DNA of 64,000 nucleotides from Paramecium tetraurelia (Eukaryota). Shown here piece by piece: positions 1-64,000 of this stretch. The translations under genes and the position numbers were made by a program. The DNA lies in NCBI GenBank assembly GCA_000165425.1, contig CT868174.1, positions 310,001 to 374,000 on the forward strand, written 5' to 3'. Position 1 is the stretch's first letter, and every line of letters begins with the position of its first letter. The notes beneath the pieces are model-generated. The model made no database searches, was not told the DNA's origin, and saw only the letters and a program-made list of their open reading frames with translations.

Positions 1-3000
1 CTATCATCTTCAGTAAATGGTCTTCTGATTAATTTTCTTTCCTGTTTACCTGTTTTTGGATTGACTGTTATGATTTCTTCCTCAACATATTGTTCTGGTT
101 CTTCAGAGTTAATTACCTTAACTAATTTACCATCTGATTCTCTTCTCCATTAAGCTAATGACTCATTATTTTCCACTAATTTTCTTGATAATACTATCGT
201 ACCATCCTCTTTACTTTCATTAATATTTTTTCCCAAATTTACCTTTTAATCATTATATGGCCTTCTAATTAATTTCCTTTCCATCATTCCAGTCTCTGGA
301 TTCATTTACAATACTTCTTCCTCAATATATTTCAATGGTTCAGCTTCACTAATTTAATGAATCAGAATTCCTTAATCATTTTATTACCAACTAGTCAATG
401 CAAAATCACTATCAACTATCCTTCTAGCAACTACTTTAGTGCCATCATTCAATTATTCATTAATTTATTCACCCACCTTAAATTTATCATCTTCCAACAT
501 CACAGGTCTTCTTGTTAATCTTCTTTCTTATTTACCTGTTTTTGGATTGTAAACTAGAATCTCTTCTTCAATGAATTTTTAAGCAATATTTGCCAATACT
601 TTTTCCAATGTTCCATCAGGTAGTTTAGACCATCCTTCCTTCTTCAATTAAGTCAAGGATTGCACATTCTCAATCAAACGCCTTGCCAAAATTCTATTTC
701 CTTGAGCATCCTTCTCTTTTATGTCATCTCCTATTTTTAGATTCTAATCCTTAATAGTGAATTGTCTTCGAATCAATTTCCTTTGCATTTATTTGGTCGA
801 CTTATTCACAATTAAGATCTCCTCCTCAATATACTTAACTGGTTCAGCTGCACACAATTGCACTTCAAACATTCCAGCAGATATCTATTTCCACCCTTAT
901 TACAACTAAAACTCAGATGAACTATCATTCTCTACAATACGTCTTGACACTATCTTTCTTCCCCCTTATTAATCAAGAATATTATCTCCCATTTCCATCT
1001 TCTCATCTCCAGGTTAATATGGTCTTCTTGTTAATCTTCTTTCCTATTTACCAGTCTTTGGATTTATTATCAATATTTCCTCCTCTATGAATTTATCTGG
1101 TTCTTGCACATTAATTGTTTTCTCTAATACTCCTTGATGATTAACCCATCCACTCTTCTGCAATTGTTAACTCGATTCAACATTCTCTACTATCTTCCTT
1201 GATAGAATCTTATTTCCATTTTGATCAAATTCCTTCAATTAACCCAATTACAAAGTAGAATCTCTTTTTGCATCATATTATCTTCTCACTAGTTTTCGTT
1301 CATATAATCCACTTTCTTCATTATACACTAGTATTTCTTCTTCAATCATTTAAGATGGCTCTGTCATTGTTATTTCCAGATTCCCATCTTTCATTTTCCA
1401 TCCTTCTTCGTTCAATTAATTTAGTGATTGTTCATTATCCACTATCCTTCTTGCTAACACTCTTTAGCCACCATTTAATTCATTTAATTAATCCCCAATG
1501 GCAACATCCTCATTATAATAAGGCTTTCTTATTATTTTTCTTTCTTATTTCCCAGTCTTTGGGTTTACAATAATTACTTCTTCTTCTATATATTACAAGG
1601 GTTCTTAAGATATCACTTTCTCCTGTTTTTGTACATTCCATCCATCAGCTTATAAGCTAGCCAATGATTAATTATTTTCAATTACTGTCCTTGATAACAC
1701 TCTATTACCCTCATTATCTGTTTCTTATAGATTGTTTCCTATTTTCAGTTTTGGATTAAATGGTTTTCTCACTAACTTTCTTACTAATTACCCATCTTCT
1801 GTTTATACTAGTATCTCCTCTTATATATATTTAACAGGCTCTTTGGAAACCAACTCCATTTAACCTGATTTATTATCAATTACCCATCCTTCCTTTTACA
1901 ATTAATCTTAAGATTACTCATTTTACACTACTCTTCTTGCAACAACCTTTTGATTGCCCCTAGATTCATTCAATGAATCACCTGTATTTAATTCTGAATC
2001 TCCTGCTTACATCGGTCTACGAATAATCTTCCTTTCCATTTGATTTGTTTTAGGATTTAAAATCAATACTTCCTCTTCAATGAATTGAATTGGTTCAGCC
2101 TTAGAAATTACTTATTCTAATTTCCCATCCTATTTTACTGTCCATCTTCGTTATGACTGTTTGTTCTCCACTATTTTTCTTGAAACAATCACATTACCAT
2201 CTTAATCAGTTTCCTTTACATTTCCTAATTTAGCATTAGGATTATAAGGTTTACGAATTAGTTTTCTTTCCATTTATTGAGTTTCAGGATTCAAAACTAA
2301 GATTTCTTCTTCAATATATTTGACAGGTTCATTCTAAGCCAGAATTTTAACCATTGAACCATCAGGTTGTTATTTCCACTCTTTTAATCCTTCAGTAGTC
2401 TCCTCGTTTTCAACTATTCTTCTTGAAATGATTCTCTCTCCTTTCTGTCCAGCTTCATCCATATCATCACCTAATTCAACTTCTTCTCCATAATAAGGTC
2501 TTCTGATGAGTTTTCTCTCCTATTTACCAGTCCTTGGATTTATTGTGATAATTTCCTCTTCAATATATTATTCAGGTTCTTCTGCAATCACTTATTCACC
2601 CAATTATTAACTCTTGAGATTATCAACAACCTTTCTCGATAATACTTTAACATTAGGATCTTCAATTTCTTTAGAATTTATCGGTCTAGTAATAAACTTT
2701 CTTTCCATAACACCTTTTTCTGAATTATAAATAAGTACTTCCTCAACTACAACTTAAGTTGGTTCTTCCTTCACCAAAACTAACTCCATTTAGTCTCCCT
2801 TTTTCTACCATTTTTATAATTCATCACTTGATTATTAATTATCAATTAATCTTCGAGCTACAATTTTAGTATTTCCTTTTCCTTCATTCAATTCTTCTCC
2901 AATCTACAAATCTTACCCATTATATGGTTTTCTTATTAATTTTCTTTCTTATTTTCCATTTTTGTTCATCACTATAACCTCTTCTTCAATGTATTATAAA

Positions 3001-6000
3001 GGTTCTTGGGAGATAATTTTTTCCATCTTCCCATTTTTATCTATTACCCATTCCTATTTCTTTTCTTCAGTCAAAGCATTTTCAACAATCTTTCTTGACA
3101 CAACTCTATTTCCCTATGAATTAATTTCTGTTAGATTATTTCCTTATTTTAATTAAGAATCTTTTTAAGTGAAAGGTCTTCTTATGATTTTTCTCTCCAT
3201 CATACCAGTTTCCTCATTGCAAACCAAGATTTCTTCTTCAATGTATTTAATTGGTTCACTTTAAGATATAACCTTTTCTAAGCATCCATTTTATTATTAA
3301 TTCCACTCTTTTTTTTAACTAGTAGTCATTTCATTGTTTACTATCTTTCTAGATAGAACTTTCATTTATCCATCAGATTCATTTAATTCATCTCCTAACT
3401 TCAATTATTATCCATTGCATGGTTTTCTAATCAATTTTCTTTCAGCCTTTCCATTTTTAAAAACAAGAACTTCTTCTTCATAATATTATTCTGGTTCAGC
3501 AGATAATAATATTTCTTTTTATCCATTTTTACTAGAATTCCATTCTTACATAGAATTTGATGATTTATTGTTATCAATCACTTTTGATGATAATATCTTA
3601 TTGCCATTTTCATCAAACTATCTTTGACCCTCTGTAAATGGTCTTCTTATTAACTTTCTATCCATCATTCCTGTTTCTTCATTATATACTAGGATCTCTT
3701 CTTCTATGAATTTGGTTGGTTCATTCTTTGAAATTTACTTCTCAAATACTCCATTTTTTAATTCAAACTCTTTTCCCTCCTCTCCTTTGACTATTTTTCT
3801 TGAAAGTACTCTTTATCCATTTCCAATATCTTAATTCAAATCATCAGATTCTTCTACCTATTATTCATATAATATTGGTTTTCTAACAATTTTTCTTTCC
3901 TATTTGCCATTCTTAACTATTATAACTTCTTCTTCAATAAATTAATCAGGCTTCTTTGTTGAGATTATTTTCACCAAATTACCATCCTAGCCCTTCTGCC
4001 ATTCGTCTTATTTTTTTATTGATTCAAAATTATCAACTATCCTCCTAGATAAGACTACACCATCATTCGTCTCTTCATTTAATTCACTTCCTAATTTTGC
4101 ATTCTTTTAATATGGCTTTCTAATTATTTTTGTTTCAACCATTCCTGTTTTTGGATTAAAGAAGACCACTTCTTCTTCGATAAATTTGGTTGGTTCTGCA
4201 TTTCCAAGTTTCAACTCATATTAATTATTCTTCTTTTCCCAATTTACTTAAGCATCATTATCAACTATTCTCCTTGCAACTACTCTCTAACCTCCTCCTA
4301 TTGATTCATTCAATTCATCACTAACTTCAATATCTTATCCATAGTAAGGTTTTCTGATTAACTTTCTCTCCTATTTACCAGTTTTAGGATTCACTTAGAT
4401 GATTTCTTCTTCAATATATTATTCAGGTTCTTCTCCCAAAACTACTTCGATGGCTCCAGGATTACTTTACTTCCATCCTTATTTGCTAAGAACAATAGAG
4501 GATTTTCTATTATCAACAACCTTCCTTGAAATTACTTTATCATATTAAGGTTAAGAATTCTAATCTCTTCTAATAATCTTCCTTTCCATCATTCCTGTTT
4601 CTGGATTACGAACCAAGACTTCCTCTTCGATTTACTAAGCTGGTTCGTTAGAGTTGATAGTCATCACTAATTCATCTCCTTATTTTTTCCATTATTTTAA
4701 TTAATCAAGTGATTAATCATTTTTTACAATTCTCCTTGCCACTACATGTTAATCCTTAGATACTTCTTCATCTAATTCATCCCCCAATTCTAAATCTTCT
4801 CCATAATATGGTTTCCTGACTATTTTTCTTTCTTGCTATCCAGTCTTAGGATTCAAAACTAAAATCTCTTCTTCAATATATTAAGCTGGCTCTTCTTGTA
4901 TCAAGATTTCGGTTTGTCCTTATTTCCATTATGATTTAGTTGTCGATTAATTATTTTCAACAACTTTCCTTGAGAGTACTAGATTTCCTTAAGAATCTTA
5001 AATATTAAGATTATTTCCAACTTTAACTGAAGGATTATAGGGTTTTTTGATTATCTTTCTTTCCATCATACCAGTCTCCGGATTCAATACTAAAACTTCT
5101 TCTTCAATAAATTTAATTGGTTCAACTCCTATCTTTTTAACTTTGACACCATCAACTTCAACCCACCCCTACATAGCTTCTTAAGCTTAATTATTATCGA
5201 CAATCTTTCTGGATACTATTTTATAACCTTCCTCAGAAGAAATATTCAAAGAATCTCCTAAATCACCTGGATCTTCTCCCTCCTTCAATGGTCTTCTAAT
5301 TAGTTTTCTTTCTTGCTTTCCTGTCTTCTAATTTAAAATTAAGACTTCTTCTTCTACATATTTAACTGGTTCAACAGCAACTACTTTTTTCAACACCCCC
5401 TTAACCTTTGACCATCCATTTTATGAAGACTCCACATTATCAACAATCCTCCTTGAAACTATTTTGTTACCATCTTTATCAGTTTCACTAACTTATCCAA
5501 CTTCACATGGCTGATATTACCTTCTTACAAGCACTCTCTCTAATTACTTAGTTTCTGGGTTAAGGACAAGTATTTCCTCTTCAATGAATTTAGTAGGTTC
5601 ATCAGATGCTAATTATTTTTCCATCACGTCTCCATTTTTCTGCCATAATTTAAGTTCTTCAGTAGTTTGGTTGTTTTAGATGATCCTTCTAGCTACAATC
5701 TTTTTTCCATTTCCTAATGATTCATTTAATGATTCTCCAATGTCTGGATCTTCGTCATTTCTCAAAGGTCGTCTTACTAATTTTCTTTCTTATTTTCCAG
5801 TTTTTTAATTTATAATTATTATTTCTTCTTCTACAAACTATTCAGGTTCATCATCGCACAAGATCTATTCGTATTGCCCATTCTTCAAAACCCATTATTA
5901 CCCTTAATCTTAAGCTTCTAAATTATCAACAATTTTTCTTGATAATACAGTTCCATTCTGTATATCTTATTTCTTATTATTGGGATCATATGGTCTCTTT

Positions 6001-9000
6001 ACTAATTTCCTCTCCATTAATCCGGTTTCATCATTATATTGCAACAGTTCCTCTATAATCATTTTAGTTGGTTCATTCTTAGCAATTACTCTTACAAGTT
6101 GACCATCCTATTTTACCCAACCTGCTTATTTTAGTTATTCATTGGTTTCTGTATTCTAAACTCTTTTGCTTGATATTATTATACCTTCCTTTAGAGGAGG
6201 ATCATTTACATTTCTTCTAATTAATTTCCTCTCTTATTTCCCAGTTTTTTTATTTTAAATGATGACTTCTTCTTCAATGTACTCTTCAACCTCATTATCA
6301 TTTAAGACTTTCTCAAGATTTTATCCTTTTTATTCCCACCCCTATTTTGACCTATTATCAACAACTTTTCTACTTAATACAGTCATACCATCTCTTTATT
6401 CATTTAAGTTATCACCTAATTTTTGATCTTTCTAGAATGGTCTTCTTATTAATTTCCTTTCTAATAATCCAGTATGATTATTTTTAATCAGAACTTCTTC
6501 TTCTAGATATTTTACAGGCTCATTGCTATTTAGGATCTATTCAAATTGACCATTATTAAATTACCAATCATCCGAGCAATGTTCATTTGATACTATTCTT
6601 CTTGAGATTACCTTCATGTTAGGACCTATCGATTCATTCAAATCATCTCCAATAGCTTCGTTTTCATTAGTGTATGGTTTTCTTATTAATTTCCTTTCTT
6701 GTTTTCCGGTTTTTGGATTAATTATCAAAACTTCTTATTCTATGTAATGTTCTGGTTCATTTTAATTAATAACTTAAATCAACTATCCTTTGTTATCAAA
6801 TTTCCAATTTTTCATTTCAGCTTATGAAAAATTATTGTCAACTATCTTTCTATTAACCACAACAGTTCCATCTTAAAGTTATTCATTAACATTTCCAGTT
6901 TATACTTTTTTATTTGGATCGTAAGGCTTTCTAACTTTTTATCTGACAATCTAACCATTTTTATCCTTGATTAATATTTCTTCTTCAATGTATTATGTGG
7001 GTTCTTCATTGAGAATAATCTCTTAGATTTCTTACCCTTTTTGTTACTACCAATTTCTTTATCCATAAATTGACTGATCATTTTATACAATTCTTCTAGC
7101 AACAACTCTTTATCCATCATTAATTTCATTAATTGATTCTCCAAGATCAACATCCTCTTGATAGTAAGGTTTTCTAATAAGTTTCCTTTCTTACTTGCCT
7201 GTTTTTGGATTTACGACAAGAACTTCTTCTTCAATATATGCTTCAGGTTCTTAGGATGAAATTATTTTAATTTAAGTTCCATTATTTTAAGAATTCCATC
7301 CATCTTACTAGTTAGATTTGAATGATTTAGTATTATCAACGATCGACCTAGATAATATTTTATTTCCATTAGAATCGGTTTCATTTAATTCCGTACCAGT
7401 TTTTAATCTACCATCCTTGTTTGGATTATATTATCTACGAATTAATTTTCTTTCCATCAGACCAGTCTCTTAATCATATTCTAAAACCTCCTCTTCAACA
7501 TATTGTTAAGGTTCAGACTTCGATATTTATAATTCTAACTAGCCTTTATTGTTTCTAACCCAATTTTCATTTTGCAATTGTGAAGAAGATTAATCATTAG
7601 ACACAATCCTTCTGGATACTATTTTCATTCCATTAAGATCTTCATTTAGATTTTCTCCAATATTGACTTATTGATTATTGTACGGTCTTCTAATTAGTTT
7701 TCTCTCTTAGATTCCATTTTTTAAAATAAGCACTTCTTCTTCAATATATTTTTCAGGTTCTTAAATGCTAATAATCTTCTCGTATTTTCCATTTTATTCA
7801 ATCCATCCTTCTTCCTTCTATTTATTAAGAGATTAAACATTTTATATTACTTATCTGGATAATATTTTATTCCCCTTCTTATCTACCTCAGCTAAATTCT
7901 CTCCAAATTTTAATTTCTCATCTTATTTAGTCAATTGTCTTTTAATCATTTTCCTCTCATAATTACCAGTTTCTTTATTAAAACATAGGACTTCTTCAAT
8001 GAGATATTAAGTAGGTTCAATCTACTTAATTTCTAATTCTCCATTTTCATTTAATTTCCATCCTTGTTATTCTAATTATTATTTTGATTGATCATTTCCA
8101 ACAACTCTTCTTGCAACTATCCTTTCTCCATTTTCATTAGTGTCATTGATATCATCCCCATAATTTCTTTGTAAATCATCTTAAAGAAAAGGTCTTCTAA
8201 CTAGTTTTCTCTCCTATTTTCCATTTTTAATCACAATTATTTCTTCTTCAATATATTCTTCAGGTTCCTCAGCTATAGTTTATCGATATGATCCCATAGA
8301 TCCTCTTGTCCAATCTGAGCCAAGTAACTTTAAATTGGGTACAAGTGTACGCTTAACAATAATATTACCATCCTTATCAACTTCTTTCAAATGACCAAAT
8401 TAAATCTTATCTTTATTAACAGATGGTCTCTTTATTAGTTATCTAATCATCGTTCCTGTTTATTGATTAAATGTGAGTACTTCTTCTTCAATAAATTCGA
8501 TTGGCTCGCTTTAAATTAAAACTTTCTCTAAATTTCTTGTAATCTCATTTTTCTTCCAATTTTCAAGATTACCATCATTCTTAACAATTTTTCTACTAAC
8601 AACAACTTAATCGTCAGATATTCTTTCATTTAAATCTTCTCCTAATTAGCATTTTTCCCCATCTTATAAAATAGGTCTTCGAATTAATTTTCTTTATTAT
8701 TTACCAGCTGATAAATTTTGTATTAATATCTCTTCCTCATAGAAATTTAATATTTTATCAATTGATATTATTTTTTCTAATTATCCACTTCTATTTTTAA
8801 TCCATCCTTGTTCTCTAAGATAAATTGTAGATTCAATATTATCACCTACTTCCCTTGAAATAATCTAACTTCCATCAAACTATAGTTCATCTAAACGATC
8901 TCCTAGTATCAAATTTTGTTCATTGACTTCTAAATCATATCTAATTGATTTTTTTGTCTATTCATAATTGTCAAAATCTATTTCAGCAATCATTTCTTAA

Positions 9001-10000
9001 ACATATTTACAAGACTCTCCTTATTTAATGATTTTTTCCCAGTATTTTTTATCTGAATAATATTTCCAATCTTTTTCAACTTATTTCTCTCCCCTAATAA
9101 CTCTTCTAGCAATTATTCTTATTCCTTAAATTTAAATTTCATATAAATTTTCTCCAAATTCCTACTAGACTTTATTTAGAGACTATTCATCAAAATAGAT
9201 CTTTCTTATTAATTTTCTATCTTGTTTCTTTTAAGATACTATTAATATTTCTTCTTCAACATAATAAACTTCATCTTCATTTTAAATATATTTCTAAGCA
9301 GTTCCTAAATTGAAATTGCATTCCCAACCATCCTACGCCAATTATTTAGATGATTATATATTTTCTACAATTCTACTTGATACTAATTTTTGTCCTTCCT
9401 CTAATTTTCTATTTTTGTCATATTTCCTTCTAATTATTTTTCTTTCTATTTAACCTGTGTATGGATTTACCTCTAATATTTCTTCCTCAACATATTTATT
9501 TGGTTCTCTATTACCAAGTATTCTTTCTAATTTAGATTCTTTTGTAACCCATCCTTCCTACTCGAGTTATTCAGTTGATTATTCATTTACAACAATTCTA
9601 CGACCAATAATTCTTTATCCCTAAGAATTGATCTCGTTTAATCCTTCTCCTAATTTAACATTTTAATCATTATAAGGTATTCTCACTATTTTTCTAGTCA
9701 ATTAACCAGTTTTAGGATTTTCAATTAGAATTTCTTCTTCAATATATTTTTAAGGTTCTTATTCACTTATGACTTTTTTGAGTTCTCCATTTTCTTATCG
9801 ATTCCATCCTACTTCATCTGTAACATTGACCAACTTTCGAGATACTAATATTTTACCATCACCCATATCTTATTTGAGGTTATTACCATATTCATAATCT
9901 TAATCAATAGGTCTTCTTATTAAGACCCTTTTAACTTGGTCAGTTTCCTCATCATATTCTAAATATTCTTCTTCTATCATATCTAATGGTTCTGAGGCTC
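1..10000 (-). repeat. Coding tandem repeat array, unit ~190-270 nt, consensus EPxxYIEEEILVxNPKTGxxERKLIRRPY...LGDxLNE...GxKIxSRKIVDN...GW...GxLEKVI
   Basis: The EEE motif (plus-strand ttcttcttcaat-like) recurs about 42 times from ~76 to ~9966. Copies are diverged at DNA level but conserved at protein level. Confidence 0.92.
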
Positions 10001-11747
10001 TCAATTCTTCGATTAAATCCTATTCAGATTGAAAGAGGGAACTAGCATTAGTATTTTTATTATCATGTTAAGATACTCTACTATTAAAAGAATTATTTAA
10101 TTTATTGGTTTTTTCTTGACTATTATTTCTTTATTGTGCATTTCCTAACTCAACAATCATGGATTAAACTTAATCTAAATGAACAGAACTGCTTCTTCTT
10201 GAATGAGTACGATCTCTCATATCGACTGGAACTTATTGCAGATTGCCAAGTTTATTAATAGACTTTTGAATGTCTTAAATAAGTAATCTTATTAAATTAG
10301 CCTTTTTCACTGAAGAACCTTAATTGTTCCTCTATTCTTATATAAAGGATTTGCCAACGGGACTTGGAGAATGTTAAGTAAGGAATGTTTGGACACACCT
10401 TGCAGGAGTAGTAGGAACTCCTTTTTTTGGAGTTTGAAAGTGATGCATCTTGTCCTGTTATTGAGGAGAATAATAGAATCTCTACATTGGAGATACAATC
10501 GAGGTTCTAGATTTACTCATGACTCTAGATGAGAATAATTGTTATGAACTTTTCATAGGAGACATTTATTTTATTATTGACAATTTGGTTTCTGTTGATC
10601 TCAAATGAGCTTAGACATCTACTTCGATATGTTATTATCTTAACACAGATATTCCTTCATTAAATCTTCGTTTATCAACAGTGAATGCAGGTAAATTGAA
10701 AGCATACTTAGTAGCAAAAATTGGTTGGATTGAACTTAAATACTTCAATTCAAATTCTGGTAGTTGGAATCTAATCTGTTCATTAAGTTGTTATAATTCA
10801 TTATTTTCATTGGTATACAGATTCGCCTTATCGATTTTGATCAATCGACCCTCCTCAGTAAAACAATAAATGAAGTAGTTGGTCTAAGATAAGTGGTGAA
10901 TTCTGATATTTATTGCCAATCTCCTTATTATATATCTTCCATTATTGTTAATCAATATAAACATTCGATTTTTATCTATTTATATAGTGAATAATTACTT
11001 GATAGTAAGATTGAATATCTGTCATTTGGTATAATCTCATTCACTATTAAATAGTTTGAGTCTATCTGCTCTGCTCTTGTAATTGCCCACATATTTTAAC
11101 AAGTGAAGTATTCATTTGATAATTTAAATATTTCACTCAACACTTACACTTAAGCCTGTTGATCAGTAAAAATAACATAATCTTTGGCAGCACAGATCTT
11201 TATGAACCTCCCATCTATTCTCGTTGGAATATCGCTTCTACCCAAAGGAGAATTACCCCATATCCATGCTTATCCTTTGTAATCCAAACCGCATCCAATG
11301 TTACTAGATAACGATATGCTCTTGTAATCGTTACCGATCTTTATTGGTGTTTATGAAATATAACATTTCTCATTACCCAACAAACCTAAAGATATTATCA
11401 ATCTTACCTAATTATAATTTATCCTCTCCAAATCCAAATAACTATCCTGAGTAGGTCAACAACAAAGTAACTGATTCATTTGTTGCTATTTGTTTCACTT
11501 TACAATTCCAAGTTGGAATTCTGTAAAATGATTTCCCAAGTTCTAAATAGTAAACGCATCCATTCTCTAAACAGACTAACCAACAAAAATACCTGATAAA
11601 ATTTGATACTAATTTTTGAGGAATCCCTTACACACTTGTCTTACATTTCCCATCTATTTTAATGCATCAACACCTTAAAAAGTTTTCTTAACTCATATTT
11701 ATATTAGATACCTCCTCCTCATCATAGAAATAAATTATTTCATCCAT
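1..11747 (-). CDS. Giant protein (>3,900 aa, 3' end outside window): N-terminal RCC1/BLIP-II-like repeats, S/P/Q-rich linker, then >=42 tandem ~80-aa repeats
   Basis: ATG at 11747 (MDEIIYFYDEEE) with tiny introns near 11710, 11630 and 11408. RCC1-like motifs KQIATNESVTLLLTYSGQLFGFG and IGCGLDYKGQAWIWG. The frame was traced open (ciliate code) into the repeat array. The array was checked motif by motif, not codon by codon. Confidence 0.85.
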
Positions 11748-11915
11748 TTTTATAAATTTTATTTAATAATTATTATTACAACCTCAATAATTAAGATTTA
11801 TCAATGAAGACTTTGCAAATCCCAAATATTTGGCTCCTAAATTACATCATACTTATGTTATTCTACTCATTCTCTTATCCATAAGATTTTATTAACCATT
11901 ACTTTTTACAAGCTT

Positions 11916-12554
11916 ATGAAAATCCACCTAATCATCCAAACTTACTTACTTCATTTCTCAATTGATCTTAAAAATATTTTAATCTATATATCAAATGTTG
12001 CAGAAGTGTCATCTAACAGTTCCTCAGATTTCAAAGTGATTATGAACTCTGCAGCATAATTGTTTATTCTAGTATTAGAAGTTTGTGAAAACCAATTCTA
12101 CAATATTTTACTAAGTAAATTTCATCCCCAAATGGCTTCAATTTTTAATATCACCTAATGTTCCATCTAATTATATCCAAGAATCGCAAAATTTATATAT
12201 TTATCTTTAAACCCTCATTATACAATTTCCTTCCAATAACCTCTGTCCCTAGACTAATTCTCATAATGTTAAGCACTATTTTGGAGTGATATGTTCAAAT
12301 AACTAATTCATTTTTTTAATTACTTTGACTAAAATACACTCTCGTTCAAGCATTCTCATTACTTCAAGTCAAAAGATGCCCCTGATGAAACCTAAGGGTG
12401 TGCATATGGAACACATAATGGAAGATACTAGGCCTCTTTTACACAGCATTTGTTGTATAATGATAATTAATGTCATATTGTCATTTATTCTTTTAACATG
12501 GAATAAGGATTAATTCGAATATAGCTAAACAGAATTTAAACATTTTTATAATGA
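11916..12554 (+). CDS. Hypothetical protein (~210 aa), start uncertain
   Basis: TGA-free frame from ATG 11916 to TGA 12552-12554 with many TAA/TAG Gln codons. No recognisable motif. Confidence 0.5.
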
Positions 12555-12654
12555 TTTCAATGTCCTTCATCTAGTAGTAATTGAGAATTAATTTGATAAA
12601 CTAATAATCAAGAAAATTTGAAATAGTATATGTAATTATTTATTATACTAATTA

Positions 12655-15600
12655 ATGCAATAACAGAGAGTTATATTTGGTAATAAGCAGACTCTTTATA
12701 TCACTTCATAACCTTACTTTTAAGGCACTAAATATAAATTATTTTTGACCTCAGAATGCAATTATGTAGTCAAAGTATATGATGTTGGACAAGAAAAGGT
12801 AATTAATTATGTTCTAATTTTATATAGTATTTGAACACAGAGTTATAAGCTGTCCATCTCTTTAAGGATAATGGGTGTAGCAACATAGCAAGATCTTATG
12901 AAGGAGAATTATCACCAAATAAAAAAGTAATAGTTTTTGAAAAAGCTGAAGTCCTCCAAAATATTTTGAGGGATTCCTAATAAGGTTTAGCGGAACCTCA
13001 AGTCCTAAAAGTAAGCAGAAAAATAAGCGTAGATCTTATTAGATTTAAGCAAAGCATTGTAGAACTGTCATTCATTAGGCATAACACATCGAGATATTAG
13101 ACCAGAAAATATTTTAATTGGAGCTGATAAGCAAGCCAAATTATGGAATTTCTAACGTTGTTTTTTCTAAGTATTTGAAATTCTATTTAGCAATATGATC
13201 AAATACCTAATGAATATTTTGGAAGAATCAAAGAAGAAATTGAGATGAATACTTTTGAACATGTAAGAGCTCCAGAATAAAAAGATTTCTCTCAAAGATT
13301 CCCAATCACCACTAAAGTGGATATTTATGCTCTAGGCTAATTGATGTATTATATGATATTTAAGGTCCGTTATGATTAAAATCCTAATTGGGAAGGAAAG
13401 TATATATATATTTATATCAGTGCCTAATGGGGAGTTTATAGTTCCAAATTATAAAGTCTAATCAAATAAATGCTTATTATTAATCCAAAGGACAGAATAT
13501 CAGCTGATTAAATAGAAAAATACATAAATTCAATTCTTATTTAATACAAGTAAGGTTTAATATAATATATCATAGTGGATTGCCATAATAAATCCATTTA
13601 AGAAGTTAATCAACAAATGAGGTATTCAATAGAGATACAATTAATTAAAATACAGAAATAGAAAAGTGTCATTCATTTGAATTTAAGGATTTATAATAAC
13701 CATAATCTTCATTATCAACCAGATTAGTAAAATTAGTTAGTAAGGTGGCTTAAAAGACAGATTTTTGGGTTGCTGCATGCTTAGAAGAGGTTGATGCAGC
13801 TCCTTGTTAAAAATATTTCAGATTTCTTCATTGCAAAGCATGGTAAAAGAAGCAAAAAATTCCTAAATTTTATGAGAAGGTGTCAAATCGACTCTAATTA
13901 AACTCTGTAATAATAACATTTAAAGCTTTGTAATTAATACATAACTATGTGAAAAAAGGTCCTTAAGAAGCAATTGCAGTTTAAAATTAAGCATATTCCC
14001 CTAATGCTATTTTAGAGAGAATTAAGAATTTTTAAGAATAAAATTAAATGAAAAGCTCTAAAGATAAATTTAGGACATAGTTTTTTACAAATTTATTGTA
14101 TATGTATTCAATTGTGTTATTGGAAAAAGTGAAATTTCATTCATTCTATCTAAAATTTTTTGAAGGGAATTATGCTATGATCCCATTTTTCAATAGTATG
14201 AATGGTATTTAGAAGTAAAAAGTAAGTATAGCAATATTAAACAATATGATGTCTTTATGGAAACAATTATTGAATTTCACATCCAATATCTAATTTCAGG
14301 AATAGAATTTAATTAATTTATAATTGGGTCTGGCTATAACAATGGCTGATGAGTTATATAATATTCTCTGTACATTTACTCACATTTTTTATGCTTTAAA
14401 GTAAAGTACTAATTATATAAGTGGATAGCCCACTAATAACAGTGAAGTTAAATAAGCCTTTATTACATTGCAAGAGGATTATTAGAATAACTTTTAATAG
14501 ACTATTAATTTCTTTGCTGTCTGCAAAAGAATACCATAATTTTAATAGTTAATACCAGATCCTTCAAGGAATATAGTTGAAACTTTGAAGAATGTGCCAA
14601 TGTTTTAATCTAAAAGAGGTGACTTTAATATTACCGATTTCTTAAATTATTCCATGTCAATTGATGGAATTAAATTACCTTAAAGCTATGGAGAAATAAT
14701 GATCAATTAAGTAGTAGAATACGATGAAGAAGCTGTTGAATAGGAACCCAAATATTAAAAATCAAATTCATATCCAATAAAAGCAGTAGTGTCTTGTTAA
14801 GTTTAATAAGAAAAAGCAAACTAGTTTAATTTTGAATTTGAAGTAACACCAAATATTAATAAAAATATGAATTCTCAACAAAATATAATCTAAGAAGATC
14901 AAACAAATTAATTTATTTAGTAATAATAAGTCGTTGAGATTTAAAGAGAATCTATAAGTAACAAAAATTTAGAATTTAAGAAAAAGTAAACTAAATAATA
15001 ATAACAAGGAGAATACAAAGGTTTAGACTTTTCTGACGATGATGATGATGATGAATCTGAGCAATTACCCTAAAAGCCTACTGAATTATAATAAAAAAAT
15101 TTACGAGCCCCTTTATCTAATTAAAATATTCAATTAACACAAGAATTATTAAATGATGAAGGATTTTTGAATTGGAAACCAAATCAAGATAATAAAATTA
15201 AATCAAATGGACAGAGTTAAAGAATTCAATCAGCGAATTCTTAATCAAATAATATTTTTGAGTAATTCGATCTAAGTTAAAATTAGAAATAGATACTCTT
15301 TGATAATCCTGTTCTCCCATAATCTTCTTCCTTTTAAGTAGTTGATTATTTTAACAAACAAGGCAAAAGTATATAATTTTATAAAACTTAGATGTTTCTG
15401 AGTGGATGATTAACCATGATTAGTTAAAATTAGAAACACTTATTGGTACTGGAAGTAGTTGTACGGTTTATAAAGGCTATTTGAGAGGAGGAGAAGTGGC
15501 TATTAAAAAGATGAAAATTCAATAATTAAATGAAAACCATTTAAAGGAATTTAGAAGAGAAATCTCAGCTCTAGTGACGATAAAAAGGCATCAAAATTTA

Positions 15601-16308
15601 GTTCAGCTTTTGGGAATCTCATAAAAAGAAGATGAATTATATATTGTAACAGAATACTGCGCTGGGGGGACACTTTTTGATCTATTGCATAGAAAAAAGC
15701 ATTTAGAAATTAGTTGGTAATTAAGAATTAAAATGGCAATTTAAATAGCTGATGGGATGCTTCATTTGCATAAATTGAATCCTCCTTTAATACATAGAGA
15801 TCTTAAGAGTCTAAAGTAAGTATAATTATTATTGAGTAGTTTGTTGCTTGAATAGTCCTACGATTAAAATAGGATAAATATCAAGATTGCTGATTTCGGA
15901 TTAGCCCGGGTGTAAGCAGATAATGGTGAATAAATGACTGGTGTCTTAGGAACTTTTGTAATTTAATCATTTTACATTAGCATTGGATGGCTCCAGAAGT
16001 GTTTTAAAATGTTCCTTATACGATAAAAGCTGATGTCTATTCATATGCAGTAAAATAAACAGTTCTATGAAATTTAGATAGTGTTATGGGAAATATGTTG
16101 TAGAGAAACTCCATATAAACAATTATCCACTAATCCACCTGCTATCATGAAATTAGTTGCAGTAGATAATGGGAGACCAGATCTGAGTTTGATATAGGTT
16201 GGATGCCCTATATTTATGAAAGAGTTGATGATTAAATGTTGGGATAAAGATCCTACGAAACGCCCAACTTTTTAGGAAGTGTCATAGTACTTAAGGGGAT
16301 TTTAATGA
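12655..16308 (+). CDS. Dual-kinase-domain protein: NAK/AAK1-like (pseudo)kinase + Sla2/HIP1-type ANTH + C-terminal TKL kinase
   Basis: N-terminal domain: HRDIRPEN, AKLWNFQ, RAPE, PITTKVDIYALG. Middle: AACLEEVDAAPCQKYFR...FKALQLIHNYVKKGP...KVKFH..FEGNY. C-terminal domain: GTGSSCTVYKG, VAIKK, HRDLKSLN, DFG, HWMAPE. Several 22-29 nt introns. Stop TGA 16306-16308. Confidence 0.88.
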
Positions 16309-16423
16309 TTTGTCAATTTATTGTATGTAAGTGATTTAACGTGTTAATTCTGCAATTGTTTAAGATTCCTGACTGTATATAAATATCGAGTCAAAATATT
16401 CATTAATTGATTAATTTACATAT

Positions 16424-17890
16424 ATGCAAATTATTAAGGTCTTCATTAAATCTTATGATACACCATCAGGAATACTAAGTTCCAGATTTATTACTAAAAA
16501 TGGAAGGAAGATTACACTAATCCTATCTGATTCCAAATTGTATCGAATTGTAAACTTTAAAAATACTTAAGTCTGACAAAGGTTTAAAAATGACTTCTCT
16601 AAGTAGTCATCTACGCTTTCAAATCAAGCCAAACAAATTGCAGAACTATCTTATTTTAGAGACCGACTTTTTACCTAAGCCAATAGAGTATTAGTTTATG
16701 GATTAACCAGGGATGTGGGAGATCTTTCTAAAATAGAAATTACCACTTATGGATTATTAGAAATATTATGAAATTGAAAAATTAATAGGTAGTGGTGGTT
16801 TTGCTAGCGTTTACATTGGAAAATCAAAGGCTGATGGTACCAAAGTAGCAATTAAGGCTTTCCTTAAAAAAATGCTTATGTTATCAGATCCAATTTAATG
16901 GAGGGTAATATTTCATTTAATACTAGTAATAAATTGACAATGAAGTGAAAGTCATGAAGTATATGAATCATTAAAATATATTGAAATTGTATGATGTTTT
17001 TGAAAACAAGGCCCAAATTTACTTAATCACATAATTATGCAGAGGTGGCAACCTTGAACAAGCAATCAAAAAACTTGAAGAACCTTTGCCATTTTTAACT
17101 GTGAAAGTGATTTTTCGACAAATTGTAGAAGGAATCAAATATATGCATGATATAGGTACAATAAAATAGATTGAGAGGTTTGATGCATAGAGACATAAAA
17201 CCAGGGAATATCCTTTTTAGAAAGCCTGTTTCCCTTAAATAATTCGGGCTATCAGTTTAAGATGGTCCTTTGATTAGTGATTTTGGAGTATCCTCTCTGA
17301 TCTAGAAATAACTTAATGTTTATTAATTTTGTGGGTCCTATGGGTATATGGCGCCAGAGATCTTCGCTTGTGAGGACGACAAATAGAAGTCGTATAATGA
17401 GAAATGTGATGTTTTCAGTTTAGGCTGCCTACTTTATGAATTGTAAAATAATTTATGTAATTAGAACTACTAATAAACCACTTTTTTCAGGAAATAATAT
17501 AAAATTATTAAATAAAGAATGCAATATAAATACAAATAAATTGTTAGAAGAATGCTATGGAAATAAATAATGTAATTATATTCATAACCCATTCTAGTAA
17601 TAAGTCTTTTAATAAAAATGTTGAATCCAAATCCAGAGTAAAGGATTGCTTGTTCTGAAGTGTTAAGCCATCCAGTTATGCAAGTGGAATATGATGAATA
17701 AGGATGCCCATTATTCAAAGATTATAAAAAACCGGTTATTTTGTCAATACAAAAGCCAAGGCAGCAGATGAAATCCAAAAGCAGCGCTATTTTGCCATAC
17801 ACTTCTAGAAGGAATGAAACTCAGTCATTCAAAAGACTATCTTAAGTACTACCACCAATAAAAAGATTAAGCACAGAAATGCATAATTGA
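16424..17890 (+). CDS. CAMK-group Ser/Thr protein kinase with N-terminal PH-like extension
   Basis: GSGGFASVY, VAIK, HRDIKPGN, ISDFG, CGSYGYMAPE, KCDVFSLG. Tiny introns. TGA 17888-17890. Confidence 0.88.
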
Positions 17891-18191
17891 TGATGGAATA
17901 TTTTAATGTACCTCATTATCAATATTATTCTTATTTTGCTTTCTTTTTGTTAATCACATTTCTAACCCCTTGATTGTTTTATTAATAAAAAGTTCTTTAA
18001 AAGCGAAGGACCTTTTTAGCAAATTGTTGATAGCACAAATTCTGTTGCTAAAAAGACTATTCCATCTACAGATTTGTATTTGTTTTGATTAATGATTCCT
18101 GTTCCAATCATATTTTAGTCATATTCTTGAGCAATGGCTATTATTAATTCAGCCAATATCAAACATTTTATATTTAAATAAGTAATATATT

Positions 18192-18978
18192 TCATTTGTA
18201 TTATTATTATTATTATTTTTAGACCCTCTAAGATTTTATCTCATTTAGAAAGGCATCCATTTACTATTATTGATTTGGCACTGCCTTTGGATATGATACG
18301 GTTTACTATTAGTATTATTGTTGTTCATAAAATTATTATTAAACTCCATAATTCTGGAACTGCGGATTATTAATTGAACCTCCAACCTAGTTTCCAAAAG
18401 GTAAGCCCACTTGTTATTATTAAGTATTATTTATTAAGGCTTATGCTTAGGCAGCTTAAAAAGGAGAAAAAGGAACTTGTTGAATTGGAATCTAGGTAGG
18501 ATTTCTTTATTGTGGATTATACTGCTATTTATTCAAACCTCTATAGGGATCCTATTAAGCAACTGGGCTCAATCTGTAGTCGAATTGATCCTATGGTCTC
18601 TTAAAAGGATCTTAAATTTCTCCCCTCGAAGGTGGTCTTTAGGGTAATTAGGTTATTTGTGGAGGTTAGACTGACTATTAGGAAAATACTTGGTATTGAT
18701 CTTAAATATCCAATTTATTGGCTGAACTTGATCGAACAACAGGGGGTTTTTAATATTATGATTATTGTTTGTATAAGAATTCTTATTTGGGTATCTGCTA
18801 TCTCTACAATTCAGGAGGAAAATTGTTATTTGCAAATTATTCAAATTAATCGTAATATCTATATTTCTATTTTTAATTACCTTTGTTCATAAGATCTCAT
18901 TACCGCCATAAAATCTTCTTTTCTATCATATTTTCTTAATTCATCTACAAAGTCATCTACTCTTAACGGTTGAGACAT
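18192..18978 (-). CDS. Gln/Pro-rich low-complexity hypothetical protein
   Basis: MSQPLRVDDFVDELRKYD..., one 22-nt intron near 18880, ends MDAFLNEIKSQRVQKQQQQQYK-TGA. The Gln run is encoded by (TAA)n. Confidence 0.7.
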
Positions 18979-19434
18979 ATATTTATATTAATTATTTTAT
19001 TATTTAAATACTTAAGTCATAATCGCTTTTGCTTTTCTCAAAATTTATAAATATTGTACTGTATTTTAAATCCAAGTTTGGTATTGTCATCTATATCAAG
19101 ATAAAGTATAAAATTTAAAAAAAGTTTCCCATCAAATTTGCATGTTTGATTTATTATTATTATTAAATCTGAAATTCTAAATTGCTATGGCTGATATAGG
19201 ATTTTGATAAACATCATAAATTGAAATATATCTAAAACTATATTCTCTTCTAATTCTAAAATCAATATATCTAAATAAATTTTTTGGGGTTATGAGATGA
19301 AGAAGATAACAATATTACATTTAGGTTTCACATTTTTAATTGACTGCAACAAGAAAAATTAGACAACTTTAATACTGTTTGACTAATGAATATTATATCA
19401 TAATATTTTAATGAATATTATATAATAATATTGT

Positions 19435-20897
19435 TCAATTGAATAAAGTTGCCATTCCACTGTCTTGTTAATTCGTATCTAATGCACTACACTCTTCTTC
19501 ACACTATTTGTAAAGTTCAATTAAAAAGCAATGTAATTAAAAAACAACATTAGATACCTCAAACACAATCAACTCCACAAGGGCTAATATAAAACCTATC
19601 CAAAACAAAAAACTATATTCTTATGGTTAGTAAAATAAGCCATATGAAGCAATTAGTAGATACCCAATTATTCCAATTAGATTAATCAACAAAATATAAT
19701 TCAAATAGTCATACCATTATGTTTTCATCTTTGCATTATATTCTCTTTCATATCTATCCAAATTTGGTTAGATAGCATCATCAAAATACTTTTCTAAAGT
19801 TTATTCATATTGCTATCTATATTTTTATTGGTATATTTCTTTTATTTATTCAGTAGGCTCTACAGGTTTTAAAATTTTTTTTTTTAAGAGGTTCAAAGTT
19901 TTCGACCATGCAATTCCACTTGAATGCAATGTTGGCAATCTCAATTTTAACTCCAACCATACTTTGCTATACAATTTATCAAAAATTATTAAAAATATTA
20001 CACACTTCTATAGCAAATAATAACTAACCACACTCAAACTATAAAATCTATAATATATTTGCAGATTGCATGCAAATATAAGTATAGAATATAAAACCAT
20101 CATTAATATTGTTGTAACTACAAATCTAACAAAGCTTGGTTTAATGAAATTCCATCCAGATGATTCTTTTTTATTTAATCTGCTTAGAATTAGCACTGTG
20201 AAACCCACTAACCCTTAAGTTATGGATTCAGTTATAATCCAAAAAACAATTGAAACTATCATATATGACTCTTGATGAATTGGTTAAAAATAAAGGCAAT
20301 TGCATTCTTCTCTTTAATAGTTAAATCCTCTCCAGTTAGTTTAAATAGGCTTACCACATGACATATTTCCTTAATTATAAATATCAATATAACAAGTGAT
20401 TTCAGACTAATTCATCACATTTGAGTATAGAATTGTACCTTTAAATAACAAGAAATCTCTCTAAGCGATATATTAATTATTACTAAAGCACAAATAATCT
20501 CTGCATATAATGAAACACTTATGGTCCACTTGTAGCAATCAAGTTCGAATTATTTCTCATCTGTGAACTTTTTTTAAGACTGTTCAAAAATATCTTTCAT
20601 CTTTTGCCTAACATAAAACACAACAGAAATGACCATAAATATTCTTAGAATAGAATAGGCATAGCAAACGGGTAAGAAAACTTCATTTACATTGGCTTGA
20701 TTTGTGGCAATTTCTGCCTAATATAGCGGATTTTTTATATTGTATTCAAAATCTGAAAAAGTGAAGAGTCTTGACATCTGTTAAGTAAATTCACAATATT
20801 TGGAATTGGACTTAAAATCAAGGCCCCATAATTGACTTGATTTAGGAGCAGTTTAAGTCAAAATTTCACCTATCGTCATACAGCTAATATTTTTCAT
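19435..20897 (-). CDS. Polytopic membrane protein (~480 aa), unknown family
   Basis: Frame traced intact with one 23-nt intron (gtaataattaatatatcgcttag, ~20461-20483). Several hydrophobic segments, e.g. FVRFVVTTILMMVLYSILIFA, ILLINLIGIIGYLLIASYGLF, FLFWIGFILALVELIVF. Confidence 0.75.
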
Positions 20898-21930
20898 TAT
20901 AAAAAATACTAAAAAAAATATATTTATAATGTAATCAATGATTCAATGCATTAGAATTAACAAAATTAAATGATTTACCTAATAGAATTCAAGAATTTAT
21001 TTGAAGAGAAATCCCAAATACCTGATTTTATCTTTATGTATCTGGCTTCATATGAGAAGCCCATTTATCTGAAAATCAATCCAATTCCAATATCTAAATA
21101 ATATTTATTAGAAATTATAGAAACAATTTGATTATAAATAAATGGTTTTGGGAGTAAATTCAATGAATTCAATTTATTTCCACTTTTTCTAAAATTCATC
21201 AATCTTATATCTAATTTTGCAATTAATTTAATTTGATTGAATTATGTTATTAATCTAAATGCCAATTATCTCCTGAGGTTTGTACTTTATTTCCAAGATT
21301 TTCTGATAATCTTTTTAAGAATATATGCTTATATTAAATAAAAGTAGGGATTTTGGTGGACCTAAGGAACTTAGTTTATGTAATGACAATTTTCTTAAAA
21401 TATGGGTGGATAGATGTATTTCTAAAGCCCACTGTGTGTGGTTTATCAGAACCTTATTTTTCCTTAGGTAAGATTTATAAATCGAATCAAACTATATATT
21501 CGCTAAACTCTCATTGATGTTAATTCTCTGAAAAAATTTACAAAGTTTTGTCCCTTGTAAGTAGAAGCATTCATTATATTTTTTGATTAAATTGACAAAG
21601 ATGAAATTTAAATTTATTCCTAAATTTTTAGGAAATCCAAAAAAAAGAAATATATATCCCATAATAGAAATATTTTAGACAAATTATTTTGTAATATAAT
21701 TGCGTGAAGTGCAAATTTTACTAAAATATAGTATAGCAATATTAATAAAATTTTGTGTTAATTATATGTTGTAACATCCAATTTTAAAATTAACACCAAA
21801 TAGTGATCTTCTAATACTTTTGTAGTTTCTCTTTTTTATTTTTTATTTAAATATATCCAAGATGTTTATAATGTAAAATTTCACTCAAAAAAAGAACGAA
21901 ATTAAAAATTTAATAAAAAAAAATACATTT

Positions 21931-23801
21931 TCAAATGGTTACTTAGATACCATACTTTTTAATTTCTTCTATCTTCTTTTTTGACTTAGCTTAAGTGATG
22001 CTGACATTGCCATTCAAATACAATTATTTGCATTCGAAATTCTTTTTAGATTTGGCTGCATATAAAATATAATCTAATGCTTTTTCAGTTAATGTGTTGG
22101 ATTGTAAATGCAATGCTGTAACACTTAAATATAATTAACCTCAATACCTAGATGTTTCAATAACAGAGAGTAACTTAGCAAACAGTTCATCAGTTATTTT
22201 ACACTTGCTCATTTTTAAGACTTTGACAATTTTTTTATTTATTAGAGCTTCATCGATAGCTTAAATCAATAAGTCATTCATTTCTAAAATAGTTTGATTT
22301 TTACCTAGAGTGGAGAAATCAATCATTTCAAATTTTTCGAACATTGCAAGAGTATTAATAATTTTATCATTTAATTTAGGATCCTTACTAAATTTTTAGA
22401 CTTTAACCAATTTGGATTATGACTATTTATTTCTATTGGTGTTTGGCGCAGAAACTTCTGAAGGTTCAGTTTATAACATTGTTACACTTCTGTCTTTTCT
22501 TTAGAATTATCCTGGGGTTTAAGTTTGGCTGAAATAATTAGTTTTACTGACATTATATTGAGGAGAAGCAGGTTATGTTGGTTATTAGGAAATATAAGTT
22601 GATTATGTCAATTTTTCATCTTTTATTTCTGGAAATATGATGTCGGAATCTGTTAATTTATCATCTTTATCTAATAATAGTTAATCGAGTTGTTTATTTT
22701 CTTGAGGGAATTGATTTCTAATGTTTTCAATTGGAACATAGAATTATTAGTGATCAGCAATTAACTTGACTTGAGAATCGATTTAAGAAAATTAGAATTG
22801 CATTTTGTTAATTAATTAAGAACCTTATTCTTTGCTGTTACCCAATTCTTTGCTGTTACCTAATTCTTTTACATCCTTTTTTAACTTTTGATTTTGACAT
22901 TTCTCATCAAAAAAATCTTTTAATTGATTACCTGTATTTGAAAGCCATTTCTCTGCTTGATTTTTGAGTTAAATAAATTCTTACTCAATTTTTTTTTTAT
23001 TATCATCATATTAGATATTGTAATTATTTACAATTCTGGATTTCAATTCCTCTTTTATTAAATTTAATTCATTAAATAATTCATTAAACTTCATATCTAT
23101 AGATTATAATTTGGCTTCCTTTGATTAGAGAAGTTTAGTTTCGAATTCCTTTTCATATTCCTTTTATTCAATTTTTGTGCTCATCCCTTTTACAACTTCA
23201 TACATTGTAGTAATATCATTAAATTTTTATTCCATCTCCTTAACATATTAGTCTATAGGCGTATAATTGTGAAACTTATGATTTCCAAATAAAGCACAAT
23301 TAACACAAATGTATTCTCCATCTTCTTAACATACTAATTCTAATGGTTTTGAATGAATAGAACATTATTCACCTTAAATTTCTTTTTATGGTAATTATTC
23401 ACATGAATGTGATTAAGACATGTTCTTGTTGAGTTGAATGTGTTATTGCATATCACTTGAAAATTCGCTAACATCTTCAGTTGATAACCGAGGAATTTAA
23501 TCTTCTGGAGTTACATACGTATGGCATCTATGAACATTATTTCTCTTCTTTTTCAATAACACAATAATGCTCTGATTAATAGGAAAGAATTTGAACTCTC
23601 TTTCAACTTGACATTCGATGCTTAATTTATTTGTGATTGAATTTACTTGTCCTCATTGCAAACTAACTTCAATTGCGATTACAAATATTGGGTCACACAT
23701 AATTAGCATATTGAATGGCCACAGGATGGAAGAACATGAGGACTTTTATCCTGCAAATTAAACTCTTGTTAACATTAACAACATTAAAATTCTTTATCCA
23801 T
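21931..23801 (-). CDS. RING finger + B-box + coiled-coil + C-terminal LRR-like protein (TRIM-like architecture, putative E3 ligase)
   Basis: CCQC..PHVLPSCGHSICQLC..VC (RING); CSIHSKPLELVCQEDGEYICVNCALFGNHKFH (B-box); Q/K/E-rich helix; VKVLKMSKCKITD, ALHLQSNTLTE (LRR-like). Confidence 0.82.
22826..22870 (-). repeat. 18-nt tandem duplication within CDS (KELGNS x ~2.5)
   Basis: The plus-strand core attctttgctgttacc occurs twice at 18-nt spacing, followed by a partial third copy. Confidence 0.7.
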
Positions 23802-23807
23802 ATAAAA

Positions 23808-24720
23808 TCAATTTATTCTAAAGAGATTATTTTTGCTGATTGCTATTTTTTCGGCAGGAATTCTCCTTATCTCTTCCTTTTTTGCACTCATAGATCGGTT
23901 CTTACTCTGAGTGACTTTTAGTTTCATCAAAAATTATTCTTCTGCCTCTTCTAATTCTGTTACTCTCATTTGTCTTTCTTGAAATTGCTATGCTTCCTTT
24001 ATTATCTTCTATTTATAATTATATGATCCTTCTTATTGTTTCTAATATCAAGATTCGTAATACCAATTGTAATTAGATGATTTTGTCTTATTGATGTTGA
24101 AGATGAGCCTATCTGATCTGTTTGTGAGATTTGCAATTAGTCCCATAAATTTCATTCCAAGTTTACAATTTTGCTTGAGATAAATTCGATTTATATTCTT
24201 TATTTAAGAAAGAATGAGTTTCAGAGTATATTTATTTCTCTATCAAATACATTTATAACTTACAGTTTTCAACATTCTAGCTCCGTTTTATTCTCTCCAT
24301 TTTTGACAAATTAGCTCTTTGTGAATATTCTTGAAGTTTCTTTTATCTGATCTCATCCAGGAATTGCTAATCATATAAATGAGTTTTTAGATAAGTACCT
24401 TCCTCATCTAGTCCTCATTGACTCTAGATTTAGTAGAAATTATTGATTAAATTTCATTACTTGTTCTAGATATATTCCTCTAGCAATTAAAATCTTAATG
24501 TTGGATATGATTCAGTCGAGACTTCAGCAATCTGATGTTATCATTCTGCTATCGGTTTATTTTCCGAACTTAGTTGAGTTTCATATCCAGTAGCTCTCTC
24601 ATACAATTGATTTAACTATTACCCTGCATCGTTATAGTTTATGTTTTACGATGGAGACTAGGTCGCGCTTGTAGTCATATTACCCTAAGAATAAAGGATT
24701 CGGTTTAATTTTTGGTTCAT
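23808..24720 (-). CDS. Coiled-coil hypothetical protein
   Basis: MNQKLNRILYSQG..., three tiny introns, K/E/Q/R-rich heptad-like sequence, ends ISKNNLFRIN-TGA at 23808-23810. Confidence 0.72.
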
Positions 24721-24977
24721 TATATAAATATTTATATTATTAACTCTTTGTCCTCTGTAAAAATTATCTCTCCAATAATTCATCTTTTTTTTATGTCTTG
24801 AATCGCTTCAGCTATACAAAATAAGAAAATTCGGCATTTTTTATAAGTTAGTTTTATTATTTTTTATTGTTCATATTTTTCATTATAATATTACAATAAT
24901 TTATAAATTAGAATTGAAATTCTCTTTTCCTACTATTTATGTAAAGATAAAATATGCTTTATCATAATAACAATCAA

Positions 24978-26297
24978 TCAATCTATTTTCTATTTTTTCT
25001 TCTACAATTAGGCTTCTTTCAAAAGATTAATTCTATGATAACGGGATTTAAAATGCTATTCTATCTCATATGGTCCATTCATCTTTTTATTGCACAATTG
25101 GCACTCCTATTTTTTCCAATTGTTTCGTTATTTTAATTTTTAAGTGGCTTTATATTTTTCAATCTTCTCAGGAGATATTATTGCGATATTTTCCAGATTT
25201 TATGCACTAATTTTAAATTACTCATCCTCTAATTGGCCCTGTTAAAATAATTAACAAAACAAATTATATATTTTCTCTGCTTGATTCACTACTTATTATT
25301 TAAATGTCTGAGTTGATTCAAATTCCAATAAAAATAATCTATTTGCAATAATATCTATTTTTGAATTGCATAGAATTCTATTTTTGATCCATTATTGTTA
25401 TTTTTTTGTGTATGCCATCGTATCATTAATTAATTTTTCTGCCCCTTCATTTAGTAACTCTCGAAATTTATCATCAACATTTGGAAATTACAACCCTGAT
25501 TCTTTATAATATTAATACACTTTTTCAAATTATTTATATCCAATACTTTATAATATTCCACCAACCGCGTTTTGATTATTACCTAATCTTTCAAATATTC
25601 TTAATATTTCTTCTGTCCCTCCTTAATCAAGCATTTCATGTATTCTTTCAGTTACTTTCTTCTTTAAATCTTCACTTTTCTTCCATTTAGGCCAAAGTAT
25701 TAGGAAGTTATTACTTCTTAATTTACATTCATCAGAATGATGATCTATTTATTCAGATGGCAATTATCCTGTATTTTAGTAATATTTTATAGAGTTATTT
25801 ATTCTTCTAAGATCGTTTGGGAATGAAATTTTTCAGCAGCCAGAGGATCTATCTCTTTTAAATATTCATAAGGTTCCTTGCCATTTAAATTCAATTCAGC
25901 TGCTTGTATAATTTACTTCTCTTCATTTTCTTAATTAAATAATATCGATTCTATGTAATAATGTGTTCCTCCTACCAAAACAGGAATTTTCCCCCTTGAT
26001 TGTAATTCTTCTATTTTTTGGATGGCCACTAATAAGCTATTCAAAGTTCTTACTATTCTTCCATTATTTGCGATTAAATCCTTCAGATTCTAAATCTAGC
26101 AAATCAATTCCATGATGCTTTTTTATTGCTTGTTCTGCAGCAGTAGCTTTAGCAGTCATGATATTAGCTTCCTTGTAAATTTACATTGAATCACAAGAGA
26201 TTATCTCATAATTGTCTATTCCTAAATTCAAAGATAAATTAGTCTTTCCTGCTGCTGTAGTACCAATGATATAAACAATCAAACCATTATTATTCAT
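24978..26297 (-). CDS. TRIT1: tRNA dimethylallyltransferase (isopentenyltransferase, MiaA/Mod5/TRIT1 family) with C-terminal zinc finger
   Basis: IIGTTAAGKT P-loop, IISCDSMQIY, IMTAKAT, PVLVGGTHYYIE, TIRYAKKQ-like segment, and CQLC..HFKSRYH zinc finger. Confidence 0.93.
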
Positions 26298-26444
26298 TTA
26301 ATTAGAATTTATTAAAATAAACTTGCAAATGATGGAAATACATTTAATAAAGAAAATTGTTAGAATTTTGACAAACATATAAGAGAAATGTTATACAATT
26401 AGTTTGATATTGTATAATTGAATAAATTTTGAGTTCAAAAATAA

Positions 26445-29400
26445 TCATTCATGAAATTATTCATGATCTTTATTTTAAGCTCTATCTACTTTAGCTGAAT
26501 TGAGTGATAATATCTTTTCCTCTTATTTTGGAGCTGGTGGTAGTACTTTAGGATCGTATGGCCATTTTTCTATCATCTCTTAAGGATTCGCCAAGTAGCT
26601 GCCTTATCCAAACAAGAGTTTTAACCCATAGAATTTACCCTAAAATATATTGAAATTATATACATAAAACAGAGGATGAGACTAATCTTTAATGACATTT
26701 AAATAGAAGCCATTTGGAATGGCATGTCTAACATTCAGAATTTATTCAGTTGGTCCCTTAATTCCCAATATATAAGCTCTAGCATTTCCAGGAGCATAAC
26801 CAAAATAAACAAATGTCCACTAATATGGTATGAGTTTAAAAGTATGGCTAACTGGTTCAAAAGTAGGATCTTTGAGTGTGTATGTACTAGCAACAATTTC
26901 ATCAGTTTTAGTAAAAAGTGCTAGAGTTCTATCACCAATATATCTTTCATCAGATCCTTCATTGTTAGTAGACAACCTAACTAGGCCTCTGTATTCATCA
27001 GTTAATTCTGGAGTTAGAACAGAATTTTGCATCCAAAATCCATATGAATATTCTACCAGACCTGGCTTGTCATTGAATGCAAATGAGAATTTATCTTTTT
27101 TGACATTGATGTCATCTTCAAGTGTAGTATCAATAATTTGGACAGGCCATTTAAAATCTTCAGCATCGAGAGGTTGAACTGGTAATTTACGATGCAATTT
27201 GAGTACCATATCAACTACTTTCTGGCTTTCACTAATGAAAGATCCCTGACCAAGGAAAATTCTTGGATCAAATAACCATCCATGAAATCCTCTAAATCCG
27301 AACTCCTTGGCTCCCAAAACAAACTTTGCAAATCCAGTTAAAGCTCTATGTTAGACTTGTAATTCAATATGTTAAGCCTTTTATTATTCTCTAAACAAGA
27401 CCATTCCATAGAATTATCCAGTCTTATAAGCTGCATAAACGTAGGTCCATGCTCCTTCTAATTCTGTGTATGGTAATTTGCCATCAACAGCATTTGATGG
27501 TTTGAGTACATCATAAGTACTAAATTCATAGTTCCCAAGAGATAAAAAGGCTGTCAATACTCTATCTCCTAATTCACTTTTATCCTAATCCTCTTTATTA
27601 GATGAGAACCTGAAAATATTATGTCGATCTTATCTTTCAGTAAGAGTAGTTGGAAATGATATCAACCATCTTGTCCATACTCCAATAGAGTATTCATCTA
27701 CTGATTCAACTTCAGTCGTGAAAACTTAAGTTATTGCCTTTTCTGTTTCAATTACTCCTTCTTCCTTATTATACCACATGTATTTCTGATTAGTTGGCAA
27801 TGCCCTATAATTTGGCAATGTATCCTCATATCCTCTCTTTTAAATGCTAACAAAAGCACCTAACCCATATTAAGCCACCCAATTTTAAAGATCTCCTTAG
27901 AATCTTTTAGTGAAAGGATCTTTTGCTACATAAATTCCAGTGTAATTTGGTACGAAATGCTAGATTCCTTTAAATATAATTGGTTTATCATCATCGAATA
28001 AATGAAGTAGTGCATGTACCTCTTATATGTCTTCATTGTAACCCATATAAATATATATCCATGCTTTTTTATTATGGCCTAATTCTATCTTTTCATCCAA
28101 ATACTTGGCTTCATTCCAATCTTTCAATCCATGAATTGTGTATGTGGATAATTTAATCGAATCTACACAAACAGAGGCATAAAGAGTTCTATCTCCTTGA
28201 ATTCTTTTGTCATTCAAATGCTCTTTATCATTATTAGTAACTCTAAATAATATTTGGCAATCGTTGGCATTCTATCCCTTTACTTCAGCTATCTTGAACC
28301 ATCCACTGATTGAATATTCGCCAACAGATGACCAAGTATCCCCTCTTAATTCTGTACCACCAACAGTGTCAGTCACTGTTTCGATCTTACCAATTAATTC
28401 TTATTGTCCATGTTTCTACTTATGAATATAGTCTACTGTCAATTGCTATTCAAGTGCAAAAGAATTATCTATTGTCTTCTTTACTTCCTCAACCAACCCA
28501 AAGAATGAACCAACTCCAAAATTGACTGCTATTTTGCTCATTAACCCTTGAAATCCTGGAATCTCTGGTTCACCTCCTATATGTAAAATTACAAAGTCTC
28601 CTAAAGGCTTATGTAGTAAATCTTAATTTTTAATTTGTTAGACCTCTTTACCATCATACACAAAATAAGAGGCTAACTAGCTCACTCTCTAATAACCCAT
28701 GTAGATGTAATTCCATTATCCCTCTAATTTAGAATACGCTATAGTTCTTAGTTCATTGGGTGCATCGTCATTCAAATCATAAGTAGAAAATTAATAATGA
28801 CCTTAAACAATATGAGAAGCTAAGATTCTATCTCCCATAGCCACCTTTCCTACTTCTATTTATTCATTTGAAGTCAATCTGACTAATTACATTTCTTATG
28901 GTAATCTAAACAACCTTTCAGGCCATGCTTATAAGAATCTGCACCAAAACCCTATGCTGTATTCTTACATAGATTCAATTGGTTTATCTGGTTCATCAAT
29001 GAATTTTACTGTTTAAGGCTAACCAAGTACAACCTTCGCTGCATTTTCCCAATTGTTCTTCTTTTCTTATGAGAATAGTTTAGAAGACATTATGAATACT
29101 GGCAATTACAAAAAGTTATCTTTTCGGAATGAACCTTCTCCAAAATTCAATGTTAATTATGCAACTCTACTGTTGAAATTCTCCAATATGCCATCCCTTC
29201 CTACATACAACCAAAACTTTGAAGATACGGCATGAAGAATTGGCTCCAACCCTTTATTTTCGTGAGTATCAGCCTTCAAATAATACTGAACTTTTCTCTC
29301 TTTCTTAGAATAAGCAAAATAAGCAAAAGTCCAAATTTCAAGTTGTTACTTTGGAATATTGCATTCGAAAGGAACATTCATAACTGCATCTTGCAAAGTG

Positions 29401-32400
29401 TAAGTACTAAATAAGGCAGTTCCAATATGAGATAACATTAATACTTTATCACCAATCTTTGAGGCATCATTTTCAGCTTTGTTTGAGGAGAGTCTATAAA
29501 TGACCTAGTTGGGTTTTATTGGTGTTTTGAACCATCTGAACCATATTTAAACTGAATATTCTCTAGCTTCTTATTCAATAATCAGTGGATTGTCAATTTT
29601 CAGTTTTTGAGCATCTTATTTACCTACAAATACTTCGTAATTTTTAGGAACTGATAGAATATCTGGTTTTGGATCTTTATTTTTAATTCTAGCCATGATG
29701 CCTGCAGTGTTTTCAATAAAAGCTCCAGGTCCTAAATTGAATCTCACAGTTGTGATTTATCCATTAAAGTTGGGGTAATATTTACCTGCATGTCCTATTG
29801 TTAATTGTAAATAATTTTAGAGTAAGTTGTGTAATACATCCATTTATATTCCAGGGGTTACTTCTCCAAAGGAAGTGAAGGCTACTGCATGTCCAAGTGT
29901 CTAAGAAATTCTTTTGTAACTAAAATAAACATAAGTCCATTCGCTTTCAGATTCTAATCCATAAGGTATGTTTCCATTTACATTATTTGAAGCTGGTTAG
30001 ACATTGTAGGTTGAGAAATGATAAACATTCTTACCCATCAACACCAATAATACTCTATCTCCAGGCTAATCAAAATCTTTATAATCCTTTTAACTTGTCA
30101 ATCTGGCCATACCCATCCATTATGGCTATTAGTATAAAACTCCCTTATTTGCAAAATGCTAAAATCTGGACCAAAATCCATAACCATATTCACTAACTCC
30201 TTAAAGGTGTAATTTATCATTTTATTCGAATTAAACATGCAAAGGAACTTCTTTTCCATTTGCTGAACATTCAAGCACTTATTCTTCACGATGAGCTTCT
30301 TATCCTGCCTACTACAATTTAATATGGTCAGTTCCACTAATAAAGCCGAAATGTACTTTAATATTCTCGTCGCTTTCAAATCCACCTTCTCTAAAAGATC
30401 CTTCTCCAATATTAATCACCCAAGTTTTCATTTATCCTTAAAACTTCTCTTTTTCATTTCCAATTATTATGCTGAATACAGCAAGATAAAAATGATTGAT
30501 GTCCTCCAACAGAAACTTATCATCAGTAAAGGTATATTTAATGTAACCGAATGCTTTCTTTAATGGAGTTGAATAACCAAAATAAATATAAGTCCATTAA
30601 TCCCAATATTCTCCAAATTATTATTCCTTATTTATTATTTAAGAACAATCCTCACCCTTACAATGATATGTAGAATAAACATATGATAAATCAGATCTAC
30701 GAATCTTAAGTGTTTCCTCGTTCTTCCCATCTAAGTCAGCTAATCTCTTCTAAGCCATTGTGATAATGTGAGAAACCTTTCCCAACTTTTATAAACCACT
30801 CCATTTAACCCACCCAGAGACTGCATACTCAAGAGATCCTTAAAACTTATCAAATTAAAATGTATTAGTTGGCTCACTCACTGGTGTTCCAATTAATTAT
30901 TAAGTTTATCTTGAGACTGGATGGATTTAAGCTTTTTCTGGTAATGTATTTTAAGTATATAATCTCAGGTCATCAGCACTTGACAAAAATGCTCCAGGCC
31001 CTATTGAACATTATATTTTAGTCATTTAACCATTAAAGAATGGAGCCTAAGACTTACCAACAACAAATTCAACATATTCAACTATATAATCATGGAAAAT
31101 ATCAAAAGAAACTTCCTTAATCTCTCCGTCAACACCAAATTGAACATATCCTCTAGCTGTGCCCTTATCTCCAAATCTTTTGTATCCAAAATAGATATAA
31201 TTCCACCAACCCTCTAATTTTGTAAACTGTACTTCATCCTTAGCACTATATGTATAGAATTCATATGCTTCTTTGCTTAAAGTCACTGCCAAAGTTTGAT
31301 CTTTAATTGTTTATGGTCTTGTATTTGCTCTTTTTAATTTTCCATCAACTTATTCGATTAAATATGGTTGTGTACCAAATCTAGCGATATTGTGAACTGA
31401 TCCTCTTTATACTAGATATTTTGGCATTGTACTCAACCATCTTGTCCACATTCCAAAAGAATATTCACTTTAACCATTTATTCTTAATTTTGAGTCGTCA
31501 TGAATGAGTATCTTGTCTACTAATGCATTTTCTGCATCATAATAACAATCTCTTACAACATTAGGTTCAGTTACATCATCTTTATATTATATTGGTTTCA
31601 TTAATTAATAAACATTCATTGCACCATCTCCATAGTAAAATTATTAGCCAAAATTAAGTGCTTATCTGTATGCTCCTGGCCCTAAGTACACTCCTACATA
31701 TCCAATTTTACCATTAAATGGTGATATTTAATCATCTCCACCCAATGTGAAAAACAATTTTGTTATCAATTTATGTTGGATTGGATCAAAAGTAATCTCA
31801 TCAGATTTCCCTGGTCTAATTAAAGCTCCATAAACTTTTATTTTGTCATTATCATAAGCCATAAAACCATAATGCCATAAGTAGTTAGGGGATTAAACAG
31901 CTTTGGATAAGTAGGTTGATCCTTTTGCTTTATTGCCTTCGATAGTGTAAGTATTAAAGTAGACAGAGCTCTTGGATCCTCCTCCATAAACATAATGCAT
32001 TTCGAGCGATCTATCCCCTAATATTCCTTTTCCTTAGGATTTCTTTTCGTTAGATCTTAAATTAAAGATTTAGAAAGTATTTTCACTATCAACCTTCAAA
32101 TCATCTATCCATCTAAACCATGCTGCAACACTATACTCCTCAATTATCAATTAAGACTCCTAAGGATCTAGAATCACAGAATCACTTGCAGTGTTTGCAT
32201 TAAATAATTTTGGAATTGTAATTACTTCTAAATCTATTAAATTTGTAACTTATTAGGGCACGTTTGAAATAGTTTTAATGATCTCTCTTACTTTTGCTTC
32301 AGTATCTATAAATGCTGGAGCATCAATGTCATAAAAGATGTTTGCAAATTGTCCATTTAATCCTTCATAAGTCAAGTGTTTTCCACCAATCATTAATTTA

Positions 32401-35134
32401 AAGTACTAAGGTGGGACATGTCTGCATTAAATTTCACTCCTTAGAATCTTATTATTATCACCATATCCGACAACAAACCCTACTGCTGCTTTCTTAGCTG
32501 TACTGTAAGAGAATGTGATAAAATACCACATGCTATCTAAATCTTCATTTAAAGCCACAATCTAATCTTTCACTTTTTTCTTTTCTTAATGATCGTAGGT
32601 TGAGAAAATAAAAGAGTTTTCAATCATAAAAATAGCTAAAGTTCTGTCCCCATAATAGGTTAAATCTTTATAATCTTGATTTGAAGTTAGTCGAGATAAG
32701 AAGTAATAGGTTTCTGGTTTTCTTTAATGCACTTTAGGCGCATTTGAGGTGTATCTCATCCAAAATCCATATCCATATTCATCAGAATCCTGTAGAAGTT
32801 CTCTGTCTGCAAATTCATATTATTCTACTACTTCTCCATCAAACGAGGATTTAGCATATTTTGTTGAAACTGGAACATTGACTTTTTCTGTTTTTGGCCT
32901 AGTGTTAACTTTATGTTTAGGAGGCTCATATTAAGTTGGTTCATTAGGATTGAATTCCTCCTTCAATGTTTAAATTTTTAAAGATTTTTCATTCTCATCC
33001 TTTACTTCTTATTTTTTCTCAACACTTATACCATCTATTTTTACTTTTTCTTCTTTTATTTAATTAACAGAATTTCCAATATTTTCTTTTTTCTGATCAA
33101 CTTACTATTCTTTTTTCCCATTATTTTGATCCTGCTCAGGCTATTAATCTACTTTTAATTTAGATTTGTCTTCTGCACTTTAAATTTCACTTTATTAATT
33201 TTATTTATTTTCAACGTTAGTAGGTTGGCCAACATTATCATTAGATTTAACTTAATCAGCAGAAGATTTTTCTTAATTATTCGAATTATCTGTAACTTCT
33301 TTTTTTGGTGCTTCCTCCTTCTATTACTAATCCTTTTTATTTGTTGTTTCCTATCCACTAATCTATTCTGTTGGCAATTATTTTTCATCTTTATTATCAT
33401 CCATAACGCTATCTAATAAATCATCAAATTATGAATCTTGTATGATCAGAGAATTTTTTTATTCTGGATCAATCATATTTACTCTATGATAAGCATTAAT
33501 TTTAGGATCATATTCATAATAAATTACTTAATCCCCTTCTACTTCATAATAGATGTATTCTTATTCATCATCTAATTAAACATCCTAACTTATTTCTCCA
33601 GTCTAATCATCTTAATTAACAAAGTCATTTTCCTATTAGACATCATCAACATATTGAGTTTCAACTTAATTATCTCCATCTTTTTCGTAAAGATAATCAT
33701 CCTAATTATTTCTTGACTCTTCATTATAAAAAGATTCATTTCTTGCATCTTCTACTGAAACTTTAGGGGCATCCTCATCATTATTTTCTTCAATATCAAG
33801 ATTGATTTATTAGTCTCCAATTGAGTTTAAAAAGTATGCTTTTGTTTTTGGAACCTATGAACTTGTTTAAGAAATAACATGCATATTTCCTTCAGAATCT
33901 ATAGTGTATTCAGTCACTTCCTCAACAGAAAATTCTTCCCAAACTTCTTCTCCATCTTCAGTTTTCACAACCTTTTTCTTTTATTTATTGCTACTTTATC
34001 CTTAAGAACTTTTAGACTAAGATTTTTTATTGCCTGATGATGATGATGAAGATTGCTTAGTAGTTTAGCTTTAACTACTACTACTTTAACTTCCTTTTTA
34101 AGTGCTACTGCTGGTTTATCCTCCAGTAGCAACTTACTAACTTTTGGAACTGCTGCTTGAACCTTATCCTTATTCTTTTTATTCGGCTTCAGAATGTTTT
34201 TAAGTTAGTCTATCAGCTACAGATTGACTAACCTTCTAATTATTTTATTTATTCTAATCTGCTTACTTTTATGTACTTCCTGAAGCAGTTCCACTAGATG
34301 AGCTTGATGAGCTAGATGAACTTGATGAATTAGATGAGCTTGATGAGCTGGAAGAGCTAGATGAACTTGCGGATTTTGATGATTTAGAAGAAGAAGATCC
34401 AGAGGAACCACTTATCTTTTTAATTTTTTTAACTCTTCTTTTCACAGTTTTCTTGACTTTTCTTACTTTTCCATTAGCATCAGGTTCTTCTACTTCAATT
34501 TATTCATAAATATCTTCCTCTCCATCATCTCCTTCTTGTGAAGTATTATCTTTGGAAGCAGATTCATTTGATTGAGTAGATTAACTTGAGGATGCTGATC
34601 CTTATGCCGATGCCTATGAAGATGATGATGATGATGAGGATGAGGATGATGATTTTGAACCACTAGATGAGCTTGAAATTTTTGATGATTTAGATGAAGA
34701 AGATCCTGAAGATCCACTAATCTTTTTAGTTTTTTTAACTCTTCTTTTCACAGTTTTCTTGACTTTTCTTACTTTTCCATTAGCATCAGGTTCTTCTACT
34801 TCAATTTATTCATAAACATCTTCCTCTCCATCATCTCCTTCTTGTGAAGTTTTTACTTTGGAAGCAGACGCATTTGATTGAGTAGATTAACTTTACGTTG
34901 ATGAACTACCTTCTACAGCCTTATTAGATTGACTGCTACTAGTTGTTGATTAACTTGATTATACTGATCCTTATGCCGATCCTTGTGCTGATCCTTATGC
35001 TTATCCTTGTGCTGATGCTTATGCCGATCCTTGTGCTGATGCATTTGCAGATCCTGATCCCTATCCTTATGCCGATCCTTATGCCGATCCTTATGCTGAT
35101 GCTTATGCTGATGCTTATTATGATGAGGAAGATG

Positions 35135-35183
<49 letters not shown>

Positions 35184-36827
35184 GGATGATGATGAGGATG
35201 CATTAGAAGTGCTTGAAATTTGTGATGATTTAGAGGTAGAAGATCCTGAAGATCCACTTATCTTTTTAGTTTTTTTAACTCTTCTTTTCACAGTTTTCTT
35301 GACTTTTCTTACTTTTCCATTACCATCAGGTTCTTCTACTTCAATTTATTCATAAACATCTTCCTCACCTGCATCTTCATTATTTTACTATTGTGTATTT
35401 TGTTATTCTTTTGCCTTTTTAGCATCATCTTACTCCTTAACTCCTTACTAAACCTTATCACTTTAATTTGCTTATACCTATTTATTGTTTTACTATTGCT
35501 AAGTTTATTTATTAATCTCCTATGATCCTACCCTACCATCAGTAGAAGCTCCTACACCATCTGCTTTTACTATCTCTCCTTCAACAACTTCTTCATCGTC
35601 ATCTGGAGGAATTTCCAAAGGAGGATTCTTATTTTTTTAGTTTTCTTATTATTTTTTTTCTTCTTCTTCTACTTTTGGTTTTTAGATATCTTTTTCTTCC
35701 TGAATGGGGTCTGATTAATCATTTACGCTAATATCTGATTCGAACTGAGTTTCCTCACCGCTAATGCATAAATCAGGTTCATCGTAATTATTTTGATGTC
35801 CAGAATCTGGCCCAAATTCCCTTTCTATTATTATTTCTCTTGGTTTTTTTTTTTTGGAATCTGCTGTTAAATCATCATCTTCTTCTCCATTAATTCTATT
35901 ACTATCTGGAGTTGGTTCTATATCAATATCAATATCTATCTCTTCCTCTTCTGATGAAGTATTTTTTGATTTATCATTACCTTGCTCCTCGCTGGCATTT
36001 TAGGGTGTATCATCCTCTTCGCCTTAAGGACAGACATCATCATCATTATAAAGGATAGGTAATGGACCTTATGATTCTTACCTTGTAGCTGAATTTGTTG
36101 GTATTTATTATTAAGGAATTGAACCTTAATTAGAAGGGTATTCATATTAGTATTAATTATTATCATCTCTATTATGATTGTATTAGCATTCCTATTTTTT
36201 CATTTACAAATCTCTTATCTTTTCTCTCAACCTTGTAGGCTATTGATATTAAGAGCATTCATTTAAATTTCTATTTATTTAATATCTCATGTTCTGTAAA
36301 TAATCTTCAATTTTATTTGCCATAGCAACACGTTCATCATAGTTCTAAGTATTTTAGAATTATCTCATATATTCTATGCATTAATCTAGATTTCCTCTTG
36401 CCCATTAATGATTTAATTAAGCAAGTGACATGTCTAATAATGAATTTGATAAGCTTCCTGTAATTTGCAAGAACATTTCTAAATATTTACAATACTTACT
36501 TTATTATTAAACATCATCAATTTGCTTTGCTTTTTCCACTAATCTAGCGATTTGGTCAATAATTGTTATATCCTTCTATAATTAATCCTTATGCTCAACA
36601 ATATCAGCCCACTTAGATAACTCTACGATGGTGTAATCATAGAAATCAAACCTCATTTAGCATGTAAACTTAGTTGTATTAATATCATTGGCTTCCTAAA
36701 AACTCAAGCCTTGAAATATATATAAAGTGTTACTTCTTTCTCGAGTTTTTAAATTTTATGTTTTCATTTCTACTTCAATTGCATTAGCTACTGCAATTAT
36801 AAGAAGTGTTACGAAGACTTTTTTCAT
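26445..36827 (-). CDS. Giant secreted protein (~3,450 aa): signal peptide, helical N-domain, acidic and Ser/Ala/Gly-rich stalk with 3 basic repeats, 10 tandem LamG/concanavalin-A-like domains
   Basis: Signal peptide MKKVFVTLLIIAVANA. Only two tiny introns seen (~36480-36500 and ~26640-26663). Ten ~210-aa units, each with EYxxxxW(F/T/M)R...RL...GDRxL...FSTY...W(T/Y)YIYxGY...G..F.G. Stop TGA at 26445-26447. Confidence 0.85.
26560..32830 (-). repeat. Ten tandem ~600-670 nt LamG-like domain repeats
   Basis: EYxxxxW motifs near 32780, 32138, 31467, 30830, 30192, 29560, 28963, 28320, 27693 and 27053. Confidence 0.82.
34290..35370 (-). repeat. Three near-identical ~100-130 nt modules (EEDVYEQIEVEEPDxNGKVRKVKKTVKRRVKKTKKISGSSGSS) separated by poly-Ser (TCA)n and 12-nt SAQG repeats
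   Basis: ttttttaactcttcttttcacagttttcttgacttttcttacttttccatt... at ~34425, ~34731 and ~35271. (GAT)n run at ~35137-35200. gatcct(t/g)..gc 12-mers at ~34965-35115. Confidence 0.92.
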
Positions 36828-37057
36828 CTATTATCTATCCGTTTTTAAATAAAATATTAAATAAAATATGAATGGGAATGTATAATTAGATTATAACAAA
36901 TACTGATGAACCTTCTCTCTTTTTAAAAACCTCATCGCTTTTGATATGCTAAACAGAATACCTTCTTATTTTTCCTTTGAATGTAAAATACATTATAATA
37001 ATATAATTCTGAATTGACATTTAGATCGCAATTTTCTAAAATGATTGTTTATGATAA

Positions 37058-37956
37058 ATGGGCTTGGTTAGGGAACTAGCTGTATTTATATAATTATCAT
37101 GCATATATTTTCTTGCGTTTTTTTAAAAAAAAAGAATTAAGTTTTTACAATTGATATACTTGGGGTTCCATAATATGATTTATTAGTTCAACAATGACGT
37201 CCTCTAAATTTTAATAAGCTATTCTTAGTACTAGCAAAGAATTTTTTCGTTCAATTTAATCTAACATCTTAACCAACTACCTTATTTGGAGCAGTTCTAT
37301 ATTTCACAAGTGAAAAACAATCTCATTGTTATGTAAGAATTTTAATAAACAATAATCTCAATAAATAAATTTGAATTTAAGGATGCTAATTCCTATCAAA
37401 CATCATTTTCCAATTCACTTTATAACTCTTTTGTGAATCAACCTTATTTGAATCAAAGTTCATATCGAATCTACAGAGTACTAGATTTAAGATAGAATCT
37501 CAAGATGCTCTCCCTATGTATTTGAAATAATTGATTCTCTGCTTTGATTATAAATTAATTTTAAAATTTGATAACAGTACATTTATATATATAAAATTTT
37601 AAAACTCGCTGGAAATATACAAACAAGAAATATCGAATTATTAAATGAAAAACAGCATCAAATACTTGATTATTTTAGTTGAGAAATAGTGTGCATAAAA
37701 TAGGAAAATTTTTCAGGTTTATGAATAATAATCAGAAAAATTTAATAACATCCAAAATTTACTTAATATATTATTTAAGTATATTAACAAATAGAAAAAA
37801 CTTAAAGAGTATTGCATGAACTTGAAAAAGGATATGCTAGAAGAAACTGTTTTTATTCAACAATTTTTTAGTATTAATAATACATGGCTTCTTCATCCTA
37901 TATACGAATTCTTTCCTTTATAAATAATAATCTCTCTATTTATCAGTTCTACTTGA
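37058..37956 (+). pseudogene. Possible decayed gene remnant between the giant secreted gene and the TMP gene
   Basis: Two long coding-like TGA-free stretches that I could not join into a clean gene model. No recognisable intact motif. Confidence 0.3.
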
Positions 37957-38245
37957 TGGTAATTTATTAAAGTCACCTTGACATTTTGAACACTTTTTTT
38001 TACATATTTTTATTAAATGTTTGTCTATTTAAATAATAAATGTTACTAATCATTTGAGGAATGAGTGTAGGATCAATCTTTTTGTCAAAAAACAGGAAGG
38101 ATGAATAGTAGTTTAGATAATAATAATGTTATTATAAATAATGAGAATAGTATAGCGTTTTTAATTGTTTATTAATTAATGAAGACTAGTCGTTTTTATT
38201 GTTTAACTATGTAATTTTTGTGTTGGCAATAACAATAATTATCTT

Positions 38246-39372
38246 ATGAAGACAATATTGCTCATCGCTTTGATTGCAGTAGCCTTCACAGCCAGAGTGT
38301 AAGAGAGAAATCTTGCTAAAATTACAACAGACCTTCAAAAGAGCACATATGGAAGTGCATTGCTTCACTTAGTTGAACTCCACTCAATGGCTGGAGGTCC
38401 AGTTTAAGAGTTAATTGATGCTATTGAAGAGCTTATTAATGATCTAGAAGAAGAATTAGAAGAATTAGAATTCAATTTCCAAGTCAGAACCAACGAGCAC
38501 AATTCACTAGTTGTTAGCCTCGAATAGGACATCTAAGATGCTGTTATTGGTAATAATAAATACAATTTGTTTAGATGTTAATAATACACAAGACACATTG
38601 GATAATTTGTTGTTCCCAAGAAGAGTATAACTTCAAGTTAGAATTGAATAAATTCAAGAAAACCAAGAGGCCAATAGAAAGAATTATGATGAAGCTATCC
38701 TTGTTAGAGAATAAGAACATGAAGATTTCGAATTATAAATTGCTGAATTGAATGATGCAACTGCTGCTGTTGATGATGCTCTTGCTCTTCTTGAAACATT
38801 AACTAATCCCTCACTTCTTTAAGTTAGAAGATTCTAAAATTCATTGAAAAACATTGAAGCAAAGATTAAATCAAGATCCAAGATGGCTCCAATGATCAAG
38901 GCTCTTATTTCTTTAGCATCAAATTAAAACTTTTCTGACTAAGGCATTATTGGTTAAATTGTTAATGCTCTTAATGAATTCAGAAACGCCATTGTTGATT
39001 CAATCAATGCTTAAACAGCTGCTGAAGCCGAAGCTTAAGCTGATCATGAAGAATATCTTGAATAATTAGATGAGGAATATGCTGAATTCTAAAGATAAAT
39101 TAACAGAGTCAATGTTGATTTGACAGCCACCAACGGTAATTAAATAATATAATGAATTTATAGAAAAGATCGATTAAATGACAGAATTCAGAGACCAAAG
39201 AGATGCTGACAGAAAATAATACACAGCTGAATTAGAATTGGAAAACAATACCTACGCAGAAGAAACCGATACCTACACCAATTTAAAGAATGAATTCACT
39301 AGAGAACTTGGAATCAGCGAATAAGCTTTATCTGTTGTCTAAAGCGCTGATTTCTCAAACATCAAAGTTTGA
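38246..39372 (+). CDS. TMP: Trichocyst matrix protein precursor, T1-like family
   Basis: Signal peptide MKTILLIALIAVAFTA. Pro-segment ending ..LLHLVELHSMAG, then GPVQELIDAIEELINDLEEEL. Acidic heptads, central basic segment PSLLQVRRFQNSLK..., NFSDQG. Two introns (38550-38574 and ~39136-39163). Confidence 0.9.
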
Positions 39373-39666
39373 TAAGAATGAATTATACAGGTTTCTTCTT
39401 ATTCAACCATATTATTTTTCCATTCCTTCATTATAGAGTAATACTAATGTTATTTATTTAAATTTCCTTGGACAATACATATCAATTACAGAGATTTTCG
39501 GAATTTCATTATAAATTTATAATAAACACTGAATTTAATTTTTCTCAAATCAGAATTTCAGCTATCAGCTATGTTTTTATAATTTTAGAATATTTTCATG
39601 ATAATTCGACGAATAATTTATTTATTGATTAGATCTCTTCAAATAAATTTTATTCTTTATAATTAT

Positions 39667-40995
39667 ATGTCTGAAATAAAGAGTGCTTTATAATCAAATA
39701 TCGTGCATATCTTAGAAAACAAGCCAGCAAAAAACATAGAAGGATTTAGATAATAATAATTGGAAGTATATCGTTTCATTGAAAATAGAGTAGAAGAAAA
39801 CTTATAGAAGAATTCAAATAACTCTATATTTATGATGAAAAGGGAAATTTAAGAGGAGATTGCAAAATAAAGAAGTTTGTTGATGGTAGTAGATACGAAG
39901 GGTAGTTATCGAACGATAAAAGAAGCGGTAAAAAAGTTAATTTGATCTAGATTAGGGTATGGAATATATTACTACAATAATGGTGATATATTTTTGGGCG
40001 AATGGTTTGATGATAAATTTAATGGTTCAGGGCATTATTTATTCGCGAATGGTATTAGTGTTAGTAATCTTAGGTGAAAGATATTCTGGAGTATTATCAG
40101 ATGGTTTGAAACATGGACATGGAAAATATTACTATTTAAATGGAAATACTTATGATGGAGATTGGTAAAATGATAAAAAGCATGGGAAAGGAAGATATGT
40201 TTATTACAGCACAGATGAATATTATGATGGAGATTGGAGAGAAGGAGAAAGACATGGAAAAGGAGAGGCTGGTTATGCATATGGAGATGTGTATGTAGGA
40301 GATTTCAAGAAGAATGAGCGAAATGGTTTTGGAATCATGAAATTTAATGATGGAGCTAGAGTAGAAGGAAATTGGGTAAATGGGCAATTATGTGGTTAAG
40401 CTAAAATGTAATATCCAAATGGTGATACTTACGAAGGTGAATGGGACAGGAATTAAAAGAATGGGGATGGAGTTTATACCATGTGCAACGGATAATCGAT
40501 ATATAAGGGCTAATTTAGAAATGATCTATGGAACGGGCTTGGGATATTACAATATGAAAATGGAGATCACTATAAAGGATATTTTAGAGATGGTAAGAAA
40601 GATGGGGAAGGAGAATTTAAATACGCTTCATCAAGAGATACATATACTGGATAATTCAGAAAAGATTAAAGAACAGGGCAAGGAGTTATGCTTTATGCTA
40701 ATGGGGACAGGTACGAGGGGGAATGGCTAGCAGATAAAAAACATGGAAGAGGGAAGTATACCCATGCTTTAACAGATGACATTTATGATGGTGAATGGGT
40801 TTAGGATTAAAAACATGGCAAAGGATAATATATTTTTGGGTATTTAATATAATTTAACTGATAAGAAATGGAGATCAATTTGTTGGGGATTGGTTACAGG
40901 ATAAAATGCATGGAAAAGGAAAATTTATTACAAAGGAAGGCATTGTATATGCTGGTGAATTTAAAAATCATAGATATATCGGTCCAATTAATTGA
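39667..40995 (+). CDS. MORN-repeat protein
   Basis: Roughly 15 repeats of YxGxWxxxxxHGxGxYxYxNG. Four tiny introns. TGA 40993-40995. Confidence 0.93.
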
Positions 40996-41103
40996 TAACA
41001 GTTATTTATTAAATATCATATTGTTAATTTAGTACTCTTTTTATTTTAGAAATTAGTTGTTAATTTATAGATTATAATTTATTTGCTAATAAATTAATTT
41101 AAA

Positions 41104-42517
41104 ATGTCTGAGGTTTAACAACTTGAATAATAAAAAGTATCAATTGAACAAAATTAAGAAATGTTATCAAATTGGATATCTTTAAAAAAGATCTTAAGCT
41201 CCAAATTTAAAAGTGCATAGGATGCATTTAAAGCTTTGAAAAAAGAGGGATGCTAAATATTAACTATCGAAGATTTCTAAGAATACTCAAAAGGGTTAGA
41301 TTTGTAAATCTTATCTTAATTTTAGGTCCTTGTTATTTAAAGATGTTGAGTTAAATGAAGGAAATTTTGGGAAAGTTTGGGAAAATTGGGAATATAAATA
41401 AAAATAAAACGAACATAAATTATAAATAATAAATGAAAAACTTAAATTACTTTCTATGTTTGAAAATAAGGACTAAAATAACGAAGCTAAAGCAGATGTG
41501 ATATCAAATAAAAGTATTCAAAAACTAATTAGCAATTGCGAATCCCTTGATTAATTATAAGAAAAGTTAGATTTGCTTGTAGAAGAAGGATAAAAGTAAA
41601 AAAACAAATCTGATGTTTTTTAAAATGAAACAGATTGCTTTTCTATCTACTAGTCGAAGAAAAATGAATAACAGCCTGAAGAATTGTATATTAGTAAATT
41701 ACAGTTAAAGTTTAATGAAGGTGCAGAAGGAAATCTGCAAACTATCAAAAAGAACATTAAAAGCTATATTGAGGGTCAGCATCATCATTTCAGAAACTAA
41801 ACTGAACTTAGCAATGGTACACTTCTCTAAAGCGCTCTTTTAAATAAGGCGTCTTTGATGACCAATCCTAAGCCTTATGAGTGATCATACATTCCAGAAC
41901 CTTTAAGTTAGAAAGTTCTCCTCAAAGAGAATGCTTAACTCTTCGTGTTTAAGCCAAATAGAATTAATAATAAGTAATACAATCTCCCTCCGAAGAAAGA
42001 TACCAAGAAGAAAGAAAGAGTCACAAAATTAACAGAATGAAAGGAGACCTCCATTCATATATATCCTAATTATTTTTCAACGAGAGGGAATTTAGAAAAA
42101 ATAATATCATATATAATAGGCCTTCATCATAAGATTAAAAAGGCTTAGCCGGATTTATGAATTTTAGACAATATTTAAAAAATCAGCAAGATAAACCTTA
42201 ATTTATCGAACCCGAAGATTCTAACACATAAAAAAGATTTCAAGATATAAGGTTAGCTATTTTTTAATTTTAGATACAAACTTGATGACTTTTAATAACA
42301 AAAGTTATCTTAATATAATTATATCACAAAAACTCAGCCAAATTTTAGTCCTGAGAAAACTGATAGAACTTAAAACTTAAATGTTAAATCAAATTAGATC
42401 AATAAAGTAAATACAAAATATTCGCCTGGAAATACTCATAGACTAAATTTAGGGTTTTTAAAGTAAGAAAAAGAATAAAACAATCAGCAAATCTAAGAAA
42501 AGTAAATCGAATCATGA
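41104..42517 (+). CDS. Hypothetical protein with N-terminal EF-hand-like segment; junction at ~41881 ambiguous
   Basis: KFKSAQDAFKALKKEGCQILTIEDF. Two clear introns. An atypical intron or lesion is needed at 41881 to connect to the 3' frame ending TGA 42515-42517. Confidence 0.55.
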
Positions 42518-43291
42518 ATATTAGAATGAAACATTTTAAAGAAGAATTTATTTTTTAAATTTTATGTTATTTTTAGAATTTAGTTTTCATTTTTCCTTGC
42601 ATTATGATGCTTCTGATGATCAAATTCACATATACATCTAATAAACTTGATTGAACTCTGAAAATCTCTAGGTTCATTTAGTCTTTAGTATTATATGATA
42701 CTTTATATTTTCTAATTAAATTTAACTCAATTTAAAATTATTACAAAACTCCAAAATTTTGTTTGTTTAAAATCTAACAATAAAGAAGTTTTAGAGATGC
42801 AAATCAAATTGATTATCCAAGGTGATTCATTAAGATATTAAAATGAAAAAAATAAAGTTTAGAAGTCTGTAGATATAAATAGAGAGAATTTGAATTAATT
42901 TCAAAATATAAGAAATTTTTGGAATATTTAAAATAAGCTTAAATTGTTTTTATTGATTCTAGAGATGCATAGATCTCAATTTTAGCATTAATTTCTTAAT
43001 CAAAATGTAGAATTTTTGATCCTCTGAGTCTAAAAAGGATGTAAGCTACTAAATTAGTAAAGAGGAGAATTATCAATCTTAGATATTTTTTGGGAAAGTT
43101 TCTGATCCGATGCACATTTATTAATGTATTTAAAGACAAGTAAGATGATAGGGAAGAAGGGTAGTGAAAAAGTGGGTTTAGTAAAATATAAATTAAAAAA
43201 AATATTAAAAATTTAGAGTTTCTAGAAACATCTCTTTTTTTATAATGAAAATTTGCCAAAATTTTTAAACTATTTTTAAATATTTTAATCG

Positions 43292-44644
43292 ATGTTCTCA
43301 GGCGGATTTAGAGGTTTCTCTGGAGGTTTCACCTTTTGGAGGGATGGGAGAAGAAGAATCTTCAAATAGTCCAGCAGAAGTTGACAACAAAGGATTATAT
43401 GATCTTATAGGAATACCTCCCTAAAGTACTACAGATGATGTCAAAAAGGCTTTTAGAAAGAAGGCTGTAAAGGAGCATCCAGATAAAGGTGGTGATCCTG
43501 AAAAAGTATTGAAATTCACAAATAATAGTTCAAAAAATTGACAGAAGCATATGAAATTCTTTCAAATCCTGAAAAAAAAGACCTTTATGATCGTTATGGT
43601 ATGGAAGGTGTGAAAAATGGCGGTGGCGGTGGAGATATGGGTGATATCTTCAGCCAATTCTTCGGCGGAGGCGGAGGAAGAAGAGAATAGGGACCAAAGA
43701 AGATGAAAGCAAAAATGAGAGAATAATAAGTGACACTTGAAGAAGTATTTGAAGGAAAGATGATTCATTTGAATCACAAAAGAAAGAGAGTTTGTGATGG
43801 ATGCGAAGGAAAAGGTGGTGCTAATGCAAAGCAATGTACAGCATGCAAAGGAAGAGGAATGGTGCAAAAATTATAAATGATTGGCCCAGGAATGTATTCC
43901 TAATCTACAGGACCATGCACTGATTGTGGTGGTGATGGAACAATATTCCCAGAAAAGGATAGATGCAAAAAATGCAAAGGAAATAAGGTAATGGACTAAG
44001 AGAAAGTAATTGAAATCCCATTGGAAAGAGGTGTACCTGATGAACATGACTATCAATTTTATGGAGAGAGTGACGAAATGCCAGGAGTTATGGCAGGTGA
44101 TCTTTATGTTAGAATTAAAATAAAGAAACATGATGTTTATGAAAGGAAAGGTGCTGATCTCTACATAAATAAGAAGATCACTTTAGTCGAAGCCTTGACA
44201 GGAACACAATTTACATTGAAATTCTTAGATGGAACAAATTTACACATCTCTACTAAGCCTGGAGAAATTATCTCACCAGGTAATATAAATAAATATTCTT
44301 TTAGCACAAATAAAGACTTTAAAAAAGAAGGGTATGCCTTGTTATAAAGATGCCATGAGTGAAGGAGATCTTCATATTAGATTTGAAGTCGAATTCCCTC
44401 TTTCTGGATAACTCAAAAGTGAATAGATTGAATAATTGAAAAAAGTATTTTCATTATTTTATTTCAGGTGTTACCAGGTCCCAAATAATAACAAAAACTT
44501 GATGCCAAAAAGACTTTGTATTTGGAAGAATACGATGAGGCTCATGTAAACTCCAATCCAGAAGGGGGTAAAAAGGATGAGGAAGATGACGATGATGAAA
44601 GAGGAGGTCATGGCGGATAAAGAGTCTAATGTGCCTAATAATGA
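43292..44644 (+). CDS. DNAJA: Type I DnaJ/Hsp40 chaperone (Ydj1/DNAJA-like)
   Basis: J-domain [15 protein letters not shown] region, four CxxCxGxG motifs, C-terminal CaaX CAQQ (TGT GCC TAA TAA TGA). Introns include 43506-43528. Confidence 0.96.
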
Positions 44645-44675
44645 AATAAATGTTATATGCAATTTATTAATTATT

Positions 44676-45964
44676 ATGAAATCTAAAACCATCATTTCAC
44701 GAAGGCTGGACATCAATAATGATCCTCCTAAGTAATAGCAAGTAAATATAGCAAAGTAAAAGTCAGGCTCCATTTTTTGATCCTTGTCCAAGATTTCAGA
44801 AAAAATACGGAGTTAAAGCAGATTAGGATAGAATTGTTGCTTATATGTATTTAAGAGAAAATCATCCGAATATCAAATAATGTAGAGATTTCAGTTAAAA
44901 AAGAATATGCAAATTTGACACTACCTAAATTAAAGATGGACCTCCTTATGCTAAAATCATCAAAATTTAACCCAGTCATTCTACTACTGTGAATGGGTGG
45001 GCCAATGTTGGTGGAGAGTTAAAACATTAATTTAATAATGGCTGGAAAACCAATATTGATGATATCTGCATTGATAAACAATATGAAGATCAATTAAATA
45101 CTCATTTTAAAGCCAAAGAGGCTTAATTAAAACATGATTACAAGGCTAAAATAGAATATATGAATAAATATTTCAATGAAATAGAAGAAATGTATAAAGT
45201 AAATGACACAAAGGAATCTGTTAAAAAACTCAGAGTTTTATATAAAAAAAGTCGAGAAGATTTAAAACCATATGTAAAATACTAAGGGTAAAGATTTTTT
45301 GAGATCTTGCCAATGATGAAAAGAAGAACCAATACTGTGATTGAAGAATTTAGGTGTTTCAAACCTTTATGCAATTTAGAATTAAAGGAAAAGTAAAAAT
45401 ATCTTGATGATTTGTTCAAACATTTAAACAAAAAAACAGAAAAAGAAAAAGATCTTAAATCTAGGGAATAGGATTCAAGTGACTAATAGCAATAAAATGA
45501 AATTCAAATTGATTACAATGATTTAAGCACAAATTTACATTAGATTAAAAGAACTTATAGTCAAATGGAAGATGTCACTGCAGAGGCTGCTGCATTTAAT
45601 TAAAATCATTACATATTTGAAGTTAAGGATGTTAATTCCTTTGGTTAACAAATTAGAATGAATAAGATGAATAAAATTATGAATGAGATGTTTAAAAGCC
45701 AAAGGAATTTTTAATAAGATATATAAAATTATGCTTATAAACATTTAAATACTAGCACATCCTGCGATATCAGTGCAGCCAATATCTCGTAAATGTAATA
45801 AGTAAAATTATAATAACAATAAGTCCATTTAAAATAATAAACAAAAAGAACTGAAACGAATGCATAAAACCTGTCAAAATGTTACTTATCGAACTAATCC
45901 ATCTCCAGCAATGAAAAATTCGGCATTTCAAACAACAGCTACATCTAACCAATTTAAATTTTGA
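44676..45964 (+). CDS. Hypothetical protein
   Basis: ATG 44676, a 25-nt intron, then a long open frame (APFFDPCPRFQKKYG...). Ends QFKF-TGA. Confidence 0.68.
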
Positions 45965-46060
45965 TAACGCAATTTTTATGTTATACATTAAGGAATTTTA
46001 TTATTACAATATTAATGAAAGCCCTTATAAATAAAAACTAACAAGAATGATAAGTTATAT

Positions 46061-48213
46061 TCATTTTCTTTTTATATTAGTACCAGATTGCCCTCTTAAT
46101 AACTACTAAATTGTTTCAAACTTAATATGACACTCTATTGAATATGCTTCAAAATTTACATTATTCAGTATCTGTTCTTGGCCTTGTGTATGGACTTTTG
46201 TTTGTCATAGCTGAATTTCTAGGTTTCAAGGAATTTTGAGATCGTTCTGGAGACTTATCAGGAGATCTGCCTACTCTTTTAGGCGATTAATTTGAATTGG
46301 AATTCATTCTTTCAGTTCTGCAATTATCAAAAAAAAATGCTTTTAAAATTCCATTATTATTTTGGTTTGAAGATGGTTAAGTGTTTTACGTTTGTTTAAT
46401 CAGACTATTAAAAGTTGTTTTAGTTGATTTGTAAGGTTACAATTAAATAGGCAATGTCTCTTAAGCTTTTAGAAGTTTTTCATTTATTCTTTCGCAACTA
46501 TTATTAGAAGAGCCATTGAAAAACTGAATCTTTTGTTTAGGAGATGTATCTGATGGCATTTATTATCGTTTTTTATTAATAATCATTTATTCCATCAGAT
46601 TTGTTTATGGTTTTACATTGTCACTAATATTTCTATTGGTTTTTAAAGGAGATTGTTAATTTAAAAAAGAACTAATTAATTTTCCAGTAGGAGATGAGTC
46701 GTTTAATTTTAAATCTGCTAGATTTTTGAGGATATTTTGATTTTCTCTTTGAGTTTGAATTTGCATCTATTTTAATTTTTGTAATTTTTATTCTTTATAA
46801 TTAACTTCAGATACCATCGACATCATAGATTCTTCTTATATGGTGTCTAAATTAGAGTTGTAGTGTTTATGATAGCTAGTAATTAAGTGATTGATGTAAG
46901 GAGATGAGCATGTAATATTCTTACAGGCAATTTCAACTGCTTTAAGATGATATAACTCACTTAATTTAAATTCATCAGTATTAATATCTTTAATACCTTA
47001 TTGTTTAGCTTTGTCTAATTCAATGAACCTTAGTTCAGTCGCAATGGTGAAATAGGATATAGACAGATAGATGATTTTCTCCAATAACAACCTTTTTGAA
47101 ATCTCATAAAGCATTTCTCCTTAGGATGAGAAATCTTCATATATTTGAGGAGTCATGTGCATAATGAATCCTATATTAAAGGTTTAAATCCATTCTTGGA
47201 CGTTTTACACTCCAAGAATAGAACGATATTCCTCTTCTTTTTGATCTAATTTTAATTCTTTGCGAATATGCTTTTCATTATTTTCAGGATTGTTTCTCCA
47301 GAAATACAATTACTTTTTAGCTTCTCTTAGAATCAACTACTCATTATTAGACATGCTATCCAAATCTTATTATTTAGACATATCTTATAGAATATCTTTA
47401 CTAGCATCAATAACTAATCTACTGAATTCTACTTCATCTTTCATTTGGAATTTATTATTTTTTTATTTTGGCTTCATTGTTAAACTAGAATTGGCTGTTG
47501 TTGCAGACCCTAAGGATCCATTTTTATTAAGCCAATCCTTACAAAATTGGAAAGCGATCTTGAAGACTTCTCGCATCGTACTTGCTGCCTTTCTAGCTGA
47601 CTGTAGAGCTAATTTATGTCTAATTTAATATTAATAGGTACTTTCCTAATTAACTCAAAATGGCCGTATGTTATAAGAGTGTTCTTGCTAGAAAGGCTTT
47701 CTTTTTGACTAAAGAAGCATCACTTTCTTAGGTGCTTGTAAGTTTATTTGTATCTTATTCTTCTTCCTTCATGCTCTCTTCCATATTGTAAATCACTCCA
47801 GATAAATATTTAGAACATTTATCCAAAACCCATTAACTAATATTATTTTATTTGCTGTACCATTAATATCCACATGCTTGATTGTAGAGAACAACGATAA
47901 TTAGGTTTTTATCTATAGTTTTGCCACAACTTGCTGCATACTATGGATTGAGATTATAAAATACTTCCAACATTTATTCTGATTATTAGAGTAACTTCAT
48001 GGCTTCCTTAAACTTTTAAAGTTTAATTTTATGCACTGCTTGTTCGTTCAAAAAATTGATTTATTACATGAATTATTCTAATTTTAAGTTAATTTAACAA
48101 AATATACCTTAATTTTTGAATAACTATTTTAAACCATTTTCCTGAACAGTTTCAATTTCATCATCTTCTTACTCTTCATCATATGATTCATCTTATTGAT
48201 TGCTGCTCGACAT
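46061..48213 (-). CDS. Hypothetical helical (TPR-like) protein with S/P-rich C-terminus
   Basis: MSSSNQQDESYDEE.... Helical segments such as LALQSARKAASTMREVFKIAF and IIYLSISYFTIATELRFIE. Ends GTNIKRK-TGA. Confidence 0.68.
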
Positions 48214-49100
48214 TTTTCAAAAATATCAATAACTTAATTAAATAAATTCAATAACAAAATAACTGAATTATATATTTAATATAATAAACTCAAGTTTGTT
48301 CTAATGGTAATACTAAATTTAAACATTCCAGAAATATAGTTTAGATATATAAATATATAATTGTTAAACTTATTCTAAAATGTTTAGATCATAATGAAAT
48401 CAGTTTACATTATTCAATCTTCTAATTATTATATCATATAGAGTATCAAGATAAATTATTCTTTAAACTTATATATTATGTTTATAGCTTTAGGATCAAT
48501 ATTAAAAAAAAATTTTATTTACTTTTTAAGATTTCTTAAAAGTTTATAAAATATCATTTAATATTGTTAAAGATTTATATTGGATTTTATTAGATAAACA
48601 AGACTTTTAATTAGTTTCCTTCAACTTAGTATATTATTTAGGTTATATTTTATGGCTAATATTATGTCAAAAAATATTATTTTTAAAATGTTAAGGCTGA
48701 TTATTAGGAGTTCTTGACACTAATTAAGAAGATTTAAAATTCCAAGTTTAGAATCCAGCTAAACTAAAGTGACTCCAGTAATATATTTTTAATTCATTAA
48801 TTTTATACTATAATCTAAGAAATTATTAAGTTCTAAATATAATAATTTTACTCAATTTTATTTTTACAAGGTAGATAGATATACTTGAAAAAGTATTGTG
48901 AATATTTTTAACTTGTAATTTATTTGCAGATAGTTATTAATTATTTAAATGTGACAAAGGAGACACAGCTTCATTGATCTTTAACTGAAATCTAGGGTAA
49001 ATTGTTTTCTTTGGAGTTTTGGTACTTTTTCATTAGATCACTAATGATTTAAGATGTCAAAATTTGATCACAATATTCTGTCATTTATAATATAAATTTA

Positions 49101-49787
49101 TCAAGTGAAAAATTTTTTCTTCAAATGAGACTATGTAAATACTTATTTGAAGTTGATCTTTTAATTTTTGCAAGTATTATTATTGAAAAAATTATTGGCA
49201 AATGTGAAATTACATTCATCTTCATTGTTTGGTATGGAATCCTCGATTTTTGGCAATTTAATGCGTTTATTATAATTTTAAGAGATGGACTATTTAACTT
49301 CAATATTCTTTGGTTTTATAGATTCCTGTTAACTTTGTGGTTAAACTAGAGATCTGGAGTTAGTTTTAAAGTCATTAAAGTCGAATCTTGGTTTAACTTT
49401 TCGAGTTGTAGTTAATGTTTCTATAATGTGTTATTTTTAGTTTAATGTTCGTTTTAGTTTCTCGTTTTCTCTCAATATCAATTATATTTGGTCTAGAGGA
49501 GATCCATTTATTATTTCAGTGGAGATTCTATAGGATTTAAATGAATAAAGCTGCTAATCTGATTATGGGCTATATAAATTATGAGATCATACTTTGAAGC
49601 ATCTTCAATTTTTTTTGGAGTAGTAAGACCCTTTATCTATACTCTTGGAGTTTGCATAGGTATCTAAGCTGCTTTATTCTTCTAATAAATTACCCATCTA
49701 TTATCTTACTGAAAGTGCCTTAGGTTTAAATAGTTAGCAATTCTACTAGTTTAACGCTGCATAAGATTTAGTATGTTGTAAATCCAT
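49101..49787 (-). CDS. Small hypothetical protein with short coiled coil
   Basis: MDLQHTKSYAAL..., two tiny introns, ILRENEKLKRTL, ends HLKKKFFT-TGA. Confidence 0.72.
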
Positions 49788-49830
49788 AAATTATTTTGAT
49801 ATAATATGATTATATAATTAATTAACTCAA

Positions 49831-51480
49831 ATGAATTCTCCCTTTCAAATTTCTTCGATACGAAGGTTATCAGGATGTAAAAGTGAATGCAAATAACATT
49901 TCTTAACAACTAATAAATGCATGTCTTTTTTCTATTAATTCAAGTGTAAGACAAAAAACCAAAAGATAAGGAAAAACTAGAAGAAACTGTTCTTCATCTG
50001 AAAATGCAATTTAATCTCTTGAATGATGAGAATGCCAAACTTCGATATGAAATACCACATATTCAAGTATATTATATAGCAATTTAATTTAGAAATAAAT
50101 GACTAACAGGAAAAAGTATTGCAAATGAACAAGAAACTCCAAATGATTAAAATCTGTAAACTTAACAGACCGATTAAACCAAAAAAATTAAGTGAAGAGA
50201 TATTTAATTTTCCCCCCTTTATCTGCTAGATTAATGCTTATTCTAAATAAATAAAAGAATTTGAACTTACTATAATAAAAAAAATCAACAAATTGAAAAT
50301 TTAAAAAGAGACACCAGAAACCAGATTCACTGAAATACAAGTATTTTCACTAATTTCATCATAGATTTAATTCTAAGTCATTTAAAAAGAGCACAAAGAG
50401 TTACTAAAAAATTATCCAGCCTTAATGCATTTAAGGTATTATCAATTAATATGTGCATCCTATTTAATTCACTAGTTATGATGAATTAAACAAAGATAAT
50501 ATATACCTATCAAAGTAGCTTTATGAGAATTAGTAGCTTATACAATAGTAGAATGTAAAATTCAAGAGACTCGAAGCTGAGTTACATCAGATGAGACAAT
50601 AAACTGAAAAAGAGAAGATGGCTCAATTGGAAAAGAAAATATATGATTTAGAGCAACAATTATAAAAGAAGGACTTTTATCATAACAAGGATATTGATAA
50701 TTTGCATTTGGTTATAGCTATCTTGAAAGATTATCCTATTTTAATTAGAGAAAGAAGAAAAGAAGCTATATCTGCCTGTGATTGAGTGACCTAATGAATC
50801 ATCTGATAGGAATAAAATACATGTTTCAGTAATCATAAATAGAAAAGAATTTTAAAAGGTTAGCTTACATGAAATCTGATAAATGCTACTAGAATTATCT
50901 ATGAAATTAAAATTAAATGAAATCCCTTTTTCTAGATTGGATTCATTTATTTATTTATTTATTCAAAGTCTGTTAAAGGAAGCTTAACATTTTGTGATTT
51001 AGTTGACATTTTTAAATAGTATCTATTTGAACTGAGTGATGAATAAACCATTTTAATAACTAGAATTTATCATAGAACTAGAATATGACAAGTGGGTATG
51101 TTGCGATTTAAATTTTACAAATGATATAGTAATTGCAATTAGTAATTTTAAATCTCAAAAAAGCAGATGAGTTGATTTCATCTGATCTACAAAAAGTAAT
51201 AACCAGTCAGTTATGTTAAGTATTAATTATTTACATTATTAGAAGATGAAATAACACTAAAATAAACTAGTATCTAACTTGGAATTATAGAAAGATCATT
51301 GCAGCATTTAGGAGTTCAAAAAAGCTCTGGATTTTATTGATGACTTTTTATCACCTAAATTAGATGATTTATTAATGATGAAGATTGAAGATCATTTCAA
51401 ATAATTTAGTAAATCCAAATACTCTCAATTATTTGATATATTAAAATGATCATAAGTATCTTAACCAAATCTAAATAGGC
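49831..51480 (+). pseudogene. Decayed coiled-coil gene
   Basis: Coding-like segments (DKEKLEETVLHLKMQFNLLNDENAKLR; LEKKIYDLEQQLQKKD; MLLELSMKLKLNEIPFSRLDSF) with intron remnants. In-frame TGAs at ~50787 and ~50877 plus frame shifts. Confidence 0.55.
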
Positions 51481-51549
51481 ACTTGTATATGTATATATAT
51501 TTATATATGAAATTTTAAATAAATAAAAATCCTTTTTAAAAAAATTATT

Positions 51550-52221
51550 ATGGCTGAATAAGAATCTGTAGCCACAGTTAAATTTGCAAATCAACCAAAA
51601 TTATTCGGAAAATGGGATTATGATGAAGTACAAGTGACAGATTAATGCTTCAAAGATTATATTGCAGTTCAAACATCAAAATCAAGAGTGTTTGTTCCCC
51701 CATACTGCTGGAAGGTATTTAGATGGGTGATAATATTAATAGATATCAAAGAAAGAAGTTTAGAAAGGCTTAATGCCCAATTGTTGAGAGATTAGCTGGT
51801 GCACTTATGTTTCATGGCAGAAATACAGGTAAGAAAGTAAAGGCTGTAGCAATAATCAGACATGCCTTTGAAATAGTGCATTTATTGACAGGCAAGAATC
51901 CACTTGCAGTATTGTCATTAGCTGTCTAAAGAGGTGGAGCCAGAGAAGATTTCACTAAAGTAGGAACAGGTGGTGTTGCCAAATAATAAGCAGTTGATGT
52001 TGCTCCAATTAGAAGAGTTAATGAAGTATGAAATTCAAATATATTAAAAGGCTGTTCACAATTTAGCCAAAGGAGTCAGAGATTCTGTATTTAAGAAGAT
52101 GAAAACAATCGCTGAAGCCTTAGCTGATGAATTGATTGCAGCATCCAATGAAGACGGATAAAAGTCATACACTATTAAAAAGAGAGACGAATTAGAGAAA
52201 GTCGCCAAAACCAATCGTTGA
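51550..52221 (+). CDS. RPS5: 40S ribosomal protein S5 (uS7)
   Basis: [65 protein letters not shown]. Two tiny introns. Confidence 0.97.
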
Positions 52222-52414
52222 TTACGATCATTAATTATATTTTAGTACAATAGAAAATTAACATATTTAAAAATATACATTGTTTAATAAAAACTAGAAA
52301 ATTTGTAATAATTAATTCTACTCTTTTTTATATATATATTTCCTCTATTGATGAGTTTTATCTCAAAATATTATATAAATAATTGGTTTGGCAAGGAACC
52401 CGAAATTATAAAAT

Positions 52415-54256
52415 TCAATGATTTTTCATATGGTTAAATGATTAAGCAATCATGATTGATGTTTGACTTTTTTCTCTTTGATATTCATTTTATAAGACAA
52501 AGGGATCTTAAGATACCAATAGCATATCTTAATAAGAATATTAAGGCAATTATATTCTATACAAGAATTATTGATATTCCTCATTTTATTACAATTCTTA
52601 TGGAATTATTATTGATAATAAAGTATGAAATTCTTAAGCTATCAAACTAGATCCAGTATGTGCAGTGAAAAACATCTTAAGTTTTTATTCAAAGGATCCT
52701 CTTAGTAAGACACTCAAACAAGTTAAGAACTCTCTAAAATCTAGCAACTCTGATTTATTTTCATCAAATAAGCTAAAGACTAATTCATATTTGTGTCTAT
52801 CTAATACTTGATATTTAGTGTAATGCTAGTGAAATTATTCCTATTGAATTCTATAGAATTAAATTTTTATACCATCAGACCGAGAAATGCTTCCTTATTA
52901 ATGCCATACTTTTATGATTTGATCTGCTAAATAAATAGGGCTTATATTTCAAGATCATCACCATCTGAAGACTCAGTTAATTTAGCTTATTATTTAGCAT
53001 CTTTTTGATCTTTTCTAATAATACATAAACTTCCAGATTCCAAACAATATTTTTTAAATTCTTTTTAAATTTGAAGTATCTCTTCAGTATCAAAGTTTGT
53101 GATTTTTTTAAGTCTAAAAAGTATTAATTTATCCTCATCAACCCATGATTGGCTTGTTTATGAATAATATTATTCTATTTAAACTTATCTCTCAAATGGT
53201 GGAAAGTACGCATTTTCTTTACTTAATAATTTAGCTAAATCACTATGTTTAATGACTGAAGATATGTATAATATATATACTCTTTCCGATCTCCTCTATG
53301 AGTCCTTACTGATTCATATCTAAACACTTAGCTGCCTAAAGTAATGAAAAAATGGTTGCCTAATCAATAGGAATGAAGGATTTCCTCTTAAACATTGCTT
53401 CCCAAGTAATTAACAATGAACTTGTGTTTAACACTTACAACAATAAGGTTAATAACATTTGAGGCCCTGAAACATCTAAGAAATTGAAAAGTTACTCAGA
53501 ATTTTATACATTCAATCCTTTTATAATAGACTTCAAAAAATAGAGCTCTGCTTAAAAACCAATTAAAGTTGCTCCCTGGGAGTTGGAATAAAATCTTGGA
53601 GGTATAATAAATTTGAAAATGTGATTCATAATGTGAAATGCTCCCTCTTCATCTGATAAACATAACAGAACTGTTACTATGAAATTCATTCCTTAACAAT
53701 ATCCAATGATGGGATAATGAGTCACAAATAGTTATAAAACTCTATTTATCGATGCTCTAATTAAGGATTGATCATAGCCTTATTAGCATTAAGTTATAAA
53801 CTCTCTTAAACTATAATTAAATAGAAATGCATCAGTTCTTCCTGCCAAAACATCTTTACCAATTATTTCTTTGTCATTTTCAGAAATAGAAATTTCCATC
53901 TTGATTTATCTTTCTTGATTTCCGATCCATTTAGATTACAACAAGGATCTAGTGTTCCATTTGAGACCATTTTCTTGAATTATCTATTGATAATGTGTAT
54001 AATCTCGAAAACAGTTATCACAGACACGTTATTGTTTATTGAAATCTTTGACAAAATCATTGGGTTTGGCATATAACTAAATTCCTAGTTACATATACTT
54101 AAACACGATTTTCACTGCAATGATTACAAACATCGTGGTGACACATCTTGCATCTATAAGTTTTTCTCAATTTTCTAGATAAATTTTATGTCATTTTTAC
54201 AAAGCCTATAAATTCTTTGCACATACACAACATTTCGATTTATGAAACAATATCAT
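52415..54256 (-). CDS. FYVE-like zinc finger + Rab-GAP TBC + EF-hand protein
   Basis: CCVC..RKTYRCKMCHHDVCNHCS..RVCDNC; IGKDVLAGRT and IGYCQGMNFI; FSLFDENKSELLDFREFLTCLSVLLRG. Confidence 0.87.
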
Positions 54257-54355
54257 AATATGAGATTATTATAAAAATAAATAGAATAATAGATTATAAT
54301 ACATCCATTTTTAATGGATTAGTTAATTTTGTGAGTATTTATATATAATAATAGA

Positions 54356-55345
54356 TCAATAGTTGAGTGATTGATTTTTTTTAGTAATGAATTTAATTTT
54401 AATACTTGATGCTTTTTTCTGATTGTTATGTGATTCCATGTCATTTGTATATGTTTATTGTTATTCTTATTTCATACACTCTGAAATCATTGAAAATTAT
54501 TCTTAACTATTTTTGTTTTCTGATAATTCTTCTTAGATACGTGAATCATCTTGATAAGGGACATGGTTATGTTATTGGTTAATTTATGATTGGAAAAGAA
54601 TCTTCTACTTTATTGGTTAAGGTAGAGTAGGTGGGAGTGAATACATATCAACATTTTAAATTACCTTATTTAGTTACAATGTAGGCTATTTTTAGAATTA
54701 CTTTTCAGGGACTTGATTATTGAAGGTTGGATTGTGTTGTTGAAGGATATGGTCGTCTAATTTTTCTTTATTTTGAAATGTCAATTTACATTGGATACAT
54801 ATAAATACGGATAGATCATTCAAATGGTCTTAAAGCACATGGGTTGTACTTTGTATAACATTCGAGAATGATTTATTGCATTGTTTGCACTTTAATTCAG
54901 AATTTACATATAGTTTTTAGAATCCTTGGAAGAGTTGCTTGTATGGATTGTCTTTGTATTGTTTATTGCACATTTATTTTAACGCTTGTAATTGATTGAG
55001 AGAGCCTTCTTTCATCTTTTCACTTATATGATAATAAAATCTGGAAACTAATTTTTTTGCTGTTGATTTTAAATCTTGGGGAGTTGCTGCAGGTTCTGGT
55101 TCATTTGAAGTTAGAACAATCTCAACACTAGCTTCATCACTAATAATTATTTCTGGTTTTTATTCAGAAGGAGGGAGATTGCATTAAAAATCTTTTGACA
55201 CATGAATAGATTATTGATCAATGATTGATGTTAGTAAATCAATTTTCTCTTATAATTTAGTCATATTTTTACGACACTTTTTCATTTTGGCTAATATTAA
55301 TAGGTTATTTGGAGTTTGCATTAATAATTTAAATAATTGGGTCAT
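54356..55345 (-). CDS. C2H2 zinc-finger protein (two fingers)
   Basis: CKQCNKSFSNVIQSTTHVLQDH and CIQCKLTFQNKEKLDDHILQQH. Open frame to TGA 54356-54358. Start codon uncertain. Confidence 0.75.
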
Positions 55346-55501
55346 TTATTAATGTCATTTTCATTTATATATATATAATATTGAATATATAAATTATATA
55401 ATTTTAATTATCTAAAATTATCGTTGTGAATTAACGTAAGTTAATGTTAAATCCTAAACCCAGATTACGAATGATTAAAAATAATAAACAACAAACACAA
55501 A

Positions 55502-56968
55502 ATGGCATTAACCAAGGTCGTTCTTCTTTGTATTCAAAATAAGAAATAAATAACAATTACTCATGATTAAATCTATAAACACTTCTCCTAATATGGCTAG
55601 ATCGAAAAAGTAAGCACAATTTATATCCTTAGATTTTGATATTTGAAAAAACTCAAATTTGGAAAGTCTTTTTGGAAACCAAAAACAAAGAAACTGCATA
55701 AAACTTAATAAAGCAATGCACTAACAATATTTTGAATTAAGATGCTTCCTTAAGAATGTAATTGTATCCCAGCAACCTAGAGAATCCCACCTTTTCTGAT
55801 ATGAATTCTGCTGGCAAAGGTAATCTTACTCTTAAATTACCCCTAGATTATTTTAAATCCAAAGAGAAACGAGACTCTCTTAATTCAACTGACGACGAAT
55901 AGACTTCAGTAGGCAGCCAAGGTGAATAATATCCTAATCTAAATTCCACCAAAAATTATCCCCAAAATATTTAATAATCAATCTATTAATACTAACAACA
56001 TTTACAACAAAGATTATACGAATAATAAGTACTCTAGATGAGACTCCAAACCCAAAGTTTGGATCTCCAAGTCCCTGATTATGTAAATACTCTAGCCTCA
56101 GCATAATGGGTTGAATAATTTGTGTAATTGGGAAAATTACTTCAAACTTAATATCTACTTCAATATCAACTTATTGATGGCTATATTAATTATATCAAAT
56201 AGGAATCTGTTAATGCTTTATCAGAAATTCAAAACTAACAACGACAACAATAATTATAATAATAATAATAGTTGCAAACTCAAATTAATACTCTTAATCA
56301 AATCTACCATGTTGAGTAACCAGAGAAATCCAGAGTCATTGTGGCCAAGTCTTTTGATGACTCTGTTACTACCATCGACATGCTCTATAACCTTTTTAGT
56401 ATCTATGGAAACATAGACAAAATGGTATATTAGAAGGACAAATCCACCTTGTTGGTTGAATACCATCTCTAAAAATGTGCTGATCAATGTATGGAGAAGT
56501 TGAATAATGTTGTATTCCAAGGCCAAACTCTTTAAGTAATATTTCAATAATATTCTAGATTACCTATTCAATTCTGTAAGAAATAACATTCTTAGATGAA
56601 CTAGAAGAATTGGGATTGGTCGAAAAGACTTTCTATGAAGAAAGATTCATTGGATCTGAAGCCACTAATAGATATAAACCAAAAAATTCCTTTATTGCTG
56701 CTGCACCCAATGATACTATCTTTCTGATGAATTTATCAAATGAATTACTCAACATTGAAAGTCTACAACCCCTTATAGAAACTGATATTGTTGAATATAA
56801 GTAAATTTCATATTTATATTTAGATTTTATGAGGACCCAAAGTAAAAACATAGCTGTGCCTTAAAATTCAAAACTGTTGAAGATGCTATGTATTTCTTAG
56901 CTAAAAATCATGGCAAAGTAATGGCTGATAGAAAAATCTTAATGACTTTTTCCAAAAAGCCTATGTGA
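55502..56968 (+). CDS. PTB/hnRNP-L-like RRM protein (three RRM-like domains, Gln-rich linker)
   Basis: KVVLLCIQNKKQITITHDQIYKHFSQYGQIEKILIFEK; LYNLFSIYGNIDKMVY; APNDTIFLMNLS...CLKFKTVEDAMYFLAKNHG...LMTFSK. Confidence 0.82.
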
Positions 56969-57413
56969 TTCAATTTTTATATAATTATTAATTTAAACAC
57001 CTGCTCAAATTAAAAATTAAGCATTCATTAAATTTAATATTACTGACTCTAATGAAATAAATTATTAATCATCATTCTGATTGATAATTATTGTATTTAA
57101 TCTATTGTAATTTGACCATAGAATATTAAATTCAAAATTTATCATCACTAAAACTTAATGTTAATAAATACTTACAATAAGAAACGAACAGATTCATTTA
57201 ATAACATTTTATAATATTATAATCATATAGTTAATTAAATTACCTTTATGTTATAAAATTATAAATGATATTCAAATTTTTATAATAAAAAAAAGAACAA
57301 GAGAATTGCATATGAGAAATTTAATGGCAGGAATTCTACATTATATTTACTATTTTCAATATACAGAAATTATGAATATATTTAATCTAGTTGTTTTTAA
57401 AAACTCAAAATTA

Positions 57414-58054
57414 TCATTTTTTCATTCTTCCTTTGCCTTCTTTACGGCATTCAATAGAACAAAACCAAGGCTCGTTTTCAGGAGGAAAGTCCTTTAATTT
57501 AACACATTCTAAATGAAACCATTCTTTTGAACATAATTGATTATCGCACATAACCATTTATCCAAATGAGGGCTTTTAACATATACAATACAAAGGTTCA
57601 CTTTAACTTGCATTCTAAAATATTTCTTTGCTTTATTCAATTTCTTGATTAATTTTCTTTCTCTTCTCCTTCTAGTATTTACTCAATATTAGGAATCTTC
57701 TTTTATGATCAGGTGCCATACTTGATTTTAAGTTTTCTTCAAATTTCTTTAAATCATTGTCCAATTACTTAATTTATGATGATAATTTACTTAAACAGCG
57801 CTATCAACAACTTCATAGACTTTATCACTAATATTAATTTTTTCTTAGGATAAATTGACGCTTTCTTCGTACAATTAATCAATTTCCACTTTAGTTTTCT
57901 CATTTTTTTACTATTTGTATTGCTTTCTTAAAGTGGTTAGCTTTTATTGAATTTTGGTAACCTTCTCATCTAATTCTTTGATTAATCTCAACGATCGAGT
58001 AACTTCTTGTGGTACATGACTTTGTCTGTCAAAATAATCTTCCAATTATGCCAT
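57414..58054 (-). CDS. ING: ING-family (inhibitor of growth) PHD-finger chromatin reader
   Basis: [61 protein letters not shown]...WFC. Confidence 0.92.
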
Positions 58055-58105
58055 TAAATAAGTCTATCTTTATAAATATATATAAAAAATTAATTAATTG
58101 GATAA

Positions 58106-59619
58106 TCAGAATAGCTTTTCAATAGCCAGTCTAGGTTCGTTATATTTTAAATATTCTCTTAATCTAAATGTGGATTGTAAGACCAATCTGCAATCAGGTG
58201 CTGGCAATACTTATTCAACTAAAAAGTCATATAAAGTCTTCAACTCTTTATCATCCTTATTCTCATAATAGGGGATAATTGGAATGCCATTTTCTAGATG
58301 GACTCCAAATGAATAGGCAGCATTGTCAACCAATACAATATCTTTAAGATCTCTATTAAAAATCTTCAGATCCTTTATGTGCACTCCATCAGGTGATAAA
58401 ACACAATTGTCTCTAAATAGTTAAGCTGAAAGTAATTGATTTTTAGGATCTAGTTATTAAATGACTTAACTAGCATAACATTAATGAGATGCTGTGAAGA
58501 CAACCACTTCACATATTTAACTTAATTCTTAAAGTATCCATTTAGCATAAGGTCTAATATTGATACCTGCTGAGACTGTATCACCTGAGGGGAATGTTAT
58601 AGGTATATATACATCAGCCTTGAGTGATTAATTTTCATTGCAATGAATCAATGTTTCATCAAGATCAAAAACAACTGTTTTTTAATCTAATATTATCTGT
58701 GTAGTATAATACATTTGCAATTCAATTTGGGAGGCAAATTTAATATTTTAGATTGAATTATTTATTGATCTGATTCTTTGAGATTCATGCAGAAGCCAAC
58801 ACAATTGAATGTTTGAACTGCATGATCTCTGAATAATTATTGCTCAGATGTTTGAGGATATTAATGTTTAAACGCTTCAACGAGCGAAGTGATATAATAT
58901 ATTTATTCTAAATAGGTTTTGGATCATTACTTCTGGGCTTGGCTGATTCAACTCTAGTGGATGGAGATAAAGACTTAGTTTATTTGAAAGGGGAGATGAG
59001 CTTTTTGTTTGGTCTACTCACTTGAGTGATGAAATCATCTAAGCTAACTTTTAGATTATCTTTCTTGTTGTTATCTTTCTTTCCTTTCAATTGTTATGCA
59101 ATTTATTAAGCAAATTTATTAGATGGAAATCTTTGATCGATTGACATTAGATTATATTTCTTCTATTTAGATTAAGGGGTTGTGGTTGTTTAAATGATAG
59201 GTGTAAGTAAGGCACTAGCCGACTTTTCCAATTATGAAAAATTACGATGCAAACTATTTTTCGTTTTAGGCAATACTTATGAATTATTTTACATCTTTGC
59301 TTGTTCTTTCAGATTGTTTTTTTAATACAAAAAATATTTCATCTTTTTTGTTTACTATAAATGAATACTTCTTATGCAGTTCTACATGATTATGGTGTAT
59401 TATTTCTGGGTGTGATGGTTTGTTATTAGTTAGAGGGTTGTGGCTATTAGTGATTTCGATCTCGTTCAATATTCTTTCCTTTGCCTATGGAATAGAGATT
59501 GGTTAGGGTTTGAAATTATTCTCTAATTGATACAACAATGTGGGATACCTTGTGATATTGGCTTTGATTGGTTTAACTTCCTATCGCGATGTAACAGATT
59601 TAATATTTTAGTTTAACAT
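58106..59619 (-). CDS. FCP1/SCP-like (NIF domain) CTD small phosphatase
   Basis: VVFDLDETLIHC, INIRPY, VVVFTASHQCYA, FRDNC, KDLKIFNRDLKDIVLVDNAAYSF, NGIPIIPY. Confidence 0.92.
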
Positions 59620-59693
59620 TTATTTATAATTATGTAATCGTGTAAATATTGATAAATAAAATAATACAATGATTTTTTAGCTTATAGATATCA

Positions 59694-60071
59694 ATGGTTG
59701 CAGAAAATAAAGTGGCAATGAATTAATTTAGTGAACAATGTAAATAAATAACTGGATAATAAATGCAATTCATCCAAAATTACTATTAATTCCTTGTTTT
59801 GAACAAGAAAGAGAAAGAGAAGGTGGAGGATAACAAAGATGAAAATAAGAATAATGAGGAAACATAGTAAGTAAAATAATAGGATGAATATATGAGCAGC
59901 AGAACTAGGAATATAGGAGAAAACGATTTAGTTTATAATAGATTATCTGAAGAAATTGAGTAGTTGGATTAATAACTTATATATGACTGCTAATTTTGTC
60001 CAAAACTATTCAAAAATAATGTGCACTTGTATTGGCATACTTGTCAGAAACATTATGAAGAAAATTAGTGA
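59694..60071 (+). CDS. Small protein with a single C2H2 zinc finger
   Basis: 125-codon open frame ending CQFCPKLFKNNVHLYWHTCQKHYEENQ-TGA. Confidence 0.65.
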
Positions 60072-60085
60072 TTTAATTAATTACA

Positions 60086-62702
60086 TCAATTAAAGTCATC
60101 AATGTCATCATCTACTATTTACTTATTCTATTGTTTGTTGATCTAATCCCACTCTTCTTAGAAATAACTCTACGTTGGTAAAGCATATAGATCTGAAAAC
60201 AAAATATAACATTTCCAAATCAATTACTCTATTTTTAAATGCAACCCAATCTATCGTATATCAATATCTTCAGCTATCCTTGCAAAAGCCTCTAAAAACT
60301 CAACGAAGCTCATTTAAAATATTCTATCTGAATTAAGTTCATCAATCTAACTCATCATGGCTTTATTGAAAGCAAATAATGGAATATTAGGTCCAAATGT
60401 TTCAATTTAATTTAATCCAATGTGAGCACACATTTCTTACAGTTCCTACAAACTCATGAATGGCTTTTGGCCAGGTTTCACTTTCTTCACACTATATCGA
60501 ATATAAATGCTATCGAGAATAGTCTTATAGTGTTTCATACAAAGATCACATTGTTCATTCCAAAACCTAGTATCCCTAAAAACTTGAGTATTGTATTTAT
60601 TGAACTCATCCTTTAATTGATCATTCCACATCCATTTCAGAGCTTCTTCAAATGATTTTGCTACTCCATTCTTTATATACTTATCCTCTGCTATTCTCAC
60701 AAACATCTCTAAGAATTAAAACCTCACCATCCCTCTCTCTGGCTTCCTATAGTTACCTTTCTCCGTTCCTGAAATTGTAGCCAAATACTTCAATTCCATA
60801 TCCTATTATTTAATAGTACCTTTCTCACTAGCCTCTGTCATTCTTACTGCACTCAACAATTATAGATTTATTAATGATGAGATGGCCCAAATGTCTCCAA
60901 CTGGTGACAAACAAGCATAGTGTCTAAATTTCAGATATCTTTTACTTATAAGTATCTTTGATCTATTAGTAATTGGCCAGTAAAAAACTATAACATGCAT
61001 TCTTGTCATTCTCATCCTTTATTAACTTTGTAATCCTACTTTGGTTCCAATCACTGATAAAACACTTCTCAATCAATTCTTCGTTGTCTTTCTTCCAATC
61101 CTTAAACAATGATATTGGAAATGTCCATAGTACACGATTATCCACTCTCTCAGGTATGTAAAGTAGATCTTCCTATCTTGGTTGAACATTTATAATGGGC
61201 ATATAATATTTATCTATGATTTGTGTTCCTGCAACATTCATATAATTTAATTGGTGCAACTTCACATCAATTTCCTTATCTTAAAATTTGACTTTGTTCA
61301 AAGGCAGAGGCCATCTCTTATGGAGTTAATCCTTAGCTACACATTGCATATTGTCATTTGTAAAGAAATAATAACACATCCCTGGAGGTACCATTCTTTA
61401 GACTCTTAAACCAGACTCAACCTTACCCATGTATAAATCATCATAATTTAAATAAGATAAATGCAAGAACATGGGATCATTTGCAGGCCCAGATGCTTGT
61501 GGATTCCATGAAAATTCTACTTGTCTCCATCCCTCACAAATCCAGCAGCAATCTTTTATATTAGAGTCTCTATAGGATCTTAATCTTTTTTATTTTATGT
61601 ATTGACATCCTTGTATCCTTTAAGCAATTTAATGTTAAGTTTGCTCTACAATACCCTTTTCAATAGGCACCAAAAAACCTTTAGGATCAACATATCCACA
61701 ATTTCCGGTGTAGTGAAATCCGAGTATACTCTTATTCTTTTTTAATCCCTCAGCAATTTAAGAAGTAATTTTGTAATCTATTTTGTTAAAGGATAGATCA
61801 AAGTGTATGAGTTCCTTATTCAATTAAACCATCTTGTTGAAACTTTGAGACCAATCATAGCCTATTCCTAGAGAATTCTACGATAAATCCAACACTTTTA
61901 GATTAGACTTTTGCATATTGTTGAATATAGAAACAGCTGCAAAACCATTCAGTTTATTGAAATGAAGATACAACTCAGCAATATCTTCATTGGTTATTAA
62001 CATATTTGAGAGAGCATTCACACAATTATTTGATATATTATTCTTGCTCAAATTGACACTTTTTAAGGATCGATTGTATGCAATTCTATCTAATATTTCA
62101 ATGACATGACTTTCTTGTAATTTGTTGTCTTCCAAGTTCAATAATTATATTTTGCAATCTCTACTAACCAATGAATTACCAATCTCCAAACATCCAGTAC
62201 CAATCTTATTCTTTGACAAACTCAACGATATAGCTCCACGAGTACTCTTTATAACCTCCGATGAACTCAGCTGAGTCATCCGATTATCGTTTAAATTGTA
62301 TTCCTTTATATTGTTTTATTTCTATAACCCTCTGGCTAACATTATCATATACTTGTCTCCATACTTCATATGGCTATTGATAATTCAATAATACTTTAAA
62401 TGTAGAGCATCATTCTTCTGCCGATTAAATAATCCGAAACTTCCTGGTTGCAACTGAGAAGATGACAAAGTGGTCATCATATTATCATTTCGATTAAAGA
62501 TTTTGTTCTACTCTTACATTCTCTCAGTGGTTTTTTGTAATTTATAAAAATCCGATTTTGTTGTTGGCAAATTAACAGGACTTATTTCATAACTGAAATC
62601 TAACTCCTCTTCATCTTCTTTTTGAGTTAAGTAATGACAATATTTCTATGCAGGAATCTTAGGCAGAGATTAGGTGCATTATGCTTTTTATCTAAATTTC
62701 AT
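60086..62702 (-). CDS. Leucine-rich repeat (ribonuclease-inhibitor-type) protein with CWICEGW motif and helical C-terminal domain
   Basis: YNLNDNRMT, LSLSKNKIG, LNLEDNKL, VNLSKNNIS, LYLHFNKL, LDLSQNSL, LDLSFNKI; GFHYTGNCGYVDPKGFL; CCWICEGW. Confidence 0.87.
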
Positions 62703-63170
62703 AGTACTAAGTTATAAATCAATTAATACAATATAATTTAATCATCTTATCTTTGATAAATTATAATATATACAATATCAATCTATAACTAATTATTCAA
62801 TCACACTCACAGCACAAGTAGTCTTCGTTTTGGTCAAAATTCAGTTAATATTTCTAACACAATCACAGCAGCAAAATTATCATATCATTAAATAATTGAT
62901 ACTATAATTGTCGTTTTCCAAGATTTTTAATAATCTCAATTAGAATCATGATGTATATAGAGTCTAACATTGAAATAACTATCATTAAATTAATATTCGT
63001 ACTTAATTAGCCTTGATCCTCATACTATAAGCATTACTTAATTATAGGTACATCCTTTTAAGTACTTTATTGAACCATTAATTATTATATAACCAATTAA
63101 CATCTTCAATCTATGTGTTGTACTGACCTTAAATATTTCATATAAAACAAATTAAATTAAAAAAATATTC

Positions 63171-64000
63171 ATGAAAAGACATAGCATTGGGAAACGATTT
63201 CGCAAAATGAAGGGATTGCGTAAAACAGATCCTAATGCGGTCATTCCAGAAACTCCTAAATAACTTCAAGATTATATAGAAACCTTGACAGCTTAAGGTG
63301 TGTAGATCAATAAAGTTAAGTATGCAATCTTTAAAACTAAAAATGGTTTAAAATATCCAGGTCTAGTTGGTATTGAAATCCTTCTATAACTTAGCATCTG
63401 AGAAAATCTTATCAAATGAAACTCTAGTTTCAGTGCCAAGAGATTTGCTATTAACAACAAGACATGCATTTGAATCTCCTTTAAAACAAATGTTTTTAGA
63501 CCATCCACAATACTTTAGCAATCAATTCTACCCTTCTTGGGAAGATCATTAATTAATGGCATTTATCCTGTATGAATATCAGAGAGGACCTGAATCTGAA
63601 TGGCACCTACTAATCTCTAATTTGCCTAGAGACATCGATTATCTAGTATTTTGGAATCCTGAAGAATAAGAGCTATTGGATGATTAGCAATTAGTCAAAT
63701 TGGCTAGAAAATAATATCAAGAATTTGTAATTGAATACGAAACTCTCAAATGCATCACTGATAAATATCCACAACTATTCAAACCAGAAACCGTAACATT
63801 TGAAAATGCCAGATGGGTCTATACACATCTCGTTACAAGGTGTTTCGGCAAGTACTTAGCTTATGTTACAATGGTACCATTTTGTGAATTATTTAATCAT
63901 GAATGCACAGACGTGTTCTATGATTTTGAATACAATCCTGATAATCCTAATAAGAGTGAGGAGAGTGAATAGGCTTAAATTAAAGAGTTGAAGGATGATG
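63171..64000 (+). CDS. SET-domain (Rubisco LSMT/SETD3-like) lysine methyltransferase, 3' truncated by window
   Basis: YPGLVASEKILSNETLVSVPRDLLLT, SEWHLLISNLP, WVYTHLVTRCFG, MVPFCELFNHE. One 25-nt intron. Confidence 0.87.

Follow-up and report, generated by a model that had tools for sequence, protein, structure and literature searches.

To our knowledge, few rulers are known outside muscle, and how distances are fixed in the cortex of a single cell is an open question. Titin and nebulin have been proposed to serve as rulers or springs, the Paramecium protein PtCenBP1 is a giant ciliate cytoskeletal backbone with Sfi1-like repeats, and many RCC1-like domains serve merely as binding platforms. 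As far as the cited accounts go, the rods of SasG and Aap, built of G5 and E domains, and the Periscope proteins resemble the protein reported here in that a functional head precedes an extended array whose domains are small and rich in beta structure, and their arrays serve to set distance, the role proposed below; in SasG and the Periscope rods the linkers between domains are likewise absent or very short and contain proline (PMC4458895, PMC8201768). Among ciliates, GSBP1 and GSBP2 of Spirostomum are described as giant repeat proteins with few or no introns, one conserved W per repeat and 5' parts that are under-represented in oligo-dT RNA-seq, all of which have parallels at the present locus (PMC9946354). 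Titin and nebulin are comparable in consisting of small domains in tandem that add up to hundreds of kDa, in having super-repeats and in a length that is conserved between species (see also PMC3859903).

The window, by which we mean the whole 64,000-nucleotide stretch of Paramecium tetraurelia DNA analysed here, opens within a minus-strand gene for a protein made up of a divergent RCC1-like head of ~300 aa, a linker of ~250 aa, 48 units of ~82 aa and a tail of 405 aa. The ATG lies at 11747-11745, where the sequence-only reading had also placed the end of the locus. In code 6, one minus-strand frame stays open from 10964 to base 3 (3654 codons) and is still open at the window edge; 260 of its codons are TAA or TAG read as Q. 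Upstream of it a script placed four introns of the GTA..(A/T)AG type (see the table for lengths), and the spliced exons give a product equal to residues 1-300 of the database protein P0035, an annotated but unnamed protein of 4851 aa and 564 kDa. The window ORF (P0001), from its residue 21, is letter-identical to residues 250-3883 of P0035. The window thus covers residues 1-3883, and the protein runs on for 968 residues beyond it, which comprise 6-7 further units and the tail. The earlier claim of roughly 10 kb of intron-free array continuing past the edge was correct, and every element first described was found at the coordinates given for it. Translation in code 6, one of the checks suggested with that claim, yields the frame above, and the C-terminus is supplied by P0035.

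Table. Features of the gene within the window.
Feature	Position	Strand	Basis
RCC1-like head, coding, residues 1-300	10752..11747	-	spliced translation equals P0035; RLD and PDB profile matches
Head exons	11747-11712, 11686-11593, 11566-11408, 11385-10999, exon 5 from 10975	-	
Intron 1, 25 nt, GTA..AAG	11687..11711	-	
Intron 2, 26 nt, GTA..TAG	11567..11592	-	
Intron 3, 22 nt, GTA..TAG	11386..11407	-	
Intron 4, 23 nt, GTA..TAG	10976..10998	-	
Linker, residues 301-551	9999..10751	-	composition, pI, blastp
Repeat units 1-41, residues 552-3848	108..9998	-	unit HMM
Unit 42, first 35 residues, cut by window edge	3..107	-	unit HMM

The locus holds a single expressed gene, from a species of the Paramecium aurelia complex. 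For nearly all of the depth in three stranded runs of oligo-dT RNA, the first mate mapped to the plus strand, as expected for minus-strand RNA, the exception being an opposite-strand depth of 0.28 in one bin of run X23. Depth on the gene strand fell from 5-7 at positions 1-1260 to 0.3-0.9 at 10081-11340 and was at most 0.13 beyond 11761. Depth over the head was below 1x, and no splice joints were seen in the RNA reads. The reads are too sparse to prove a single transcript; nevertheless, exon 5, which leaves the window at its start, carries head residues 226-300 (the last of the head) in a single frame with linker and array.

An HMM made from the window's own units matched the window ORF 42 times, with 41 complete units and one cut by the edge, which agrees with the at least 42 copies counted in the sequence-only reading; the domain E-values range from 1.2e-12 to 5.6e-35, neighbouring envelopes abut, and the matches are far beyond chance. 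The consensus bears out the motifs first noticed by eye, namely an acidic strand, an N-P-x-T-G turn, a basic strand, an S-R-x-I-V-x-N strand and a conserved W. Near-invariant positions are E3, E10, E11, R24, R55, N60 and W70, the W occurring once per 82 residues, and E-P is nearly invariant at each unit junction. The array as a whole is net acidic (688 D+E against 613 K+R). From about unit 7 onwards two unit types alternate, type A having the turn K-T-G-K-Q-E-R-K and type B the turn E-T-G-M-M-E-R-K. Identity between units of the same parity is 42.4% against 37.2% for units of opposite parity, a difference reached in none of 2000 shuffles; neighbouring units are ~37% alike and next-but-one units 43-44%, within an overall range of 37-44%. 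Because the alternation is strict, the true period is two units, or ~164 aa, so that the ~80-aa repeat originally proposed describes the unit (~82 aa) but not the period. The alternation was found in all nine long members of the family, and both types also occur in P. bursaria. At the DNA level, unit cores are 60-81% alike and TRF reported no tandem array.

Modelling of two adjacent units with AF2, a check that had been proposed from the start, gave a confident beta structure (pLDDT 94.8, pTM 0.82) from an input alignment of 20 rows, all taken from this one protein. The model is all-beta apart from two 6-residue helices, one before the W of each unit. The unit is predicted to form a compact six-stranded antiparallel sheet whose strands follow the order b2-b1-b4-b3-b6-b5, with a loop and the short helix running across it. 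Residue couplings agree with this: 51 of the 60 strongest fall within a unit and form the antiparallel ladders b1-b2, b3-b4, b1-b4, b3-b6 and b5-b6, while inter-unit couplings, which are confounded by the alternation, gave no interpretable ladders. Twin agreement of the couplings was 42 of 51, a figure that is not independent, as each unit is present in both halves of the segments analysed. Acidic and basic strands are coupled to each other, as at columns 9-28 and 11-24. The charge-complementary beta-hairpins of the sequence-only reading are hence recognizable as hairpins with acidic-basic pairing in a beta-rich unit, but the unit is more than a bare hairpin pair, being predicted to fold compactly with six strands and a short helix. 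The topology derived from the couplings would also bring both termini of the unit, N and C, to one end of the sheet, which argues against a simple head-to-tail rod. Of the elongated rod that had been suggested, the fixed-distance spacer fits the constant unit number described below, while its shape is called into question by the position of the termini.

Forty-eight small all-beta domains without linkers could also be an elastic element, in which tandem domains unfold and refold under load in the manner of titin Ig domains and so cushion the cortex or an organelle attachment against deformation. Adjacent domains that are less alike than next-but-one domains would suit such an element, since in the account cited dissimilar neighbours are described as a safeguard of multidomain proteins against misfolding (PMC8201768). 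On the other hand, the pTM of the two-unit model suggests a fixed inter-domain geometry, the array contains no PEVK-like extensible segment, and sequence does not distinguish a spring from a strut. We regard an elastic function as unlikely.

Searches for a known family gave a consistent picture. Pfam searches with whole proteins and with 20 two-unit segments returned scattered noise only (DpaA_N, ArsC, DUF1214, Vault_2 and others), NCBIfam returned 0 families, and PDB sequence profiles queried with one unit and with two units gave 0 matches at E<=10. The best Foldseek hits had an E of 0.14 with a TM of ~0.13 against PDB and an E of 0.075 against the viral BFVD, and the ESM Atlas held no usable match for the units. 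In Pfam, Ig, I-set and fn3 were absent at E<=0.1 from the whole protein and at E<=10 from the 20 segments, the nebulin module was not found, and neither the whole protein nor the 20 two-unit segments at E<=10 matched any catalogued rod domain such as G5, E, Rib or SHIRT; the fold-search lists contain none of them either, an absence that by itself says little. Two individual families were considered and rejected. DpaA_N (PF16924) scored 33.2 bits on the whole protein, above its cut-off of 29.2, but no single stretch passes alone; it matches 3 of the 20 two-unit segments (best E 0.005), and we read the score as weak repeat matches adding up. The repeats of the major vault protein appeared as Vault_2 once, at 18.5 bits against a cut-off of 23.6, in one of four giant relatives and in none of the 20 segments. 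Sfi1-like centrin binding, for which the source describes a motif of the [F/L]xxW[K/R] type in a long alpha-helix about every 23-33 (or 69) residues (PMC9946354), is rejected, as the predicted helix before W has only 6 residues, the rest of the model is all-beta and W recurs every 82 residues. With no Pfam or PDB profile match, the unit is as unlike Sfi1, Ig or any other described family as had been supposed. The ~82-aa beta domain, absent from Pfam and PDB, is thus probably a previously undescribed one and a probable new small beta fold. Literature searches outside the supplementary tables of Paramecium proteomics papers found no paper describing the family.

Named relatives come only from Paramecium, P. 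bursaria included, and none has a functional name. In word-index searches every match (7, 3 and 8) was a Paramecium protein. An exhaustive profile search listed only 22 proteins at E<=0.001, short fragments almost without exception; the known giant Paramecium relatives are missing from this list, so the library searched is a poor guide to whether the family is absent elsewhere. Two divergent fragments, scanned against metagenomes, gave no matches. In public annotations, several of the giant genes are broken up into separate pieces.

Among orthologues the array is constant in length. Each of the five that are full-length carries 48 units followed by a tail of 405-406 aa, and the alignment of orthologues has no gap columns in array residues 552-4446 (3895 residues), compared with 12 in the linker and one in the tail. 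Against P. sonneborni, all 48 units pair best with the unit of the same index, at a mean identity of 87% versus 50% for the second best. A constant number of units in an array free of indels would suit a spacer whose role is to keep the head a set distance away. In the paralogues the unit number is 38-39, 51 or 70, so the family as a whole does not share one length. By blastp, identity to the paralogues and to P. bursaria is 37-47% in the head, 27-34% in the linker and 32-36% in the tail.

Both ends of the array are flanked by basic segments. The linker is rich in S and Q (pI 9.5), and some of its stretches are conserved in paralogues; proline, which the sequence-only reading had listed along with S and Q, is not among its eight commonest residues. 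The tail (pI 10.0) is conserved and carries several short motifs, several of them kept in all seven aligned tails; the ESM Atlas gave it nothing above noise (scores of 0.78 or less). This charge pattern, with basic segments on both sides of an acidic array, is among the features in favour of a ruler or multivalent scaffold that would lie along a polymer instead of spanning free space, much as nebulin measures actin, with one A/B pair binding each period of a microtubule protofilament or another cortical filament. The two-unit super-repeat conserved across the whole family, the exact unit number in orthologues and the different lengths of the paralogues point the same way. However, the most conserved charges (E-E-E of b1 and R/K of b2) couple within the unit and therefore look structural rather than like a ligand surface, and a net acidic array would be unfavourable for binding the acidic tails of tubulin. 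Such binding to a lattice seems improbable to us.

The RCC1-like character of the N-terminus is real though weak. Pfam WD40_RLD/RLD matches the protein at residues 65-145 with an E of 9e-7 but reaches 29 bits where the cut-off is 150, and RCC1_2, at 19 bits, falls short of its cut-off of 22; on the head of the paralogue P0009, RCC1_2 reaches 23.2 bits and passes that cut-off. Among 22 PDB profile matches at E<=1, 21 are RCC1-type propellers (RCC1, the HERC2 RLD, UVR8, RPGR and RCC2), the best being RCC1 itself at E 7.8e-6. The aligned part amounts to ~120-160 of the ~300 head residues, and by eye about six blade-like segments may be present in the 300 residues. Completion of the propeller by the tail was considered and rejected, no RCC1-like match having been found outside head positions 21-180. 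As was first noted, there is no signal peptide; neither is there a membrane span, the N-terminus being acidic and the maximum 19-residue Kyte-Doolittle mean 0.85. With no hydrophobic span, the protein is predicted to be cytoplasmic. A head whose matches are so confined to RCC1-type propellers could belong to a regulatory enzyme of the GEF type, acting on a small GTPase and localised by the array, or the protein could be the subunit of a filament that assembles side by side. RCC1-like domains are often mere binding platforms, though, the match extends over only about 2-3 blades at 29 of the 150 bits asked by Pfam, and a role in localisation alone would hardly account for the strict conservation of 3895 array residues. 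Also in favour is the RCC1-like Nd6p, which is reported to function in ciliate exocytosis (PMC13739732 and Gogendeau et al. 2005, cited there). Of the alternatives weighed here we hold this one to be the least probable.

Judged from its architecture, the protein may be a fixed-length intracellular spacer, tether or strut with two conserved ends, a proposal that we consider about as likely to be right as wrong. The array would be a spacer that is stiff, acidic and constant in length (probably 70-200 nm, according to the packing of the units), and would keep the binding target of the head at a set distance from that of the tail; in the ciliate cytoskeleton the protein would thus serve as a strut, tether or ruler. 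In favour of a stiff modular array are the abutting envelopes with E-P at the junctions, the two-unit model and the coupling ladders within units, and in favour of two functional ends the conservation of head, linker and tail in the paralogues and P. bursaria and of the tail motifs. Through the A/B alternation, neighbours would stay dissimilar, which would guard against misfolding; alternatively, the A and B types may lie on opposite sides of a zig-zag ribbon. A cortical or ciliary location, filament formation and a link to exocytosis are pure conjecture. The family could go further and consist of true molecular rulers, each paralogue (38-39, 48, 51 or 70 units) fixing a single distance, be it in the cortex or in a structure associated with basal bodies or an organelle, with the novel fold arranged as a two-row A/B ribbon and the propeller head and motif-rich tail as the measuring ends, but we would not expect this to be the case. 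In a bolder version still, each A/B pair would match one polymer period, for example that of the tubulin dimer lattice. In any case, a family without a functional name in a genetically tractable ciliate, with a domain outside Pfam and PDB and a length held exact by selection, is a directly testable ruler candidate, and the probable new small beta fold is a subject for structural study.

Compared with known systems, the head has RCC1, HERC2, UVR8, RPGR and RCC2 propellers as its only significant sequence matches, but differs from RLD proteins in that the protein itself stays below the Pfam thresholds and that about half of the head or less (120-160 of ~300 residues) aligns. An RLD protein with a comparable beta-repeat array was not found in cellular organisms by the searches made. 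The Spirostomum GSBPs differ in being, as described, alpha-helical binders of centrin and spasmin with a 23-aa motif and a W every 69 aa (PMC9946354). Titin and nebulin have another fold, no Ig, Fn3 or nebulin module is present here, and Paramecium has no sarcomere. Bacterial Periscope proteins are, in the accounts cited, secreted and anchored to the wall, whereas the Paramecium protein has neither signal nor anchor, and no sequence or fold match to their rods was found. Periscope arrays are described as near-identical and variable in copy number between strains, in contrast to units that are ~40% alike and number 48 in five of five orthologues; the termini in known linear rods are given as ~180 degrees apart, unlike those of the Paramecium unit, which would share one end of the sheet (PMC8201768). 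The loose analogy to G5-E rods drawn in the sequence-only reading is thus limited in domain identity, with no G5 or E match, and in the probable placement of the termini, but it acquires a parallel that had not been expected: in SasG, as described, two related domain types alternate within each sequence repeat, just as types A and B do here (PMC4458895).

Read with the ciliate code, the minus strand contains a single frame that runs from 10964 to 3 (3654 codons, 260 of them TAA or TAG encoding Q) and is still open at the window edge. RCC1-like G-rich motifs continue in short frames upstream of it, reaching an ATG at 11747-11745. A script looked for GT..AG introns whose removal would yield a database protein and gave the five-exon model listed below, with introns of 25, 26, 22 and 23 nt (one with GTA..AAG ends, three with GTA..TAG). 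The spliced product is identical to residues 1-300 of P0035, a 4851-residue database protein encoded by this gene, and translation of the long exon matches P0035 residues 250-3883 letter for letter; therefore 80% of the gene lies inside the window and 968 codons lie beyond its start.

Exons of the giant gene within the window
Feature	Positions	Strand	Basis
Exon 1	11747-11712	-	spliced product vs P0035
Exon 2	11686-11593	-	spliced product vs P0035
Exon 3	11566-11408	-	spliced product vs P0035
Exon 4	11385-10999	-	spliced product vs P0035
Exon 5	10975 onwards	-	spliced product vs P0035

The head is followed by an S/Q-rich, basic linker (residues 301-551, pI 9.5), a net acidic repeat array (D+E 688 versus K+R 613) and a basic tail of 405 residues (pI 10.0). 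Because hydropathy does not exceed 0.85 in any 19-residue window, the protein has no signal peptide, as the sequence-only reading had stated, and no membrane span. Exon 5 codes in one frame for residues 226-300 of the head, for the linker and for the array, and the order head-linker-array is kept in every relative. Together these two observations argue for one protein more strongly than RNA depth does. In three stranded oligo-dT runs with the same species label, nearly all reads were oriented as for minus-strand RNA, the exception being one bin of run X23 (0.28 the other way). Depth was 5-7 at 1-1260, fell to 0.3-0.9 at 10081-11340 and did not exceed 0.08 at 11341-11760; past 11761 its maximum was 0.13 in the minus-strand-RNA orientation. 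This pattern fits one long 3'-biased mRNA, with reads too thin for splice joints or continuity. At position 817, an A>T change was seen in 4/11, 1/8 and 1/5 reads of runs X21-X23, respectively, and is probably an allele or strain difference. In addition, one contig of X13, an RNA run labelled as another organism, joins 6704 to 7224, skipping 519 nt (about two units) and carrying 27 other letters between the joined ends. It reflects either a false join made by the assembler among the repeats or, in that organism, a genuine difference of two units.

The head (about 300 residues) matched the Pfam RCC1-like domain at E 9e-7, its 29 bits falling far below the cut-off of 150, and RCC1_2 with 19 bits against a cut-off of 22, a threshold passed by the head of one paralogue. 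When the PDB was searched with a profile of ten family members, 22 sequences were recovered at E<=1, and 21 of these were RCC1-type propellers, including RCC1 (7.8e-6), HERC2, UVR8, RPGR and RCC2. All of the RCC1-type matches were confined to head positions 21-180, and none of the matches at this threshold aligned to the array. The RCC1-like N-terminus proposed from sequence is thus upheld by propeller matches, albeit weakly and with the protein's own scores under the Pfam cut-offs, and the head appears to be RCC1-like but divergent.

An HMM trained on units taken from the window itself gave 42 matches in the window frame (41 complete and one cut by the edge) with E-values of 1.2e-12 to 5.6e-35 and abutting successive envelopes. 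In the full protein, residues 552-4446 hold 48 units at E<=0.001, of which the final four or five are degenerate. The initial count of at least 42 repeats running past the edge was therefore correct, and every unit element listed with it (strands, turn and conserved W) is present in the consensus. This consensus opens with E-P, followed by an acidic strand, the N-P-x-T-G turn and a basic strand whose last residues are R-R-P-Y; then come G-x-x-L-N-E, the strand S-R-x-I-V-x-N, one W and, as the last strand, G-x-L-E-K-x-I. Conservation is 90% or more at E3, E10, E11, R24, R55, N60 and W70. Even the best-conserved 90-nt core shows just 60-81% DNA identity from copy to copy, and Tandem Repeats Finder detected no array in the array DNA, indicating that the array is old. 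All five full-length orthologues have 48 units and a tail of 405-406 residues, and their alignment is gap-free over 3895 array residues; of its gap columns, 12 fall within the linker and a single one within the tail. Against P. sonneborni, 48/48 units pair best at the same index (mean identity 87%, second best 50%); against paralogues, collinearity is limited to the last four or five units. The matched indices and the ungapped array thus show that units are individually conserved and that their number is held constant within a subfamily.

From about unit 7, two unit types (A and B) alternate, one with a K-T-G-K-Q-E-R-K turn and the other with an E-T-G-M-M-E-R-K turn. Units at even lags share 42.4% identity on average, against 37.2% for those at odd lags, a difference reached in none of 2000 unit-order shuffles. 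The alternation was found in 9/9 long family members tested (0/500 shuffles each), and both types are recognisable in paralogues and in P. bursaria. Two alternating types imply a true period of about 164 residues, and this super-repeat is older than the split between P. bursaria and the aurelia complex. The alternation may keep neighbouring units dissimilar, or it may represent the two rows of a ribbon. Dissimilarity of neighbouring domains is quoted as a rule of large multidomain proteins (PMC8201768).

Two consecutive units were modelled with AlphaFold2 from an alignment of 20 unit pairs, all taken from this protein (mean pLDDT 94.8, pTM 0.82). In the model, each unit consists of four long strands followed by a helix of 6 residues and a closing hairpin. 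A mean-field coupling analysis, which drew 431 windows of two units from 13 proteins of the family (effective number 129), placed 51 of the 60 strongest couplings within a unit; 42/51 agreed between two halves, which are not independent because every unit occurs in both. Antiparallel ladders b1-b2, b3-b4, b1-b4, b3-b6 and b5-b6 give the sheet order b2-b1-b4-b3-b6-b5 for the predicted strands b1-b6, and couplings link the acidic strand to the basic one, as the sequence-only reading had supposed. Foldseek returned no match at E<=0.001 for the model in the PDB or among viral models, and relative to these libraries the unit is a candidate, not a proven, new fold. Unit junctions have no linker and carry the conserved E-P, and b6 runs almost straight into the next b1 in the model. 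The coupling topology puts the b1 start and the b6 end at the same end of the sheet, whereas the termini of linear bacterial rods are described as about 180 degrees apart (PMC8201768). Successive units should therefore face in opposite directions, which would produce a zig-zag ribbon whose A and B units lie on different sides. The array length is bracketed at roughly 70-200 nm.

Three word-index searches returned Paramecium proteins exclusively. The orthologues are 4851-4860 residues long and come from P. primaurelia, P. pentaurelia, P. sonneborni and one further record, a second subfamily with 38-39 units occurs in P. tetraurelia, P. sonneborni and P. pentaurelia, and single proteins of P. 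octaurelia and P. bursaria have 70 and 51 units. All named relatives are titled 'unnamed protein product', 'hypothetical protein' or 'uncharacterized protein', and no paper describing the family was found in literature searches by paralogue identifier and by topic. Across the family, blastp identity is 37-47% in the head, 27-34% in the linker and 32-36% in the tail, where several motifs, the last residues included, are conserved in 7/7 aligned tails. Public annotations have apparently split several members: P0004, P0034 and P0032 of P. pentaurelia (2715, 643 and 1430 aa) are consecutive records on one contig, P0009 and P0033 of P. tetraurelia are two records on one contig, and P0008 and P0047 start inside the head. 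An exhaustive profile search gave only 22 proteins at E<=0.001, mostly fragments; the giant Paramecium relatives are missing from them, and the library therefore cannot show absence elsewhere. Two fragment clusters (P0044/P0045 and P0013/P0046) share only 31-38% identity with Paramecium units, and their frames, which reach up to 210 residues, contain no stop in the standard code. One 210-residue frame has about 17 glutamines, all necessarily CAA or CAG, as against the 260 TAA/TAG glutamines of the window frame. This suggests that at least one lineage without heavy use of TAA/TAG for Q has the repeat as well. Metagenome scans with the divergent fragments found nothing.

Elsewhere in the window, the minus strand carries a second giant frame (26445-37187, 3580 codons with code 6), which starts with a hydrophobic, signal-like segment. 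Low-complexity stretches, acidic and poly-Ser, come next and include a charged segment in three copies; they are followed by at least 12 repeats of a unit about 190 residues long. The frame matched no Pfam family at E<=0.001 and gave no meaningful PDB sequence match. Other minus-strand frames encode a B-box zinc finger (22141-23652, E 3.8e-10) and weak leucine-rich repeats (60825-62384). No tRNA or Rfam family was detected anywhere in the window.

In the giant protein, the array separates two conserved ends, its length is held exact by selection, and its units look like stiffly joined folded domains. Rival readings of these features make the protein a ruler bound to a polymer, an elastic element, or a GEF or self-assembling filament. 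Taken together, the features are best explained by a spacer or tether of fixed length in the ciliate cytoskeleton, for and against which we see the case as about evenly balanced. Titin and nebulin are counted among the closest analogues of the protein. Tests of membership placed it outside the titin/nebulin group, the SasG/Aap-Periscope proteins and the Sfi1-like giant backbones alike. The other closest printed analogues are SasG/Aap and further Periscope proteins (PMC4458895, PMC8201768) and the Sfi1-like giant backbones of Spirostomum (PMC9946354).
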